NCBI GenBank assembly: GCA_019057795.1 | Contig: JAHLWS010000052.1 | Span: 1-64,000 of the forward strand | From: Promethearchaeota archaeon | GTDB lineage: Archaea > Asgardarchaeota > Lokiarchaeia > Sigyniarchaeales > SOKP01 | DNA: 64,000 nucleotides | Direction of reading: 5' to 3' | Part shown: piece after piece, positions 1-64,000 of the stretch | Position numbering within the stretch: the stretch's first letter is position 1 | Layout: every line of letters begins with the position of its first letter | Notes under the pieces: model-generated | Told to the model about the DNA's origin: nothing | The model's database searches: none | The model's input: only the letters and a program-made list of their open reading frames with translations | Translations under genes and position numbers: made by a program

Positions 1-408
1 GCATTAAGAAAAGCACTGGTAAAATTTCCGTGGCTTCGCCCAATCCGTAGAATCGTGACTAAATTTTACTATCAATTTCGCCTCTCCCCTGCAAAACGAT
101 GTTCTTTAACCTTCTTATTAGGGCTTGTTTCAGAACGTTGTCATTCTTGGCTTAAAAGTGCCGTAGATACGCTAATAAGGTGTGAAGAACAAATCTTTCG
201 TTTCCAAGTGCTAATTGAGAAATATCCGGCGTTAAAGAACGTTAAGTCGATAAAAGTAGTTGATGAATCGACCATGAGAAAGATTAACAAACTGTATCAA
301 ACGCAGTTCGGGATGCGAACGGTTGAAACTCTGGAGATGAGACTTAAACACTATCTTGAGTGTCCTTTCATTATAGTTCCAAGCGTTTTGGAAGAATTAA
401 AAAGTTAG
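1..408 (+). mobile_element. 3' end of probable ISL3-family transposase (truncated by window edge)
   Basis: Frame is open from base 1 (ALRKALVKFPWLRPIRRIV...). C-terminal ESTMRKINKLYQTQFGMRTVETLEMRL resembles the ISL3 E-x-x-N-x-KIK-x(5)-YGFR motif. No terminal IR recognised. Confidence 0.55.
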
Positions 409-496
409 CTATTATTCAAAGATCATACTCAATAAAGTTATCAATTTTTTAGCATTAAAACTAAAATTGAAATAATAATTATTAATTTTGAAATAA

Positions 497-1093
497 ATGA
501 AAACAAAAGAAAAAATGAAAAAAGACTTTTCTGGAACATTATTCTTAGTTGTCGGAAACTCTGGTTCGGGTAAAGATTCTATTATCAAAGCTGTATTAGA
601 AAGGTATCCTTCTGATTTAAAAAGTATTCGTCTTACTCAACGATATATTACAAGACCTCCTTCTGAAACCGAAGACAATATATCAATTAAGCCAGGAGAG
701 TTCAGAGAAATGTCAAAACAAGGTAAATTTGCTCTGGAATGGCACATCTATGGTCTTGATTATGGGGTTCCGATAGAAATTGATAGTTGGTTAAAAAATG
801 GGCATCCCGTGCTCGTAAATGTTAGTCGAACAATTGTGAAAGAAGCTTGTGAAATTTATAGAAATTTAAAAATAATCTTTATTGAAGTTCCTTTTGAAAT
901 TACTTTAAAAAGGTTAAAAACCCGCGCCAGAGAGAGCGGAAAAAGATTAGAAGAAAGAATAGAAAGAGCAAAAAAGAATCAGAAATTTCCTGATGCTGAT
1001 TTTATTGTTGATAATTCTGAAAAATTAGAAAATGCAATTAATCAATTTTTAAACTATCTAGTAAGTGTGGTTAGAGGAAAAGAAATATTTTAA
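497..1093 (+). CDS. phnN: Ribose 1,5-bisphosphate phosphokinase (guanylate-kinase-like P-loop)
   Basis: GNSGSGKDS Walker A, RYITRP, FALEWHIYGLDYGVP and VNVSR motifs typical of PhnN. Confidence 0.8.
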   Translation: MKTKEKMKKDFSGTLFLVVGNSGSGKDSIIKAVLERYPSDLKSIRLTQRYITRPPSETEDNISIKPGEFREMSKQGKFALEWHIYGLDYGVPIEIDSWLKNGHPVLVNVSRTIVKEACEIYRNLKIIFIEVPFEITLKRLKTRARESGKRLEERIERAKKNQKFPDADFIVDNSEKLENAINQFLNYLVSVVRGKEIF

Positions 1094-1158
1094 ATTAACA
1101 AAGAACAAATTTTTTTAGAAAGGAAGATTAATTTTTATAACTTAATAAAAAAAATCAT

Positions 1159-1321
1159 GGCTCGGGTCGTATAGTGGTTAGTATTGGGGACAAATCTTGA
1201 GATTCTTTCGAGAATCCCCACTGTGAATCCCTAGAAATACAAGGGAATTCTCTTGTATTGGGGAAAGGGGGGTTCAATGTATTGTTGAATTTCTCAGCAG
1301 TATGAAAATCCCCCTCCGAGC
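1159..1321 (+). tRNA. tRNA-His(GUG) with three BHB introns (1192-1221, 1235-1265, 1279-1308)
   Basis: Removing three hairpin inserts gives GGCTCGGG TC GTATAGTGGTTAGTATT GGGGA CT GTG AA TCCCT AGAG GGGGG TTCAATT CCCC TCCGAGCC. Encoded G-1 can pair with C73. The T-stem/acceptor junction appears 1 nt short. Confidence 0.85.
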
Positions 1322-1445
1322 CCTCTTATAATTAATAAATTCAACTTTTTTACTTACCGTCTTTTTTATAACCTATAAAGTAGAAAATTAATATCTTTTA
1401 GTTAATTTACTTATTCAATTTTAGGATGGGGATTTATTTAATATC

Positions 1446-1898
1446 ATGGTTGAATTAGATCCAGACAAACTTCGAGATGTGCCAGGATGGAAAAATGCAC
1501 CTATTCACATATGTATGGATGCAGATTATCGAGGGTTAACTTTTTGCTGTAAACCAGGATTTTCTCTAACTTTTGGTTTTAAATGTAAGAGAGATGAAAC
1601 ATTAAAAGAGTTGGGGATAAGTCAAGAAGATTTTATTAAAATAAAGGAAGAGTTTTCAAAAGAGAATGACTGGGATTCTGATTTAGTTTGTTTTGGATCT
1701 ATTTCGTATTGCTGTATGCGAAGAGGAGGTTGCCCTAGAAGAGATCCTGCCTTAGAAGGGAGATATCCCGATAAAACTAAAGAAGAGTATATGAAAATAT
1801 ATTACGAAAAAAAAAAGCAATTAGCGAAAAAGATATTAGAATCGGTAAAAGATCCTCAAAATAAGAAAAAAGTTAGACCGTATTTGGATTTATTTTAA
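1446..1898 (+). CDS. Methanogenesis marker 9 (C-terminal Cys-rich) domain protein
   Basis: WKNAPIHIC...RGLTFCCKP...CFGSISYCC...C..RD pattern. Confidence 0.7.
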   Translation: MVELDPDKLRDVPGWKNAPIHICMDADYRGLTFCCKPGFSLTFGFKCKRDETLKELGISQEDFIKIKEEFSKENDWDSDLVCFGSISYCCMRRGGCPRRDPALEGRYPDKTKEEYMKIYYEKKKQLAKKILESVKDPQNKKKVRPYLDLF

Positions 1899-1963
1899 GT
1901 TAAAATTTAAAAAACATCTTTACTCTTTTAATTTAATAAATTTTATTGAGAACTTAACTAAGA

Positions 1964-2914
1964 ATGATCGTTTCTATTACCCATGAACATGATCTCGATG
2001 GATTGGGGTCACAAGCAATCATTCAACGATATTTCAATTTAAACAAAGAAATTCATCCAGATGAGATCAGATTTTTTTACGCTCATTACATTGATTTCGT
2101 TGAAAAAATTAGCAATATCTTAGATTCAGAATCTCTCCCTTCACAACTAATAATTTCTGATATAGGCTTTAACGAAGATTTTGTAGATTTGTTCTCTATT
2201 TTCAAAAATGCGAAAAAACAAGGATGTAAGATATTATGGTTCGATCATCACATTGTAGACGATTTAATAAAAAAAAAACTAAGAAATTTAGTTCACATTT
2301 ACTCAAATGACACTAAAAAATGTGCTGCTGAAATCATTAGAGATTATTATTTACCAGATGACCCCATAGCATCAAAAATTGCTGAATTTGCCAGAGACAC
2401 TGATTTTAGGACGGATATATATAAATTAGCGTCAGATTTGCAGTTAATTATCGGTTTTAACCGTGGAGCTCATAACGATCAAAATAAACATAGAATAGTT
2501 GAATTATTATCTCAAGGCGATTTTGAGAATTCTTGGTTTAGTTCCCAACTAAAGATTTTAAAAAAATGGCACGAAGATGAGTCTAATTTCGCTTTAAATC
2601 ACGCTAAATCTATTCCGATGGAATCTTTTGGTAAAATAATTATTTCATGGGCAAAAATTGGCGGAGGAAAAATAACCTATTTATTGAAAGAGAAATTTCC
2701 CGAAGCAAAAGCTCGTATTGGGATTGATACTCGACACAATGAAATTATTATCCATAGCGATTTTATTAACTGTAGGGATTTTGCGAGGACCTTTAAAGGA
2801 GGAGGTCATAAAGTTCGAGCTGGGTTTAAATATCCACAAATCTTCGAAAAGCCTAATGTATTGAACGCTGTCTTTATTGAAAGTATAAAAGAGAGTTTTC
2901 TTAAACAGACTTAG
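1964..2914 (+). CDS. DHH/DHHA1 phosphoesterase (NrnB/RecJ-like)
   Basis: HEHDLDG, ISDIG, FDHH, GGGHKVRAG motifs. Confidence 0.85.
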   Translation: MIVSITHEHDLDGLGSQAIIQRYFNLNKEIHPDEIRFFYAHYIDFVEKISNILDSESLPSQLIISDIGFNEDFVDLFSIFKNAKKQGCKILWFDHHIVDDLIKKKLRNLVHIYSNDTKKCAAEIIRDYYLPDDPIASKIAEFARDTDFRTDIYKLASDLQLIIGFNRGAHNDQNKHRIVELLSQGDFENSWFSSQLKILKKWHEDESNFALNHAKSIPMESFGKIIISWAKIGGGKITYLLKEKFPEAKARIGIDTRHNEIIIHSDFINCRDFARTFKGGGHKVRAGFKYPQIFEKPNVLNAVFIESIKESFLKQT

Positions 2915-2967
2915 TTAACTTTTTTTTTAACTTTAGATGATAAATTCTACTTTCTTTATAGCTATCG

Positions 2968-3384
2968 TTAGTATGTGTTAATATTGCCAATAACTTTGCC
3001 TTCCGAATCCGTTTTAAAGATTCCTTTACTAGTATCAAGAAGAATTAATTTATTCCCCCAAGGATCTTTTACTATAACACATTTTCCTATGGAAATTTCG
3101 AAGGGGGCGGTTATAATAGATCCACCTGCATTCACAAATCGCTTAGCGGCAATTTCAGCCGAATCAACAGTGAGATCCACCTCAAATTCATCAGGTTCTG
3201 TGTGTATCACCAATTCTGCCTTACTCTCGGGAATTCGTAAACCAACACTAGGTTCTGTGCGCCAAATAAGTTCATGGCCAAGGGAGTCTCTATAAAATTT
3301 AAGGCCAGATTCAAGATCTGAAACGGGTATCCTAATGCAATCTACTTTTCGAATTAAGCTCTTTTTTTCTGATTCATCAACCAT
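2968..3384 (-). CDS. VOC/glyoxalase family protein
   Basis: IPVSDLESGLKFYRDSLG and VKDPWGNKL motifs. Confidence 0.85.
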   Translation of the reverse strand: MVDESEKKSLIRKVDCIRIPVSDLESGLKFYRDSLGHELIWRTEPSVGLRIPESKAELVIHTEPDEFEVDLTVDSAEIAAKRFVNAGGSIITAPFEISIGKCVIVKDPWGNKLILLDTSKGIFKTDSEGKVIGNINTY

Positions 3385-3720
3385 TTTATCATCTTATTGA
3401 ATAATTATAATGGATATAATATTGAGATGTTAATTAGAATCTCTTGGATTAGCAAGTCATTATGCAACTCTTCAATTAAATTATACTATCAAAGTTGATT
3501 TCTGAGATTAAAAAACATATTCAATGTCATTAAATCAAGTTGATAATTTCTTAACTATGGATTTCTTTTTTCTGTTATAATTTCTATAAAATTCCATTTT
3601 TTCTTAAATTAGTGATTAATTCCTTTCTTTTATTTAAATAAATACCTATTTAATGAAAAAATTTTTAATTAAAGTTGATTTATATTTTTTAGTTAGTAAA
3701 TTAACTATCCCAAATGTTTC

Positions 3721-3739
3721 GTGAATTTATAAAATTCAC
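3721..3739. promoter_or_regulatory. Perfect inverted repeat GTGAATTT-ATA-AAATTCAC, candidate regulator operator
   Basis: 8-bp arms with 3-nt spacer in the divergent intergenic region upstream of the inositol operon. Confidence 0.35.
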
Positions 3740-3905
3740 CGATGATTTTATTCATAATCTTAAAACACCCTAAATCATTGATCATATAGCTTAAAGGATT
3801 AATGAATTTAATTAAATTTTTCGTGTAGTAATGTAAAAACATTTCTTAATTAAATAATAAAGGTTTTAGTTATACCTAACAAGTTTAAAAAGGAGGCATA
3901 GAAAA

Positions 3906-4721
3906 ATGGAGGGATTAATCCTTGCAGCTGGTTGTTCTAGTCGATTTAATTCAACGGATAATGCATTTAAAAAATATTTATTAAAAGTAAATAATTCGAA
4001 TATTCTAAGTTATATTATTACTGGAATGATTAAAACTGGAATTAGTAAAATCAATATTATAGCTAGTAAAATTTCAAATAAATCAAAATATAAACAAATT
4101 CTCTTAAATTCCATAGGAGAACTAGGAATTGATTTTAAAAATTTTAAATTAAATATAATTGAAAATAGAACTCCAAAAAGGGAAAACGGTTATAGTCTTT
4201 TTTTAGGTTTAAATGCAATCTCCTCTGAATATACATTATTATCAATGGCAGACCACATTTTCTCAGAAAACATTTTTTCTCAATTGGTAATGAACTATCA
4301 CAGATATGATATTCTCTTAGCTACAGATCCCATACATTTAAAAGACCCTTATAAATTAGAAGATGCTACTAAAATATACGGATTTAATTCTTTTATTACC
4401 AATATTGGTAAAGAGATACCTAAATATAACCGATTAGATATGGGAGCTTTTCTATTAAGGACGAAAGCTATTCGTAATATTTGTCAGGAAATAAAATTAA
4501 ATACTTATAAATTTGGAGTAACAAATGTTATTCTTTTAGCTATTGAATCAGGACTTAATGTAAGTTATTTTGATTTTCCAAATGTCTTTTGGTTAGATGT
4601 AGATAATCCTTCTATATATCATCAATTAAAAGAATGTTTTCGCGAATCTTCTAATTTACATCCTTTTGGTTTATTCCCTCAAAAACATACCTTTTATAAA
4701 GATAAAAAAGAAAAAACGTGA
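3906..4721 (+). CDS. Inositol-1-phosphate cytidylyltransferase-like NTP transferase (IPCT)
   Basis: LILAAGCSSRF, ENGYSL, MADH, EDATK, WLDVDNP motifs; GGAGG SD upstream; overlaps next gene. Confidence 0.75.
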   Translation: MEGLILAAGCSSRFNSTDNAFKKYLLKVNNSNILSYIITGMIKTGISKINIIASKISNKSKYKQILLNSIGELGIDFKNFKLNIIENRTPKRENGYSLFLGLNAISSEYTLLSMADHIFSENIFSQLVMNYHRYDILLATDPIHLKDPYKLEDATKIYGFNSFITNIGKEIPKYNRLDMGAFLLRTKAIRNICQEIKLNTYKFGVTNVILLAIESGLNVSYFDFPNVFWLDVDNPSIYHQLKECFRESSNLHPFGLFPQKHTFYKDKKEKT

Positions 4722-6109
4722 AGAATATGAAAGTGCTACAGAATTATATTCAAAATATGAGAAAAAGTCAAAATATAGATAATATAATGGGTATTATTTT
4801 TTTACCAAAAAATCCATTATTTTTCAAAAATCAACCTTTTTATATAAAAAAATTATGTGGAGTTTCGATTTTAGAAAGAAATATTAATGTTTTAATTAAA
4901 AATGGAATAAGAGATATATTTATTTTATCAGAAAGTTCAGTAGATTTTAATAATGAAATGAATTTTGATAGTAAGAACTTTGTAAGAATCATAAAGATTA
5001 GCTATCTTCATCATGTTAAAGAACATTTTAATCAAAAGAAATTAATTAATTCTATGAAATACATTGCCGTTGTTTTAGATGGTGGAGTTTTAATCGATGA
5101 TAGAATTGTTTCTTCATTATTAAATTATGGAGAAGATATTATATTCATAAAAGGTAATAATATTCATTCAAACCATACGGATAAAAATCGATCTAATATT
5201 TTAGGAGGTAAAATCAACCTTAGATCCAACGAATATATTTTTGAAAAAAAGATAGGTTCTTTTCATGACTTTTTCAATTCTTTAATATTTAATAAAACAA
5301 TCTATCATTCCTCAGATGAGATTTCTACCTATGAACCAGATATGAGAACAGATGTACCTCTTTATATTTATTCATTTCGTGATTATCAAGATTTTAAGTC
5401 CGCTAAAAAGTTTCTTGTAAAAAGAACACAAAAGGGAACATTGGACTTAATTGCATGGTATTTTAATAGACATTTTGAAAATATTTTTGTTTATCTATTT
5501 GCTGATACTAAAATAACCGCCAATCATATTACGATACTTGTAAATATATTAGGATATTTTGTCTTATTCTTATTTTTAATACAATATTGGTGGATTGGTC
5601 TTTTTCTATTAATTTTAGTAAACATTCTTGATGGAGTTGACGGTAAACTAGCTCGTTTAAAAAACCAAGAGAGTACAGTTGGTCATATTGAACATTCATT
5701 TGATCAATTATATGAACAGGCAATATATGTAGGTATAGGTCTTACCTCGTACTTTATAATTGATCAATTTTTTGTCATTATAACATTAATTATAATGCTA
5801 CTTTCTGATTCATTCAATCGGCATTGTTCAATGCAGTATAAAGAAGTAATGAAAATAACTTTGGCAGATAGCAGTAAATTTGATCAATTATTTAGAAAAT
5901 TTGATGGAAGAAGAAATATATTTACTCTTCATATCTTGATTTTTGGAATTTTTGGTCATTTTGAATTTGTTATTTTTTCAATTTGTATTCACGCAATCAT
6001 CACAAGTATAATTTATTCTATTCAAGCAATTAAACACATGAAGAAAGTGGATAACTTGATTATTAATAAAATTACAAAAAACTTTAAAGAGGGATCTTTC
6101 AATGAGTAA
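4718..6109 (+). CDS. CDP-alcohol phosphotransferase (DIPP synthase-like) with degenerate N-terminal NTP-transferase domain
   Basis: TANHIT and DGVDGKLAR...G..EHSFD motifs; C-terminal TM helices. Confidence 0.75.
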   Translation: MKNMKVLQNYIQNMRKSQNIDNIMGIIFLPKNPLFFKNQPFYIKKLCGVSILERNINVLIKNGIRDIFILSESSVDFNNEMNFDSKNFVRIIKISYLHHVKEHFNQKKLINSMKYIAVVLDGGVLIDDRIVSSLLNYGEDIIFIKGNNIHSNHTDKNRSNILGGKINLRSNEYIFEKKIGSFHDFFNSLIFNKTIYHSSDEISTYEPDMRTDVPLYIYSFRDYQDFKSAKKFLVKRTQKGTLDLIAWYFNRHFENIFVYLFADTKITANHITILVNILGYFVLFLFLIQYWWIGLFLLILVNILDGVDGKLARLKNQESTVGHIEHSFDQLYEQAIYVGIGLTSYFIIDQFFVIITLIIMLLSDSFNRHCSMQYKEVMKITLADSSKFDQLFRKFDGRRNIFTLHILIFGIFGHFEFVIFSICIHAIITSIIYSIQAIKHMKKVDNLIINKITKNFKEGSFNE

Positions 6110-7259
6110 AATTAAAATTGCAGTTGCTGGACTTGGTAATTGTGCTTGTTCACTAATTCAAGGTCTTGAATACTATAAAAGTAAGAATCAAGACAATTGT
6201 ATTGGTTTAATGCATTGGGACATAGGGGGTTATAAGCCAGGAGATATTGAGGTTGTTGCCGCATTTGACATAGATCAAAGAAAAGTGGGAAAGGATGTTG
6301 CAGAAGCCATTTTTCAAACACCTAATTGTACTAAGATATTTTGCAGAGAAATTCCAAAGACCAACATTATCGTTAAAATGGGAAGAGTTTTAGATAGTAT
6401 TGCGGAGCATATGAAAGATTATGATGATAATTATACTTTTGTTTTATCTTCTCAAAAAGAATCTACAATGGAAGAATTAGTTCACGAACTTAAAAAATCT
6501 AAAGCGGATATGTTTATAAATTATTTACCAGTTGGTTCTGAAAAAGCTGCTAAATTTTACGCTGAAAGTGCTTTAGAAGCTGAAGTGGGTTTTATAAATT
6601 GTATTCCTGTCTTCATTGCTAGTGATCCTGAATGGAGCATCAAATTCGAAAAGAAAGGAATCCCAATAATCGGAGATGATATCAAATCTCAGATAGGAGC
6701 TACTATAGTTCACCGTGTTTTAACTAATCTTTTCAAAAAGAGAGGAGTAAAGCTAATGCGAACATATCAACTCAATACAGGAGGAAACACAGACTTTCTT
6801 AATATGCTTGATAGAAGTAGGTTAATCTCTAAAAAAATATCTAAGACTGAAGCTGTTCAATCACAAACAGCAGTTCGTTTAAGCAATGAAAATATTCATA
6901 TAGGCCCAAGTGACTGGGTTCCTTGGCAAAAAGATAATAAACTCAGTTTTATCCGAATGGAAGGTAATATTTTTGGAGATATTCCCATTAACCTCGAACT
7001 ACGCCTTTCAGTTGAGGATTCACCAAATTCTGCAGGGATTGTAATAGATGCTATAAGATGCTGTAAACTAGCACTTGATAGAAATGAAGGTGGGGTTTTA
7101 TATTATCCTTCTGCATACTTTACAAAACACCCTCCAATACAATACACCGATGATGAGGCATATCGCTTAACAGAAGAGTTCATCAATGGAAACTTGGATA
7201 CCGCTAAACACTCAATTAAAAAAGCGGTCAAATTAAATGAACAAGGTACCAATAACTAA
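6102..7259 (+). CDS. ino1: myo-Inositol-1-phosphate synthase
   Basis: GLGNCA, NYLPVGS, GDDIKSQ, QLNTGGNTDFLNM, EDSPNSAG motifs. Confidence 0.95.
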   Translation: MSKIKIAVAGLGNCACSLIQGLEYYKSKNQDNCIGLMHWDIGGYKPGDIEVVAAFDIDQRKVGKDVAEAIFQTPNCTKIFCREIPKTNIIVKMGRVLDSIAEHMKDYDDNYTFVLSSQKESTMEELVHELKKSKADMFINYLPVGSEKAAKFYAESALEAEVGFINCIPVFIASDPEWSIKFEKKGIPIIGDDIKSQIGATIVHRVLTNLFKKRGVKLMRTYQLNTGGNTDFLNMLDRSRLISKKISKTEAVQSQTAVRLSNENIHIGPSDWVPWQKDNKLSFIRMEGNIFGDIPINLELRLSVEDSPNSAGIVIDAIRCCKLALDRNEGGVLYYPSAYFTKHPPIQYTDDEAYRLTEEFINGNLDTAKHSIKKAVKLNEQGTNN

Positions 7260-7734
7260 TAACAAATAAATCTTTTTTTTTCTATAATATTATAATATGG
7301 GTGAGCTCTTAGATTCAATTAGTGTTTTTTACAATTTAAAAAACAATTATTATAAGGTTGATATATGAAATAAATATCTTATATCTCAAATCGTTATTTT
7401 CTACACGAATTTATTAGAAAATTTCTCTTTTATATATTTAATTTTCTATATTATTAAATATCCATCAATTATATTCCCGAATGGATAAAATTGAACTTTA
7501 TTCCCGATAAAATCTTCAGTTCCCTTTTGATTCTTCCTATAAATTTCTCGGCGATGATATACATCAACCATTTTACCATCTCATTAAAAAATAATAATAG
7601 ATTTGAATATAATATTCAGGTATGAATTAGAATAGCATTATTTGATATATAAAAGGGCGTGAAATTGGCGTTTCACGATCTTTTTATTTTAGGTTTCGAT
7701 TAATAGAAATAATATTAATATTTTTTAAAATTTC

Positions 7735-8439
7735 TTACTCGATTTCAATACTTGTTCCTTTTTCTTTTTCTTTTAATTTTTTCAACCTAATCTCAAGAAT
7801 TCCATTGGTATAGCGAGCTTTAGCGTAACCTGAGTTAATAGTATTTGGCAATTCTATCTCTTTGAAATATTTCCTCCCTAAAATATTTTTTTCGGTAGAA
7901 ATAGTTAGAGATCGGTTTGTAGCGTTTATTTCAATATCCTCTTTACTTACTCCCGGCATTTCAGCAATAACTACGATTTGGTCTTCCTCTTCATTCACTT
8001 CCACCAGTGGTTCTCTCGTCTTTCTTACTTTGGTCTCACCTGTAAGGGGTTCCTTTTCAATATTTCCGAACGAACCCATAATAGGTTTTCCGTCTGGGCC
8101 GATACCGATATTGAATCCATATATTATTGGCCCTTTAATTCCAAATTTAGATTTATTTTTCATAAATTCTTTTGTAAAATCTTCCGGTGAAAGCCCTTGT
8201 AAATCTTTCGGTAAATTTTTTGAGATTTGTTTAAAAATTTCTTTAAACATTTTCTGAAATTCTTTTGAATTAAATAATTTGGCAGGGTCTAAATTTCTGA
8301 AAGGGTTATTGGGGTCTCCAAAACCTTTAAATATATTAAAAAAGTCATTGTGTTCATCTTCTTCATCTTCATCTTCATAATCGTCTTTACCCGGCATAGT
8401 ATCACATCCTAGTATAATATATGTAGATATTAATTTCAC
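7735..8439 (-). CDS. hsp20: Archaeal small heat-shock protein Hsp20 (likely true start 8397, MPGKDD)
   Basis: GPIIYGFNIGIGPDGKP, REPLVEV, AEMPGV, YTNGILEI. Confidence 0.9.
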   Translation of the reverse strand: MKLISTYIILGCDTMPGKDDYEDEDEEDEHNDFFNIFKGFGDPNNPFRNLDPAKLFNSKEFQKMFKEIFKQISKNLPKDLQGLSPEDFTKEFMKNKSKFGIKGPIIYGFNIGIGPDGKPIMGSFGNIEKEPLTGETKVRKTREPLVEVNEEEDQIVVIAEMPGVSKEDIEINATNRSLTISTEKNILGRKYFKEIELPNTINSGYAKARYTNGILEIRLKKLKEKEKGTSIEIE

Positions 8440-8631
8440 TTAAATTTTTAAATATAGATTTAAATATAAATACTAAGCTAGAAACATAATAGCTTTTATT
8501 CTAGAAAAAATTGTTTAGTTTAATAAAGTTATTCCAATCAAAAAATTTGATACATAATATTAAAAGTAATTAAAAAATATTAAGTAGAGCTGATTTTTAT
8601 TTACTCAGAATTAAGTGACGACGACAAAGAA

Positions 8632-10407
8632 ATGTATTTAGATGTCCTTAGAGAAGCACCAATTTTGCCTTTCTCTAATTTTGTCTCTCGAGGGGATATA
8701 CCTGATAGAATTGATATTTCTCGGCCAAGAAGTTATATTGATCGTGAAGTTTATAGATTAGTACGCCAGACATCGCGCGATAAATCAAGTAGGATGATAC
8801 CGTTGTTAGGTTCAGCGGGCACAGGAAAAACTCACGCCTACCACTCATTTAAGGACAAAGAGAGAGAAAATAAAAAGAAGATAGAAGAAACTGTTGAAGC
8901 AGAAGAAATAGAGGCGAGTCAACTGGAACCAGTTGATTGGACAATAGTTTATGTACCAAGCCCACCTGCTGCAATTCGAGTTTTACTCCACATATATACT
9001 TGCATTATTGAAGAATGTGGGCCAGAAATTCTCGATATCGTCTCAGAAAAATTAGTTAGAGAAAAATGGGGAGGTAAAAAGGGGGGATTGTTTCAGAAAC
9101 CTAAAATCGATGAAGTTATTCAAATGGGCATAAGAGAATTCCCTGGAGTATTTGCTGATTGTGTTAAAGCCCTTGTAACTTATCAATTAGATAAAAATAA
9201 AAAAGGTCTTGCTGAAAGATGGCTTCTTGGTGAAGACTTACAAGACGAGGAATTGAGTGAACTTGGAATTAATTCTGTTGTGGAAGAAGACGATGTATGC
9301 CTCGCCATGATTAAAATTATTACTGAGAATTTAGATAGAGTGCTTATTCTTTATTTTGACGAGCTAGAGTCTCCGTATAGGATGCATGGCGAAATTGCAG
9401 AACGAAAATTGCTTGAAATATTAAAACGATTATATAATGAAGTTAAAAGTTTAGTTATTGTTGTTGCTGTTTTAAAAGAAATCTGGCCACGTATTTTAGA
9501 GATCGCAGATCAACCACTACGCTCAAGGATGGAACCTGAACAAGAGCTAAAACCTTTTAGTTTGAACGATTTAAAAATATTCTTTAGCAAGTCTATGGAA
9601 ACCTTTTGGGAAGATAATAATTTAAATCCTCCATTATACCCGTTATTTCCATTAAATGAAAAATTAATTGAGATGATTTATGAAAAGACTCAAGGAAATC
9701 CAAGGAATTCCATCAAACTATGTAGGAGATTTATTGAAAAAATTGTGACGGATGAAATGAGCGTAGAAGAATTATTAGAGATAGGCATAGAAATGGTAGC
9801 AACAGCAAGACCTCAAATAGAAGAAGAAGAAATCATAGATTTTTCGAAGCCTAGAGAAATTATTAAAAGGACTATTGAAGAAATATTAGCTGAAGAGGAA
9901 TATGTTATAATCGCAACTCCCGCTTCGGTAGCGGGAGCAGCCTTAAAAAGCATTATAAAAGTTGGCGAAGAAAAAGGAAAGAAATTTAATACGCAAATGG
10001 AGTTTAAATTTATGTTTGGCAAGAGATCTCAAACTTTAGCTGCTTTAATTGAAACTGGGGGTAAGAAATGGGGTTTAGAAATACCTTCCTGTAAGAATTT
10101 CGATAGAAGTGCAGGTGTTGCTGGTTATTACGCAGCTAAACGATTGAAAGATGCGATAGATCAAAAAGTTATTGATTCAGCTATACTAATCGTGCCAACT
10201 GGTAGCGGCGGTGCGAAATTTGACATGATTTTGCAAAACAATTCAGAAATTCATAAAGTAGAGTTGAATAACGTATTAGGAGAAAATTTAATAGCAAATG
10301 CGTTAAAATCCCCAACTAAAGAAGGATGGAATATTGCAAAGATAATTTTCCCCGATATTGGAGAATATGTTCCTCCTCAAGTTGAAGAACCTTCAGAGGA
10401 ATTATAA
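8632..10407 (+). CDS. AAA+-type P-loop ATPase with uncharacterised C-terminal domain
   Basis: GSAGTGKT Walker A, LYFDELE Walker B, LRSR arginine finger, TQGNPR sensor-2. Confidence 0.7.
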   Translation: MYLDVLREAPILPFSNFVSRGDIPDRIDISRPRSYIDREVYRLVRQTSRDKSSRMIPLLGSAGTGKTHAYHSFKDKERENKKKIEETVEAEEIEASQLEPVDWTIVYVPSPPAAIRVLLHIYTCIIEECGPEILDIVSEKLVREKWGGKKGGLFQKPKIDEVIQMGIREFPGVFADCVKALVTYQLDKNKKGLAERWLLGEDLQDEELSELGINSVVEEDDVCLAMIKIITENLDRVLILYFDELESPYRMHGEIAERKLLEILKRLYNEVKSLVIVVAVLKEIWPRILEIADQPLRSRMEPEQELKPFSLNDLKIFFSKSMETFWEDNNLNPPLYPLFPLNEKLIEMIYEKTQGNPRNSIKLCRRFIEKIVTDEMSVEELLEIGIEMVATARPQIEEEEIIDFSKPREIIKRTIEEILAEEEYVIIATPASVAGAALKSIIKVGEEKGKKFNTQMEFKFMFGKRSQTLAALIETGGKKWGLEIPSCKNFDRSAGVAGYYAAKRLKDAIDQKVIDSAILIVPTGSGGAKFDMILQNNSEIHKVELNNVLGENLIANALKSPTKEGWNIAKIIFPDIGEYVPPQVEEPSEEL

Positions 10408-10443
10408 GGAGCTTAAAACATCTCTTTTTTAAATTTAAAATAA

Positions 10444-11367
10444 TTATAGTTTTTCGAAATGTTCTTTGATTTTTGTGTCTAAATTAAACAATTCTTTTGC
10501 TAATTGGTCTGCTCTCTTGAAATTCTTTAACAATTCAGTTAAGCTTATTGTTAATTCGTGATCTTCAAAGGAATTTGAAATATTTATTAAGGCATCTATA
10601 GGTCTGATTAACTCGTGATATAGATGAAGCTTATTTTGTTGGAACTCCTCAATTTTTTTTTCCATATCTCTATATATATTTTCGCGATCTTTAATTAAAT
10701 CGGGAAACTTTACTACTTGGTCAGCTTTACTCGTCAAAAACAAGACTACATCGTTTTCTTGGATGATATTGGCTAATTCAGCAGCTTTAAGAAAGCTTTT
10801 CCTAGCCTTTTTATAAAATTTATCATTTAATAATTGCTCAGCAAGTTTGATTTCCTCTGACATCTTCTCAGGAATGTCTTCACCTAAATCGATTAATTCT
10901 CTAGCTTCTTGCAACTTTCCTTCGTCAAGCATTTTTTTGGTTTTATCATTGATGGTTTCTTTAATCATAGCCGGTTCTTTTAATTTTTCCATTAAAGTGA
11001 AAATGGAATCAAATTCTTTTTTAAGCAACGCTTCTAATTTTCCTTTATCCTTTGAAAATTCTTTAACAACTTTAGCAGCGATGTTATCGAGTATACTCTT
11101 CATAGAAACTAAGTCTTCGTCTTTTTTAAAGACGAAACCTAAAAAGAGATTGTCTCTTTCAATAGATTCTGCGCTTATTTTTAACGAATAAAACCTTAAA
11201 TCTTCTCTCCAACATATTGTATCCAAAAATTCTTTTTGGATGTGTTTTTCTTCAAAATCTTTTAAAATTTCTGGATCGATTTTATTTTCTTGAGCCAAAT
11301 AATATTCTGCTAATACATTTGGCCCAAAAGATTCGTCAATTTCGTAGAGATATATTCCAACTGGCAT
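10444..11367 (-). CDS. Longin/uDENN-like N-terminal domain + helical (TPR-like) C-terminus
   Basis: MPVGIYLYEIDESFGPNVLAEYY matches the hh-x-x-F/I-D-x-x-x-GP start of uDENN/NPR2-type longins. Confidence 0.6.
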   Translation of the reverse strand: MPVGIYLYEIDESFGPNVLAEYYLAQENKIDPEILKDFEEKHIQKEFLDTICWREDLRFYSLKISAESIERDNLFLGFVFKKDEDLVSMKSILDNIAAKVVKEFSKDKGKLEALLKKEFDSIFTLMEKLKEPAMIKETINDKTKKMLDEGKLQEARELIDLGEDIPEKMSEEIKLAEQLLNDKFYKKARKSFLKAAELANIIQENDVVLFLTSKADQVVKFPDLIKDRENIYRDMEKKIEEFQQNKLHLYHELIRPIDALINISNSFEDHELTISLTELLKNFKRADQLAKELFNLDTKIKEHFEKL

Positions 11368-11509
11368 AATAAAGATTCTCAGTTTATTTTTTCATATTAA
11401 AATTATTATTAATTAATAGTTAATAAGCATTTGATTTTAAATTTTTATTTAATCAAAACATTTTGATATTATCTTAAAATTATAAGAACCTAAAAAGTGA
11501 ATTTATAAA

Positions 11510-12436
11510 ATGACGGTTATTGAAAATACTTACTGTGAAGCTTTTGAAGGTCTTGTTATCCAGTTAATGGTGACTGCCCAAGATGCTGAATTCCTAAACA
11601 GAGCCATAAATGCTTTCACTGCGTTACCTTCTACGGTTTTTGGAGATGCTGAAGGGGGAATTGTAAGGTGGCTTTCTGAAAAAGAGACTATTGATGGAAG
11701 ATTAGGGGCAATCGTTCAATTATGGGTAACGGGAACTGGAAAAAAAGCAACAGCTAAATTCTACGAACAATTAGGTCGCAGAATGAGACAAGGTATACTT
11801 GTAGTTCCAACCACTGCCGTTTTTGATTATTATCCTAAAAAAGTTGATACGAAATTTAATATGATGGATAATGTGGGTCATTGCGGAGATGGATACGAAG
11901 AAGTAGTCGAAAAATTCGATCGAAAGCTAATTTCAGTTCCGATTATGATGGGATATGATTTTTTAATTGAAGAAGAAATATCTTATGCGAAAGGAGTAAT
12001 GGGGGGAAATTTATGGTTATTTTGTGATTCTGTCAATTCAGGGATCAAAGTAGGGCGAGAAGCCGTAAGAATCGTCGCGGAATTAAACAATGTATGCACC
12101 ACTTTTGACGTATGTTCAGCAGGTTCTAAACCAGTACCCCCCGATGCGAAATTTCCTGAGATTGGTCCTCCTACAAATCATCCTTTCTGTCCAACATTGA
12201 AGGATAAATTATCCCCAGAAGAATTTGAGGTTCCTGAAGGAATAGCATCTATTCCAGAAATAATTTTCAACGCTCTTGATCTTGAAACCGTTGAGTTAAC
12301 AATGGCAAAAGTAATAGAAGGAATTATAGACATGGATGGCTTGCTTAAGATTTCTGCCGGAAACTACGAGGGAAAATTAGGTAAATTTAAAATATATTTA
12401 CGAGAATTAAGTTTAAAAGAAAGCTATTTTAGTTAA
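11510..12436 (+). CDS. ftr: Formylmethanofuran:H4MPT formyltransferase
   Basis: IENTYCEAF, AEGGI, GDGYE, GVMGGN, SAGSK, ISAGNYEGKLG. Confidence 0.9.
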   Translation: MTVIENTYCEAFEGLVIQLMVTAQDAEFLNRAINAFTALPSTVFGDAEGGIVRWLSEKETIDGRLGAIVQLWVTGTGKKATAKFYEQLGRRMRQGILVVPTTAVFDYYPKKVDTKFNMMDNVGHCGDGYEEVVEKFDRKLISVPIMMGYDFLIEEEISYAKGVMGGNLWLFCDSVNSGIKVGREAVRIVAELNNVCTTFDVCSAGSKPVPPDAKFPEIGPPTNHPFCPTLKDKLSPEEFEVPEGIASIPEIIFNALDLETVELTMAKVIEGIIDMDGLLKISAGNYEGKLGKFKIYLRELSLKESYFS

Positions 12437-12446
12437 AATTCTCTTT

Positions 12447-13124
12447 TTATTTATATGGTAAAGTTTTATCTTTTACGGGTAGAATAGGAAGTCCTTTTTT
12501 ATATTCAGAAAATATGGGGTATTTTTCTTCAAATACTCGTTCAATTTCCTCAAGCGGTAAATCGGCGTGTATCCCTCTATCCATGGTGTATTCTCCAAAT
12601 AGCCTACCTTCGTTATCGTATACGGCAAAAACAGCATCATTTTCGCCATCGAATTCAACCATAGGAATAAAACCACCCTTCAATGCCGTTTTCGGGTCAA
12701 AGGAAGGCGTTAATTTTACCCATTTATTATTCAGATAAAGTTCGCTATAGCCATGATAATGCATGACATTCGTCCCCATAAAATCTATAATTTTTTGAGA
12801 GATTTTATGATTTATCAAGTCTACTAAATGAATACTCGCGGGAATTCCAATCGCCCTCGCAAAGGAAGATAATAGTACAGATTTTGAGACGCAAAAACCA
12901 TTTTTTCGACGTAGAGTTACACTTGCTTTAAAATTTGCCTTTATTGACGGAATATATGTGTGCATGTTATATTTAATTTCATCTCTTACCCAATAAAAAA
13001 GAGCAATAGCTTTTTCTTTTTCAGTTTCTAACCCTTCTGTAATTTCAAAAGCTTTATCCCGAACAAATTTCTTGTTAAAATCAAAAAATTTAGTAGGTTT
13101 TAGATAAATATCCAAATTCCCCAT
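12447..13124 (-). CDS. Transglutaminase-like domain protein
   Basis: VRDEIKY, GFCVSKS (Cys), HGYSELYLNNKWVK (His). Confidence 0.85.
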   Translation of the reverse strand: MGNLDIYLKPTKFFDFNKKFVRDKAFEITEGLETEKEKAIALFYWVRDEIKYNMHTYIPSIKANFKASVTLRRKNGFCVSKSVLLSSFARAIGIPASIHLVDLINHKISQKIIDFMGTNVMHYHGYSELYLNNKWVKLTPSFDPKTALKGGFIPMVEFDGENDAVFAVYDNEGRLFGEYTMDRGIHADLPLEEIERVFEEKYPIFSEYKKGLPILPVKDKTLPYK

Positions 13125-13313
13125 AATAAGGAAAAAATTTGGTCATTTTTGAATATTACCATTCAGATTACTTTCACTAAAAAGAAAATTTAGAAAAAAA
13201 AAAAAGTTAAAGTGTATAAAAAAAATTAACTTTATGTAATTTATAAATAAAGAGATTTCTATTACTATTTAGGACCTAAACAATAAAAAGAGTTTTTTTA
13301 AAAAATTTATCGA

Positions 13314-13889
13314 GTGTTAAAAATTAAAATCAAAATTAAAAGTTTTATTTGGATTTTGCCATTAATTGGCGGACTTCTAACGCTCAGAGCAATTTTTACT
13401 CCAGCAGCTTATTATTTTGAGAGTAGTGGGCACTTAATTTTTTGGATGTGGGGTTGGTATGATAGATTAGGTATATGGGATTATGGCATGGCAAAGGGGT
13501 TTATTTATGATCCATTGATCCTTAATATTGGAATTATATGTACTGTATTAATAATAGTTGGTGCGTCCATCTTCATCGTTAACAGCATTTCAGCGGCTTT
13601 TATATTTAGGAAAGGTAATAGGTTTACCAAAATTGTATTATGGGTATGGTTTTTATGTGGAATATTACTTATTATAGCACCAATCTTTTGGATGGCAATG
13701 GTACAAATTTTTCCACCATTTTCACCAATTCCTGTTGGTAGTGACCCCCCTCTTAATTTCTGGAGCGTCTTTTTTCCAGCCTGGGCAGTTATAGCCCCAA
13801 TTATAACTGGTGCTTTATCTTGTGGTACTATTATTCTATTTAAAATAATAATTGTTAAATCATATAAAAAAGCAAATAGAAAAATTTAG
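13314..13889 (+). CDS. Four-TM hypothetical membrane protein
   Basis: Four hydrophobic segments and a basic C-terminal tail. Confidence 0.7.
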   Translation: MLKIKIKIKSFIWILPLIGGLLTLRAIFTPAAYYFESSGHLIFWMWGWYDRLGIWDYGMAKGFIYDPLILNIGIICTVLIIVGASIFIVNSISAAFIFRKGNRFTKIVLWVWFLCGILLIIAPIFWMAMVQIFPPFSPIPVGSDPPLNFWSVFFPAWAVIAPIITGALSCGTIILFKIIIVKSYKKANRKI

Positions 13890-13899
13890 AAAAAAAAAA

Positions 13900-15132
13900 T
13901 TAAATTTTTTCAGCTATCAAATCAATTATGTCAATAACTTGAATCTTTTCTCGAACTTCAGTGCTCATTTCTTTATAGGCATCACTTAAATTACCGATAC
14001 AGAAGGGACAACTCGTAGTTAAGATTTTTGCACCCGTATCTATGGCTTCTTGTATTCTTTCTTTTGAGATATCAAGAGCCAATTCGGGAAATTGACTTTT
14101 TACGCCTCCTCCAGCTCCACAGCACCAGGCATTCTTACGGTTTCTTTTCATTTCTAATAGTTCAATTCCCGGAATTTTCGATAATACTTCTCTAGGTATA
14201 TCGTAAAGATCCGTATGACGTCCTAAATGGCATGGATCGTGCCATGTTATGATTTCCGCGCCTTCTACGGATTTAAACGGTATTTCGTCATTATTTAACA
14301 TCTCAACTAAAATTTCCGTAATATGTTTTATTTCAAACGGTAATTCCTCACCTAGTAATTCAGGATAATCCTTTATCCAAGTTCTATAACATCCTGCACA
14401 TGCTGTAAAGACTGTTTTAGCTCCCATATTCTTAAAAACTTCTATGTTGTGCTTAATAATATCAGTTAAAGCCCTTTCATCGCCGATCCTCAAGGCAACA
14501 GAACCACAGCACCACTCGTCTTTAGACATTGCGATATCTTTTCCTCCTGCTTTCAAAATTTTCATCATACTTTTCAATGTTTCTACTTGTCTTAAAGGCA
14601 TCGTGCACCCCCCGAAAAATATTAACTCCCCTTGTTCCTTAATTTCGGGAAACTCGGTTGTCCACTCGAACTTTTTTGCTTCTTCTTCGCCGTAAGGATT
14701 TCTCATACCTTCGTTATTCATGTAATCAATTAACTTGCCGTGTCTATCAAGTGGAGCAAAGCCAGCCTCTACTAGATCTTTTCGTAACGCTTCCCATACT
14801 TTTACATGGTCGATCCATTTAGATGTATTGAGAACGATATACTCGTTTTGAGACATATGACACACTTCTGTGCAATTTCCGCATTCCATACACTCGTAAA
14901 CGAATTCCGCGAGCTCTCTGGAAAGAGGGATCTGTTCTTCTAATATACTTTTAAGAACGTTCATTCTTCCTCGAGAAAAACAAATTTCAAAACCTCCTCC
15001 TCCCTTAGCTTCCTTAACCGGACAAGTTAAATATCTATCGACTGCCGGTCTTATGGCGTATCCACAGTCTCCACAGCCCATACAGCTGAATACAGCTTTC
15101 CATTCTTCTTTCAGATTTTTTAACTCACTCAT
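13900..15132 (-). CDS. HdrD/GlpC-like Fe-S protein (two 4Fe-4S motifs + two CCG domains)
   Basis: CMGCGDC, CMECGNCTEVC, WCCG, HDPCHLGR, CCGAGGG, SCPFC. Confidence 0.9.
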   Translation of the reverse strand: MSELKNLKEEWKAVFSCMGCGDCGYAIRPAVDRYLTCPVKEAKGGGGFEICFSRGRMNVLKSILEEQIPLSRELAEFVYECMECGNCTEVCHMSQNEYIVLNTSKWIDHVKVWEALRKDLVEAGFAPLDRHGKLIDYMNNEGMRNPYGEEEAKKFEWTTEFPEIKEQGELIFFGGCTMPLRQVETLKSMMKILKAGGKDIAMSKDEWCCGSVALRIGDERALTDIIKHNIEVFKNMGAKTVFTACAGCYRTWIKDYPELLGEELPFEIKHITEILVEMLNNDEIPFKSVEGAEIITWHDPCHLGRHTDLYDIPREVLSKIPGIELLEMKRNRKNAWCCGAGGGVKSQFPELALDISKERIQEAIDTGAKILTTSCPFCIGNLSDAYKEMSTEVREKIQVIDIIDLIAEKI

Positions 15133-15136
15133 TTTT

Positions 15137-16660
15137 TCAATCCCCCCAAAAATTAAATTTTCCTCTACTTAATATTGATTTAGGGTCAAGAACATTTTTT
15201 ATAGATTTCATAAAATTATAATACTCTGGCGTATAAGCTCCAATATCGACCATCAGACGAGACATAAAATCTCCCATCATATACCACTGAACCCCGCTTT
15301 TTGTCACTCTTTCTAATAGCGATTTCCAGAGCTTTAAATCTAGTTCCCTGAGAAATTCGTGATTTTCCCCATCGAAATAACTTCCAAAACTAGTAAAACC
15401 ACATGTTAATTCTACATTATTTCCATCAATTAATAATATTGGTCCACTCCCTGCAATCGGACGACTTTTTGTAACATTTAAAATTTTTTGCATATCTTCA
15501 TTATGTTCCATGTCCCATTGCTCAATATCGTTTAAAATTGGAGGATATGAATTAATCGAACAAAAACATTCTGCTGTCAATGGTTCCATGCAGGGAGACA
15601 TGCCCCATAAGCTATGGTAGAATTGCCAATGACCTTGTTCAGTATAATGCCATTTAGCGATGTTCCCGTCAGAAATTTCTGAACCTAATTTTTCTGTCTT
15701 ATTATTTAGCATAATTTCGTCTAATTGTTTTACTTTCTCCTCTAATTCTTTTTCCGAATTTGCTTCGATCGTATAAAAGATTACTCCTCTCTTTTTTTTC
15801 AAGTTTTCCCATAACGGAAACATTCCTTGGTCACAACCTATTCTAACAATAAGATCCATCATATACATGAGATCGTAAACATCAATTCCTTTTTGTCTTA
15901 TTTCAGTCATTATCTTTGCCGAAACTTGCCTTTCTTTTCGAGGTAATTGAAATGTTTTATATGCTGCGAACGGTGGTCTTGGAAATATTTGTAGCGAAAC
16001 TTTAGTTTTCACGCCAAAAATTCCGTTATCACCACAGAAAAGGCCGGCTAAATCAGGACCATTGCCAAATCGATTGAAAGGGAATTTTGAGTACTTACTA
16101 GCTTGAGAACCCGTTTCAATGATATCACCCGTCGGAAGTACTACCTCCAGCGAAACCAATTGATTAGTACAGGCTCCATATTTTGCACATCCCCCTCCAC
16201 CTACTGAATGATGAGATATTCCGCCTCCTACCGCCGCAGTCATTCCGGAACCCGGCCCCATACAACCCGTATAAAGACCATAATGACACAAGTATTCGTT
16301 TAATTTTCCCCAAGAAATTCCGGCTTCAACGGTTACGATAAGATTTTCTTGGTCTAAATTGATAATCTCGTTCATTCTTTTCATATCTAATACTATTCCA
16401 CCATCCCCTATGGGTTTACTTCCACCGAATTCACAACCCCCACCTCCACGAGGTGTAACGGGGATATTTTCGATGTTTGCAATTTTAAGAATTTCTGCAA
16501 TCTCTTGAGCATCTTTCGGCCTAATTACGATATCGGGGATTCCTTGCAATACTGGGTCAACATTTCGTGAATACGCATGCCGTACATAAATATTATTAGA
16601 GATGTAATTCTCTTTAACGACATTTTCTAATTTTTTATATACTTCAGACAATCTTGTCAA
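15137..16660 (-). CDS. FAD-binding oxidoreductase (GlcD/VAO-PCMH fold)
   Basis: PDIVIRP, TPRGGG, LEVVLPTG, GPDLAGLFCGDNGIFGV, LDPKSILSRGK. Confidence 0.85.
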   Translation of the reverse strand: MTRLSEVYKKLENVVKENYISNNIYVRHAYSRNVDPVLQGIPDIVIRPKDAQEIAEILKIANIENIPVTPRGGGGCEFGGSKPIGDGGIVLDMKRMNEIINLDQENLIVTVEAGISWGKLNEYLCHYGLYTGCMGPGSGMTAAVGGGISHHSVGGGGCAKYGACTNQLVSLEVVLPTGDIIETGSQASKYSKFPFNRFGNGPDLAGLFCGDNGIFGVKTKVSLQIFPRPPFAAYKTFQLPRKERQVSAKIMTEIRQKGIDVYDLMYMMDLIVRIGCDQGMFPLWENLKKKRGVIFYTIEANSEKELEEKVKQLDEIMLNNKTEKLGSEISDGNIAKWHYTEQGHWQFYHSLWGMSPCMEPLTAECFCSINSYPPILNDIEQWDMEHNEDMQKILNVTKSRPIAGSGPILLIDGNNVELTCGFTSFGSYFDGENHEFLRELDLKLWKSLLERVTKSGVQWYMMGDFMSRLMVDIGAYTPEYYNFMKSIKNVLDPKSILSRGKFNFWGD

Positions 16661-16759
16661 ACCTCTTAATAATTTAATTAAACACTTTATAATAGACTCT
16701 ATAAATTACTTAAATCTTTATTTTTATTTTATTTATTTTCAAACTTTCTCATTTTTTAA

Positions 16760-17074
16760 TCATTCTTCAATACATTTCCAAGAATCTGCAATTATATGAT
16801 ATTCAGCAAATTTATCGCTAATTTTAACTTCAGGATTATTGTAATCACTCTCTAGCTTCGAAACTTTCCCAGTTATTTCGATCTGACCTTCACAAGAAAT
16901 CTGGTCCTTAGTATAAACTATAATTTGATAACTATCAGTTAAGTCGAAATAATTCATGTGTGGATGAGAATTAATAAGAGCTGTCATATGTTGCCAGATT
17001 ACTTTAGAAATTCTCCCTTTTACTTTAACTATATTTCCCACGTTATTTTCAAGATAAGTCCTTTTACTAAACAT
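16760..17074 (-). CDS. Small hypothetical protein, probable OB-fold
   Basis: VGNIVKVKGRIS...IEITGKV beta-strand pattern. Confidence 0.55.
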   Translation of the reverse strand: MFSKRTYLENNVGNIVKVKGRISKVIWQHMTALINSHPHMNYFDLTDSYQIIVYTKDQISCEGQIEITGKVSKLESDYNNPEVKISDKFAEYHIIADSWKCIEE

Positions 17075-17108
17075 TTTTTTTACTTCTTTTTCTAATGGTA
17101 TTTGCTTT

Positions 17109-18626
17109 TTATTTTTCTCCCCAAAAATTAAATTTTCCTCTGCTTAAAATGAACTCAGGGTCAAGCATTTTTTTTATAGATTTCATCAATTTAAAATATT
17201 CTGGCTGAAATGCTCCAATTTCGACCAAAAGTCTACTGAGAACATCACCCATCATATACCAAGTGACACCATGCTTAGTTATTCTTTCGAGTAAAGATTT
17301 CCAAAGTTTTAGGTTAAGTTCTTTAATAATTTCGTAATTAGTTCCATCAATGTAACTTTCGAAGCTCGTAAATCCAGTAGTTAGTTCAACATTTTGATCT
17401 CCAATCAATATTATTGGTCCTGCCCCGGAAATCGGCCGCATCCCCGTAATCTCTAAAATCTGTTCCATTTCTTTAGTGTGTTCTACGTCCCAAAGCTCAA
17501 CATCTTTCAAAATTTTTGGATATGCACTAATTGATGTGTGGCATTCTGCGTCTAAGGCTGTAAAACCAGGAACTAAACCCCATAAATTATGGGCGATTAG
17601 CCAGTGCCCTTGTTCCTCGTAATGCCATTTCCCAATATTACCATCTGCGATTTCGGGGCCTAATTCCTCTGCTTTATTTTGTAGAAAAATCTTGTCTAAT
17701 TGTTTGACCTTTTCTTCCAGTTCCATTTCAGAATTTGCCTCAACTGTGTAAAAAAGGGTCCCTCTTTTTCTTTTCAAATTCTCCCATAATGGAAATATAC
17801 CTTTTTCAGTGCCAATTTTTACTAATAACTCCATAAAATACATCGCATCGTAAATGTCAATTCCTCTCTGTCTAATTTCCGTAAAGATTTTTGCTGAGAT
17901 TTCTTCTGATTTTCGAGGCAATAAAAATGTTTTATAATTCGCAAATGGAGGTTTTGGAAATATTTGTAGCGAAGCTTTTGTTTTTACTCCAAAAATGCCG
18001 TTATCACCGCAAAAAAGACTTGCTAAGTCTGGCCCGTTTCCAAATCTATTAAACGGAAACTTTGAAAACTTATTTGCTTGAGATCCAGTTTCAATAATTT
18101 CACCTGTTGGTAAAACTACTTCCAAAGAAACTAATTGATTTGTGCACGAACCGTATTTCGCACATCCACCGCCTCCTACCGATTGATGTGAAATGCCTCC
18201 TCCCACTGACGCGGTCAGCCCGGAGCCTGGGCCTAAGCATCCAGTGTATAATCCAAAATGACATAAGTATTCGTTTAATTTTCCCCAAGAGATTCCTGCC
18301 TCAACGGTTACAATAAGATTTTCTTGATCTAAATTAACTATCTTATTCATACGTTTTAAATCCAAGACAATACCGCCATCTCCTATTGGTTTACTACCGC
18401 CAAATTCACAATCACCACCGCCACGAGGAGTAACGGGGATATTTTCTTCGTTTGCAACTTTCAAAATCTCAGAAATTTCTTTTGCATCTTTCGGTCTAAT
18501 TACGATATCAGGGACTCCTTGCAATACGGGGTCTACATTCCTCGAATAGGCGTGTCTTACATAAAGACTGTTCGAGATATATTTCTCCTTGACTATATTT
18601 TCTAATTTTTGAAACAATTCTGACAA
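17109..18626 (-). CDS. FAD-binding oxidoreductase, close paralog of 15137-16660
   Basis: N-terminal half nearly identical to the neighbouring paralog. Confidence 0.85.
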   Translation of the reverse strand: MSELFQKLENIVKEKYISNSLYVRHAYSRNVDPVLQGVPDIVIRPKDAKEISEILKVANEENIPVTPRGGGDCEFGGSKPIGDGGIVLDLKRMNKIVNLDQENLIVTVEAGISWGKLNEYLCHFGLYTGCLGPGSGLTASVGGGISHQSVGGGGCAKYGSCTNQLVSLEVVLPTGEIIETGSQANKFSKFPFNRFGNGPDLASLFCGDNGIFGVKTKASLQIFPKPPFANYKTFLLPRKSEEISAKIFTEIRQRGIDIYDAMYFMELLVKIGTEKGIFPLWENLKRKRGTLFYTVEANSEMELEEKVKQLDKIFLQNKAEELGPEIADGNIGKWHYEEQGHWLIAHNLWGLVPGFTALDAECHTSISAYPKILKDVELWDVEHTKEMEQILEITGMRPISGAGPIILIGDQNVELTTGFTSFESYIDGTNYEIIKELNLKLWKSLLERITKHGVTWYMMGDVLSRLLVEIGAFQPEYFKLMKSIKKMLDPEFILSRGKFNFWGEK

Positions 18627-18743
18627 GTTTTAAACCTTAATTTTTATGTAAAAAAATTAAAAATAATATATATTAGAAAGCTTCAACTACTTAAATGTAA
18701 TTCAATTTGCTATAATTTTCTATATAAGATTGGTTTTATAGAA

Positions 18744-19325
18744 TTGAAACTAGGAAAAAAGTATTTAGTTATAATTTCAACCGTTATTGTTTTAATTATT
18801 CCAATATTTTTTGGAATTTACGCCGATTTTCTCACCATAAGCGAAATTAGCTTAGAGATTTTGTTATTATTATTGATAGGGTTTGTGCTTCTTTTAGCTT
18901 TAGGAAAAGTGATGGAGTTATTTTTGTACGGTAAAAAAAGTAAAGAAAAAATGAAACAACACGATGTTATCAGGGCATTTTTGAACGAAGAAGGTAAAAT
19001 TGTTTTACTCATCTTTTTTCCGTTGACTATGATAATGGAGGAATTAATTTTTCGGTATTATCTTATAGGGTTTTTATTTAACCATCTAAACTTAGAATTA
19101 ATTTCAACAATTATGATTTCAAGTTTAATTTTTTCGCTTTATCACATTCATACATGGTTTAAATTTAAAGACTTAAAAATCTTGATTTCAAATCTTATAT
19201 TTTCATTTCTTTTAGGAATCTATAACGCCTATCTCCTTTTTACATTAGGCATATTTGCGTGTATTATAGTTCATTTTAGCTTGGTCTTTATAATATATTA
19301 TAACTTATACAAAAAAATTTCTTAA
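18744..19325 (+). CDS. CPBP (Abi/Rce1 CAAX-protease-like) intramembrane glutamic protease
   Basis: EELIFR, FSLYH, IIVH motifs; multi-TM. Confidence 0.8.
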   Translation: MKLGKKYLVIISTVIVLIIPIFFGIYADFLTISEISLEILLLLLIGFVLLLALGKVMELFLYGKKSKEKMKQHDVIRAFLNEEGKIVLLIFFPLTMIMEELIFRYYLIGFLFNHLNLELISTIMISSLIFSLYHIHTWFKFKDLKILISNLIFSFLLGIYNAYLLFTLGIFACIIVHFSLVFIIYYNLYKKIS

Positions 19326-19381
19326 ATACTATCCTATTATTTTAATATAAACAATTTGTTTAAACACTAAAAGTTGATATT

Positions 19382-20254
19382 ATGAAATTATTCTTCCGAG
19401 ATTTAACAGAAAAAGATATACCCGCAATCTTAGATATAAGTAAAGATATATGGGAAGGAGATGATTACATTCCCGATGTTATAAAAAGGTGGTTAAATGA
19501 GGATGATAAGTTGGTTTATGGAGCTTTTCTTGAAGAAGAAATGAAGGAATTAATTGGATTTGGAAGAGTAAAGATGTTTTCTAATGGAGTAGCTTGGTTA
19601 GAGGGTGGTCGAGTGAAGATAACTCATCAAAAACAAGGAATAGGGCGTGATTTGATGAAGTATGCAATAGATTACGCGATACAAGCAGGCGCTAAGGTCG
19701 CTCAATATGATACATCTTCTAGAAATTTTGGGTCGAAATCTTTAGCAAAATTTCACGGATTTAAAGAGAAAAAAAGGATGGAAGTCTTAGAATGTAAAAT
19801 GAGAGAGTTAAAACTAAGCAAAAGTGATTTTTCCCAAATACGGAAAATAACTAACGAAGAGGCAAAAAGAATTTATAAAAAAATGGATATTGGCCCTGGA
19901 GATGAATTAAATATTGGATGGTCGTATATACCTTTATTAAATTTAGAGGATAAAAATTCTTTATGGTTTACTAATTCTGAAGCAATTTTACAAAAAATAG
20001 ATATTAAGAGTCATGCTCAACCAGAAAAACCTAGAGAAAATGAAGTATGGATTATAGTTTACGGTGATCCATTAGCCGCGTGTAAATTAATATCTTATAC
20101 ATTAAGCTTCGAAATTGATAAAGATGAGATCGATTTAGTTGAGCTTTACTGTAAGGCTGAAGTAGTAAAGTATGTAAAAGAATTAGGGTTTAAAGATCCC
20201 TCTTGGGAAGACGAACCCGTAGCGGTTGTTCTTTATGAAAAAGAATTAAATTGA
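19382..20254 (+). CDS. GNAT N-acetyltransferase
   Basis: WEGDDY, WLEGGRV, QKQGIG acetyl-CoA-binding motif. Confidence 0.8.
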   Translation: MKLFFRDLTEKDIPAILDISKDIWEGDDYIPDVIKRWLNEDDKLVYGAFLEEEMKELIGFGRVKMFSNGVAWLEGGRVKITHQKQGIGRDLMKYAIDYAIQAGAKVAQYDTSSRNFGSKSLAKFHGFKEKKRMEVLECKMRELKLSKSDFSQIRKITNEEAKRIYKKMDIGPGDELNIGWSYIPLLNLEDKNSLWFTNSEAILQKIDIKSHAQPEKPRENEVWIIVYGDPLAACKLISYTLSFEIDKDEIDLVELYCKAEVVKYVKELGFKDPSWEDEPVAVVLYEKELN

Positions 20255-20293
20255 AATACTAATTGATTGAAAATTAAAATAAAAAAAAGAAAA

Positions 20294-22024
20294 TTACATC
20301 TTTCTTAAAGCTTTTTTATCGACTTTGCCTATTGTTGTTAATGGTAATTGATCGAGAAATTCAATGAATTTAGGAACTTTATATTTTGCTAAATTGTCTT
20401 GAGCATATTTTAAAATATCTGCTTTAACTTCTTCTGAAGCTTGGTAACCTTCCTTAAGCAGCACATACAATTTAACTATTTCTGAACCTGGACGGTCTGG
20501 ATCTGGAATTCCAACAGTTGAACATAACTCTATTACGGCGTGTTTATTCATTTTATCGTCAACTTCAACGCTAAAAACCTTAAAGCCGCTGACAATTATC
20601 ATATCTTTTGTACGATCAACGATGGTAAAATATCCATCCTCATCCATCACACCAACATCACCAGAATAGAACCAACCGTCAACGAGTGCATTTTCAGTTT
20701 CTTTTGGTTTATTCCAGTATCCTTTGAATATTTGAGGGCCTTTTATGACTATTTCTCCAGGTGTTCCTATAGGGACTTCCTTCTTTCGATCTGTAACATC
20801 TACTAGTTTTACTTCTGTGTTAGGAAATGGAACCCCAACCGTTCCAACTTTCTTCTTTCCAAGGTAAGGATTCATAGTTACTCCGGGAGACGCCTCCGTC
20901 ATTCCATAAGCTTCTACAAGTTTCCCTTCGCCGACCACACCTTCGAATTCGTTTATATTTTTGGTGGGAAAAGGAGCAGCGCCGGAGATGTAACCTATTA
21001 CAGAACTTAAGTCTAATTTTTTGAATTTTCGATTTTTTAAAAGCATCATATAAAGAGTTGGAACGTTGTACATCAACGCTATTTTACCTTCATATTCTTT
21101 CATTTTTCCAGTCATATAATTAGTATCTCTTGGATCAGGAACTAAAATCTGTGCACAACCCATAAAAGTACTCTGAAGGCAAAATTGTAAACCTGCTAAA
21201 TGGAAAAACGGAAACCCTGACATGTAAATATCTTCACCGGGGTTAGCACCAGGTTCAAACCAATGAAATACTATTTGCATTAAATATATTAAATTTCGAT
21301 GAGTTAATATTGCCCCTTTAGGAGGGCCAGTCGTTCCACCAGTGTATTGAAGTAATAAAACATCTTCCGGACCTATTTCAACATTAGGTGATTTATCGTT
21401 TGGATATTTCTCCACAATATCTTTATAGGCAAAATATTTTATACCATTAATTGGCTCAACTTTTCCATAGGGGATTTTTCCTATTTTAATTAGTTGTTCT
21501 TTCATAGCGGGTTCTAAATCCAAAATATCAGCTACATTTGTAGTAATCACAATTTTTACATCGGTGTCCCCCGTTTGGAGCGCTTCCCTTACTTTCTCTT
21601 CGTAAAAAGAGTCAAGAGTAATTATCGCAACCGCTCCGCTGTCTTTTAATTGATATCTTATTTCATTTGGTTGTAATAAAAAATTCATCCCTGAAGCAGC
21701 ACATCCAGCGTAAAAAGTTCCAAATAGCGCTACGATAAATTGGGGAAGATTTGGTAAATTTATTACGACGCGTTCTCCTTTTTTTACGCCATTCTCAACA
21801 AGAAAGTTAGCAAAACTGTTAACATATTTTTCTGCTTCTTTAAAAGTCGCACAAGAACCTTGAAAATCGTAGCATAAGCTATTAGGATACTTATTAACCG
21901 TTCTTTTCATCATTTCTGCTACAGAATAATACTCTAGATCAATTTTTGGTTTTACATGAGCATCGTAAGATTTAAGCCATATTTTTTCCGAATATGGACT
22001 ATTTTTGGCATATTCATTTGTCAT
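20294..22024 (-). CDS. fadD: Long-chain fatty acid-CoA ligase
   Basis: YTGGTTGPPKG, EAYGMTE, SGDVG, DRTKDMI, IGKVDK. Confidence 0.9.
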   Translation of the reverse strand: MTNEYAKNSPYSEKIWLKSYDAHVKPKIDLEYYSVAEMMKRTVNKYPNSLCYDFQGSCATFKEAEKYVNSFANFLVENGVKKGERVVINLPNLPQFIVALFGTFYAGCAASGMNFLLQPNEIRYQLKDSGAVAIITLDSFYEEKVREALQTGDTDVKIVITTNVADILDLEPAMKEQLIKIGKIPYGKVEPINGIKYFAYKDIVEKYPNDKSPNVEIGPEDVLLLQYTGGTTGPPKGAILTHRNLIYLMQIVFHWFEPGANPGEDIYMSGFPFFHLAGLQFCLQSTFMGCAQILVPDPRDTNYMTGKMKEYEGKIALMYNVPTLYMMLLKNRKFKKLDLSSVIGYISGAAPFPTKNINEFEGVVGEGKLVEAYGMTEASPGVTMNPYLGKKKVGTVGVPFPNTEVKLVDVTDRKKEVPIGTPGEIVIKGPQIFKGYWNKPKETENALVDGWFYSGDVGVMDEDGYFTIVDRTKDMIIVSGFKVFSVEVDDKMNKHAVIELCSTVGIPDPDRPGSEIVKLYVLLKEGYQASEEVKADILKYAQDNLAKYKVPKFIEFLDQLPLTTIGKVDKKALRKM

Positions 22025-22186
22025 TTTTTATCAAATTTTAAAATTATTTTACTATAATTAACGAAATTCGGTAATTACTTCATTGTCATAACAATATTTA
22101 AAATTAATCTTCTAATATTGCCAATAAATAACAATAATATTTTTAGGAAGTATATTATAAAAAAAGATTAAAAAAAAGAAAAAAAA

Positions 22187-22717
22187 TTAGTATAGTTCTG
22201 CTGCAACTTTAGTAGATTTGTATCCTTTTCCACAATAAACGCAGAAAGCAATTCCGTTTTCAGCTAATTGTTCAAGCATTTTTTCGGTATATTGACTTCC
22301 GCATTCACTACAGTATACGGCATTAGGTTGTACAATTTCAATTTGCTTTAGCACTGGTTTGATGATCTCAGGCTCTACATAAGTTTGGGGCGGATTAACT
22401 TTTTGTTCTTCGCTAATAGGAGTTTTCTTAATAGGCTTAGGTTTTCCAGAAATAGCGTAATATATTTCTTCAAATAATTTGTATAAGCCTTCAAAAATAC
22501 CCTTTAATAGAAGATAAACCCCTTTTAATATATAATAAATTAAATAGCCGACTCCCTTTAACACAAAATATACTATAAGTACTGCAAGAATTAACGATGC
22601 TACAGTTCCAATTATCATCAAAACTTGAGCAGGGATAGACATACTTAAAAACCATGTCATAAATTCTTGCCAATATAATAAAGCTTGATCCGAAATTTGG
22701 TTCCAATTATTATTCAC
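22187..22717 (-). CDS. Membrane protein with C-terminal zinc ribbon
   Basis: TM segment, amphipathic LKG-repeat helix, CSECG...CVYCG. Confidence 0.7.
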   Translation of the reverse strand: MNNNWNQISDQALLYWQEFMTWFLSMSIPAQVLMIIGTVASLILAVLIVYFVLKGVGYLIYYILKGVYLLLKGIFEGLYKLFEEIYYAISGKPKPIKKTPISEEQKVNPPQTYVEPEIIKPVLKQIEIVQPNAVYCSECGSQYTEKMLEQLAENGIAFCVYCGKGYKSTKVAAELY

Positions 22718-22847
22718 TAATTACCACCTTTTTAACTATTATATTTAATGTTTTATTATTAGTTAAAAGGAGTTTGAAGTCGATTATAAAAAATTTGGAG
22801 TCCAGTTTTTAAATTTATTTTAAAAGAATAAAATTATAAGATATACA

Positions 22848-24260
22848 TTAAATTTCGGTATTGTTAGTCATATTTTTATTTGATTTATTAAAATCATACA
22901 TAAATTTGAACGCCTTTATTGCGTGGCTTATCTGAGTCATTATTGGAATTTTATATTTATACGAATGTTTTAAAAAGTATTCAAGAACCCAGCGGGAACC
23001 GAAAACGCAAGTAATAACGGGTTTATTAAGCTTGGTTGAAAGATTTCTCATTTCCCTCAAGTGTGGTGATATAGGTATAGAAAAGGCTTCTAAAGGTTTT
23101 TGAGGGACAGCGAAAATGTATAATAAAGCATCAACATTCTCATCGTTCAGTATTGCTTTTAACGATTGACTAAATGTCATAAATAAAGAAGGCCCCAAGT
23201 CGACAGGATTCTTCAAAGAAGTCCAATTGGGTGAGATAGATTTCATCTCTTGAATGGTGGACTCATTTAAAACTGCAAGTTTTAAACCTAGTCTTTCAAT
23301 TTCGTCGCATGCTAATATACCTAAACTTCCAGAAGATGTAATTATTGCGATGTTCTTTCCTTTAGGTAAGGGTTGAGTAGCAAATACTTGAGCAATATTA
23401 AACATCTCGTAAAAATTATTTACGCGATAAATACCGGAATATTGTTTGAAAATCGTATCGTAAATTTTGTCGTCTCCAGCGATAGAGCCAGTGTGACTCT
23501 TTATCGCTTTAGAACCAATTTCGCTACGACCATTTTTTAGAATTATAACGGGTTTAGTTAATTTTCTTAATATTTCTATTAACTTGGGTCCTCGTTTCAC
23601 GCCTTCTAAATAAACTGTTATCACATTAGTATTCGTATCTTTCTCAAGATATTCCAGCATATCAATCTCATCAACATCTACTTTATTTCCAAGAGTTATA
23701 GTTTTTGAAAAACCAATTTTCTGACTTGCTGACCACTCAACAAATATGTTTCCTAACACACCTGACTGGGCGATAATAGAAATAGTGCCCCCTTCTATAG
23801 ATTGATCAAAATCTATTTCTGTGGTTGTAAAATTGTTGTTAAAATTAGTAACACCCACGCAATTAGGGCCAATTATTCTTACTTTCGAATTTTTAGCAAT
23901 TACCTCTATTTCTTCTTGGATTTTAACAAATTTTGCGATGCCCGTTTCAGCAAAGCCCGCAGATTCTATAATTATTCCTTTAACTCCTTTTTTAACAGAA
24001 TCCTTCACTATTTGAAGCACATTTTCATTATTTACTACGACAATTGCTAATTCGATATCATCTGGTATATCATTAATATTTTTGAACACTTTATGACCAA
24101 AAATAATATCTTTATTTATATTGACGGGATATGTTTTAAAATTCGAGTTCAATAAATATTTTGTCATAGTATAACCAAATTTGAAAGTATCTGAAGCACC
24201 TATAATAGCAATGGATTTAGGGTTAAAGAAAACATCCATATCAGTTATTTGATCGCTCAT
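22848..24260 (-). CDS. acdA: ADP-forming acyl/acetate-CoA ligase alpha subunit
   Basis: FFNPKSIAIIGAS, GPNCVG, QSG, SHTGS (phospho-His), NPVDL. Confidence 0.85.
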   Translation of the reverse strand: MSDQITDMDVFFNPKSIAIIGASDTFKFGYTMTKYLLNSNFKTYPVNINKDIIFGHKVFKNINDIPDDIELAIVVVNNENVLQIVKDSVKKGVKGIIIESAGFAETGIAKFVKIQEEIEVIAKNSKVRIIGPNCVGVTNFNNNFTTTEIDFDQSIEGGTISIIAQSGVLGNIFVEWSASQKIGFSKTITLGNKVDVDEIDMLEYLEKDTNTNVITVYLEGVKRGPKLIEILRKLTKPVIILKNGRSEIGSKAIKSHTGSIAGDDKIYDTIFKQYSGIYRVNNFYEMFNIAQVFATQPLPKGKNIAIITSSGSLGILACDEIERLGLKLAVLNESTIQEMKSISPNWTSLKNPVDLGPSLFMTFSQSLKAILNDENVDALLYIFAVPQKPLEAFSIPISPHLREMRNLSTKLNKPVITCVFGSRWVLEYFLKHSYKYKIPIMTQISHAIKAFKFMYDFNKSNKNMTNNTEI

Positions 24261-24430
24261 AATTTAATATATCCTATTGAAAAGATTATATAAAAGATTA
24301 TAATTTATTGAACTTAAAATTTAGTTTTAAAGGTAGAATCTATATTGTTTTCGAAATTAGGGGTATTTATATTCTAAGATGTAGATAAATTGAAAGACAT
24401 AAAAATTAATTTATTTTTTTTTAAAATTAT

Positions 24431-25000
24431 ATGGAAGCTATAACAATTAATAGATATGTTCAAGTTATTTGTCCTGTGTGTAAAGCACAGAACACGGTAC
24501 GGATTCCTAAGTCCGTAATTAACCAAGCGTCTCATCTAACTACCGTTTCTGTTCCTAAAGGCGAAATTTGTCAACATCACTTCCAATTATTTATAGACAA
24601 AAATTTTAAAATACGTGGATACCAAAAAGTTGATTTTCAATTAGACTCCGAGAATGACAAAAAGAAGAAAAATCTAAGACATAATTACAAAGAAAATTAT
24701 GTAAATAGTTTAAAACTATACAAATCTTCAGTACCAAAGGACAATTCTATCAAAAATGTGCCAAAAAAGCCAGATAATAAAAAAGAAACAAAAAAAATCG
24801 AAGAGAACTTTAATAGAAAAAATCATAGAGCATTACAAGATATTTACGAAGAATTTTGGGAATTTATCAGTGATAACAATGAAATTTTTCAAAAATTTAT
24901 TGTTAAAGACAAAAAAAGAAGGTTTCTTTTGAATATGAATGAATTAACACCAGTTTCGGATCATAATTTTTTACAAACAGTTGACAAAACTGTGCAGTAA
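24431..25000 (+). CDS. Zn-binding hypothetical protein of a Lokiarchaeia-type family
   Basis: CPVC...ICQHHFQLFIDKNFKIRGYQKVDF. Confidence 0.6.
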   Translation: MEAITINRYVQVICPVCKAQNTVRIPKSVINQASHLTTVSVPKGEICQHHFQLFIDKNFKIRGYQKVDFQLDSENDKKKKNLRHNYKENYVNSLKLYKSSVPKDNSIKNVPKKPDNKKETKKIEENFNRKNHRALQDIYEEFWEFISDNNEIFQKFIVKDKKRRFLLNMNELTPVSDHNFLQTVDKTVQ

Positions 25001-25092
25001 ATTTTTAAGAAAAATCGTCTAAATATCATTAATCATTTATTATTTTTGAAATCTTCAAATTTATAGAATACTTCTTGTAAGAGCTTAACATA

Positions 25093-26244
25093 ATGAGCAT
25101 AGGCGGATTAATAAAAAAAGAATTTGCTAGAATTAAATCTGATAAAAGAACTTTAATTCTATTATTTGCAATACCAATGATATTAATTGTCATTTTTGGG
25201 CTTACTACGGGCGTTGGACCCACGAAATTCTTTACCACTGCGATTATAACTCTCGATGAAATGCCTACTTACGATAATTTCCCGTCAAACACTTCTCACT
25301 ACGACGATATTTTTATCTCGATAATGGAACAAAATAGCACAATGTGGGATCTTTATCGATACTATAATAGTAGCAACAGTGTAGAATATGACGAAGCATA
25401 TATTCGGTGTATTAATTTATTAAAAAATGAAGTAATAGATGTTTTTATTGTACTCCCTCAAAATTTCTCAGAATCTGTAGCAAATAAAACTAATCCTACA
25501 TTAATCTATTACATTGATGGATCTGATCTAAGCGCTGTTGGTGCAATTGAGGTAGCTCTTCAAGAACCCCTCGCTCTTTTTCGCGTTGAGATTAATATGT
25601 TGGAAAACTTTACAATAATGGTTCCACATCTTGAATTTGGGGTGCCTTCGTGGGAGTCTCAATTGCTCAACTACGCATTGGCTCTGATTTTACCAATAAT
25701 AATAATTGGGACTACGATGAATTTAACATCTTTAACAATTGTTTCTGAGGGTCCACTTCCGCGAATGCTTATTACACCTACGGCAAAAAGAGATATTATC
25801 CTTAGCAAACTAATTGCAAACACTGTAATAATGATAATGCAAGCTACAGAAATATTCGTAATGACATCATTTTTCGGTTTATATAGTTTAGGCTCGTTAT
25901 TTAATTTTTATCTAGTTTTAATAATGATTGGCTTTAGTGGGATATCTATAGGTTTATTTATCTCTGCAATTAGCCCAACAGAACAAGGAGCTAATCAAAT
26001 GTACTTGATGCTGTTTATTATTATCATAATTTTTTCAGGAACTCTTATGCCGCCTGAATCATTGGGGAGTGCACGATTTCTTACAGACATACTTCCTTTA
26101 AGCCACGCTTCAGTTCTTATAACAGATATAACTTTAAGAGGGTTATCGTTAAATTTAGAACATGTGCTTTCTATTCTTTTAATTTCATTTGTTTTTCTAG
26201 TAATTGCTTATATTGCATATAAGTTTAAAAAATTGGATGTGTAA
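25093..26244 (+). CDS. ABC-2 type permease (YbhR/S-like) with large extracellular domain
   Basis: KEFARIKSDKR N-terminal motif, TM1, exoplasmic loop with N-x-S/T sequons, 5 TMs, FSG...P...LPLSH. Confidence 0.9.
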   Translation: MSIGGLIKKEFARIKSDKRTLILLFAIPMILIVIFGLTTGVGPTKFFTTAIITLDEMPTYDNFPSNTSHYDDIFISIMEQNSTMWDLYRYYNSSNSVEYDEAYIRCINLLKNEVIDVFIVLPQNFSESVANKTNPTLIYYIDGSDLSAVGAIEVALQEPLALFRVEINMLENFTIMVPHLEFGVPSWESQLLNYALALILPIIIIGTTMNLTSLTIVSEGPLPRMLITPTAKRDIILSKLIANTVIMIMQATEIFVMTSFFGLYSLGSLFNFYLVLIMIGFSGISIGLFISAISPTEQGANQMYLMLFIIIIIFSGTLMPPESLGSARFLTDILPLSHASVLITDITLRGLSLNLEHVLSILLISFVFLVIAYIAYKFKKLDV

Positions 26245-26247
26245 AGA

Positions 26248-27480
26248 ATGAAACGGAGCAACCAAATCAACGATAAATCGTCTAAAGATGCTAAATTAAA
26301 AAAATTTAATTTTAAGAATAGTACATTTCGATTACTTAGACAAATTAAAAAAGAATTTCAACTTTTATGGACTGACAAATTCAATATTTTTATAGCGTTA
26401 ATAGTTCCCCCACTTGTAGTTGCCTTATTAGGTGTAACCACTAACATTGGAGGCTCTACTTCCAATCCTATAGATTGTGTTTTAGTTTCCTACGATTCAA
26501 ACACGTTTATTAATGAAAATAATTTTACGGAATCAAATCTAGACGATTACAGTGCGAAATATGTTGAGGCTGTAAACAGTTCGAATTTATTAAACCTTGT
26601 ACAATTTTTTAACGCTACTGAAGATATTTATGCGATGGAAACAGCTAGAAATTACTTAACTTCAAAGAAAATTAAGATTATTATTGCAATTCCGGTGGAT
26701 TTTTCTGAATTGTTAACCTGGGGGTATCCTGGTTTAATAGATTGCATAATTGATTCATCAAATATGAGAAAAATTCAAAAGAATTTAAATGCTGTTTATG
26801 ACTCTATTAAAATTTTTGTCAACCAAAACAATTTAACCCCTCAATTTAATGTTAGTGGTTTTGCAGAATTCTCAATTCCTGAAGACTATAGTTTCACATA
26901 TAATTATAATATGGTACTTGTTCTCTCTTTTATGGTTATAGGCGTTGGGATGGTCTCAACAATCTTAATAATAGTTCAAGAAAAACCTATTGCGAGATTA
27001 TTGCTTACTCCCGTTAAAAGAGCAGAGATTCTATCTGCAAAATATATCACTTATACTTGCATTTTAATTGTTCAAGATCTTTCACTTGTTATAAGTGCCT
27101 TAGCCTTTGGATTATACTTAGTAGGATCAGTCTTTGATTTATTCCTCGCATTATTTATTTTAGGGTTTAACGGTCTTGCTATAGGAATTTTTATTAGTAC
27201 ATTCAGCAAAACTAAAACCCAAGCAAATCAATTATTTTTTGGAGTATTTCTAATTTTAATTTTGTTAAGTGGAATTTTTATCCCTATTGATGCTATGCCG
27301 ATTTATTTACAAGTAATAGCATATGCTCTTCCTTTATCTCATGGAAGTCCATTGATATCAGGAATAGTTACTAAAGGAAAATCAGTATTTGGTTTTGACT
27401 TTTTTACTTTATTAGGAGTAAGCATTTTTCTGTTGATTACTTCATATATAATATTTCAAAGAAGAAAGTATGAGGTGTAA
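26248..27480 (+). CDS. ABC-2 type permease, second subunit
   Basis: KEFQLLWTDK, LLTPV, LSGIFIPIDAMP, LPLSH. Confidence 0.9.
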   Translation: MKRSNQINDKSSKDAKLKKFNFKNSTFRLLRQIKKEFQLLWTDKFNIFIALIVPPLVVALLGVTTNIGGSTSNPIDCVLVSYDSNTFINENNFTESNLDDYSAKYVEAVNSSNLLNLVQFFNATEDIYAMETARNYLTSKKIKIIIAIPVDFSELLTWGYPGLIDCIIDSSNMRKIQKNLNAVYDSIKIFVNQNNLTPQFNVSGFAEFSIPEDYSFTYNYNMVLVLSFMVIGVGMVSTILIIVQEKPIARLLLTPVKRAEILSAKYITYTCILIVQDLSLVISALAFGLYLVGSVFDLFLALFILGFNGLAIGIFISTFSKTKTQANQLFFGVFLILILLSGIFIPIDAMPIYLQVIAYALPLSHGSPLISGIVTKGKSVFGFDFFTLLGVSIFLLITSYIIFQRRKYEV

Positions 27481-28519
27481 AATGGAGAATTCAAGTCCGT
27501 CTGATAATACAATGGTACTAGTAGATAACCTAACTGTCACCTTTGGGGAAAACCAAGTTGTGAAAGACGTATCTTTTAATGTGAAGCAAGGGGAAATCAT
27601 TGGTATGTTTGGAATCTCAGGCGCTGGAAAAACTACAATTATTAGGGTTCTAACATGTCAAATTGAAAAGAAAAATTGGAGTGGAAATGTAGTAGTTACG
27701 GGTTTAAACCCTCGCAAAAAAAGAAATCATTCAAAAATTCTAAATAATATTGGATACGTACCTCAACTAGAACTATTGAATTTATATTTTGAATTAGACC
27801 CTTTAAAAAATGTTGATGTGTTTACATCTACTTATGGAATGAACAAAAAAAAAGCAAGGGAAACCGCTGAAAAGCTGTTTAAAATATTAGACATTCCTGA
27901 GGACACTTGGAAAAAAAGAGTATCGCGGATGAGCGGGGGCGAAAAAAAGCGTCTTTCAATGGCTATTGGTTTAATACATAATCCCCAAGTTCTCTTTCTT
28001 GACGAACCCACAACTGGCGTTGATGCATCGAAACGCTATGATATACTCAGTTATCTAAAGAAGTTAAACCAGCATTTAAACACAACTATGTTTATTATTA
28101 CGCACGATTTAGAAGCAGCACTAATATGTGATAAAACTGCGATATTAAGGCAGGGGAAATTACTCGAATTTGACACGCCTCAAAAACTAATATCTTCTTT
28201 GCCAAGTGGGGGTTTAGTTGCGAGAATTTCAATCGAAAATTTAGATCAAAAAGTAATAAAAACGGTTCAAAAATTTAATTCAGTCAAAAATGTATTACGC
28301 GTTGGAAATGAAACTATCGAAGTATTAATGGAAAATTTTGAGAATAACTTACCTAAATTAATGAAATACTTATTTGAGAATGAAGTTAAAATTTATTCAA
28401 TGAGTAGGGATATTGCCAACTTTAGAAGATTCTTTCAGATTAGAATCCAAGAGGAAGAAGAAAAAGAAAATGAAGAAAATCTTTCTGAAATAAATAGTGA
28501 AGGTGGAATTATATCTTAA
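27470..28519 (+). CDS. ABC ATPase (DrrA/CcmA-like)
   Basis: GISGAGKT, GYVPQ, MSGGEKKR, LDEPT, ITHD. Confidence 0.95.
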   Translation: MRCKMENSSPSDNTMVLVDNLTVTFGENQVVKDVSFNVKQGEIIGMFGISGAGKTTIIRVLTCQIEKKNWSGNVVVTGLNPRKKRNHSKILNNIGYVPQLELLNLYFELDPLKNVDVFTSTYGMNKKKARETAEKLFKILDIPEDTWKKRVSRMSGGEKKRLSMAIGLIHNPQVLFLDEPTTGVDASKRYDILSYLKKLNQHLNTTMFIITHDLEAALICDKTAILRQGKLLEFDTPQKLISSLPSGGLVARISIENLDQKVIKTVQKFNSVKNVLRVGNETIEVLMENFENNLPKLMKYLFENEVKIYSMSRDIANFRRFFQIRIQEEEEKENEENLSEINSEGGIIS

Positions 28520-28557
28520 AATTAAGTCGGAAAAATGAAAAAAGACTAAAAAATTTT

Positions 28558-31500
28558 ATGATAGTCTGTATTCTTATAGGAACTCCAATCATAAGTTTGG
28601 TTTTAATAAATGTTCGTTGGACTTATTTTATTGACGAAAAAGACGTTGAACAAGTTAAAAATATGGCAACTTCATTTACAAGCACGCACCATAACGATGT
28701 AGGACTTTTTGTAGAACCAGAAATTGATTCAAATTTTAGAGCTATTGATTCTATTAATTTCACATTTTCAAGTATTTATGCTCCTGAATTAATAAATCCT
28801 AATTATAATCTAAATATTGAGTCTTTTTCCCGTAATTTCTTTTTTGATTACATCTTTGAAAAACAAAATATCGATGGATCCTATTCAGATATAGCGGGAT
28901 TTGGAAATATGTTTTCAACCTATGAAGCAATCGAAACTTTAGAAATAGCCAATAAATCGTATCTTGAACGCAAGATAAATCTTAATGACACGAGTAATAT
29001 CGCAAATTACCTTTCAACTTCTTTAAATGAAGGGGGATGGGGTTTTAAGGCTAATCAGTTCTTAAACGATTCTGACATTATTTCTACATTCTGTGCGATT
29101 GAACTCGCCTATAGTTTATCAGAGAGTTCTTTACTTCTAAATCATAATATTGAAAAATTTATTAATTCCACATGGTTTGGAGGTAGTTATCGATCAACAA
29201 ATGTTTCTTTAGCTTCAAATCCAGAAACGACCTTCTATGGTATAAGAGCTTTTTTAGGTATGAATATGTCTTATAATTTTATTGAAAATTTATCTATTGC
29301 ACTTTATTTTAATTCATTATATAACCCTTTCGATGGGGGCTATATTAACACTGAAACGGGTATTAGTGATGTCAAATCAACTTATTACGCCATTTCTTCG
29401 CTAGATTTATTAGGGCTTTCTTCAACTTTAGTAAACGCTTCTAAAACATTAGAATATGTCTTAAATTGTTCAAATAATGATGGAGGGTTTGGTACACATC
29501 CAAATGTAACTAAATCTGATTTCACATCTGGTTGGGCAGCAATGAAATCAATTAAGATTTTAGAAAGCATATTACTTCTTACTCAAGAAGTAACTGATGT
29601 TCTAAAACAAATTAAAATTAATTACTATAAATGGCTACACTTTTTCCAAGCAAAAAACGCTCTATTTGGGCAAATAACAATTGAAACTAATTATTTTGGA
29701 ATTTTAACTTATTTTAGTATGGGTTATCTCGATTCAATACAGACCGCGCAATTTCAATACATAAAAATCAATATCTTAAATTTTACAAAAGCATGTTATA
29801 ATATTAACGATGGAGGATTTGGTTCGCAACCAGGTCAAGAAGCATCGCTTTTTGCAACGTATTGTGGATTAAAACTGTTGCAAATGCTTAATCCCGCAAA
29901 TCGACCTTGGGATCCTAATACTTTAAATCTAACACTGACAAAAAATTTCTTGTCTAGCTTGCAAAATTCTGATGGAGGTTTCAGAGTTGGAAACGATATC
30001 GATTATTTACTATCTCTTTTCGGATCTTATTCTATAGTTTTTACTAATTTAATCAATACGAATGTGTCCACTGTAGAAAGTACATATTGGGCATTAGTTT
30101 CTCTAGAATTAATTAATGGGTTAGATAAGATTCATTATAATAATCTTTCTCAATGGGTAAGGTCGTGCCAAAACGCTGATGGAGGATTTTCTATCGTTAT
30201 AGGATTTCATAGCGATGTTATATCTACATATTACGGTTTGCAAATCTTTTACGAGGGTTTTGTTGATGGTCCAATGTCTAAGATGACCGCAATTGGTTTT
30301 TTAAAGCTTTCGCAAACTTCCGATGGAAGTTTTTCCCTTTTACCCATGATGGGGGGATTTTTAGATTTACCTTCATCTTTTCTAGTGACCTATCTTGCTT
30401 CTAAAGCTCTTTACGACTATAACTTTCAACCTGATAGCATTCAAGAAGCTTTAATCTGGTTTTCGGGATGTATAAGCACCAACACGGGAGGAATAGGAGA
30501 TAACCCTGATTTTGGAGCTGATTTACGAAATTCTCCCTATGGAATTATAATTATAGACGAATTAAAATATGACCAGAGTTTTGATTCAAAACCTTGGAAT
30601 CAATTATTAATTTATATCTTACTTACTGAAGCTGGATTTATAGGTCTATATATATTTTTAAAAATTCGCAAAAGACTCTCGTTAATCAAAAGAATTATAG
30701 AAAAAGTAGGTTTGGGAGGGAAAATTACACCATCCTATCTTCAAAGGTTTTCAGCAATTCATTGTGAAAATTTCAGCGTATATGCGGGTGGTAAGTTAAT
30801 TGTTGATTCTGTTACAATGAAAATAGATCATGGGCAAATATTAGGAATCTTAGGGGAAAGTGGGGCAGGAAAGTCGACTTTTGTAAAAGGGTTGTTGGGA
30901 ATGAGAAAAATTACGGGATTTTGTAAAATTTATGGAATGGACATTAATAAAAAAAATTCTAAAAAGTTAAGACCAATATACGGCTATGTTCCCCAAGATC
31001 TAGGGAAAATCTATCATAATTTTACTGTCTTTGAAAACCTGTTATATTTTGGAAATCAATATGGGTTAACAGAACAAGAAATAATAAGTAGGTCTAGGAG
31101 ACTTTTGCGTAATCTTGAAATTGAAGATAAATTTAATGCACTCGTGAGAAACCTTTCGGGGGGCGAAAAAAGAAGGGTTAGCATTGCAATTGGGCTAATT
31201 CACGCCCCAATTTTTCTTATTTTAGATGAACCTACTTCAGGATTAGATCCAATAATACGCGAAAACTTATGGTTAGCCTTTACAAAAATCAACGAGCAAT
31301 TTGGAACTACTCTAATTGTTATAACTCATTACCCCGAAGAATCTCGCTTCTGCCATCGCGTTGCTATTTTCGGCAGAAATCGCGGCGTTATAGACTTTGG
31401 GAAACCAAAAGATCTTTTAGCTCAATTACCTGGAAAAGGACGTTCTATAGAAGTATGTTTCAAAGAACTAAAAGAAAATTTAATTGAAACGCTCGAATCT

Positions 31501-31704
31501 ATAGATGGTATAGAAAGCGTTCTTGAAAATAAAGCGGGAACTGATTATTCGTTATTTACCGAATTAAACTTAAAAGAACTAATTGAAAAAATCGAAAATG
31601 AAATTGGTAAAGATTCCATCCAAGAAATAAAGCAAATCGATTCTAAAATGGAACAATTCTTTAGATACAAATTAATTGAGGTGCCTGAAATTGAAGAACT
31701 CTAG
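28558..31704 (+). CDS. Prenyltransferase/squalene-cyclase-repeat (PFTB) ectodomain + TM + ABC ATPase fusion
   Basis: N-terminal hydrophobic anchor. About 10 repeats of (Q)NxDGG[FW] followed by (S)TY[YWC][AG]hxxLxLh. Many N-x-S/T sequons. TM near 30601-30660 followed by KIRKR. Intact GESGAGKS/LSGGEKRR/LDEPT/ITH. Confidence 0.85.
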   Translation: MIVCILIGTPIISLVLINVRWTYFIDEKDVEQVKNMATSFTSTHHNDVGLFVEPEIDSNFRAIDSINFTFSSIYAPELINPNYNLNIESFSRNFFFDYIFEKQNIDGSYSDIAGFGNMFSTYEAIETLEIANKSYLERKINLNDTSNIANYLSTSLNEGGWGFKANQFLNDSDIISTFCAIELAYSLSESSLLLNHNIEKFINSTWFGGSYRSTNVSLASNPETTFYGIRAFLGMNMSYNFIENLSIALYFNSLYNPFDGGYINTETGISDVKSTYYAISSLDLLGLSSTLVNASKTLEYVLNCSNNDGGFGTHPNVTKSDFTSGWAAMKSIKILESILLLTQEVTDVLKQIKINYYKWLHFFQAKNALFGQITIETNYFGILTYFSMGYLDSIQTAQFQYIKINILNFTKACYNINDGGFGSQPGQEASLFATYCGLKLLQMLNPANRPWDPNTLNLTLTKNFLSSLQNSDGGFRVGNDIDYLLSLFGSYSIVFTNLINTNVSTVESTYWALVSLELINGLDKIHYNNLSQWVRSCQNADGGFSIVIGFHSDVISTYYGLQIFYEGFVDGPMSKMTAIGFLKLSQTSDGSFSLLPMMGGFLDLPSSFLVTYLASKALYDYNFQPDSIQEALIWFSGCISTNTGGIGDNPDFGADLRNSPYGIIIIDELKYDQSFDSKPWNQLLIYILLTEAGFIGLYIFLKIRKRLSLIKRIIEKVGLGGKITPSYLQRFSAIHCENFSVYAGGKLIVDSVTMKIDHGQILGILGESGAGKSTFVKGLLGMRKITGFCKIYGMDINKKNSKKLRPIYGYVPQDLGKIYHNFTVFENLLYFGNQYGLTEQEIISRSRRLLRNLEIEDKFNALVRNLSGGEKRRVSIAIGLIHAPIFLILDEPTSGLDPIIRENLWLAFTKINEQFGTTLIVITHYPEESRFCHRVAIFGRNRGVIDFGKPKDLLAQLPGKGRSIEVCFKELKENLIETLESIDGIESVLENKAGTDYSLFTELNLKELIEKIENEIGKDSIQEIKQIDSKMEQFFRYKLIEVPEIEEL

Positions 31705-33397
31705 AGAAATAGAATTAGAACGATTAAGATTAAAAGTCTTGGACGCAATCCGTGTTTCTAAGCGCTTTTGGATGACTTATAGAGAAGATACTTTTGGAAT
31801 TGCTTCTATTATTGATTTAATTTATAAAAAGTCGTTTATTGAAGTATTATTCTTTACTAATAGCGATGTCCTTGAGAAAGGAGTTCCATTATTAAAGATT
31901 TATACCCCTATTGAAGATGAAATTGATTTCTTTGAGATTATATTTGAACCAGACTTCGATGAAGATGGTCTTATTAATCCATTGAAGATTATTCGGCGTA
32001 TGAGAAGATTGATTAGACAAGAATTCCAAAAACGCTTAGGAATTTTGAACAATGAGGTTGAACTAATTGATAATAAGTTTGAAAATTTACAAATAAAAAG
32101 AAACCCATACTATAGAGAGATTCGAATCTCGTATCCCAATTTCGCTACTAAATTTAAAATTAAATTTGAAAAATACCCCATTTTACCATCCCTTTCATTT
32201 TCAAAATCCTTGTCAAGGATTATTACTGAAAGAAAATTTAACGAAGAAGAAATTATAAGAAACTGGGATATTGAAAATCCTCCGCATGTTCTTGAAATAA
32301 TTGAAAAGATCTGTGAAATTGCTTCAAAACAGGTCAATCTCGAACCTTTAAAAGAAAATTCTCAATATTTGTTTCTTAATGATGTGTCAGTGGGAGAAGC
32401 AATTAATAATCTTTCTTTTAAAATTCATAAAGGAAAGTCTATTGGTATAATGTACGACATAAATAATGTTGAACATAGATTAGACTTATTGAACCTGTTT
32501 GAGATCATAGGAGGCTTGCAACTAGATTATACATGGTCAATAGAAATTTTCGGAAATCCCTTAAAATCGTTATCAAAAAAAGAAAAAGAGAAAATTTTTC
32601 TTTTACCTCCACCTTACGACTCAGTAATAACAAATATGAAAGTAAAGAAAGCAATTCAATACAAGCTAAATTTAAATGAGATATATAAAGAGAGAAAGAA
32701 CGTATTCAACACGATTTTAAAAAATGCTGGATTAGGTCAAAATATAGATGAAATTATTGAAGATTTTATTTGGGAAACAACTTATAAATTCAGTCGTAAA
32801 AAAAAGTTTATAAAAAATGTTTTGGAAGTAACTGGGATGCTAAATAAGAAAAATAAAAAGTTCTCAGAATTAACACCTTTAGAATACCTACTTTTCTCAA
32901 TAGCACGCGCTTTAATCCAGGTACCAACGATTATAATGTTTTCAATACCTTATAGAATTTTAGGAAAATTTGAATACGAAAAATTTAACAATTACATAGA
33001 TAAAATTAAGCAAGAATTTCATGTGATTATGCTTTTCCATGGATCTGAGGAAGTCGTATTAAATTGCGACCAAATTTTAACGATCACCAAAAGAGCATCA
33101 AAAATAGGATCTTTTAAGGATTATCTTAAAGAATTGCCTCAATATGGCGAGATTGTAACGATAGAACTAAACGATCCTGAAGAGTTCTTAATTAGAAAAC
33201 TAAAAGAAATGGAAGAAATTGAAGTAATAATTGAAGAAAGAAAAAATGAAAAATATAAGATTTTTCTTAAATCAAATACAAATAATGTAATCGTAAAGAT
33301 AACAGAATTATTTGGTCAACGTTTACAATGTTTCAAAAAATCTACTGCCTCCATTGGAGAATATTTAGAATTTAAACAAAATTATAATAAAATATGA
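31676..33397 (+). CDS. UBC/RWD-like domain + degenerate (inactive) ABC ATPase domain
   Basis: KFKIKFEKYPILPSLSF...IRNWDIENPPHVLEIIEKI is E2/RWD-like without a catalytic Cys. ABC scaffold (INNLSFKIHKGKSIG, SIARALIQVP, LFH, CDQIL) lacks Walker A, signature and Walker B residues. Confidence 0.6.
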   Translation: MRCLKLKNSREIELERLRLKVLDAIRVSKRFWMTYREDTFGIASIIDLIYKKSFIEVLFFTNSDVLEKGVPLLKIYTPIEDEIDFFEIIFEPDFDEDGLINPLKIIRRMRRLIRQEFQKRLGILNNEVELIDNKFENLQIKRNPYYREIRISYPNFATKFKIKFEKYPILPSLSFSKSLSRIITERKFNEEEIIRNWDIENPPHVLEIIEKICEIASKQVNLEPLKENSQYLFLNDVSVGEAINNLSFKIHKGKSIGIMYDINNVEHRLDLLNLFEIIGGLQLDYTWSIEIFGNPLKSLSKKEKEKIFLLPPPYDSVITNMKVKKAIQYKLNLNEIYKERKNVFNTILKNAGLGQNIDEIIEDFIWETTYKFSRKKKFIKNVLEVTGMLNKKNKKFSELTPLEYLLFSIARALIQVPTIIMFSIPYRILGKFEYEKFNNYIDKIKQEFHVIMLFHGSEEVVLNCDQILTITKRASKIGSFKDYLKELPQYGEIVTIELNDPEEFLIRKLKEMEEIEVIIEERKNEKYKIFLKSNTNNVIVKITELFGQRLQCFKKSTASIGEYLEFKQNYNKI

Positions 33398-33400
33398 GGA

Positions 33401-34213
33401 GTGAATATGCTTAAAAATCTTTATATTATAGACGAGAACGGAGTTTTATTATATTCCAAAAATTTTGTGAGAGAACAAAAGTACGACGATAATTTATTAA
33501 TAGGTTTTTTCACATCTATTACTAACTTTAGTAGGGAAGCCTTAGGTACGGCAGTTAAAACCGTTAATCTTGGGGAAAACAATAAACTTATCATCGTCAC
33601 AAAACAAGAAGAACGGTTACTCGGAGCCGCGATCGTGAGTTCAAATGATAACAACGAATTAGTCGCTAAAATTTTGAAAAACATTTTACAGGAATTTATC
33701 GATTCCTATTCGCCTGATTATGACACAGAAAAAATAATTCAAGAAGAAATGGAAAAAAACATTCAAAGCAATTTAAAAGGAAAAGTTATAAGCTCCCCCA
33801 TAATTAGAGTGGGGATATCGTGGTTAATTAACGGTTCGCTTATCTACCCTTTAATTTTACTCAGTATTTATACTACTCTTTTTATATTTGCGGCTTTTGA
33901 CCTAACTCAATATCTATATGGTGATGATCTGTTTACAAAATTTTTTCCGGCTTTGATTCTGTTATCAACTGGAAATATCATAATTTTATTTCTATTTCCT
34001 AATTTTCTTTTTGGGATTTTATCTCCAAATAGAAGAGTTGCCATTGCGAACTCTATCATCCATTTAGCTGTAACTATTGTGTTATTTGCCTACTCAGCAG
34101 AACCAGCTTTTGCCTACATCGTTATAGGGCATTTACCGTTAACATTGATTTTCTCTTTGTTTTTCTTGTTTGCCGGCATAAGATTCTCTTCAAAAAGGTT
34201 TTTAAAGAAATAA
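33401..34213 (+). CDS. Longin domain + about 4 TM helices
   Basis: LYIIDENGVLLYSK...LLIGFFTSITNF...KILKNILQEFIDSY longin pattern; hydrophobic C-terminal half. Confidence 0.75.
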   Translation: MNMLKNLYIIDENGVLLYSKNFVREQKYDDNLLIGFFTSITNFSREALGTAVKTVNLGENNKLIIVTKQEERLLGAAIVSSNDNNELVAKILKNILQEFIDSYSPDYDTEKIIQEEMEKNIQSNLKGKVISSPIIRVGISWLINGSLIYPLILLSIYTTLFIFAAFDLTQYLYGDDLFTKFFPALILLSTGNIIILFLFPNFLFGILSPNRRVAIANSIIHLAVTIVLFAYSAEPAFAYIVIGHLPLTLIFSLFFLFAGIRFSSKRFLKK

Positions 34214-34396
34214 AATAAAGATAAGTTTTTTCTTCCTACTTCTTCTTTTTTATTTTTAAATTAATTTTAACTTTAATCGAAATGGGAATTATTAAATAAA
34301 AAATGTTTTTGTATTATCTTGTTTAGTAGAATTTTAGTTAAACATTTAAGTTATTAAATGAGTGAGTTGATTATTTCAACCTAGAATTTATTAATA

Positions 34397-34777
34397 ATGG
34401 TATGTGGTATAATGGTTTCAGTATTTATCGTAGAAGACGATTTGTCGTTGCAAAGGTTATATGAGATAATGCTAAAGACTTTCGGATTTGAAGTCGTTGA
34501 TAAAGCGAGCAACGGAAAAGAAGCCATTGAAAAATTCAAATCCCTATCGCCTAAACCGGATGTAATAATAATGGACCATCGAATGCCAGTTAAAAATGGA
34601 ATTGACACGACCATTGAATTGATGAAGTTCAATAACCACACTAAAATTGTTTTTACAAGCGCAGATAAGTCAATTAAAGGACGAGCGCTTGAAATAGGTG
34701 CTATTTCTTTTATCGAAAAACCATTTACCGTAATTCAACTACAAAACGAAATCAATAGAGTAGTTAACTTAGTTTAA
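34397..34777 (+). CDS. Single-domain response regulator (CheY-like)
   Basis: VEDD, MDHRMP (phospho-Asp), TS, IEKP. Confidence 0.9.
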   Translation: MVCGIMVSVFIVEDDLSLQRLYEIMLKTFGFEVVDKASNGKEAIEKFKSLSPKPDVIIMDHRMPVKNGIDTTIELMKFNNHTKIVFTSADKSIKGRALEIGAISFIEKPFTVIQLQNEINRVVNLV

Positions 34778-34990
34778 GGCTATTCAATTTCTTAAAAAAA
34801 TTTATACTCTAATTCTTACCTTTATTCAAATCTATTTTTATAAATTCAACAATCTAATTATAAGAAAAATACATCTGTTTATGAAAATCATTTATGACAA
34901 ATTTAAAATTTAATATTTAATTTTCGGAATTATAAAATTATTTTATTCAAAAATCAAAAAGTATGAAGATTGATTAAAAGGTAAAAAAAT

Positions 34991-36478
34991 ATGAGTTATA
35001 AATTACCAGATGATAAAGATTTAGATGCCATGATTGGTATTGTAGGCAAAGATTATGCTACCAATAACAAAGCAATTACAGCGTCATATCTTTCCAAATC
35101 TGTAATGGGATTAGAAGCCCAAATTCCGGATATCGTCGTGCGCCCCAAATACGTGGAAGAGATTCGTAAAATTCTACTTTACTGCTCTGCAGAAAAAATT
35201 GCAGTCTCACCGATTTCAGGCGGACTATCTGGCGGCTTTGCTTGCCCAACCATTAAGCCTGCTGGAGTTATGCTTGATTTAGGTAGAATGAATAGAATTA
35301 TCGAAGTCGATACAGATAATCGATACGTCATAGTCGAACCGGGAGTCACAATTGGCGAGCTTTGGGCTTACATGCACAAAAATTACCCAGAGTGGGCGCC
35401 CCCCGTACCAGACGGTGCTCCACCAGCTTCTACCGTAATGGGCGATGCTATCGATCGAGGGTTTTCGCTTTATACAAGTTCTGTAGGCCCACAGGGCGAT
35501 AACTTCATGTGTGGTGAGATAGTATTTCCAAACGGAGATATTGTGCGAACCGGCTCTTGGGCACTTCCATTTGCGAAACCATTCTATAAATACGGATTAG
35601 GTCCAGATATCTGGTCCTTTTTGATGGGTTCACAAGGAACTCTAGGCGTAATGACTAAAGTTGCTGTTAAGATTTACCCACATCCAAAATTTAAGACTGT
35701 AGTTGTATGGGGTATGTCCAATCCTGAGGATATGCAGGACCTAACACTTGAAATTGGAAAACAAGAATTTGGAATTGCTCACAACACCGTTATGGTTCAA
35801 GGAGGGAATTATCCTTTAGTAATGACGCGTTGGCCAAAAGATAAAATTCCTCACGATTACGAATTCTACGAACAGTTAGGAATTAGTAAGTGGTGGATGA
35901 ATTGGGAGTGCTGGGCACAAACTCAAGAAGAGTTAGATTATGTGGTTAATAGAATCAATAAAATGGCTGAGGATTTCAAGAAAAACAGAGCTAAAGACCC
36001 TGAAAGCATGAAACCTCAGGAACTACATCCCAAACAAATCGCAAGCAGATTGAAGAAACCCAATAAGATTGCAGTTCCGTATTCCTTTTGGGAGGCAGGA
36101 TTTTTATTTATTACTTTCTACTGCCCTTGGAACGAATGTGCACATTTTGCTAACATGTATACTGCTGCTATGGAGAAATATGGTTTTCCACCAGTTATGT
36201 GGATTGCTAGTATTGAGCGTTGTAGGCAAGCAATTTGTATGCCAATTATTTGTTTCGATAGCACAAAACAATCAGATATCGAAAAAGTTCAAGAGATGAA
36301 TAGAGAAACAACAGAATATGCGCTTAAGCAAGGATGGTTGAATTATCGTCCAGATCCATACATCCACGCACCTCTCACTTATTCTCAAGCAGGAATGTAT
36401 TGGAAATATTTGAGAACGATGAAGAAGATTTTTGATCCTAATATGATAATGCATCCTGGGAGGCTTGCTCTTCCATAA
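34991..36478 (+). CDS. FAD-binding oxidoreductase (VAO/PCMH-like)
   Basis: PDIVVRP, VEPGVT, GPDIWSFLMGSQGTLGVMTK, FDPNMIMHPGR. Confidence 0.85.
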   Translation: MSYKLPDDKDLDAMIGIVGKDYATNNKAITASYLSKSVMGLEAQIPDIVVRPKYVEEIRKILLYCSAEKIAVSPISGGLSGGFACPTIKPAGVMLDLGRMNRIIEVDTDNRYVIVEPGVTIGELWAYMHKNYPEWAPPVPDGAPPASTVMGDAIDRGFSLYTSSVGPQGDNFMCGEIVFPNGDIVRTGSWALPFAKPFYKYGLGPDIWSFLMGSQGTLGVMTKVAVKIYPHPKFKTVVVWGMSNPEDMQDLTLEIGKQEFGIAHNTVMVQGGNYPLVMTRWPKDKIPHDYEFYEQLGISKWWMNWECWAQTQEELDYVVNRINKMAEDFKKNRAKDPESMKPQELHPKQIASRLKKPNKIAVPYSFWEAGFLFITFYCPWNECAHFANMYTAAMEKYGFPPVMWIASIERCRQAICMPIICFDSTKQSDIEKVQEMNRETTEYALKQGWLNYRPDPYIHAPLTYSQAGMYWKYLRTMKKIFDPNMIMHPGRLALP

Positions 36479-36500
36479 CTGAGTAAGGAGGTAAAAAAAA

Positions 36501-37859
36501 ATGGCTAAAACTGGAATGGAAAGATTAAAAGAATTGGAGAAGGAAATATATAAGTGTATCCACTGTAAAGCGTGTAGGTTTGCTTATTCGGGAGAGCCTA
36601 GTAAAAACGGAATAGGGGAGTTCGCTGGAAAACAAGGTACAGTTCTTTACGAAGGAATGGTTGACTCGTGTCCAGCTGGAATAGAATACGGTTGGGAAGC
36701 GTTTTGGAACGCCGGTAAAATTTGGATCGCTCGTTCAATTTTAAGCGGAGATTTAGAATTCTCTGACGAAGTAAGGGATGTTATTATGCCGTGCATTACA
36801 TGCGGACAATGTGCAGCCCAATGTGAAAATAAAATACCCACAGTAGACATCATTGAATCTTTACGGGCTGCCTGTGTAGAATCGGGCGTCTCTATGATTG
36901 AGAAACATGAATTAGTCGATCGCTTAGTCAAGGAATTAAACAATCCTTACGGCGGGAAGGCAGAAGAGCGGTTTAAATGGGCTAAAGACGCTGGTTTAGG
37001 GAAATATATTAACAATAAAAGCGCTAAGGTTGGTTATTACGTCGGATGTACGGCGAGTTATCGTCAAATAGAGGTTGCTACTGCTACAGCAAAAATATTC
37101 GAAGAGTTAGGGATTGATTTTACATTAATCGAAGACGAAGTGTGTTGCGGGAGCCCTTTCTTTAGGATTGGCGCCGTTGATACTGCTCAAGAGTTAATGA
37201 GGAAAAATCTCGAGGCTTTTAAGGATTTAGAAACGGTCTATTTCTCATGTGCGGGTTGTTATAGGACTATAACGATTGATTATCCCAAGTGGATGGCAGA
37301 AGACGAGAAACTCCCTTTCAAAACCATGCACGCGTTTGAATTAGTTTCAAAATTAATCACTGAAGGAAAGATTAAGTTCAAACCTAATAAAGAACTTAAG
37401 GGAAAAGTTGTAACCTATCACGACCCCTGTCATACAGGAAGACATTTTGCGCTTGACATGGAACAAGAAATGATCAAGAACTCCAAGAACCTAATGTTTG
37501 ATATGCGCAAAGTAAACAAAGCGATCGACGAATGGTTTGAGATTCCTAGAGTTATTTTACGAAAACTTGAAGAAGACGTCGGTATCAAGTTTGTTGAGAT
37601 GTATCGGATAAAGAATAATTCAATGTGTTGTGGAGCAGGCGGAGGAGTGAGGGCTGGTTATCCCGACTTTTCATTGCGCACAGCTAGTCTTCGATGCGAC
37701 GAGGCTAATGCGGTAAAGGCTGACATTCTAACAACCGAATGCCCCTTTTGTTGGAGAAATTTAAGCGATGCTAATGATCTTTACAATCATGGTATGCAGG
37801 TAATGGGCGTTCTGGAAATGATATCCACATACAATCTTTTAGATAAATCAAACATGTAA
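36501..37859 (+). CDS. HdrD/GlpC-like Fe-S CCG protein
   Basis: CIHCKAC, CITCGQCAAQC, CCG, HDPCH, CCGAGGG, ECPFC; GGAGG SD. Confidence 0.9.
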   Translation: MAKTGMERLKELEKEIYKCIHCKACRFAYSGEPSKNGIGEFAGKQGTVLYEGMVDSCPAGIEYGWEAFWNAGKIWIARSILSGDLEFSDEVRDVIMPCITCGQCAAQCENKIPTVDIIESLRAACVESGVSMIEKHELVDRLVKELNNPYGGKAEERFKWAKDAGLGKYINNKSAKVGYYVGCTASYRQIEVATATAKIFEELGIDFTLIEDEVCCGSPFFRIGAVDTAQELMRKNLEAFKDLETVYFSCAGCYRTITIDYPKWMAEDEKLPFKTMHAFELVSKLITEGKIKFKPNKELKGKVVTYHDPCHTGRHFALDMEQEMIKNSKNLMFDMRKVNKAIDEWFEIPRVILRKLEEDVGIKFVEMYRIKNNSMCCGAGGGVRAGYPDFSLRTASLRCDEANAVKADILTTECPFCWRNLSDANDLYNHGMQVMGVLEMISTYNLLDKSNM

Positions 37860-37865
37860 TAAACG

Positions 37866-37892
37866 AGGAGAATTACTCCTAATTTTTTTTTT
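37866..37892 (+). terminator. Hairpin + T-tract terminator
   Basis: AGGAG-AATTA-CTCCT followed by AA and a long T run immediately after the stop. Confidence 0.55.
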
Positions 37893-37979
37893 AATTTTCT
37901 TTTTAACTTAAATAGTTCGAACAAACAAATATATTCTAAAATTTTCATTATTATTATAACGTTTGCTGGGGTTTTTTAA

Positions 37980-40900
37980 TTGACTAATATAGAACACAAA
38001 ACGGCCTATCCTTATATTACGGAATTTAAAAAAGAACCATTTAGATCTTTTGTTTTTGTTAAAAGAAGGGAAATTGGGAGTTTTTATCTTAGTGATTACG
38101 AAAAGGTCTTAGAATTATATCAGACTTACAACAAAAGTTTGTTAAATGAATCCAATTTACTTTTAGAGAATATATATTGGTTTCTTTTGTTAAGGAAATA
38201 TCTCAAGCAAAAAAAGAATGATTATAGAGAAGAGTTTTTAGAATTTATAAAAAGTTGCGAAGTTGAAATTATTGAAAAAGATCAATTAGGTTTTAAAGCC
38301 TCTCCAAATTCCACTAAAAAACCTGATGTTTGGTCATCGTATTTTGCATTAGCAAGTTTAAAATTGTTAGGAGTTTTGAAGGAATATCTTTCTTCAAAGG
38401 GTCAGAATGAAAATATCAGAAAAATTAAAAACTTTATTTACGACCATAAAAGAAACAACGGATTTTTGCACTGTCTAGATAAAGAATGTGCAGAAGATAA
38501 TAAAACGCCTGACGCTAAAACCCTATATTTCGTAATTGAGAGCTTAATCCTTCTTGGTGTAGATGTACGGTTATTCAAGGAGCAATTTCGTCAATATATT
38601 AACGATCGGAAAAAAGATATTTCCGTAATTTTTAAGTTATTATGTCTTAAATTCTTTGATTTAGATTCAGATGTAAAAGATAAAGAAATTCAATTTCTCT
38701 ATTCGTTTCAAAAAGATCACGGGGGATTTGGTTTTGATTCTGAAGATGGGGAAGTTTCTACTACTTTTTGGCTTGTAAATGTTCTTGATGTATATTCATG
38801 GTTAATTGATTATAATCCCGCGATGATTTATTCTTTTATCACAAAAAGTTTAGACACCATATTAAAAGAACGGGAAAGATGGAGTTTAAGGATCTTAACA
38901 GAAGTATCACAATTAGTAATTTTGTTATCTTTAATATGGCATCGCTTTATCGAAGAGATTGAAAGAGTTGTGTTTAAACGCTTAGAAGAGCATAACTTTA
39001 TAGATTTAAACCAAATTAAAACAACATTTGGTTTGAGTTATGGAATAGAAGAAATCATCTTGTACATTAATCTTAATTACACCATAAATTTAAGTATCAT
39101 AGACAATGCGGTAGAATTCAATCTCTATCTTCAAAACCTTAGTCAAGGTAAAAAAATTATTATTGAGGAAATCTATAACCAACTGAGCAAAAATAGCATT
39201 ATATCTCTTTCTGATATTTTTAAGAGGTATAAAGCTTCTTACCATTATGAACCTATAAAATTGAAAGAAGATATTTTTCCTTTAATTTACGACTTAATTA
39301 GCAATCATTTTTTTGAAGGAGAAATTAGAACTAAAAAAGCTTTTTTATTTAGAACTAAATTTTATTTATGTCTGGACTTTTTTTTTGAGAAAGTAATTGT
39401 TTCTGATAACGAGATAAATACGGAGAGGTTATACGAGGAAAAGGCGAAATTAAAAGATTTCAAAAACGATATATATAATATGACATTAAAATTAGAGAAC
39501 ACTATTCCACAGATTAGAGAAGAAATTGAATCTTATCTTTTATTAGACGAAGTTGAGTTTGCTAAAGAAAGGTTAAAGTTTATATTGCGAAACGCATTGA
39601 TGGAAGCTGATTTCTTAAACGAAAACATTGAAACTGGGTTTAATCAAGAATTAATTTATATTAATTTACAAGCTACATTAGGGTCTGAAATATCGCAATG
39701 GAACAAATCATATTCGCTTTTGCGGAATAGATTGAATGAATTAAATAAATATCTTCAAGGAAGAATCCAAGAAAAAGAACAATTAAAAAAGTATATTGTA
39801 ATCTTAGATGAATTAGATACTAAGGTATATAATATTCAAGATTATATAAATCGCGAGTTAGATTCTTTTAAGAGTTTTGTTGTAGAAATTCTTGAAGACG
39901 GGTATAGTAAGGAAAAATTTGATCTTATCATTCAAGAGTTTACCAAGATATCGCAATATGTAAATAAATATGATGGAATCGTCTACAAAATTTCTCACCA
40001 AATTACAGAAAAGGAAAAAAAAGTTGCCAAAAAACATAGAAAAATAATTAATAATTGGGTTAATTTTAAGGAGAATTTTGATTCGATTTTTGCAGATTAC
40101 ACGAATGGATTTCAATTTTTTAACGAATTAAATGAAAAAATCGGGAATGTCAAGGATAATATCCAAGCGGGTATATTAGAAATAAAAGAAAATGTGAAAA
40201 GTAAAGTTATTAATAATGAATTTCATGACGCGTTTAAAACCATCAAAAAGGAAGCCAACATTTTATTAAAACAAAAAACTGAAGAAATTAAAGATTTAAA
40301 ATCGATTGTAAAAAAGGAAATAAAATTCAAACAAAAGCTTTACCTTCTCTATAAATACTTGCAGGAGAAGTTAGATCGTCTTGAAGTGAACATTATTGAT
40401 TTAGTAGCTGAACACATCCAATTTATAAAGGAAAAAGTTATTGAAGAGAGAAATAGGGCAAAGATTGAAGATTTTGATAATTTTCTATCTAGTACAATCA
40501 CACACTTCAAAGATAAATTAGAGAATTATAAAATATATCTCGATCAAAATAGAATTAAAAAAATTGTCAATATAGTTATAGGTTTTGACAAGATACTTAT
40601 TGAATTTAACGAGTATAATAAGAAATTTTCTAAAAAGTTAATTGATCTAAAAGAAATTGTTGAAGAAAATTCAATTACAACAATACAATGGAATAAATTT
40701 AAAGATTTTTTAAACGAAGAAATAACCAAATTAAAAGAAGAATATGTAGATAACATAATTTCTAACGAAATAATATTTATGAGTAAGGAAAAAAACACAG
40801 ATAAAATAGATATTAAGAAACTAGCTAGCAAATTAGACCTCAAATGTAAAGCAGTAATTCCAAGGATAAAGAATTTGATAGAAATTTCCAAATTACAAGG

Positions 40901-42383
40901 AGATTTATTTGAAGATAAAAAGGAACTAATAGTTCATACAAAGGAGTATTACAAGAGTCGAGAGCTAAAAAATTACGTAGAAAACAGGATTTTAAAACAA
41001 ACGCATGAATCAATTGGAAAATTTTTAGCACTTTACGATTCTTGTATAAAAAATAAAACTTTAGGAGTAAATTTGTTAGAAATTCAGAATAGAATTGATG
41101 ATTTGAGCAAATTAGAGGAAACTGTTAATAAGCGATACGATATGAAGATTAAAGAGTTAAATGTTGACGAAGCAAGAATTGAAACCATGGAGCTCAAAAA
41201 AAGCGTTAACTCAATTATCAGTAATAATCGGTTAGCAATAGAAAATATAAAACAGAATCTAATACTTTTTAATGAGTTACTAAATTTTATAAGCAGCAAA
41301 TATAACGCTCTTCAAATAGAAGTTAATAATCTTTTTGATAAACTCTCGGAAGACATTGAAAGGATCGAAGTTTACGGGAAAATGAGAGAAATTCTTGAAA
41401 GTAGAAAGAAAAAAGTCGAAATTAAATTTAAGCTAGTTGACGAAAAGATCGAAGAAAAGTTGAATTTAGTTATTAATAATACTTACGAATCAAGAAAATT
41501 TGAGACTGAAGCAAGAGAATTCTACATTAAGAAAAAGAATGAAACGCTAAAAAGGTACGAAGAAAAGGTATATCTCATTAACGAACAGATAAATACTTTA
41601 AGATTTGAGACTTGTCGCGACAAATTATTGATTAATATAAATAAGAATAAAGTTCATTTGAGTCAATTATTAGGTACCCTTCAAGCGAGAGTTGAAGATT
41701 ATATTGAAACAGAACAATTTAAAAGGGCAGCTCTAAAAGTAAATAAAAGACAAAAAAACATTGAACAAGAATTAAAAGATGTTAATAAAAGAAACAAAGA
41801 ACTAATTAAAGAATTTAACAGGCAATCAAATAATTTTGAAACTAAAAATAAACACATAATTGATGAATTTGAGCGTTTTATAAAAGAGTTTAGCGACATT
41901 TTAAGGGAGAAAGTTAAATCCTTAGAAGAGTTGGTGATAAAATCGTACGTTAAAATGGCAATAAAAGCTGTTGCTAACGAATTTCTTACGTTAAGCTTTT
42001 TACAGAATGAATTAAAAATAAAAAAACAGCAAATCCAAAAACATCTTATTTCATTGATTAGCGCTGGAAAATTGAATGGAAAATTCGATCCCCAAATTGG
42101 GTTGTACTACGAAAATCCAGATGTCTTAGCAAAGTTGGATGACAAAGAGTTAGAAGTTATAAAGAAAATGAATTTTCGAGTATACATGTTTATTAGGCGT
42201 TTAAAGAATTTTACAAACCAGTACGGGTCAATCATTGCTTTCTTTGCCTCAATCTTAACGATATCATATTATATCTTCCGACTCAGTGGAGAAAATCCAA
42301 TTACAATTTTAATTCCTGTTCTTTTGACGTTAATAGTATTCTTTTTCTTCTTTTTCAAAAAAAGGAAGGAAGATAAAATTTGA
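37980..42383 (+). CDS. Large protein: PFTB prenyltransferase-like repeats + PCI/winged helices + coiled coils + C-terminal TM hairpin
   Basis: KPDVWSSYFALASLKLLG, FQKDHGGFGF...STTFW repeats. WH-like IDIKKLASKLDL...IKNLIEISKLQG and LSFLQNELKI...LISAGKLNGKFD. Long K/E heptads. Two terminal TMs followed by KKRK. Confidence 0.65.
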   Translation: MTNIEHKTAYPYITEFKKEPFRSFVFVKRREIGSFYLSDYEKVLELYQTYNKSLLNESNLLLENIYWFLLLRKYLKQKKNDYREEFLEFIKSCEVEIIEKDQLGFKASPNSTKKPDVWSSYFALASLKLLGVLKEYLSSKGQNENIRKIKNFIYDHKRNNGFLHCLDKECAEDNKTPDAKTLYFVIESLILLGVDVRLFKEQFRQYINDRKKDISVIFKLLCLKFFDLDSDVKDKEIQFLYSFQKDHGGFGFDSEDGEVSTTFWLVNVLDVYSWLIDYNPAMIYSFITKSLDTILKERERWSLRILTEVSQLVILLSLIWHRFIEEIERVVFKRLEEHNFIDLNQIKTTFGLSYGIEEIILYINLNYTINLSIIDNAVEFNLYLQNLSQGKKIIIEEIYNQLSKNSIISLSDIFKRYKASYHYEPIKLKEDIFPLIYDLISNHFFEGEIRTKKAFLFRTKFYLCLDFFFEKVIVSDNEINTERLYEEKAKLKDFKNDIYNMTLKLENTIPQIREEIESYLLLDEVEFAKERLKFILRNALMEADFLNENIETGFNQELIYINLQATLGSEISQWNKSYSLLRNRLNELNKYLQGRIQEKEQLKKYIVILDELDTKVYNIQDYINRELDSFKSFVVEILEDGYSKEKFDLIIQEFTKISQYVNKYDGIVYKISHQITEKEKKVAKKHRKIINNWVNFKENFDSIFADYTNGFQFFNELNEKIGNVKDNIQAGILEIKENVKSKVINNEFHDAFKTIKKEANILLKQKTEEIKDLKSIVKKEIKFKQKLYLLYKYLQEKLDRLEVNIIDLVAEHIQFIKEKVIEERNRAKIEDFDNFLSSTITHFKDKLENYKIYLDQNRIKKIVNIVIGFDKILIEFNEYNKKFSKKLIDLKEIVEENSITTIQWNKFKDFLNEEITKLKEEYVDNIISNEIIFMSKEKNTDKIDIKKLASKLDLKCKAVIPRIKNLIEISKLQGDLFEDKKELIVHTKEYYKSRELKNYVENRILKQTHESIGKFLALYDSCIKNKTLGVNLLEIQNRIDDLSKLEETVNKRYDMKIKELNVDEARIETMELKKSVNSIISNNRLAIENIKQNLILFNELLNFISSKYNALQIEVNNLFDKLSEDIERIEVYGKMREILESRKKKVEIKFKLVDEKIEEKLNLVINNTYESRKFETEAREFYIKKKNETLKRYEEKVYLINEQINTLRFETCRDKLLININKNKVHLSQLLGTLQARVEDYIETEQFKRAALKVNKRQKNIEQELKDVNKRNKELIKEFNRQSNNFETKNKHIIDEFERFIKEFSDILREKVKSLEELVIKSYVKMAIKAVANEFLTLSFLQNELKIKKQQIQKHLISLISAGKLNGKFDPQIGLYYENPDVLAKLDDKELEVIKKMNFRVYMFIRRLKNFTNQYGSIIAFFASILTISYYIFRLSGENPITILIPVLLTLIVFFFFFFKKRKEDKI

Positions 42384-42401
42384 TTTTGATAAAATGTTAT
42401 T

Positions 42402-43946
42402 TTATTCTTTTCTTTTATTATGTAAGACAAATTTTGTAATAAGCAGAGAACTTAAAGCTGCGATGTATATAATGCTCCAAAGAACGATGTAAATTTCTAT
42501 ATTAAGATACCAGATTGGGTTTTTCAGATCATTAAAAGTGTGTACTTCGTTAGTCATAACAAAAAACGTCCCTAAACACCAGAGTTGACTGAATCTTTCT
42601 ACACTATCGATTGTATAAACCATAACAGGGATATTGTTTAAATAAAACGATCTATATAATTCATTAGAGTATTCATCACCTGTTTTGATAATTGAATAAT
42701 TGTATTCAGATGTTTCGAATTCTTCTAAGGAAGGATTAGATCTCATATCCATGCCTAATAAGATATCAGTGGCATTTTTTTGGTTGATCAAATCAATCCA
42801 TTCAGCGTCGCTAGTGAAAATCATAACCTTTGTTAAATTAATTCCCGATTCGAGTGTTTCGTTTAAAATTGTTTCAAAATAAACATCATTATATAGATGG
42901 CTGGATGATGGTGATTTAATATCCAAATCTATTAAAAAGTCATTATCTCTTGTAAAATTTAAAACTTCTTCAAATGTGGGAATTTGTATGCCCCTGTAAT
43001 TGTCTCCGTCTTCTTTTGAAATACGACCAAAGGCTAAAGCTCCGTATGGATCTTTGTCCGCAAACCAGCTACCAGCGTCTAATTGTCTGAGTTCAGAAAG
43101 CGTGAATGTTTCAACGCGATCGTTCTTACGATTTGGAAAAATTTCTTCTGCATTAGTAGTGCGAGTGAGAGTATCATCATGCATCAAAAATAATTCGCCG
43201 TCTACAGAAATTCTTATGTCGACTTCCCAACCTACAGCGCCGTGTTCTACCGCTACCTCTCCCGCTACGATAGTGTTTTCTGGGGCTAAATGTGATGCAC
43301 CTCTATGCGCTATAATGTTGGGTTTTGAAGGTAGATCACCGAAAATCACATTTGAGGGGATAAACAATAGCGGGGACGCGAAAGCAAAAAAATATCCAGT
43401 AATTAAAAGTCCTAAAATAACTTTAGACTTTAATTCTGCTTTTAATATTCTGTTTGATAAATGATTTTTCCACTGTGGAATTGATTTTATCAAAGGATAT
43501 AAGCCCAAAATAAGTAAGAGCGAAAGTGGAATTGTTAAAAATATACTATAAAATTCAATAACTTGAGGAATTAATCGGGAGTATTGTTCTAAAGAGGATA
43601 ATAATAGTGCGAATAGACTTGAATATATAAACATCAGAACTATTGGTAAAATTTTGTTTAAGATACAAGGTTTAATTTGGTTATTTTTTTTAATATTCCT
43701 AAGATGCACATGAAGAATCGCAGCTCCATAAATTAACGGAAGTAATACGATCACAATAATTACAAATACGAGGTTTATATCAAAACTAACATAATCAGAA
43801 ACAATTAAATTAATATCCCCCCAATATACATGAAAAATTAGCATTATTAAGGTTAAAACAGCCATGTTCATTATTAATAACGAGTCGAGGAGCAACCATT
43901 TTTTTCCTTTTCTTCTTAGAAACGAGTTGATATCCATTTTTACCAT
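42402..43946 (-). CDS. Multi-TM glycerophosphodiester phosphodiesterase (GDE2/GDE3-like architecture)
   Basis: 5 N-terminal TMs, IAHRGA..APENT, EVD, LMHD.TL.RTTN, then LWCLG...P.W.L...Y..LW terminal TM. Confidence 0.85.
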   Translation of the reverse strand: MVKMDINSFLRRKGKKWLLLDSLLIMNMAVLTLIMLIFHVYWGDINLIVSDYVSFDINLVFVIIVIVLLPLIYGAAILHVHLRNIKKNNQIKPCILNKILPIVLMFIYSSLFALLLSSLEQYSRLIPQVIEFYSIFLTIPLSLLLILGLYPLIKSIPQWKNHLSNRILKAELKSKVILGLLITGYFFAFASPLLFIPSNVIFGDLPSKPNIIAHRGASHLAPENTIVAGEVAVEHGAVGWEVDIRISVDGELFLMHDDTLTRTTNAEEIFPNRKNDRVETFTLSELRQLDAGSWFADKDPYGALAFGRISKEDGDNYRGIQIPTFEEVLNFTRDNDFLIDLDIKSPSSSHLYNDVYFETILNETLESGINLTKVMIFTSDAEWIDLINQKNATDILLGMDMRSNPSLEEFETSEYNYSIIKTGDEYSNELYRSFYLNNIPVMVYTIDSVERFSQLWCLGTFFVMTNEVHTFNDLKNPIWYLNIEIYIVLWSIIYIAALSSLLITKFVLHNKRKE

Positions 43947-44194
43947 TTATTTATTAAATTATTTATTAATAAGTTAGATTTCGAATTTTTTGTTAATAAG
44001 CGTTATGACAATTTGTTGAAGTAAAAAATATAAAATAATAGAAAAAAAATTTTATGATCAAAATTAATGAAAATATTTATTTTTGCACTTTAGAAGAATT
44101 ATTTTCTGCCTAATGCTTCTAAATTTAAATTGTAGAGTAACTTCATTTATTTTATAGTAAATATTAAAATGGATTTCAAAAAAATAAATTTTGA

Positions 44195-44644
44195 ATTGAA
44201 ATTTATTGTTCTAAATGTGGTCTAGAATTACCTGATGATGCAAAATTTTGTACTTTTTGTGGAGAACCTACTGATCGCTTAACTAGCCGTCAAACTCAAC
44301 CAACTCAACCAACTCAACCAACTCAACCAACACCAACACCAATACCCTCTCAAGGAACTTCAGTTACCGCACCAAGATCATCAAGTGCTACAGGTAGAAT
44401 TATTGGAGCTCTTTGCACTGTTCTTATAGTTGGAACCCTATTAATTCTTTTTGGAACACAAATGTTATACACCATACCCAGTACAGGAATAACAATACTT
44501 GTAATAGGGGCCATTGTAATTCTTTGTATAGGATGTAGTGTATGTAGTCCTGGAAGACGCCGAAGAGGTTATAGCGGTTGTGGTGGCGGTAGTGGCGGTG
44601 GTTGCGGTGGTTGCGGTTGTGATTGTGGAGGTTGTGATTGCTAG
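44195..44644 (+). CDS. Zinc ribbon - TQP repeat - 2 TM - Cys/Gly-rich tail protein (N-terminus missed by ORF track)
   Basis: The frame of ORF 44462 stays open back to TGA at 44192, giving YCSKCGLELPDDAKFCTFCG, (TQP)4, two TMs and a tail ending CGGCDC. Only ATT codons are available as starts. Confidence 0.7.
   Translation: MEIYCSKCGLELPDDAKFCTFCGEPTDRLTSRQTQPTQPTQPTQPTPTPIPSQGTSVTAPRSSSATGRIIGALCTVLIVGTLLILFGTQMLYTIPSTGITILVIGAIVILCIGCSVCSPGRRRRGYSGCGGGSGGGCGGCGCDCGGCDC
44294..44329 (+). repeat. 9-bp tandem repeat (ACTCAACCA)x4 encoding a TQP linker
   Basis: Read directly from sequence. Confidence 0.9.
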
Positions 44645-44740
44645 AGCTCCCGTTCTTACAATCCATTTATTTCAATTAATAAGGACTAATGCACAATCTA
44701 ATGATCATAAAATTTTACATAATAGAATTAGAATAGAAAG

Positions 44741-45259
44741 ATGCATCACCAAAATGATGATCTTCAAAAGGATAAAAAAGTAATCCATTGGTTAGCACAT
44801 CATAATCCAAAACGCGACGATTTCGATGATCATGTATTTTATATATTTAACTATGCTATTTGTATAGGATGTTTAGCTTTTTCTTTGGGTGCTGCTTTTG
44901 CTTTAATAATAGGCAATGTATTTTATGATTATATTGTAAATTCCATTAGTTTGCCTATATTTCTCATGATTTTTTTATTTTGCTGGATACCCTCAATTTT
45001 CCAATATGCAATTCAAATTACAGGAAAAAAATCACTTAAAAATCGAACAGTTAAATTCATATGTCTTGTTCTTTACCCAATTGGCAGTATTTTATTAATA
45101 TTCAAGTCTCCACTATGGGGATTTGTTATTTCAATTCCTGCTGGTTATTTGATAATAATTATTAGAACAAAAAAGAATAAGACTTTAATCTCACAACGCA
45201 AGCTAAGAAAAAAAGAAATAGATTATACTCAAATTAATTCAGAAGAATATCTAAAATAA
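44741..45259 (+). CDS. DUF2085-like membrane protein
   Basis: AHH...HVF...ICIGC motif followed by 4 TMs. Confidence 0.55.
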   Translation: MHHQNDDLQKDKKVIHWLAHHNPKRDDFDDHVFYIFNYAICIGCLAFSLGAAFALIIGNVFYDYIVNSISLPIFLMIFLFCWIPSIFQYAIQITGKKSLKNRTVKFICLVLYPIGSILLIFKSPLWGFVISIPAGYLIIIIRTKKNKTLISQRKLRKKEIDYTQINSEEYLK

Positions 45260-45280
45260 AAAATAAATTAAAAAAGGAAT

Positions 45281-47440
45281 TTAGTCGTAATCCTTTATGA
45301 AATGCACTTCGTTGGTAGCTCTTTTAAGGTACCCTAAATAGCAAGCTTGATTAAAATGAGCATAAAATTTTTTTTCAATTATATCTTCTTCTTGAGCCAA
45401 TTCTTTAAATTCCGAAAGAGACATTTTCCCGTCTACGCTATAAGTTTTAGCAATTCTAATTAGCGTTTTTACATTATTATTTAAATAAATTTTTCTTTCT
45501 GTCATTTTCTTATTTTTTTCTTTTTGACCTTTTAATTTTAATATAGAGGTTTTCAATTTCAATTTATCCAACCCTATTACATCGGAATAAAAAGTTACAC
45601 CAGAATCTTTTAATTTTTTAAACTCATTGCTTTGGATGAAATTATCAAGTTCTGAAATGATTTCTTCAATGGAACGATTTGCAAGAAGTTCTTTTTCTCT
45701 TTTACGCCGTTCTTTATAATTTTTAATTAAATCTAATTCTGAAATTTTATTAGAAACTGCCTTAAAGCATATTTGTTCTCGGTTAACTACATCACATAAA
45801 TCCAATTGTTTTGAATCGGATAGTACCGAATTCATAGCCATTTCTTTTCGCTCGGCGGCTTTGTAAAAGGGGATGTCTATAGTTCCTCTAGCAATTAACA
45901 CATAACATCTTCCAGGGGCGTGTCGTCCGGTTCTACCTCGTCTTTGAATTAACCTTATTTCAGAAGGTACGGGCTCGTAAAAGATAATGGCATCGACATT
46001 TGGAATATCAAGGCCTTCTTCTGCTACACTTGTAGCCACAAGAATGTCTATCGCACCAGTTTTAAACTGTTTTATTATTTCTCCTTGCTGATATTGTGAA
46101 AAGCCTATATCATTTATCTTAGTTGACTGACCTATAAATTTTTCTACACTCAATCGAGTTCCAAAGCGTTCCTTGAGTTTTCCTTTCAATAATTCTGCCA
46201 TTTCTCGGTACTGAGTAAAAACAATGATTTTATTATTACGAAATTCTTCGATTTCTTCAGTTATAATTGAAAATAACTTTTCAATTTTAGGATGAATGTA
46301 ATTATCGCGGTTGTTCTGCTCAAAAATGTTTTTAATGAACTTATAATGATCAGAATTAATAATTCTCTTAGCTGAAAGAATGTCATGGCCAGATTTATAT
46401 TCTATTTTTTCTAAAAAAGTTTCAAATAACGAGATATTTTGAGATTCTAGCAAATCTTTCCCATGTAGTAAAGAAATACAGCTTGAACTATAAGAATAAA
46501 TCGATTCGATATTGAGCGAATTCTCTTTTACTAAATCTATGATTCGTGGAGATTGAAAATAAAGAGCTTCTTGGTATTCTTCTTCTGATAACTCGGGTAA
46601 ATAGCCATTATTATACCTTAGAGAGAGCGTTAAATCTCGCGATATTCCTAAGAAATCCAACTTAGAGTAATAACGCTTATTGGGTGGAATTAATTTTTTT
46701 TCGATAAAGAATCTTAAAAATTTTTCAAATAAGTTATACCAAATCGCACTTAACTCTAAAACTTTAATTGGCAAATCGACAAATTCTAAATACGTGTCAA
46801 TATCGTAAATATACTGTTTTACGTCTTTATCTTCGTAGGTTTTAAATATAACATTCTCAATAAACAAATTATCGCACAATTGTTGAATGTGAAAATAACT
46901 TTTTCCTGGAGAGGCAGTTAGCCCTAAAACAAGCGGGTCTTTACACGTATTAAGATATTCGTTTGAAATAAAACAATAGGCGTAATTACCTCTCGTTCTG
47001 TGTGCTTCGTCGAAAATTATTAGAGAAACATGCTTCAAATCGTATCGTCCCCTTTCTACATCGTTTTTTATTACTTGAGGTGTCGATACTATAATTTTAG
47101 AGTTGTTAAAAAGTAAAATTCTCTTTTCTGGCGAAATCTTGCCTGTAAATGAAGTAATTAAATTAGAATCAATACTTAAAAAGTCCTCACATGAAGCCTT
47201 ATGTTGCGAGACTAAAGGCCTAGTGGGTGCAAGTATAATGATCTTTGATTTCGAATATTTTTCCAGAGCTTTACCTATAAGTAAAATCCCTATAATTGTT
47301 TTTCCTAAGCCGGTTGGTAATACTACTAACGAATTTCTTCCTTTACACTTTTTAATAATATTACTTTGGTATTTTCGATAAAATACTCTATTCTTTTTTA
47401 AGAAAGGTTCGTTAAAAAATTCAGACACTTCGCTTTGCAT
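45281..47440 (-). CDS. hef: Hef/FANCM/Mph1-family SF2 helicase without ERCC4 nuclease domain
   Basis: LPTGLGKT, PTRPLV.QH, DEAH, TASPG, ATSVAEEGLDIP, IQRRGRTGR. Confidence 0.85.
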   Translation of the reverse strand: MQSEVSEFFNEPFLKKNRVFYRKYQSNIIKKCKGRNSLVVLPTGLGKTIIGILLIGKALEKYSKSKIIILAPTRPLVSQHKASCEDFLSIDSNLITSFTGKISPEKRILLFNNSKIIVSTPQVIKNDVERGRYDLKHVSLIIFDEAHRTRGNYAYCFISNEYLNTCKDPLVLGLTASPGKSYFHIQQLCDNLFIENVIFKTYEDKDVKQYIYDIDTYLEFVDLPIKVLELSAIWYNLFEKFLRFFIEKKLIPPNKRYYSKLDFLGISRDLTLSLRYNNGYLPELSEEEYQEALYFQSPRIIDLVKENSLNIESIYSYSSSCISLLHGKDLLESQNISLFETFLEKIEYKSGHDILSAKRIINSDHYKFIKNIFEQNNRDNYIHPKIEKLFSIITEEIEEFRNNKIIVFTQYREMAELLKGKLKERFGTRLSVEKFIGQSTKINDIGFSQYQQGEIIKQFKTGAIDILVATSVAEEGLDIPNVDAIIFYEPVPSEIRLIQRRGRTGRHAPGRCYVLIARGTIDIPFYKAAERKEMAMNSVLSDSKQLDLCDVVNREQICFKAVSNKISELDLIKNYKERRKREKELLANRSIEEIISELDNFIQSNEFKKLKDSGVTFYSDVIGLDKLKLKTSILKLKGQKEKNKKMTERKIYLNNNVKTLIRIAKTYSVDGKMSLSEFKELAQEEDIIEKKFYAHFNQACYLGYLKRATNEVHFIKDYD

Positions 47441-47517
47441 GTTGAAGAAAAATTGAAATTAAGCCTTTTTAATTCAAAGAGGGTTAAGATTTTTATAACA
47501 TCAAGTAAAGAATTTTT

Positions 47518-48900
47518 TTAACTTTCAAACTGAGGGAGCCATTCTTTTTCGGCATCAAACATATCAGCCACCATTTCTCTAATTTCTTTCGGAGAACACA
47601 CGCTTGCTGTATTAGGATCGAGTAATACTGAGTGATAAATTTTTTCTCGATCTAATTCAAGAGCGCCTTCAACTGCCGCTTTTTGGACCATAACATTTGA
47701 TATACACAATGCTTGACAGATAGTAGGCAATTTTATTCCTCCTTGTGGATGTATTCCATGATAGTCAGCAAATACAGGTACCTCGACACAGCAATCCTTT
47801 GGTAAATTTGTTATCAAAGCGCCTTCTTTGTTAATTACATTACCATTAAACCTAAAAGGCTTGTTCGTTTCTATTGCGTTTATAATATGTGAAGCGTATT
47901 CATCGGTGGGAGCTTTTTTTAATTTAAGTCTTTTTCGTTCAATTCGTCTACTTAGACGTTTTTCTAGTTTGTCCGCTTCAATGCTATCAAATCTTAATAC
48001 TTCTCCGTGAATCAGGCTGTTATGGAAAGTTTCAGCACCTTTAAATTGTTCGAGCAAACCTTTCCTTTTTCTGTAGTATGGTAAATATTCACTTAGATGC
48101 CCCGAGGATTCAGTCATAAAATATCCAGTAGCTTCCATCATATCCCAACGGAGTTTTTCACTTCCAGCTAATTCAGGATTCTTTTTGTAAGCGTTATATA
48201 ATAACGGATATATGTCTTTCCAAGTTTTATTTGGATCAGTCGGGTTTTTGTACCATGCATTTAAGAACCAAGCCATATGGTTGATTCCCGCACATAAATA
48301 GCTGAAATCTTCACGTTTTGCAGCTATCCAATGCCGTAATAGTGCTGCTGTTCCTTGTACGCCATGACATAGTCCTACAGTTGAATCGGGATAAATGGAA
48401 TTAGAATACCAGGTATTCATTGCCATTGGATTAGCATAGTTAAGTAATAAGGGTTTTAATTCAGAATTATATCCAACTTCTTTGATTAAATCAACTATTT
48501 TCTTAAGTGCTGTGGATTGGCGTAAAAATCGAAATATGCCTCCTGGACCGAGAGTATCCCCTACACACTGAGTGACACCGTACTTAAATGGGATTTCTAT
48601 ATCGAGCTTAAAAGCATTTAGTCCACCCACATGAATAGCACTGATTAAGTATTTGGCGTTAGTGATAGCTCTCTTTAGATCAGTTGTCTTCTCAAACGAC
48701 ACGCGCTCCAACTGTTCTGGATTTGATTCCTTATATTTTAGCATTAATTTATACATTAAATCTAAACGAGTCGGATCGATATCCTCTAGGCAAATGAGAG
48801 TATCTTCTCTTAGAGCAGGATGTGCAAGGATGTCTGTGAGGATATTTTGCCCAAATACGATACTTCCTGCTCCGATCATAGTAATTTTCAGATTTTTCAC
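47518..48900 (-). CDS. melA: Family 4 glycoside hydrolase (alpha-galactosidase-like)
   Basis: IGAGS, VGDTLGPGG, NYANP, GLCHG, AGINH, TESSGH. Confidence 0.85.
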   Translation of the reverse strand: MKNLKITMIGAGSIVFGQNILTDILAHPALREDTLICLEDIDPTRLDLMYKLMLKYKESNPEQLERVSFEKTTDLKRAITNAKYLISAIHVGGLNAFKLDIEIPFKYGVTQCVGDTLGPGGIFRFLRQSTALKKIVDLIKEVGYNSELKPLLLNYANPMAMNTWYSNSIYPDSTVGLCHGVQGTAALLRHWIAAKREDFSYLCAGINHMAWFLNAWYKNPTDPNKTWKDIYPLLYNAYKKNPELAGSEKLRWDMMEATGYFMTESSGHLSEYLPYYRKRKGLLEQFKGAETFHNSLIHGEVLRFDSIEADKLEKRLSRRIERKRLKLKKAPTDEYASHIINAIETNKPFRFNGNVINKEGALITNLPKDCCVEVPVFADYHGIHPQGGIKLPTICQALCISNVMVQKAAVEGALELDREKIYHSVLLDPNTASVCSPKEIREMVADMFDAEKEWLPQFES

Positions 48901-48960
48901 CTATAAAATAATTAAATTGAAATTTTTAATATTTAAGATAATAATAATTTAGCTAACAAA

Positions 48961-49974
48961 TTATAATTTATTTGTAGGGTAAAACTTTATCTCTTTCTTA
49001 CCTTCAATTCGCCTAATTAGGTTTTCTTTTTCCAACATTTTTATTGTAAGACACACCCATCCCCTTACCATTTCGAATCGCATCTTCTTTCCATTTGGAT
49101 ACAATTCTCGAATAATGTTGTTGGGAGATATACCCTTTTCAGGATTTGCTTCAATAATATCTAATAAATTTTGAGTTCGTTCTTTTCTATGTTTTAAAAT
49201 CTCAATACTTCGCTCTCTTGGATTATTAATAATGTTTCCATGAGCGGCTAATATTATTTTAAGATTAGGTAAGTTTTGAATCGTTTCAACAGATTCAATA
49301 TAATCCTCTAGGCTGCAATTTGGAGGACCAAGCCAAGTAGTCATAGAATTTAAAATATTATCTCCAGAAAATAAAATTCCCTTTTCTTCATTGTATAAAG
49401 AGATATGGTCTATTGCATGTCCGGGCGAATGAAAAATTCTCCAATTCTCACCGTTTATCGAAATTTCAGTATTATCTTTAATAATTTCATCTGGATCGGT
49501 AACAAATGAAAGCCCATATAACCGTTTAAAAAATAGATGTGTTAATATTTTTTGTAAGAAGTTTCTTATTTTATACCGGAATCCTTTATGAATGATTAGA
49601 TAATCCTCATAACTATCTGCGTTAAACGATTTCATAAAACTTTTTTTATTCTTTATAATATTAGCTGTTTTCTCTGTTAGCACAATTTTAACTCCAAGTG
49701 AATTTTTTATCCTTTTTAACCCTGCAAAATGATCAGGGTGGCCATGAGACACAAGGATTCGTGTAATTTTAAAATCTTCTTTATTATCCCTATATATCTG
49801 TTCTATTTTGTTAATTTCTTTAATAAAGAATTTTACAACCTTTTTATTACCAAAACCAGCGTCAAAGATTAATCCATCAGGACCTGCTATAACATAAATG
49901 TTTTCTGAAGGCTTGATTCGCTCGAAACCACTTTTTTCTTTAATCAAAAATATACCGGGGATTACTTCTTCCAT
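48961..49974 (-). CDS. MBL-fold metallo-hydrolase
   Basis: SHGHPDH, PGHAIDH, FSGD, AHG. Confidence 0.85.
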   Translation of the reverse strand: MEEVIPGIFLIKEKSGFERIKPSENIYVIAGPDGLIFDAGFGNKKVVKFFIKEINKIEQIYRDNKEDFKITRILVSHGHPDHFAGLKRIKNSLGVKIVLTEKTANIIKNKKSFMKSFNADSYEDYLIIHKGFRYKIRNFLQKILTHLFFKRLYGLSFVTDPDEIIKDNTEISINGENWRIFHSPGHAIDHISLYNEEKGILFSGDNILNSMTTWLGPPNCSLEDYIESVETIQNLPNLKIILAAHGNIINNPRERSIEILKHRKERTQNLLDIIEANPEKGISPNNIIRELYPNGKKMRFEMVRGWVCLTIKMLEKENLIRRIEGKKEIKFYPTNKL

Positions 49975-50070
49975 GATAAATAATCATTTAAATAAATTAA
50001 CGAATTTAAAAAAAGATTTTGTATAAAATTAATATGCGTAAAAATAATATTTCCGATAGTATCAAAGAAA

Positions 50071-51657
50071 TTAAGTTTGTTCACTTATTACTTCTCTAAT
50101 TTTATCGTGTGTTAAAATTTTGGGTTTAATACTTTCTTTTGGTTCTTTTACAATTGGATTTTCGCTGGAAATATAAATATTTTTCATTAATTCCTCTGGA
50201 TTCCTTAGTTCGTCAGATATAACTCTGGTGGTAATTCCTTGGGTGTACAACATGCCCAATCCACCTATAACTCCTTGTTTAATTAATCTACCCATACATG
50301 AAAGCATCCAATTAAATTTTCCAAACGGATTCATATACTCTTTTGCTCTTCTTATAATCCAACTTCTTAAGTAGAAAGCAGCATAAGCTTCAGCAACTAA
50401 TTGAAGAAAATCTTTAGACGACAATTCTTCAGTTCTCATCATTGGATGAAATAAATCGTAAAACTTGTAATTATGAGCAGTTATCATGCCCTTTTCTTTC
50501 ATTTCGTCGTAAAAATCGGTGCCAGGAAAAGCGGTAATCGGTGTAAATTGAACAACATCTAAATCTAAGTCAATTGCATACTGGATAGTTTGCCGGACCA
50601 TCCGTTTTGTTTCCCCCGGGAAGCCAATAATAACTCCTCCAAAGATAGATATACCTTTATCTCGTAGGCTTTTTACCACTTTTTGAACCATAGCTGGCGT
50701 TGTATTTTTCTTATTCATGGCATCTAAACTTTGTTGATGTACTGATTCAATTCCTAGAAATGTTTGCTTAAATCCAGCCTTATAAAGTTTATCGATTAAT
50801 ACAGGGTTTCTATACAATGTATCAACCCGCGATTGGCAGGAAAAGTGCATCTTATTTTGTACACCTGACTTTATGATTGTGTCTAAAATTTTATGCGTTC
50901 GTTTTACGTTTATGGTAAAATTATCTTCGCAAAAGAATATAAAATCGTTTTTCCAATCTACATCGTAAATTTCTCGCATAATTCTTGAAATTGATTTAGT
51001 TCTGTAAGTAATAGGTTGATTCGAATTTCGCCACATCTTTATAATACAACAAAACTTACAATTGTGTGGACAACCTCGAGAAGTCTCAATTTGTTGAGTT
51101 GTTGTTCCTAAATAAGTGTAAAGTTTCCCTTTTAAAAGATCTCTACGAGGCATCGGAAAATTATCTAAATTGCATTCCAATTGTCGCTCATTATTATGGA
51201 TTATTTTACCATCTTTATTTAAGTACGATATTCCATCAATTTCTTTTATCGAAACATTGTTTTTGTTGCCATCGATATAATCAATAATCTCTTTAAAGGT
51301 ATTCTCGCCTTCACCACGGACGGTAAAATCTACATATTCATGTTTAGCTACGAATTCAGGTACTAATGTAGGATGATATCCACCTATAATTGTGGTACAT
51401 CCTTGCTCTTTAGCCATTTCTGCAACCTCCAATGCTGAATAAATTTGAGGGGTCATACTTGTAATAGCTACTACGTCGTACCGATTTAGTTCACTACGAA
51501 ATCGCTTTTCACGATATTTATCTACCTTAAAATCAAACAATTTTGCGTCGTGCTCTGGTACCATAGCAGCTATTGAAATTAAACTGAGGGGCGAACCCGT
51601 AATTATTGAGTCTAATCCCGACTGTAAACGAGCAGGATTTATATATAATATCTTCAT
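50071..51657 (-). CDS. Cobalamin-binding radical SAM protein
   Basis: GGYHPT, VRGEGE, TSRGCPHNCKFC, GIES, GFPGET. Confidence 0.9.
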   Translation of the reverse strand: MKILYINPARLQSGLDSIITGSPLSLISIAAMVPEHDAKLFDFKVDKYREKRFRSELNRYDVVAITSMTPQIYSALEVAEMAKEQGCTTIIGGYHPTLVPEFVAKHEYVDFTVRGEGENTFKEIIDYIDGNKNNVSIKEIDGISYLNKDGKIIHNNERQLECNLDNFPMPRRDLLKGKLYTYLGTTTQQIETSRGCPHNCKFCCIIKMWRNSNQPITYRTKSISRIMREIYDVDWKNDFIFFCEDNFTINVKRTHKILDTIIKSGVQNKMHFSCQSRVDTLYRNPVLIDKLYKAGFKQTFLGIESVHQQSLDAMNKKNTTPAMVQKVVKSLRDKGISIFGGVIIGFPGETKRMVRQTIQYAIDLDLDVVQFTPITAFPGTDFYDEMKEKGMITAHNYKFYDLFHPMMRTEELSSKDFLQLVAEAYAAFYLRSWIIRRAKEYMNPFGKFNWMLSCMGRLIKQGVIGGLGMLYTQGITTRVISDELRNPEELMKNIYISSENPIVKEPKESIKPKILTHDKIREVISEQT

Positions 51658-52070
51658 TTTTAACTTGATAGTTTTTTATTTTCAAAAACTGAGCCTAACT
51701 TTAACAATAGCGAAATAAATAGGCTACAATTCATTTAGTTAATAATTGTAAAGAAAATATTATATTTAAATTTGTTGATTCTACATAGTTTTTGTTAATT
51801 CAATATAGTGGTTTAAAAGCCTTAACTCGATGCCTACGGTCAATATCTCGTCAAGTTTCTGATTGATAATCTATCTTTGTGAGCTTTAGGTAATTTATTT
51901 GTGTAATTCAGCATTCTTCCCTTGCTTGACGATCCTAACGAGTGTTATAGAATATGCAGGAAAATTTTATGGATTCTTAACATCTAAATTTTTTTCCATT
52001 CTTAATTATAAAACTTTTTTTTCCTAATTTTTCTTATTAATATATATAATGTTAATGATTATGAAATGTT

Positions 52071-52937
52071 ATGGTATTCTCCAAATCAATAATTGATATT
52101 ATAAAGCAGCGGACATCTTGGAGGACTTATTCTAAACGGTTACTTGAAGAACAAATAAAGGAAAAGTTGCTAGAAATATTAAAATTGCGTAATTTTAAAA
52201 GTCCGTTTAGCGAAATTGCTGGAAATTGTCGTTTTGATTTAATAGCTACGCCAGAATTTGACCCGGATGAAAAGAAAAAATTGGGAACCTATGGTTTAAT
52301 AAAGGGCGCTCAAGAATTTATTGTTGGAGCAGTTGAAAAATCTGATTATGACCGAGAAAATTATGGTTATCTTTTAGAAGCTATTATTTTATCTGCAACT
52401 GATATGAATTTAGGCACGTGTTGGTTAGGAGGTTTTTTTAATCGAAGTCTTTTTTCTAAAAAAATCAAATGCGAACCTAACGAAGCTGTACCCGCAATTA
52501 CACCTGTAGGATACGCCGCAGAAACTAGAAGAGCAAAAGAAAAAATTATCCGTTCGTTCGTAAAAGCTGACGCAAGGTATTCATGGGATCAACTTTTTTT
52601 TGAACGAGATTTCTCTACTAATCTTTCTCAAGAAAATATTGGTAAATACGCAACTTTATTAGAAATGGTTCGTCTTGGTCCATCTGCGGGTAATAAGCAA
52701 CCATGGAGAATAATAAAAGAACTGGACGCTGATAAGTTTCATTTTTACGTAAGGTTCTCAAAAGATAAAAAAGGTTTGATTTATAACAAATTTGTGCGTC
52801 TCGATATTGGGATTGCTGTATGTCACTTTGATCTGAGTGCGAAAGAAGTCGGAATAGGTGGAGGATGGACGTTTTCAGAACCAGATATTGAGAAGCCCGA
52901 AGAATTAAAATACATAATATCGTGGAATGGTACGTAA
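52071..52937 (+). CDS. Nitroreductase family protein
   Basis: RTSWRTY, LGTCWLGG, PSAGNKQPWR, DIGIAVCHF. Confidence 0.85.
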   Translation: MVFSKSIIDIIKQRTSWRTYSKRLLEEQIKEKLLEILKLRNFKSPFSEIAGNCRFDLIATPEFDPDEKKKLGTYGLIKGAQEFIVGAVEKSDYDRENYGYLLEAIILSATDMNLGTCWLGGFFNRSLFSKKIKCEPNEAVPAITPVGYAAETRRAKEKIIRSFVKADARYSWDQLFFERDFSTNLSQENIGKYATLLEMVRLGPSAGNKQPWRIIKELDADKFHFYVRFSKDKKGLIYNKFVRLDIGIAVCHFDLSAKEVGIGGGWTFSEPDIEKPEELKYIISWNGT

Positions 52938-53105
52938 TCTTCTAAATTATATACTTTTTTAAAGAGATAAAGATTTTTTATTATATTCAGATCGTGAAAC
53001 ACTCATTTCACGGAATTCCTTACATACCAGGGTAATATCAGAATATTACGATTTAATAATCTTAATTAAAATTAAAGCAGAGACAAATTAAAATTGATTA
53101 ATTTT

Positions 53106-53654
53106 TTATAATTTAACATAATAATACGCATTAATATCTTGCTGGACATCCTTCAATTCTAATTTATACGACAATTTCAGAATCTTCTCAAAATTATTCA
53201 ACGGGAATTTAAAAGATATAACAATTGCTCCAGTGTTTGCCGTCTTAAGCACATGATTCAAATACTTTTGCATTGTAGGTAAAGAAAAAATATAAATAAA
53301 ATTATAATTTTCTAAAGAAATATTAAAAAGATCTTCTTGTTTTAATTTAATCTTGCGAAATAATCTTTTCTTAAATTTCTTTTCTTTTTTGATCAATTTT
53401 ATTTTTTCTTTTGCCTCAATAATTAAATTCCCATTAATTTCAATACCAAATGACTTTAGTCCGTAATTTAAAGCAGAATAAATGATTATTTGACCATTCC
53501 CCGCCCCCAAGTCTATAAGTTTTTGGTTAGAGTTTCTCGTTAAACCAAATTTAACTTGAAGAATATGAAATATTTCTTCCAGCAGATCGATGGGGGTTTC
53601 TGAAAAAGGTAATTGAAGTTGTGAAAGAAAATTCCCTATATTCTTCTTTAACAT
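53106..53654 (-). CDS. Class I SAM-dependent methyltransferase (FAM173/aKMT-like)
   Basis: PFSETP, IDLGAGNG, GIEIN, EDLF, VISFKF. Confidence 0.7.
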   Translation of the reverse strand: MLKKNIGNFLSQLQLPFSETPIDLLEEIFHILQVKFGLTRNSNQKLIDLGAGNGQIIIYSALNYGLKSFGIEINGNLIIEAKEKIKLIKKEKKFKKRLFRKIKLKQEDLFNISLENYNFIYIFSLPTMQKYLNHVLKTANTGAIVISFKFPLNNFEKILKLSYKLELKDVQQDINAYYYVKL

Positions 53655-53841
53655 ATTGAAATTTCACAGATTAACTAAGAATTTTGTTTAATTCAATAAT
53701 TTTATTATTATTTTTTTCAATTAAAATTTAAGCTAAAAAAGAAGCAAATTATATAAAATGAAAAATTCTAATTCTCCTATTCTTAATACTCTTAAGGGTG
53801 ACAAACCCCAATATTTTGAGAAGCTTTAAAAACCAAATTTA

Positions 53842-54888
53842 ATGATTTTAAATATTCAAAATTTGAATAAAAATACTTATCTTTTTGCGATGGCAAATAT
53901 ATTAGTGACTGGCGGTACGGGATTTATTGGCATCCCCCTCGTCAAAAAATTGAATTCCCTTGGACATTCTTTAAAACTATTAATAAGGGAAAATAGCAAT
54001 ACAAACCCTTTTAAGAATTTAAATAATATTGAATATGTTACTGGTGATGTTCAAGATATCAGTAGTTTGGAAAAAGCTGTGAATAATGTAGATATAATAT
54101 ACCATCTTGCAGCTTATACAGGGATTTGGGCAAAAGATAAATCGATTTATTATGATATTAATGTTAAAGGAACAGAAAATATTGCTAATGTTGCTCTTGA
54201 AAATAACTTAAAATTATTTTATGTTAGTTCCTTTGCTGCATTAGGTCCTACTCCTCCAGAAGCCGTTGACGAGACTCATGAAAATGAGAATTTTTTTATG
54301 GAATATGAGAAATCTAAATTCCAAGCGAAAAAACTTGTAAAAGAAATTATACCAAAAGGCTTGAAAGTAATGATTTTTTATCCCGGAATTGTATACGGTC
54401 CAGGAGATTTTAATATTTTTGGTAGAATGCTTTTTGATGTTATGAGGGGAAAAATTCTTCCCTTAGGCCTTTGTCCTGGAAAGGGAGAAGCTATGACCTG
54501 TGTATCTTATGTTTTTGATATTTCAAATGCTTTAGTAGATGTAATAAATAAGGAAGATCTTTTTGGGGAGGACTTTATTCTTGGCGGGGAAAACATTAAA
54601 TTTAAGGAATATCTTGATTTAATTGCCAAAATCGGGAGAAATAAAAAGGTAAGAAAGCTTCCATTCACAATTGCGTTTGTATACGCATGGTTATTGGAGG
54701 TAAAAGCAAAATTTAATAAGAAAGTTCCTTATTTAACTCGACCTACATTAAGGGCAATTAAATATCATAGATGTTATTCTTCAAAAAAAGCCATTGACAA
54801 GTTTGGCTACACAATTACTCCATTAAAAGAAGGTTTAGAAGACACAATTAAGTGGTATAAGGATTTTAATGAAGAAAGAAAAAAATGA
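53842..54888 (+). CDS. NAD-dependent epimerase/dehydratase (HpnA/3-beta-HSD-like extended SDR; likely start 53890)
   Basis: TGGTGFIG, HLAA, YEKSK, VYGPGD. Confidence 0.85.
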   Translation: MILNIQNLNKNTYLFAMANILVTGGTGFIGIPLVKKLNSLGHSLKLLIRENSNTNPFKNLNNIEYVTGDVQDISSLEKAVNNVDIIYHLAAYTGIWAKDKSIYYDINVKGTENIANVALENNLKLFYVSSFAALGPTPPEAVDETHENENFFMEYEKSKFQAKKLVKEIIPKGLKVMIFYPGIVYGPGDFNIFGRMLFDVMRGKILPLGLCPGKGEAMTCVSYVFDISNALVDVINKEDLFGEDFILGGENIKFKEYLDLIAKIGRNKKVRKLPFTIAFVYAWLLEVKAKFNKKVPYLTRPTLRAIKYHRCYSSKKAIDKFGYTITPLKEGLEDTIKWYKDFNEERKK

Positions 54889-54906
54889 GATGAGTTTTCA
54901 AACATC

Positions 54907-55377
54907 ATGTTGGATGAAAAATTAAAGAATCAAATTATAGATAAAGAAGTATATAAAACAAAAATAGCCAAAAAATATACCATATTTCTGGCACAATATC
55001 CTGAGATTTTTTCTGATTTAATTTCAGGCTCCATCTTTGATTTCGGCCTTTATGATTCAATTGAAACATACTATAAAGAATCTCCAGTAGATATGTTTAA
55101 TGTGCTTAGAAAAGGAAATGGAATTGAAATAAAACCAGGCGGAGCAGTTGATTCGGATTTACAATTAGCGCTCTCGGTAAGTGCGGTTAAAAAATTAATT
55201 CAAACGAAATCAAAAGTGGAATATGCAGAACTTTGCGGATCATTTTATAATGATCCAGATGATGAGAAAGGATGGATTGATTTTGTATTATATAAAAGAT
55301 CGCAAACTATAATCAACATGGGCTATGGAAAGTTTGCCCAGACTGCTGGTATCATCGAAGATTATAATAGTATTTAA
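54907..55377 (+). CDS. Hypothetical protein, SCP2-like; paralog of 56941-57348
   Basis: DLQLALSVSAVKKLI...EY...GYGKF pattern shared with the paralog. Confidence 0.5.
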   Translation: MLDEKLKNQIIDKEVYKTKIAKKYTIFLAQYPEIFSDLISGSIFDFGLYDSIETYYKESPVDMFNVLRKGNGIEIKPGGAVDSDLQLALSVSAVKKLIQTKSKVEYAELCGSFYNDPDDEKGWIDFVLYKRSQTIINMGYGKFAQTAGIIEDYNSI

Positions 55378-55389
55378 AAATCTTCTTGA

Positions 55390-56928
55390 TTGAATATTAG
55401 AAACATCAGTAAAATTAGAAAGGCAATTAAAAATATGACAAAAGTTCAAGAATTAGAAATAAAAAATAAATACACTGGGGAAGTTATAAGAACTATCCCT
55501 GCTGACACACCGGAAACAGTTCAAGCAAAAATAAAAAAAGTACATAAAAATCAACATTTATTAAGAGAAATGGACTTCTTTGAACGTGCTCAACTTCTCT
55601 CTAAATATGCAAGTAAAATGCGATTTAAAAAGAAAAAACTAAAAGATTTAGTTGTAGCAGAAGGAGGTTTACCGATCAAATATTCGGAATGGGAATTGAA
55701 CATTGTTCTAACAGGATTCAAATTTTGCGATTGGTATTATCAATTTATAGAAGACAGACCATTAACGGGTATTGAAGGAGAGAAAAATGTAATAATAAAA
55801 TATATTCCACACGGATTATCTGCTTGTATTTCTCCACGTAACACACCTATTAGCCTTCCCCTTTATCAGATGGGTGCTAATTATTTGGTAGGAAATGGTG
55901 TGATTGTTAAACCATCTACCGCATGCCCCTTAACCATGTTAGAAGCCTATTCCACCATGAAGGATATGGATTTTCCGGGTTTAGATGCATTAGATTTGGT
56001 TATAGCTCCCGGAGAATGGGCAGTAGACGAATTTCTTAAATCTCATTTAATCAAGATTATTATGACGGTTACCTCTTCACATACTGCAAAAGATATTCTT
56101 GTGAGATATGGAAGGATGCTGAAAAAAACTGCAGATAAATCAATGGGTGTCACAATGTATACTCAACCTTTCAAACAATTCTTCTTTGAGTGCGCAGGAA
56201 ATGATGCTGGAATAGTAATGAATGATGTTAATTTAGAAAAAGTAGCAAAATGGAATGCCGTGGCAAGTTACACCAATTCAGGTCAACAATGTTTCTCAAT
56301 GAAGCGAATTATAGTCCACCAAGATATATATGATGAGTATGTGGAGTGTTTAATAAAAGAAATTGAGAAATTAAAATATGGAGACCCCACAGATCCCACT
56401 GTTGATATTGGACCATTAGGAAGTCGACGTATACTAATGATGATGGAAGTGATGGTGGCTGATGCTAAAGAATATGGTGTTAAAATCTATACCGGAGCAG
56501 AAAAAATTGATACTGGCGAGGATTATGGATTGTTTTACAAACCAACTCTGGTTGAAATTAAACCAGAATTATGTGAAGATTTAACAAAAGCGCCGTTTTT
56601 GTGGAGAGAAGAGGCTTTTGGACCTGTCCGTTCTATTACTAAAGCCAAAGATATGAAAGATGCAATTAGATTAGCAAATGCAAGTAATTATGGTATGAGA
56701 GCAGTAGTCTACACTTCTAATTTGAACAACATTGAGGTTTTTAAGAATCAGTTAGAAGCTGCAAATATTTATATTAACGCAAGACCTATGCTTGTTGACA
56801 TTACGGTTTCTTTAGGAGGAATTAAAGATTCTGCTTATCCCGCAGGTTGCAAATATTATCCCCAAGAATTAGTTTATGGAAAATATATTTATGATGGTAC
56901 TCCGCTGAATTTAGAAAAAATTAAATAA
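55390..56928 (+). CDS. Aldehyde dehydrogenase (divergent)
   Basis: PRNTP, VKPS, ECAGND, SGQQC, EEAFGP, YGM, GGIKDS. Confidence 0.85.
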   Translation: MNIRNISKIRKAIKNMTKVQELEIKNKYTGEVIRTIPADTPETVQAKIKKVHKNQHLLREMDFFERAQLLSKYASKMRFKKKKLKDLVVAEGGLPIKYSEWELNIVLTGFKFCDWYYQFIEDRPLTGIEGEKNVIIKYIPHGLSACISPRNTPISLPLYQMGANYLVGNGVIVKPSTACPLTMLEAYSTMKDMDFPGLDALDLVIAPGEWAVDEFLKSHLIKIIMTVTSSHTAKDILVRYGRMLKKTADKSMGVTMYTQPFKQFFFECAGNDAGIVMNDVNLEKVAKWNAVASYTNSGQQCFSMKRIIVHQDIYDEYVECLIKEIEKLKYGDPTDPTVDIGPLGSRRILMMMEVMVADAKEYGVKIYTGAEKIDTGEDYGLFYKPTLVEIKPELCEDLTKAPFLWREEAFGPVRSITKAKDMKDAIRLANASNYGMRAVVYTSNLNNIEVFKNQLEAANIYINARPMLVDITVSLGGIKDSAYPAGCKYYPQELVYGKYIYDGTPLNLEKIK

Positions 56929-56940
56929 ATTTCATTCAAA

Positions 56941-57348
56941 ATGGAAGCTGAAGAATTATACACAAAATTAAAAGAATTTTTTCCAAATAAATTAGATTTA
57001 ATGAGACATCTACATGTGAATGCCTGCTGGGAGTATTATATCACTGAAAATTCCACCAACGATACCATTTTCAAACTACACTATTATTTATTCAAAAAGA
57101 ATGAAAATTCATTAGAGATGACAAAAGAGGTACCCGATATTAAAACAGATTTAGTTTTATATTTTACAGAAAAAGCTATTTTATATTTAATTGAAGGAAA
57201 TTCAAGCGCAGAAGAATATTATGCTCGGTATCATAAATTAATGAACAATCCTCAATCCGGCATCGAAGTGGACAGTAAAGTAAATAAACCTAGACTAAAG
57301 CTTTGGCAGATTGGATATAAAAAATGGCAAAAAGACTTTAAATTTTAA
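56941..57348 (+). CDS. Hypothetical protein, SCP2-like; paralog of 54907-55377
   Basis: DLVLYFTEKAILYLI...EEY...GYKKW. Confidence 0.5.
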   Translation: MEAEELYTKLKEFFPNKLDLMRHLHVNACWEYYITENSTNDTIFKLHYYLFKKNENSLEMTKEVPDIKTDLVLYFTEKAILYLIEGNSSAEEYYARYHKLMNNPQSGIEVDSKVNKPRLKLWQIGYKKWQKDFKF

Positions 57349-57487
57349 CTTCGCACGGTTAAGAAAAGAAAATAAAGACTAAGAATAAATCTTTTTAACA
57401 GTTTTTTATTCACCTTAAATTTCCTTTATTCTCTTATTTAAAAAATAAGAATATTAAAAATAGAATTTTATATTGATGATTATTATA

Positions 57488-58174
57488 TTAAAAAGAAGTA
57501 GTTTTAATTAGCTTCTTCTTTAAAGAAATGAAAATTATAGCAACAATAGCCACTATTGAAAATCCTATAAAATGAGTCCCAAAAGGGATAATCCGAAATG
57601 TTCCTTCCAGTTTTATTATAACTTGGTCAGATTCATCGGAGTATGTTTCAACTGCAAGAATTCCTCTCGTATCATATTCCTTTTCCCATAGATAATCTTT
57701 TCCAGTATCACTTACTGCTTGCTTAAATATTGAAAAACCATCTCTATAATATTCTGATGGTAAAAATCCTACAACTTCTGTGAGATAATCCTCCAAAGGA
57801 GTGAGACAGAATATAGATTCTTCATAGAGTTCTGGATTCTTAAATATGTGTAGAGTTATATCTTTTCCACTCAATCCCCAATCGGTTTTGTAATCCCAAA
57901 ATTCTATCCTTATCACATAAGAAATGGTAGCTTCAGAAATTTCCCTGATAATCATTCTATTTTGATCCCCTAACTCAAAATTTGGGTCAAATCCAAAGAT
58001 TTCTCTAAATCTTGTTAAATCTAATTCAGTAATCTCCCAAATCAATTCTGTTCCCTCATTAAAACTCACTGAATACCCATAATCTTGTGCTTTAGTATTT
58101 AAATTAAGGCATGTGCTAAATATAAAGAAATTTAGCAAAACAATTGAGCAAATAATTTTATGTTTTTGTTTCAC
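57488..58174 (-). CDS. Secreted protein with C-terminal Loki-CTERM-like anchor
   Basis: Signal peptide MKQKHK-hydrophobic-TKA; C-terminal IPFG + TM + KKK. Confidence 0.7.
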   Translation of the reverse strand: MKQKHKIICSIVLLNFFIFSTCLNLNTKAQDYGYSVSFNEGTELIWEITELDLTRFREIFGFDPNFELGDQNRMIIREISEATISYVIRIEFWDYKTDWGLSGKDITLHIFKNPELYEESIFCLTPLEDYLTEVVGFLPSEYYRDGFSIFKQAVSDTGKDYLWEKEYDTRGILAVETYSDESDQVIIKLEGTFRIIPFGTHFIGFSIVAIVAIIFISLKKKLIKTTSF

Positions 58175-58409
58175 TTTACCATCAAAAAGTATTTACTTAA
58201 AATTTTTACAATAGAATATCTTAAATAATAAATTGAAAAATAAATATTTTCTTTAATTTAAAAATTTGATTTAAGATTTTCGTATCTGTTTAAAATACAA
58301 CAAAACTTGCAATTATCCAAAATACCTCAATTAAATAATATATATCAATAACAATATTTATTTTCGATTTAATATTGAAAACATTTAATTCAATTAAGGT
58401 GAAAAAAAT

Positions 58410-59840
58410 TTGAATAAAGAAGAAATTTGTTTTATGCCAGCTTACGAGATGTTAGAAAAAATTAAGACGCAAGAACTGACATCTACTGAAATTACTGAAA
58501 CTATAATTGAAAGAATTGAAAGAATCAATCCTATAATAAATGCTTATTGTACTCCTACTTTTGAATTAGCAAGAGAAACTGCCAAAAAAGCAGATGAAAT
58601 AGTTAAAAAAGGTGAAAAATTAGGATTATTACATGGAATTCCTACTTCAATTAAAGATCTAATGCTATTAAAAGGGATTAGAACTACTTATGGTTCATTG
58701 TTGCACGAGAATTTTATTCCTGAAGATGATGAAATTGTTGTAAAACGATTGAAAAAAGCAGGGTGTGTTATACTAGGAAAAACAAATACACCTGAATTCG
58801 GACATGTCGCTCTTACAAATAATAAGATTTTTGGAGAAACAAAGAATCCATGGGATAGAGAGACAAATTCTGGAGGATCAAGTGGTGGAGCGGCAGCTTC
58901 AGTTGCAGCGGGAATTGGACCTTTAGCTTTAGGGTCAGATGGAGGAGGTTCAATTAGGGTTCCCAGCAGTTGTTGTGGAGTTTATGGGTTAAAACCGACA
59001 TTTGGACGCATTCCTCGATATCCACATGATACCATTACATTTTGGTCAATGGATCATTATGGACCGATTGTTAGATACGTGAAAGATGCTGCTTTAATGT
59101 TAAATGTAATGAAAGGTTATCATCCTGCTGATAAAAATTCTTTAACTGACGATAACATCGATTATGTAAAAATACTTGAAGAAAAACCTAAAAAAACAAA
59201 GATTGGTTATTCAATGACCTTAGGTTTTGGGAAAGCTCTTGAAGATGAAGTTAAAGAGAGCATTCTTGATGGTATTCAAAAGTTTGAACAATATGATTGG
59301 GATGTAGAAGAAGCTAAATTAAAAATAAAAAACCCAGGATCGGCATTTAAAACTTTTGCTAGTATAGGTTACGCCTATGACTTGCAAAAAGCTTATAATA
59401 ATAGATTTGAAGATCTTTGCCCAGATTTAATTTCTATAATAAAACTAGGACTAGATACTAGTTCTATGAATATTGGGAAAGCTAGAGAACAAAGAAAGCG
59501 AGTTTACGAAGTCATGTATCAATATTTTAGGAATTATGATGTACTGATTACACCGACAACGCCCTGCCCTGCCTTTAAACCCGGCTGGTCAGAATCAGGG
59601 ACAACATTTCCAACAATAGGTAAAAAAACATTAAGTACTATGGATTGGATAATGTATACATTTCCTTTTAATATGACAGGGTTGCCAGCTGCTTCAATTC
59701 CATCTGGTTGGACTAATTCTGGTTTACCAATTGGAATGCAAATTGTTGGTAAGCGCTATGACGAAAGAACAGTTCTTCAAGTCTCAAAAGCTTTTGAAGA
59801 TATTGCTCCATGGCAAGATAAAAAACCACAATTCAATTAA
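58410..59840 (+). CDS. Amidase signature family protein
   Basis: IKD, GGSSGG, GSDGGGSIRVP, FNMTGLPA. Confidence 0.9.
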   Translation: MNKEEICFMPAYEMLEKIKTQELTSTEITETIIERIERINPIINAYCTPTFELARETAKKADEIVKKGEKLGLLHGIPTSIKDLMLLKGIRTTYGSLLHENFIPEDDEIVVKRLKKAGCVILGKTNTPEFGHVALTNNKIFGETKNPWDRETNSGGSSGGAAASVAAGIGPLALGSDGGGSIRVPSSCCGVYGLKPTFGRIPRYPHDTITFWSMDHYGPIVRYVKDAALMLNVMKGYHPADKNSLTDDNIDYVKILEEKPKKTKIGYSMTLGFGKALEDEVKESILDGIQKFEQYDWDVEEAKLKIKNPGSAFKTFASIGYAYDLQKAYNNRFEDLCPDLISIIKLGLDTSSMNIGKAREQRKRVYEVMYQYFRNYDVLITPTTPCPAFKPGWSESGTTFPTIGKKTLSTMDWIMYTFPFNMTGLPAASIPSGWTNSGLPIGMQIVGKRYDERTVLQVSKAFEDIAPWQDKKPQFN

Positions 59841-59864
59841 TTATAATATTACTTTCTTTTTTTT

Positions 59865-60965
59865 TTAAAATGACTTCATATTTGATGTTGTAATATAAGT
59901 AGAGTCGCCAATAGTTATATCATTTTTTATTAAATCTTCTAAAATTGAGTAATCACCGATAATACTGTTAGAAGAGATAATTTTCTTCAATAAGACGCCA
60001 TCTCCTATTACTGATTCGGAGAGAATACATTTTTCTAATTCTATATCGTCCCCAATCGAAACATTTGGACCTATAATTGAATTTTTAATTCTTACATTTT
60101 CTCCAATAAACACAGGAGGTACTATTTTTGAGTCTACTATATTTCCTGATTTGAACATGCTTTCGTAAAGAGGATCTTTTAATTTACTCTCAGACAATAA
60201 ATAACGATTTCCCTCAAGTAATGTTTCTGGCCTTCCAAAATCTAAGATCTCTTTCTGCATCACGCTACCCTTAAGCTTTATCCCCTCTTCTATAAGTTGT
60301 TCGATTATGGGTGTAAATTGATGTTCTTTTCCATTTACTATCTTGATCTTACTCTGTTCCTCTAAAAGCTCAAATAATCTCGAAATGGATTTCTTTCCAA
60401 AAAGATAAGCACCGGAAACGGCATAATCAGAAATGTGAACTTGTGGTTTTTCAACAATTTTAGTTATAAAATCATTAGTGTCTAATACTGTAACACCATA
60501 GAATTGAGGGTTCTCAACCTTTTTAATATTAATAACTCCATCGCAATTTCCTTGATGATAAGTTAATAAAATAGAAGAATATTCTTCCATTGGTAGTCTA
60601 TCACTTAAAAATATAAAACAATCGTCGTCAATAGCAAAGTCCTTAGCTAATAATATTGCGTCTCCAAGACCGCTGAAAAAAGGCGTATCAGCCGAAAATC
60701 CTAGAGGTTTCTGTTCGATAAATTGAAGTTTGAAATAATCTGAAAAGTGTTCAATTAAGTATTCAGAAATCTGCCTCTTTTTATACCCTACTATAAAAAC
60801 TATAACGGTTCCTTTAGGAAAAGTACTTTTTAACTTTATAAGTATGTGATCGATTAGCCTTTTTCCAGCAACTTTTAGAAAAGCTTTGGGTTTTGAATAA
60901 GTAAAGGGTTGTAATCGTTTTCCAACGCCTGCAATTGGGCAAATTATTTTCAACTTTAACATCAA
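59865..60965 (-). CDS. Sugar-phosphate nucleotidyltransferase with left-handed beta-helix tail
   Basis: AGVGKRLQPFTYSKPK, EQ, GLGDA, VEKP, DFG, hexapeptide repeats. Confidence 0.85.
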   Translation of the reverse strand: MMLKLKIICPIAGVGKRLQPFTYSKPKAFLKVAGKRLIDHILIKLKSTFPKGTVIVFIVGYKKRQISEYLIEHFSDYFKLQFIEQKPLGFSADTPFFSGLGDAILLAKDFAIDDDCFIFLSDRLPMEEYSSILLTYHQGNCDGVINIKKVENPQFYGVTVLDTNDFITKIVEKPQVHISDYAVSGAYLFGKKSISRLFELLEEQSKIKIVNGKEHQFTPIIEQLIEEGIKLKGSVMQKEILDFGRPETLLEGNRYLLSESKLKDPLYESMFKSGNIVDSKIVPPVFIGENVRIKNSIIGPNVSIGDDIELEKCILSESVIGDGVLLKKIISSNSIIGDYSILEDLIKNDITIGDSTYITTSNMKSF

Positions 60966-61492
60966 CTATCTAATATTTCTCTTAAAATTTCATAATATTC
61001 CGCTTCTTTTAATTTTTCTTTTACTAGAGTTTTTAATTTTCTTAAATAATAGTTATCTGAAGTCGTTTTCGTCGTGTTTTTGAGTTTCTTATTTAAAGCT
61101 ATTCTCGTTTTTTCATCTAAAAAATTGACCGGAATAGATTTATAATTATTAATCAAGTTTTTTTTATTAAATTCTCCCGAAGCTTCTTTTTGTTGTTTCA
61201 AACTGGCAGTAAGAATTAGATATAAATTTGCGACCCATGTTTCTATTCTTTCTAAATCTCCTTTTATATAAGATCTATTAATTAACCAATCCTTAAACTC
61301 AATAACACTGTTCAAAAATTCCGTTCTTTTATCTTTTTTATTACTTGCGTTTACATTCTTCTGTACTATTTTACGAATCTTTTGAACTTTTAAATCTTTT
61401 CTTTCTTCTTTAGACAATTTGGCGTATGTGTCCTCTCTTAATTTTTTTTCCTCAGCGGTATCTTTATCGTCCAGCCATTTATCCATTGACAT
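60962..61492 (-). CDS. Hypothetical basic helical protein
   Basis: 176-aa ORF translationally coupled (ATGA overlap) to the next gene. Confidence 0.7.
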   Translation of the reverse strand: MSMDKWLDDKDTAEEKKLREDTYAKLSKEERKDLKVQKIRKIVQKNVNASNKKDKRTEFLNSVIEFKDWLINRSYIKGDLERIETWVANLYLILTASLKQQKEASGEFNKKNLINNYKSIPVNFLDEKTRIALNKKLKNTTKTTSDNYYLRKLKTLVKEKLKEAEYYEILREILDS

Positions 61493-61623
61493 TATTCTAA
61501 TAATAATTAAAGTTTGATTTTAAAAATTACTTATCTATTAAATAATTAATATAAAGAAAAAATTCCGTTTTAAATTCTGAGAGAGATAGTTTAATATTGA
61601 TTTAAGTTATTAATATATATAGA

Positions 61624-62403
61624 ATGAGAGTAAAAGGAGTGATATTTGATTTTGGTTTTACATTGTTTTCCTTTGAGAATCCGTCAATTGAAAAATATTA
61701 CGATTGCTTTAATCGTGGATTATTGAAAACACTTGATATTCTAAAACAAGAGAAAATTATAGAAGAAAAAGAAAAAATTATAGATAATTTTATTAAAATC
61801 TTCAATAGAAAAAGAAATATCTTTTTTAAATCGTCATTAAAAACGAAGGAAGAATTTCCAACTACACTATTATTCAAAAGCGTGTTAACTGCGTTAAAAG
61901 AAAGAGGATATAGTATTAAAGACGAGAATGTTAAAGAAGAGTTTATAGAAAATTTAGCTGAAATTTATCATTCTTGTGAAGAGGAAGAATGGAAACCCTA
62001 TAAAGAAACGAGATATACCTTAGAATCACTATCTAAATCCTCGTACTTAAAAATAGGTCTTATTTCAAATCATCCAAACCATAAAACTATAAAAAACTTG
62101 CTCAAAAATAATGAAATGAAGCATTATTTCGATGCAATCGTTACTTCTGCAAAATTTGGTAAAAGAAAACCCAATCCGGATATTTTTTTTCATACATTAA
62201 AGAAAATGGGATTAAATAAAGACGATGCAAAGGATTGTATGATGGTGGGTGATGAAGCTGCCGACGCTGTTGGCGCTTACAGAGCAGGCATGCAACTCAT
62301 CTTAAAGGAAAGAGAATACGAATTTCCCTTTGAAAGAGAAATTAATTTGCCAAATTTAATAAAAATAAAATCGATTAAAGAAGTATTAAACTACATAGAA
62401 TAG
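61624..62403 (+). CDS. HAD-superfamily hydrolase
   Basis: FDFGFTL, ISN, KPNP, MVGD...D. Confidence 0.85.
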   Translation: MRVKGVIFDFGFTLFSFENPSIEKYYDCFNRGLLKTLDILKQEKIIEEKEKIIDNFIKIFNRKRNIFFKSSLKTKEEFPTTLLFKSVLTALKERGYSIKDENVKEEFIENLAEIYHSCEEEEWKPYKETRYTLESLSKSSYLKIGLISNHPNHKTIKNLLKNNEMKHYFDAIVTSAKFGKRKPNPDIFFHTLKKMGLNKDDAKDCMMVGDEAADAVGAYRAGMQLILKEREYEFPFEREINLPNLIKIKSIKEVLNYIE

Positions 62404-62411
62404 ATATAAAG

Positions 62412-62499
62412 TAGCCCAGAGGGGAATTATTCCTTCTTAAAGAATTTTTGAGAAGATTGAACCCCTGATCACTGGGTTTCTGTCTATAAACATAGTTAA
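62412..62499 (-). pseudogene. tRNA 3' half (anticodon loop to discriminator) retaining two BHB introns; no matching intact 5' half
   Basis: Minus strand: TTA|ACTATGTTTATAGACAGAA|A CCCAG TGATC AGGGG TTCAA|30-nt hairpin|TT CCCCT CTGGGCT A. Confidence 0.7.
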
Positions 62500-62741
62500 G
62501 CATCACTTTAAGTTTTTTACCAGCTTGAGCGTACCCACCCATCATTTCTTCGAATTGAGTATAACCGCCCAGCACATTGGCAAGCACGGCGTACAGAGAT
62601 TGATGGGCCAAACCCTAGTTTCGATTTCACCAAGATTAATTTTGGGGCAATCTCCAAAAATATATATTGTAATTTTAGATATACAATGCAAATAGTTAAA
62701 ATTATCGTGAAATTATTAAAAAAAATTTGCATCTTAATTTT

Positions 62742-63923
62742 TTAACTATCAGTAAAAAAACTACCTCCAAAGCCTTCTTCCCAATCGAAAATGGATCTTA
62801 ATTCGTAATCGAGATCAATGGAATTTGGGAATACTTTGATTCGATTAAATACATCTTCGTTATGAAAAATGTTAATTTTTTTTTTTTTTTTTATTTCAGT
62901 ATATAATCTTAAGGTAAGATTCATTATAACCTCATCAAGGCTATATTTTTTTAAGATTAAATCTAGAAATTCAATTGGTACATATTCAGAAGATTTACTA
63001 TGAAACGCTATACATATAAGAATATTCTTTAAAACTAGGAGATTATCTGCTTGACCAAACCAGATTTTAAATTTATGATAAGAGATCTTGTTTACAAGAT
63101 TTAATCTTAAAATAAATTCAGATATTGCTATTTTTTCCTCATAGGGTCGAGTTAGCAGAATAAGATCAATTTTTTCCAACCAATATTCTATATCATTTGG
63201 AAGTTTGTCTGGTTTTTTTTCATAATATAATCCTAAAAGATGAATTAAATAAGAAATATCATTGGGATATATCTTTCTTGAATAAATTTCTTGGTCTTCA
63301 TCCAAAATCTCCATACTCTGCTCCAAGAGTTTTTTTAAGATTCCAATATGATCATATTTGTAAAGAATTAATCCAATCAATTTAATCGGAAAAAATAATC
63401 TAATAAATTTAATAATTTTATTAATAACTATGTTGGATTTGCCTTTCAATTTAAAAAAGTTCATCTTTGTAAGTCTATAAATAAGATATTTAATCATACG
63501 AACAGAGTAAAGGAATTCTTCATTTTCCAATATTTCTTTTTTTTGTTTAATAATATCTCCTCTTAAATCTTCATTTTTAGAATCATCTAATTGATCCAAT
63601 GAATTATGGACATGATCCCATTTCTCTAATTCTGAATTGAGTTTATTGTACATTTCTTTTGCAAAATCATAACATTTAGATAACCAACTCCAATTGAATT
63701 CTAAAAAATATTTAGGAAATTCGTTGCTGGCAAAATCTAAGATATTTTTATTAATTTTAAATTTAGTATCTTTACTTTTAATAAGATCTTCAATTTCCTC
63801 AATAAATTCAGGATTGTTTAACTTAAAATTAACTAAAATTAAATATTTTAAAAGGGCATCTTCATTAAAAATGATTCCTTGTAATTCTAAAGCTTTAGAA
63901 ATCTTTTCAGCCATATTTTTCAA
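62742..63923 (-). CDS. Hypothetical helical protein, possibly cargo of an integrated element
   Basis: 393-aa ORF, very AT-rich, no recognised motif, adjacent to the tRNA fragment. Confidence 0.6.
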   Translation of the reverse strand: MKNMAEKISKALELQGIIFNEDALLKYLILVNFKLNNPEFIEEIEDLIKSKDTKFKINKNILDFASNEFPKYFLEFNWSWLSKCYDFAKEMYNKLNSELEKWDHVHNSLDQLDDSKNEDLRGDIIKQKKEILENEEFLYSVRMIKYLIYRLTKMNFFKLKGKSNIVINKIIKFIRLFFPIKLIGLILYKYDHIGILKKLLEQSMEILDEDQEIYSRKIYPNDISYLIHLLGLYYEKKPDKLPNDIEYWLEKIDLILLTRPYEEKIAISEFILRLNLVNKISYHKFKIWFGQADNLLVLKNILICIAFHSKSSEYVPIEFLDLILKKYSLDEVIMNLTLRLYTEIKKKKKINIFHNEDVFNRIKVFPNSIDLDYELRSIFDWEEGFGGSFFTDS

Positions 63924-64000
63924 ATTACTTTTATTAATTATTTTTTCCTTTTTTCTTTGAAGATATAAGATTATACTAAGACCATATTTAATGGGTCGAA

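Follow-up and report, generated by a model that had tools for sequence, protein, structure and literature searches.

A conserved ABC-2 exporter operon in Asgard archaea that encodes a toroid-ATPase fusion, a degenerate ATPase with a UEV/RWD-like domain, and a longin protein with four membrane helices

Introduction

Among the described ABC transporters, the DrrAB, NodIJ, and RbbA (YhiH) exporters come closest to the locus that we describe here. They share with it two ABC2_membrane permeases, each with six transmembrane (TM) segments, and an ATPase that resembles DrrA and ends in a C-terminal domain; the genes are in one operon. In NosDFY and in ABCA1/4/7, a type V pump serves a big extracytoplasmic domain. 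In MacB, FtsEX, and LolCDE, a sizeable outside domain lies between two TM helices and is coupled to an ATPase domain.

In Asgard archaea, the longin and UEV/RWD domains rank among the eukaryotic signature proteins. To our knowledge, for almost no longin or UEV/RWD domain from these organisms has a partner or a cellular role been established.

We analyzed 64,000 nucleotides (the window) of contig JAHLWS010000052.1 from a Promethearchaeota archaeon (GCA_019057795.1). A first-pass annotation of this DNA had described six co-oriented, tightly packed genes, and the open reading frames agree: g1 through g6 occupy 25093-34213 of the + strand, and neighboring genes overlap or are separated by short gaps. 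They encode two ABC-2 permeases, one intact ATPase, and three unusual proteins (g4, g5, and g6). Unlike the DrrAB, NodIJ, and RbbA systems, this operon has three ATPase-type proteins instead of one, and it includes a toroid fused to an ATPase domain, UEV/RWD-like sequence fused to a dead ATPase, and a longin subunit with four TM helices. It also differs from NosDFY and the ABCA transporters, since its toroid, which is predicted to lie outside and shows no relation to the ectodomains of ABCA proteins or to NosD, is on a separate chain with its own ATPase domain. The likeness to MacB, FtsEX, and LolCDE is conceptual only: those proteins have four TM helices and a different fold, and we detected no relation in sequence or fold. 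The first-pass annotation considered the combination to be undescribed; likewise, we found no published description of it in the searchable literature.

Results

The six genes are conserved together

We identified TM segments from hydropathy, and we assigned domains with Pfam and NCBIfam profiles, VIA and Foldseek fold searches, hhalign, and profile searches against the PDB. All features discussed below are on the + strand.

The first-pass annotation had suggested a synteny search across Asgard genomes. When this was run, the six-gene order proved to be conserved: it is identical in L001-L015, L019, L020, and L039, at 22-61% identity. At two loci of one lineage (L017 and L022), the genes of the operon are rearranged yet linked. 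The g6 ortholog begins less than 100 nt past g5 in over 70 genomes. The ectodomain of g4 is present in 85 of the 161 genomes of the class, as a single copy, and it adjoins the gene for g5 wherever the contigs allow. Across families f1 and f3-f7, g4, g5, and g6 are found only alongside the g1-g3 pump. There is no g6 beside the operon at L016, L017, L022, or L038, and at L021 there is no transporter, only a short g5 and g6.

Because the gene order is kept to 22-46% identity and because g4, g5, and g6 strictly co-occur as single copies, the evidence supports g1-g6 as one accessory membrane machine on an ABC-2 (type V) exporter, rather than a chance neighborhood. That the six products form one system had been proposed from the window itself, and the conserved order, the linkage after rearrangement, and the strict single-copy co-occurrence all support it.

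The operon is confined to some Lokiarchaeia-type Asgard archaea, and its distribution is patchy. Among 1.84 billion (1.84e9) representative proteins, the full-length toroid fusion forms about a dozen clusters, and all of the named ones are from Asgard archaea. The fusion is missing from several complete genomes within the same genus. Since its presence is patchy within genera, the machine is dispensable.

With PADLOC, the operon gave only generic similarity to ABC ATPases. A scan for sigma-70 promoters and terminators found no excess over shuffled sequences; the sigma-70 model is not applicable to archaea.

Two flanking genes are less tightly associated with the operon. Upstream, g0 (24431-25000) encodes a zinc-ribbon-like protein of 189 amino acids, with a CPxC...C-x-HH pattern and a weak match to Zn_ribbon_Brz (E = 0.0013). 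We regard it as a seventh gene whose linkage is loose, found in the window's own family only: it precedes the operon in L001 and L002 and comes after g6 in L009 and L015. On the other side, a stand-alone receiver domain is encoded at 34397-34777 (Response_reg, 2.9e-22). The first-pass annotation had noted this lone receiver, and the domain is indeed present. It is not a conserved neighbor of the operon, however: it follows g6 only in the closest relatives (L002/3, L005, L006, and L012) and is absent from L001, L011, and all of the distant loci. The receiver is a variable neighbor outside the conserved core.

g1-g3 are a conventional exporter core

The permeases g1 (25093-26244) and g2 (26248-27480) match both PF12698 (1.2e-23 and 4.6e-21, respectively) and PF01061 (3.8e-15 and 1.1e-19). 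The PF12698 scores of 84.2 bits for g1 and 75.7 bits for g2 are well above the cut-off of 31.6 bits. By hydropathy, g1 has six TM segments, with an ectodomain of about 150 amino acids between TM1 and TM2; g2 is a paralog with identical topology. The permease ectodomains had been described as bearing glycosylation sequons. This holds for g1, whose ectodomain has 6 sequons against 1.7 +/- 1.2 expected, which is a clear enrichment. There is no clear enrichment elsewhere, and in g4 the enrichment is weak (15 observed against 10.6 +/- 3.0 expected).

g3 (27470-28519) is a soluble ABC ATPase with a C-terminal regulatory domain (ABC_tran, 2e-25). Its nearest NCBIfam model is DrrA (1.2e-57), and its motifs are intact (GISGAGKTT, LSGGEKKR, and LFLDEP). 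Together, the PF12698 and ABC_tran matches bear out the description of two ABC-2 permeases and one intact ATPase. More broadly, the ATPase domains of the operon are closest to the models for DrrA, RbbA, NodI, and GldA. When the Walker A, signature, Walker B, and H-loop motifs were checked, g3 and g4 had them and g5 did not.

g4 joins a toroid to an intact ATPase domain

g4 (28558-31704) had been described as a fusion of a prenyltransferase-beta-like domain, a TM segment, and an ATPase domain, and profile matches agree (Prenyltrans, 2.7e-35; ABC_tran, 1.8e-25). Hydropathy adds a second TM segment, so that the order is a TM segment at residues 1-19, the prenyltransferase-beta-like ectodomain, a TM segment at residues 683-701, and an ABC nucleotide-binding domain (NBD) with its C-terminal domain. 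The ectodomain comprises about 660 amino acids (residues 25-682, nt 28630-30603). In profile searches against the PDB, it matches the beta subunits of RabGGT (1.5e-26) and farnesyltransferase (FT; 5e-19). The NBD and the C-terminal domain (nt ~30745-31701) have all of the motifs intact (GESGAGKST, LSGGEKRR, and LILDEP).

The ectodomain shares alpha/alpha toroid repeats with the beta subunits of RabGGTase, FTase, and GGTase-I (PF00432, 122.7 bits against a cut-off of 26.5). In contrast to those enzymes, g4 has around ten repeats in 660 amino acids, and the toroid is predicted to lie outside the cell, instead of in the cytoplasm where prenyltransferases are located. We derived this topology from the positive-inside rule and from the ATPase domain, which is cytoplasmic: the second TM segment is followed by KIRKRLSLIKR and then by the ATPase domain.

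We also looked for the zinc site of prenyltransferases (Asp, Cys, and His). An alignment of 17 ectodomain sequences has no invariant His. Both of the invariant Cys are within the repeat motif preceding GG, and not in the D-x-C motif. Because the matches to solved prenyltransferases are at the level of repeats, we mapped these residues by motif, and the mapping is not colinear. In the genome, the best match to the prenyltransferase alpha subunit (PF01239, PPTA) has just 25 bits, which is under the cut-off of 29.5, and equally weak matches are found in control archaea. Given that the invariant His is absent and that no alpha subunit reaches the cut-off, the toroid is probably a binding module and not an enzyme. 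An isoprenoid ligand would be only an analogy, since the homology to the prenyltransferase beta subunits is at the level of repeats.

In PDB entry 6j74, the beta subunit of GGTase-III is found together with Ykt6, a longin protein. We considered a similar pairing of g4's toroid with the longin domain of g6. We rejected it because the toroid is predicted to be outside the cell and the longin domain inside.

g5 joins UEV/RWD-like sequence to a pseudo-ATPase

The open reading frame of g5 opens at 31676. The likely start is the TTG at 31691, which has GAGGTG 9 nt upstream and yields 568 amino acids, the same length as the recorded protein P0004. From the first-pass annotation, g5 was expected to contain a UBC/RWD domain and a dead ATPase.

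The UBC-like part of this claim stands for the second of two N-terminal domains, on the basis of profiles; for the first, it is probable only. Domain 2 (32027-32353) has [YF]P..P and W motifs, and in hhalign comparisons it matches repeats 2 and 3 of protein P0364 (97.9% and 85%). P0364 as a whole matches UQ_con at 31.7 bits, above the cut-off. When we combined domain 2 with repeats 1-3 of P0364 in a joint profile, 23 of 24 PDB matches had the UBC fold, including a UEV domain of BRE (0.003) and an E2 (0.008). The individual E-values are each modest. The full-length model of g5 has a helix at 102-134, four strands, and then helices, which fits the UBC fold. Fold searches with the entire model found only ABC ATPases, which match the ATPase part. 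In the alignment of domain 2, there is neither a conserved Cys nor an HPN motif, so we describe the domain as UEV/RWD-like, and not as an E2.

Domain 1 (31691-31975) is an alpha/beta domain. It is probably a degenerate UBC/RWD-like domain, as suggested by its similarity to repeat 1 of P0364 (hhalign 77.9%, E = 1.8e-5) and by F-P-x-[DE]-[YF]-P, which is kept at the equivalent place in distant orthologs. PDB profile matches of domain 1 to calmodulin arise from a DxDxDG loop and do not assign the domain.

The closest described proteins to this part of g5 are tandem UEV/RWD proteins such as BRE/BRCC45 and FANCL. They also have a Cys-less domain of the UBC superfamily with [YF]P..P and W; the best PDB match is the first UEV of BRE, and a tandem arrangement is likely in g5. 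Unlike BRE/BRCC45 and FANCL, g5 continues from these domains into a degenerate ABC ATPase, and it shows no link to a deubiquitinase or a RING.

The rest of g5 (32357-33397) is a pseudo-NBD followed by the same C-terminal regulatory domain as in g3 and g4. Residues 226-571 have the ABC NBD fold (VIA Z = 19.2 to 3gfo and 18.8 to 4yer; Foldseek, 3e-12), and the nearest structures are TM_1403, ABCA1/4/7, and NosF. The Walker A, signature, and Walker B motifs are all gone, with a degenerate signature (LTPLE) in the window's family, which bears out the dead ATPase. Because Walker A and, in the window's family, the signature motif are missing, g5 should be unable to complete a normal ATP sandwich. 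For a predicted complex of g5 with g6, two runs without controls each gave an ipSAE of 0.00, short of the threshold, and we take this as evidence neither way.

g6 anchors a longin domain with four membrane helices

The open reading frame of g6 opens at 33401, and the likely start is the ATG at 33407. As the first-pass annotation had it, g6 is a longin protein with four TM helices. The longin domain (33407-33790) aligns with that of VAMP7 (2vx8) over 112 residues (VIA Z = 13.7, rmsd 2.4). AP-3, Sec22, and TRAPP follow with Z of 12-13, and roadblock proteins score lower (8.5-10.3). Longin proteins head the list of fold matches, and Foldseek finds AP2 sigma at 8e-5. The elements of the model (E4-11, E16-21, H30-50, E54-58, E61-68, E73-80, H85-103, and H114-125) are in the longin order, a five-stranded sheet that has one helix on one side and two on the opposite side. 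It was these fold searches that settled the identity of g6: a profile of g6 against PDB sequences had a best E of 0.63, and the Pfam matches to Sybindin and Intu_longin_1 were both sub-threshold. With this result and the toroid of g4, both of the folds that had been expected (PFTB and longin) are present.

The membrane domain (33797-34213) has four long hydrophobic helices, both by hydropathy and in the model (residues 133-165, 176-207, 211-232, and 235-269). VAMP7, Sec22, Ykt6, AP sigma, TRAPP Bet5, and SRX share the beta-beta-alpha-beta-beta-beta-alpha-alpha fold of g6, with Z of 11-13.7, and in the longin SNAREs the membrane anchor is also C-terminal to the longin domain. In contrast to the longin SNAREs, g6 has a four-TM anchor instead of one TM helix, and it has no SNARE motif: the longin domain runs to about residue 128, and TM helix 1 already begins at 133. 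We also considered that the two TM segments of g4 and the four of g6 might make up a split ABC-2 permease. We rejected this idea, as hhalign gives 0.2% for the TM region of g6 against g1 and g2.

In a fold search of the ESM Atlas, the longin-4TM architecture was found in Asgard clusters only. Paralogs of g6 adjoin a gene for a Rag-like GTPase (L041 and L043) or a Ras-like GTPase (L045), in two lineages. Because Asgard genomes hold many GTPase genes, these two adjacencies are weak evidence. That the longin domain of g6 couples to a small GTPase is our inference.

Discussion

The best overall explanation, to which we give an even chance of being correct, is that the operon encodes an ABC-2 pump that feeds or holds its substrate at a non-catalytic toroid, with g5 and g6 as cytoplasmic regulators. 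The permeases g1 and g2, with the two live ATPase domains of g3 and g4, would export a hydrophobic substrate, plausibly of the isoprenoid type, to the outer face. The toroid of g4 would receive or hold the exported substrate there, and the ATP-driven motion of the attached ATPase domain may move it. g5 and g6 would not hydrolyze ATP; instead, each may be a scaffold or regulator at the cytoplasmic face, with g5 held by its ATPase-like and regulatory domains and g6 by the membrane. The UEV/RWD surface of g5 and the longin surface of g6 could be offered to protein partners, which for the longin domain would most likely be a small GTPase, and these partners might set the timing or the place of pumping.

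Several observations count against this explanation. There are three ATPase-type domains and only two permeases; some lineages have no g6 beside the operon; g5 cannot form a normal ATP sandwich; and the machine is dispensable.

Some of the same features could be explained by mechanotransmission, as in FtsEX or MacB, although we think that this is unlikely. Here nothing would cross the membrane through the module: g4 and g5, perhaps with g6, would reshape the outside toroid so that it acts on a component of the envelope. ATP binding at the ATPase domain of g4, paired with the dead domain of g5, would move the TM hairpin. The architecture of g4 suits this, as its big outside domain lies between two TM segments and is joined straight to an ATPase domain, with no permease of its own, and the fold matches include the type V system NosDFY, whose driven partner is on the outside. 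Also, the g5 orthologs of the f5 lineage retain LSxGEKRR and the Walker B Glu, so one composite ATP site with the Walker A of g4 is conceivable. In the window's family, though, this signature is degenerate, and the permeases and g3, which are a complete exporter by themselves, are always within the same operon. At the opposite extreme, g1-g3 might be an ordinary efflux pump for drugs or metabolites that merely sits beside unrelated genes. By themselves, g1-g3 are a canonical ABC-2 set, and the operon is accessory, but co-occurrence makes this very improbable: g4-g6 are single-copy, are found only with the pump, and remain linked after rearrangement.

The direction of transport matters as well. 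Importers typically carry fused binding domains, and the tethered toroid could be a substrate-binding domain, comparable to the alpha6/alpha6 domain of cobalamin carriers, that captures a ligand from outside and either delivers it to the permeases or reports that it is there. The non-catalytic toroid and the receiver gene downstream of the operon in the closest relatives would fit with uptake or sensing. We give this little credence, since the permeases and ATPase domains group with the exporter families DrrAB, NodIJ, and RbbA, the fusion partner of the toroid is an ATPase domain rather than a permease, and the receiver is not conserved. The first-pass annotation went further than a pump with regulators: it proposed that isoprenoids or lipidated cargo are exported by a machine whose longin domain connects it to small-GTPase trafficking and whose UEV domain connects it to machinery of the ubiquitin or ESCRT type. 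The longin fold is confirmed, a Cys-less domain of the UBC superfamily is present, longin-4TM paralogs adjoin GTPase genes, and in one lineage g6 is followed by a gene with VWA and RING-H2 domains. Against this, no gene for ubiquitin, E1, E2, or ESCRT is conserved beside the operon, the RING neighbor is at a single locus, no GTPase gene adjoins the operon itself, and RWD/UEV folds are common in many systems as plain protein-protein adaptors. We consider the full proposal to be doubtful. We are similarly cautious about a reading in which eukaryote-type adaptors govern the activity or the placement of a lipid-export machine: a small GTPase would be sensed by the membrane-anchored longin domain, and the tandem UEV/RWD domains on the pseudo-ATPase would respond to a protein signal, ubiquitin-like or other. 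The chance that this is right seems low to us.

Operon structure and strict co-occurrence lock longin and UEV/RWD domains to a defined ABC exporter, whose other parts are conventional and open to assay. This makes the operon a concrete system for asking what binds to a longin domain in a prokaryote, how a Cys-less UBC fold functions on a dead ATPase, and what the outside toroid holds. Its patchy distribution points to a specialized accessory function, and not to a step at the core of the path to eukaryotic membrane traffic, which tempers any evolutionary reading. If lipid export governed by adaptors is true, then these would be the first Asgard signature domains that are wired directly into a defined transporter, and the operon would offer a tractable biochemical handle on the role of such domains in archaea.

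A six-gene operon in Asgard archaea

An ORF scan of the window identified six ORFs on the plus strand at 25093-34213, separated by small gaps or overlaps. Genes g1 (25093-26244) and g2 (26248-27480) encode ABC-2 permeases (ABC2_membrane_3 in Pfam, 1.2e-23 and 4.6e-21), and g3 (27470-28519) encodes a soluble ABC ATPase (ABC_tran, 2e-25). g4 (28558-31704) contains a prenyltransferase-like ectodomain (Prenyltrans, 2.7e-35) between two transmembrane (TM) segments, followed by an ATPase domain (ABC_tran, 1.8e-25). In the Pfam scan of these ORFs, g5 had no matches, and g6 (33407-34213) had only sub-threshold hits to Intu_longin_1 and Sybindin. Given the 568-aa length of the recorded protein and a GAGGTG 9 nt upstream, g5 likely starts at the TTG at 31691, which lies inside the end of g4 (a 14-nt overlap). 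The ATG at 33407 is the start position used by g6 orthologs.

The names given to the homologs indicate that the source organism is itself a Lokiarchaeia-type Asgard archaeon. In our homolog search, the g5 family was confined to Asgard archaea, and among the 400 Asgard genomes searched, strong matches fell almost entirely in the window's class. The first-pass annotation had proposed that the six genes belong together, and their order is indeed retained in close relatives (loci L001-L015) as well as in three loci from other families, at 22-47% identity (L019, L020, and L039; g1 of L020 is cut by the contig). In family f5 (L017 and L022), g5 is divergently oriented to g3-g4-g1-g2 and is still adjacent. 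We compared the coordinates from the g5 search with those of full-length g6 orthologs: in each of over 70 genomes with both on one contig, g6 lies on the same strand as g5 and begins fewer than 100 nt downstream of it. The g4 ectodomain (E below 1e-40) was found in 85 of the 161 genomes from the class, as a single copy beside g5. In the genomes that we checked, a strong g5 match without g4 was explained by a contig end (G218 and G255) or by low completeness (G269, 81%). A search of 1.84 billion representative proteins yielded colinear full-length matches to g4 (about 1040-1150 aa) in no more than about a dozen clusters, and the named ones are all Promethearchaeota or Lokiarchaeota. Given the conserved order, the proximity of g5 and g6, the single-copy g4 beside g5, and the restriction of full-length g4 to Asgard archaea, g1-g6 are one unit.

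Neighboring genes are less consistent. A receiver gene (34397-34777; Response_reg, 2.9e-22) had been noted downstream of the operon; the gene is present, but it is kept after g6 only in the closest relatives. g0 (24431-25000), which encodes a small zinc-ribbon protein, precedes the operon in L001 and L002, and in L009 and L015 it comes after g6; within the family, it may thus count as a seventh gene with loose linkage. The window also encodes a second protein with toroid repeats, 4 kb downstream of the operon (37980-42383; 1467 aa), with Prenyltrans (5.3e-11, residues 51-209) and PCI (4.5e-6) domains; no counterpart is retained beside the operon in L001. In a distant lineage (G129), a gene for a VWA and RING-H2 protein (L019:11470-12657; VWA_2 2.8e-17, zf-RING_2 1.5e-6) directly follows g6. 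This is a possible ubiquitin-ligase-type neighbor, with a single occurrence.

The ectodomain of g4

Hydropathy places the TM segments of g4 at residues 1-19 and 683-701. Given these flanking segments, and the KIRKRLSLIKR stretch and ATPase domain that come after the second one, residues 25-682 should be extracellular. A profile built from 17 orthologs of the ectodomain matched the beta subunits of RabGGTase (1.5e-26), farnesyltransferase (5e-19), and GGTase-I (8e-13) in PDB, with alignments at the level of repeats, which bears out the original assignment of a PFTB-like domain. The translation contains about ten [DN]-G-G/S-[FWY] repeats, which would be enough for two toroids. No histidine is invariant across the 17 orthologs, both invariant cysteines fall in the repeat motif preceding GG, and no PPTA alpha subunit was found above the cut-off in the window's genome. 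We therefore read the ectodomain as a putative binding module, not an enzyme: it belongs to the repeat family of the prenyltransferases but lacks three features that define the enzymes. The first-pass annotation also described sequon-bearing ectodomains for the two permeases. Sequons are clearly enriched in that of g1 (6 versus 1.7 +/- 1.2 expected) and weakly in the ectodomain of g4 (15 versus 10.6 +/- 3.0).

The two halves of g5

Residues 118-226 of g5 (domain 2) are related to the repeats of P0364, a 591-aa protein from the same genome (L023:3482-5257, on contig C30 of G000, minus strand) in which four UEV/RWD-like repeats in tandem precede a Cys/His-rich, RING-like zinc finger at the C-terminus. 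This architecture recalls FANCL or BRE, and at least 12 related genomes (L024-L035) encode a conserved counterpart of 550-620 aa. With BLASTP, residues 161-212 of g5 align to 264-314 of P0364 (E 6e-7); with hhalign, domain 2 matches repeat 2 at 97.9% and repeat 3 at 85%. P0364 as a whole passes the threshold for UQ_con in Pfam (31.7 bits, 1.3e-7), and its repeat 4 passes for RWD (25.1 bits, 2e-5). When we compared a joint profile of domain 2 and repeats 1-3 to PDB, 23 of 24 matches were UBC-fold proteins, with the first UEV domain of BRE/BRCC45 at the top (E 0.003), followed by E2 enzymes (0.008). In the underlying alignment, [YF]P..P and a tryptophan are invariant, and there is no conserved cysteine. 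The model of domain 2 (a helix, four strands, and helices) is compatible with the UBC fold. Judging from these profiles, the N-terminus of g5 appears to belong to a non-catalytic branch of the UBC superfamily. Residues 1-100 (domain 1) are probably a second, degenerate copy, as distant orthologs have F-P-x-[DE]-[YF]-P at the equivalent position and hhalign matches domain 1 to repeat 1 of P0364 at 77.9%. The UBC/RWD assignment originally made for g5 is thus supported by profiles for domain 2 and is probable for domain 1.

Residues 93-98 (31952-31969) form a nearly invariant D-x-D-x-D-G loop that is missing from distant orthologs. Through this loop, the profile of domain 1 matches EF-hands of calmodulin (E about 0.003), but position 12 of the would-be loop is lysine, so we rejected a canonical EF-hand. 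Separately, an ortholog from a distant metagenomic lineage (L040:3514-5760) has an extra ~210 aa at its N-terminus, consisting of Lys/Pro/Val-rich repeats of the KKAPEKK type (Extensin_1 is the Pfam family on record).

The AlphaFold model of g5, built with 38 homologs, had a pLDDT of 82 and a pTM of 0.76. Residues 226-571 resemble ABC ATPase domains with a C-terminal regulatory domain: with VIA-align, Z was 19.2 to CbiO1 (3gfo) and 18.8 to TM_1403 (4yer), and Foldseek gave 3e-12, with ABCA1/4/7 and NosF also ranked highly. When aligned to g3 and g4, which retain GxxGxGK[ST], LSGGE, and DEP, g5 has YDINNVEHRLD, LTPLE, and MFSIP at the Walker A, signature, and Walker B positions. As had been claimed, this is a dead ATPase. 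Walker A is absent from every ortholog that we examined, including those with 22-28% identity; LSxGEKRR and the Walker-B glutamate are present only in lineage f5.

g6 is a membrane-bound longin protein

In the model of g6 (pLDDT 78), residues 1-128 form a beta-beta-alpha-beta-beta-beta-alpha-alpha fold, which is followed by four long hydrophobic helices. The top matches with VIA-align, among 48,161 chains, were longin domains: VAMP7 (Z 13.7, rmsd 2.4, 112 residues), the small and medium chains of AP-3 (Z 13.1), Sec22 (Z 12.6), and Bet5 of TRAPP (Z 12.1). Roadblock and MglB ranked below (Z 8.5-10.3). Foldseek also supports the assignment, and the proposal of a membrane-bound longin is confirmed. 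g6 has the longin domain in common with longin SNAREs, but it has no space for a SNARE motif, so we rejected that identity.

Fold-based searching of the ESM Atlas recovered the longin-plus-TM architecture from Asgard clusters only. Paralogs of the longin part are present in 336 of 400 genomes across the phylum, and several families of the class (f5-f7) encode full-length longin-4TM paralogs elsewhere in the genome. In f5 (L041:2849-7030 and L043:3528-6800), one or two longin-4TM genes come after a Gtr1/RagA-like GTPase gene and an unknown gene of ~390-400 aa. In f6 (L045:3714-5360), the longin-4TM gene and a Ras-like GTPase gene (Ras, 1.7e-48) are arranged head-to-head. Two longin-4TM loci from f7 have no adjacent GTPase gene. 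Because Asgard genomes are rich in GTPase genes, this adjacency is a lead, not proof.

Proposed function and distribution

The core of the operon is an ordinary ABC-2 exporter, closest to the group of DrrAB, NodIJ, and RbbA. Asgard archaea were already known to have RWD-like, UEV-like, and longin domains (PMC6601020, PMC10936438, PMC13037920). Our literature search found no paper on RWD/UEV-like or longin domains fused to parts of ABC transporters, and no description of the g1-g6 operon.

The co-inherited components are two permeases, two live ATPase domains, a dead ATPase domain with adaptor domains, a toroid, predicted to be outside the cell, on the same chain as a live ATPase domain, and a membrane-anchored longin protein. 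We infer that g1 and g2, with the live ATPase domains, would export a hydrophobic substrate, plausibly of isoprenoid type, and that the toroid of g4 would receive or hold it. g5 and g6 would be non-catalytic subunits at the cytoplasmic face and would connect the pump with partner proteins. The principal alternative is mechanotransmission, in which g4 would work with g5 to reshape the toroid, without transport.

Several variants of the operon exist. In L038, g5 is 335 aa long and lacks the N-terminal domains, and there is no g6; L016 lacks an adjacent g6. In G279 (L021:9311-10947), a 267-aa protein that corresponds to only the C-terminal part of g5 (the helical subdomain and the regulatory domain) is encoded directly before a g6 ortholog, with no permease, ATPase, or toroid gene nearby. 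In two related MAGs (L002:4771-6919 and the same range of L003), the g3 region appears as separate short ORFs of 99, 184, and 144 aa, and there is extra sequence after g2; g3 may be broken or interrupted within an otherwise intact operon.

The presence of the operon is patchy (75/134 genomes in the family, 25/41 in the genus, and 21/54 in a sister genus), and it is absent from five genomes rated as 98-100% complete (G235, G236, G261, G267, and G270). The operon therefore provides an accessory function.

Follow-up and report, generated by a model that had tools for sequence, protein, structure and literature searches.

The open reading frame at 28558-31704 (forward strand) of the window, a 64,000-nucleotide stretch of contig JAHLWS010000052.1 from a Promethearchaeota archaeon, is stop-free and encodes a 1048 aa protein in which prenyltransferase-type toroids are joined to an ABC ATPase. 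This fusion is genuine and conserved. We lean towards the reading that it supplies one of the two ATPases in a heteromeric type-V exporter (ABC-2, ABCA/ABCH-like), with the toroids as a cargo module outside the cell. The original interpretation was thus partly supported. Pfam recognized Prenyltrans (PF00432, 2.7e-35) in three stretches of the frame, as well as ABC_tran (PF00005). The parts follow each other in the order K/R-rich tail and anchor, approximately 650 aa of prenyltransferase-type repeats, a second membrane segment (TM2), basic residues and the ABC ATPase (Table 1). No description of the fusion was found in the literature within the limited coverage of the search, which is to be read as "not found" and not as "unpublished".

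Table 1. Features of the fusion gene and of its operon, with positions in the window (residue numbers count from position 28558)
Feature	Position	Strand	Basis or remark
Two ABC-2 permease genes	25093-26244, 26248-27480	+	PF12698, 1.2e-23 and 4.6e-21
Free-standing second ABC ATPase	27470-28519	+	PF00005, 2e-25; drrA subfamily, 1.2e-57
Shine-Dalgarno-like box GAAGGTGG	28499-28506	+	precedes the probable true start
Probable N-terminal extension, K/R-rich cytoplasmic tail	28513-28557	+	begins at ATC (Ile codon)
Membrane segment 1, residues 1-22	28558-28623	+	Kyte-Doolittle peak 2.55; AlphaFold helix 2-17
First helix hairpin, residues 24-65	28627-28752	+	closes the membrane-proximal toroid in the model
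Inserted toroid, residues about 94-388, six repeats, gamma-like	28837-29721	+	5bp8_A match; helices and repeats in the model
Membrane-proximal toroid, main part, residues 397-675, five repeats, beta-like	29746-30582	+	collinear with RabGGTase-beta-like sequences
Membrane segment 2 (TM2), residues 680-703, then KIRKR	30595-30666	+	hydropathy peak 2.14; AlphaFold continuous helix 677-706
ABC nucleotide-binding domain, residues 733-955	30754-31422	+	PF00005, 1.8e-25; catalytic motifs all intact
C-terminal domain past the ATPase, residues 956-1048, and stop codon	31423-31704	+	family profile against ABCA3
Degenerate ATPase-like protein	31676-33397	+	weak ABC matches only; 24 % identity to the fused ATPase
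Longin-like membrane protein	33401-34213	+	faint longin matches

A single open frame of about 1050 aa was present in about 38 of the 301 genomes searched, and over 100 protein clusters of independent origin contained the fusion. Among 1.84 billion representative proteins, the matches spanning the region from the start of the ectodomain to about residue 700 were all 1042-1075 aa long, i.e. of the fused form. This recurrence across genomes, clusters and full-length representatives refutes the objection, foreseen in the original prediction, that two genes had been joined by an assembly or gene-calling error, and leaves it a negligible probability. The named relatives are all Asgard archaea. Within the genus the operon is patchy, being found in about 15 of 28 genomes (G000 included), and since some complete genomes lack it, it is not essential; the narrow and patchy family thus has an accessory rather than a core function. 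A paralogue search of the organism's own genome found no second copy of the ectodomain, and only four frames bearing Prenyltrans were present there.

The true start of the protein is probably the ATC codon at 28513, 45 nt upstream of 28558, as judged from comparison of the related loci. A GGAGGTG/GAAGGTG box lies 5-9 nt 5' of the conserved N-terminal tail in most of them, including the locus in the window. In 18 related loci the K/R-rich tail is kept at the protein level, and many of these have no ATG, GTG or TTG but carry ATA, ATT or ATC at the conserved spot. The net charge of the tail ranges from +3 to +8 in the homologues whose sequence includes it. The extension overlaps the TAA stop (28517-28519) of the upstream ATPase gene.

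The protein contains only two hydrophobic segments, the N-terminal one and TM2 (hydrophobic over residues 682-703), and these bracket the ectodomain, so that the original prediction of a single transmembrane tether has to be amended. The first segment is probably an uncleaved signal anchor; no small residues at -3/-1 after it were seen in the family alignment. TM2 is directly followed by the positive-inside KIRKR stretch, as had been noticed. The net charge beyond TM2 is 0 to +6 (positive in 31 of 32 homologues) and that preceding TM2 is -4 to +1 (negative in 30 of 32), while K+R make up 5.3 % of the predicted outside part and 14 % of the inside part. The positive-inside rule fits the proposed outside location of the repeat domain in all 32 homologues and the K+R composition agrees with it; an N-in/C-in protein with toroids outside the cell is therefore predicted from charge bias and composition. 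The more than ten N-glycosylation sequons noted before the TM were indeed there (15 N-x-S/T counted), but shuffled sequences of the same composition gave 10.2 ± 2.8 (p about 0.07), so the count barely exceeds expectation. Three "conserved" sequons lie in the cytoplasmic ATPase as well, e.g. in N-L-S-G-G, and sequons were consequently dropped as proof of the outside location.

The repeat units described as GGTase-beta-like were indeed present, with DGG[FY] at residues 259, 308, 418, 472 and 541 plus degenerate copies, and STYY/STYW at 274, 508 and 556. In the AlphaFold model (pLDDT 90.8, pTM 0.88) the fold matched prenyltransferase beta subunits with Z 25-29, about 285 residues being aligned at 2.5-3.2 Å. 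The original prediction was thus right about the fold but not about the number of toroids, which is two. All but one of the single-toroid structural matches cover the model from about residue 25 to about residue 672, and the ent-copalyl diphosphate synthase 5bp8_A aligns to residues 80-371 alone. Because of these aligned ranges the two toroids are apparently nested in a squalene-hopene-cyclase-like manner, one toroid interrupting the chain of the other behind the latter's first hairpin, and an end-to-end tandem was dropped, although it fits the sequence alignments; as a toroid is cyclic, sequence alone does not discriminate between the two layouts. The 28-residue loop after the first hairpin has lower model confidence.

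The membrane-proximal toroid gave Z scores of 28.8 (6o60_B) and 27.2 (1n4p_B) and is the most conserved region of the ectodomain, with Q538, D541, G542, G543, F544, D648, P650, F652, G653 and N658 invariant; the inserted toroid, in which W359 and N378 are invariant, is less conserved. With prenyltransferase beta subunits (RabGGTase/GGTase-3, GGTase-I, FTase; PF00432) the ectodomain shares the alpha6/alpha6 toroid, the same repeats and a collinear sequence. It differs from them in having two toroids, in lacking the Zn triad and the diphosphate-binding Arg/Lys/His, and in its predicted outside location, with a membrane segment on either side and an ABC ATPase attached. A matching alpha subunit is not evident and is probably not needed. 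PF01239 (PPTA repeats) gave only sub-threshold matches in the source genome, which would be irrelevant if the toroids are outside the cell. The apparently nested two-toroid layout may correspond to the beta-gamma didomain of class II terpene cyclases (1gsz, 1w6k), with which the alignment is collinear. The model matched SHC 1gsz with Z 17.6 over 463 residues and OSC 1w6k with Z 16.8 over 479 residues; the high rmsd (7.7-8.0 Å) indicates that the domain orientation differs. Unlike these cyclases, the fusion lacks DxDD and has two TM helices instead of monotopic membrane attachment.

The motif scan found no D-x-C, DxDD or C-x-EQ anywhere in the protein. The positions equivalent to the Zn ligands D238, C240 and H290 of RabGGTase beta are occupied by S607, L609 and N658 in the membrane-proximal toroid and by D271, K273 and T323 in the other one, and no D.DD occurs, which bears out both absences pointed out originally. 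The C[GASL]EQ thioester motif is also missing, the fold matches to alpha2-macroglobulin/complement thioester domains reaching only Z 15-16. R232, K235 and H190, the isoprenoid-diphosphate-binding residues of RabGGTase beta, correspond to non-basic residues in both halves, with D553 of the membrane-proximal toroid in place of H190; any binding would therefore follow another mode than in RabGGTase beta. The toroids are devoid of all known catalytic residues of the prenyltransferase/cyclase superfamily, and prenyltransferase, cyclase and thioester-domain chemistry were rejected for want of the motifs. They could nevertheless be an enzyme with an undescribed active site, e.g. for glycan or lipid processing, acting on what the pump exports. 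Invariant polar residues do occupy the metal/diphosphate site of prenyltransferases (N658 at the His290 and D553 at the His190 position), D655, R657 and D648 are close to them, and many glycosidases share the fold (Z 15-18). The cluster of D553, D648, D655, R657 and N658 could thus be an unrecognized catalytic site rather than a binding site. However, no catalytic motif known from the toroid families was found and the glycosidase matches, at 6-10 % identity, are at fold level only, so an enzymatic role is considered very unlikely.

The nucleotide-binding domain is complete, as had been proposed, with Walker A at residue 766, Q813 in the Q-loop, LSGG at 866, Walker B with the catalytic Glu at 886-891, the D-loop at 894-897 and H924 in the H-loop, and all these motifs are invariant in 32 homologues. 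The solved sequences nearest to it are ABCA3, ABCA4, ABCA1 and ABCA7 (8e-55 to 1e-40), a likeness that may in part reflect which ABC-2 ATPases have solved structures. The family profile could be aligned to ABCA3 past the nucleotide-binding domain, to profile position 1030, and the upstream ATPase has the same C-terminal tail (31 % identity over 325 residues). Sequence conservation is poor in the TM2 helix and in the linker between it and the ATPase.

ABC ATPases are usually free-standing or fused to a permease. The original prediction stressed that this one was fused to an ectodomain rather than to a permease, but in the conserved operon the genes for two ABC-2 permeases and for another ATPase immediately precede it. 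The permeases have the six-helix ABC-2 fold; the model of the second one (pLDDT 80.9) matched the insect ceramide exporter ABCH-9C best (2.3e-13), followed by ABCG5/G8, NosY and ABCA7. The free-standing ATPase, likely the dimer partner of the fused one, was syntenic in all nine related loci examined. The set permease-permease-ATPase-fusion was complete in eight of them, the ninth lacking the first permease. Hence two permeases, a second intact ATPase and the fusion protein are inherited together, and the six-gene operon persists down to 33-36 % identity, with one locus showing the same gene set in a shuffled order. It is this persistence that argues for a heteromeric type-V exporter with the fusion as one of its ATPase subunits.

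In such an exporter the toroids would lie outside, next to or on top of the permeases' exterior domains, with a very short linker at each end of the membrane-proximal toroid keeping them on the membrane. They could serve as a built-in binding module, one per pump, to receive, hold or cap whatever amphipathic cargo the permeases draw out of the membrane. Closure of the ATPase dimer driven by ATP may also move the toroids, since TM2 is one helix running from the toroid towards the ATPase. The cargo would most likely be an isoprenoid-based lipid or a lipid-linked molecule, for which the resemblance of the partner subunits to ABCA/ABCH lipid exporters is the sole and circumstantial argument. The ATPase and its C-terminal domain are closest to ABCA1/3/4/7. 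The permeases share a Pfam family with the ABCA/ABCH exporters and likewise have an exterior domain between TM1 and TM2, and their best fold match, ABCH-9C, has ceramide bound. In contrast to ABCA/ABCH, the putative exporter consists of four separate polypeptides, and its exterior module is carried by an ATPase subunit instead of a permease and is unrelated to the ABCA exterior domains. A lipid- or cargo-handling exterior domain docked on an ABC core is also found in MlaFEDB (MlaD), LptB2FGC (LptC) and NosDFY (NosD). MlaD, LptC and NosD are separate chains of other folds; the Asgard module is covalently joined to the ATPase.

Double toroids also occur in other Asgard families, as TM-double toroid-TM proteins without an ATPase but with the same bitopic layout; the module is therefore a self-contained unit flanked by membrane segments. 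These proteins belong to a cassette with a toroid-7TM-ATP-grasp protein and a transglutaminase-like protein and align to residues about 26-656 of the fusion with 23-26 % identity, but they lack the ATPase domain and are surrounded by other genes. PF05817 (Ribophorin II) matched other toroid proteins but not the fusion protein at E ≤ 0.01, and this link was abandoned. The ATP-grasp and transglutaminase-like partners of the sister cassette point to envelope polymers and not to free lipid, which counts against a lipid cargo.

The same cassette, in which toroids are connected to ATP-grasp through seven TM helices, would suit a mechanotransducer of the NosDFY/FtsEX/MacB type, where nothing is transported and ATP hydrolysis makes the toroids work on an extracellular target, e.g. 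an envelope polymer. The presence of NosY among the fold matches of the permease and the modelling of TM2 as a single helix leaving the toroid, together with the short tethers at both ends, agree with this possibility. Nevertheless, the permeases have the full six-helix ABC-2 fold and the best match is a true lipid exporter, and the poor conservation of TM2 and the linker argues against a precise force-transmitting element; work without transport is thus regarded as unlikely, though it deserves to be kept in mind. Alternatively, the toroids could be a receptor-like regulator, as was suggested originally, whose binding of an external ligand turns the fused ATPase, and with it the pump, on or off. 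The arrangement of a ligand-binding fold, a TM helix and a cytoplasmic enzyme domain does resemble single-pass receptors and a response-regulator gene (34397-34777) lies just downstream. However, this gene does not belong to the set conserved among the related loci, the linker shows no conservation, and we know of no example of an ABC ATPase controlled through a fused ectodomain, which makes regulation of this kind improbable.

Covalent attachment of the ATPase through a membrane helix to a domain predicted outside provides a fixed one-to-one link between the motor and the exterior module. If the module receives cargo, it would offer a compact model for the hand-over of lipids to acceptors by type-V exporters (ABCA, ABCH); if the ATPase moves it, ATP would be driving work outside the cell in a new way. 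A much bolder view, to which only a small chance is given, is that the nested double toroid is the ATPase-driven extracellular part of an Asgard-specific machine which extracts isoprenoid lipids or lipid-linked molecules from the membrane and passes them on outside. Were it correct, such hand-over could bear on membrane remodelling or on exchange between partners, and the module would be a non-enzymatic relative joining the prenyltransferase and terpene-cyclase branches of the fold. More generally, the prenyltransferase/terpene-cyclase fold seems to have non-enzymatic, surface-exposed uses in archaeal relatives of eukaryotes.

The operon additionally contains a dead ATPase and a longin-like membrane protein. 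Of the nine related loci, eight contained the gene for the degenerate ATPase-like protein, whose identity to the fused ATPase extends over the helical and C-terminal parts, and five contained that for the longin-like protein.

The gene at 28558-31704 of the window (forward strand) forms one uninterrupted frame of 1048 aa. Pfam matched PF00432, the family of prenyltransferase alpha-alpha toroids, at 2.7e-35 over three stretches within the first 650 residues of the product and ABC_tran (PF00005, 1.8e-25) over residues 750-894, and a hydropathy scan found membrane-grade segments at residues 1-22 (segment 1) and 682-703 (segment 2) only. Q813, E891, the D-loop and H924 of the ATPase do not vary among 32 aligned homologues, whose identity reaches as low as 35 %. 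The original observation of repeats, a TM helix and a complete ATPase was therefore right in its main points.

Features of the fusion gene, its surroundings and related toroid cassettes (residue numbers count from the called ATG)
Feature	Location	Strand	Remark
Strong Shine-Dalgarno-like box	window 28499-28506	+	ahead of the probable fusion start
Candidate start codon ATC (Ile)	window 28513	+	start region overlaps the stop codon of the ATPase gene upstream
Membrane-proximal toroid	first hairpin 24-65 and last five repeats 397-675		inferred from aligned ranges
Inserted toroid	residues ~94-388		inferred from aligned ranges
Walker A	residue 766		fusion ATPase
LSGG	residue 866		fusion ATPase
Walker B	residue 886		fusion ATPase
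Lys-rich protein	window 24431-25000
Degenerate ATPase-like protein	window 31676-33397	+
Longin-like protein	window 33401-34213	+
GlcD/GlcF-like pair	window 34991-37859
Second prenyltransferase-repeat protein	window 37980-42383
Three-gene toroid cassette	L022:8113-15686, L023:3096-10888, L024:2203-9859, L025:2362-9957		loci of other Asgard families

An AlphaFold model of the ectodomain, built on 38 sequences (mean pLDDT 90.8, pTM 0.88), contains 12 repeats of outer helix, loop and inner helix. In sequence alignment the halves 24-345 and 343-680 are each collinear with whole RabGGTase-beta-like proteins. Prenyltransferase beta subunits align with the model over approximately 285 residues (Z 25-29, 2.5-3.2 Å). 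All but one of the single-toroid structural matches run from model residue ~25 to ~672, and ent-copalyl diphosphate synthase aligns with 80-371 alone. Two further cyclases are collinear with the model: squalene-hopene cyclase over 463 residues (Z 17.6) at an rmsd of 7.7 Å, and oxidosqualene cyclase over 479 residues (Z 16.8) at 8.0 Å. The simplest reading of these aligned ranges is that the two toroids of the ectodomain would be nested, as found in class II terpene cyclases. The single toroid originally proposed is replaced by two, in keeping with both the collinearity of the halves and the structural matches.

At the aligned positions of the RabGGTase beta Zn ligands (Asp-x-Cys and His), the membrane-proximal toroid has S607, L609 and N658, and the other half of the ectodomain has D271, K273 and T323. 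Since D-x-C occurs nowhere in the fusion protein, the loss of the Zn site holds whatever the repeat register. The diphosphate-binding Arg and Lys align with non-basic residues, and His190 with D553. Motif searches of the fusion protein found neither DxDD nor a thioester motif; the reported lack of the prenyltransferase DxC and the squalene-cyclase DxDD was borne out over the whole protein. D553, D648, P650, F652, G653, D655, L656, R657 and N658, around the former metal site, are among the best-conserved positions of the family and are equalled by the hairpin 359-381; conservation is clearly stronger in the membrane-proximal toroid than in the inserted toroid. We read the conserved positions as a candidate binding surface or interface; that they belong to an enzyme with a novel, putative site in the toroids is improbable.

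Ahead of the called ATG, 15 codons specify a K/R-rich peptide that is kept at the protein level in 18 related loci (among L002-L021). In most of the related loci it lies a few codons past an in-frame stop and 5-9 nt past a GGAGGTG-like box, and in about half it lacks ATG, GTG or TTG and has ATA, ATT or ATC at a conserved position. From these sequences the fusion gene seems to initiate at an Ile codon (ATA, ATT or ATC), which, if correct, would account for the ragged N-termini called across the fusion family.

The ectodomain has 15 N-x-S/T sites and the cytoplasmic part 3. The count thus agrees with the more than 10 sequons first noted before the TM helix, but the excess over the shuffled ectodomain (10.2 ± 2.8; p about 0.07) is weak. 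Sequons are denser in the ectodomain than in the rest of the protein in nearly all homologues, typically by a factor of about two; 10 ectodomain columns and 3 ATPase columns retain a sequon in half or more of the sequences, the ATPase ones for structural reasons. Because the excess is weak and the ATPase keeps sequons too, they are compatible with an outside location of the ectodomain and are not evidence for it. Where the called N-terminus covers at least 11 residues of the tail before segment 1 (15 homologues), the tail carries a net charge of +3 to +8; the 15 residues past this segment are for the most part neutral or acidic (-4 to +2). Charge ranges from -4 to +1 ahead of segment 2 (negative in 30 of 32 homologues) and from 0 to +6 past it (positive in 31 of 32). 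This charge pattern is better evidence of topology than the sequons, and composition agrees with it (K+R 5.3 % in the ectodomain versus 14 % in the cytoplasmic part); the ectodomain is predicted to lie outside the cell.

Two ABC-2 permeases (PF12698, 1.2e-23 and 4.6e-21) are encoded directly upstream of the fusion gene, together with a second intact ATPase, which is 31 % identical to the fusion across the ATPase and C-terminal domain; a degenerate ATPase-like protein is encoded downstream, as is a longin-like membrane protein. Among nine related loci (33 % to 76 % identity), eight contain both permeases, the free ATPase and the fusion, and the ninth lacks the first permease only. The degenerate ATPase is present in 8 of the 9 and the longin protein in five of those 8; one locus has a shuffled gene order with the gene set kept. 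The fused ATPase is no orphan, as the two permeases and the second ATPase are syntenic with it. Together the genes would encode a heteromeric exporter in which the two permeases differ from each other, as do the two ATPases.

Among solved structures, the lipid exporters ABCA3, ABCA4, ABCA1 and ABCA7 come closest to the fused ATPase, C-terminal domain included (8e-55 to 1e-40). The model of the second permease (pLDDT 80.9) best matched the ceramide exporter ABCH-9C (2.3e-13), followed by ABCG5/G8, NosY and ABCA7. We lean slightly towards a type-V exporter in which the second ATPase subunit carries an exterior module of its own for amphipathic, probably isoprenoid-based cargo; this module would rest on the membrane beside the permease exterior domains and would receive or cap the cargo. 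A mechanotransducer acting in the manner of NosDFY is an unlikely alternative, and a receptor-like regulator appears more doubtful still.

The degenerate ATPase-like protein (573 aa) is 24 % identical to the fused ATPase in its ATPase part, with the motifs lost, and its N-terminal 300 aa are unassigned. The last gene of the operon encodes the 270-aa longin-like protein, with faint N-terminal longin matches (PF19031 0.004, PF04099 0.007) and hydrophobic stretches in the C-terminal half. In four related loci the operon has as its neighbour, on one side or the other, a small protein rich in Lys that weakly matches a Brz-type zinc ribbon.

Other Asgard families encode a 757-837 aa protein that lacks an ATPase and is built as 'TM, double toroid, TM'; it is 23-26 % identical to the fusion across residues ~26-656. 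The adjoining gene encodes a 1370-1394 aa protein with a toroid ectodomain followed by at least 7 TM helices, and the next one a protein with a TM at both ends. The Pfam scan of this cassette covered L022 only, where the second protein matched 7TM_transglut and a sugar-transfer-associated ATP-grasp domain and the third is transglutaminase-like. The toroid module is therefore reused with two different cytoplasmic ATP-using domains, which supports a self-contained unit bracketed by membrane segments. With such an ATP-grasp/transglutaminase cassette it becomes possible that the module targets an envelope polymer and not free lipid.

Some other double-toroid proteins (P0157, P0158) weakly matched PF05817, the N-terminal domain of ribophorin II, which belongs to the eukaryotic oligosaccharyltransferase as one of its subunits; unlike them, the fusion protein gave no PF05817 match at E <= 0.01.

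More than 100 protein clusters (50-93 % identity) combine the toroid and ATPase domains, and all their source-given names are of Asgard lineages. Full-length copies occur in approximately 38 of 301 genomes of the phylum, most in one family; three remote copies, at 31-35 % identity, belong to other families. Of the 28 genomes of the genus, about 15 (genome G000 included) carry the fusion, and some complete ones do not. An ectodomain-only query against 1.84 billion representatives returned 23 proteins at E <= 1e-30, and those spanning the ectodomain start to residue ~700 are all of the fused form (1042-1075 aa). Given this constant length and the patchy, mostly one-family spread, the fusion is stable, narrow and accessory. 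An assembly artefact, the case raised against the fusion at the outset, is refuted by the recurrence of the fusion as one frame of constant length in these genomes and clusters. Databases name the fusion by its domains only, and a literature search found no description of the toroid-ABC ATPase architecture; what appears to be new is the ATPase-fused exterior module, the ABC-2 exporter being of an already known kind.

A second prenyltransferase-repeat protein (1467 aa, PCI-domain match near the C-terminus) is encoded 6 kb downstream and is too dissimilar to be recovered by the own-genome ectodomain search. The GlcD/GlcF-like pair, an FAD-oxidase gene and a CCG/4Fe-4S gene, shows 75-90 % identity in related loci and is conserved far better than the adjoining ABC operon.
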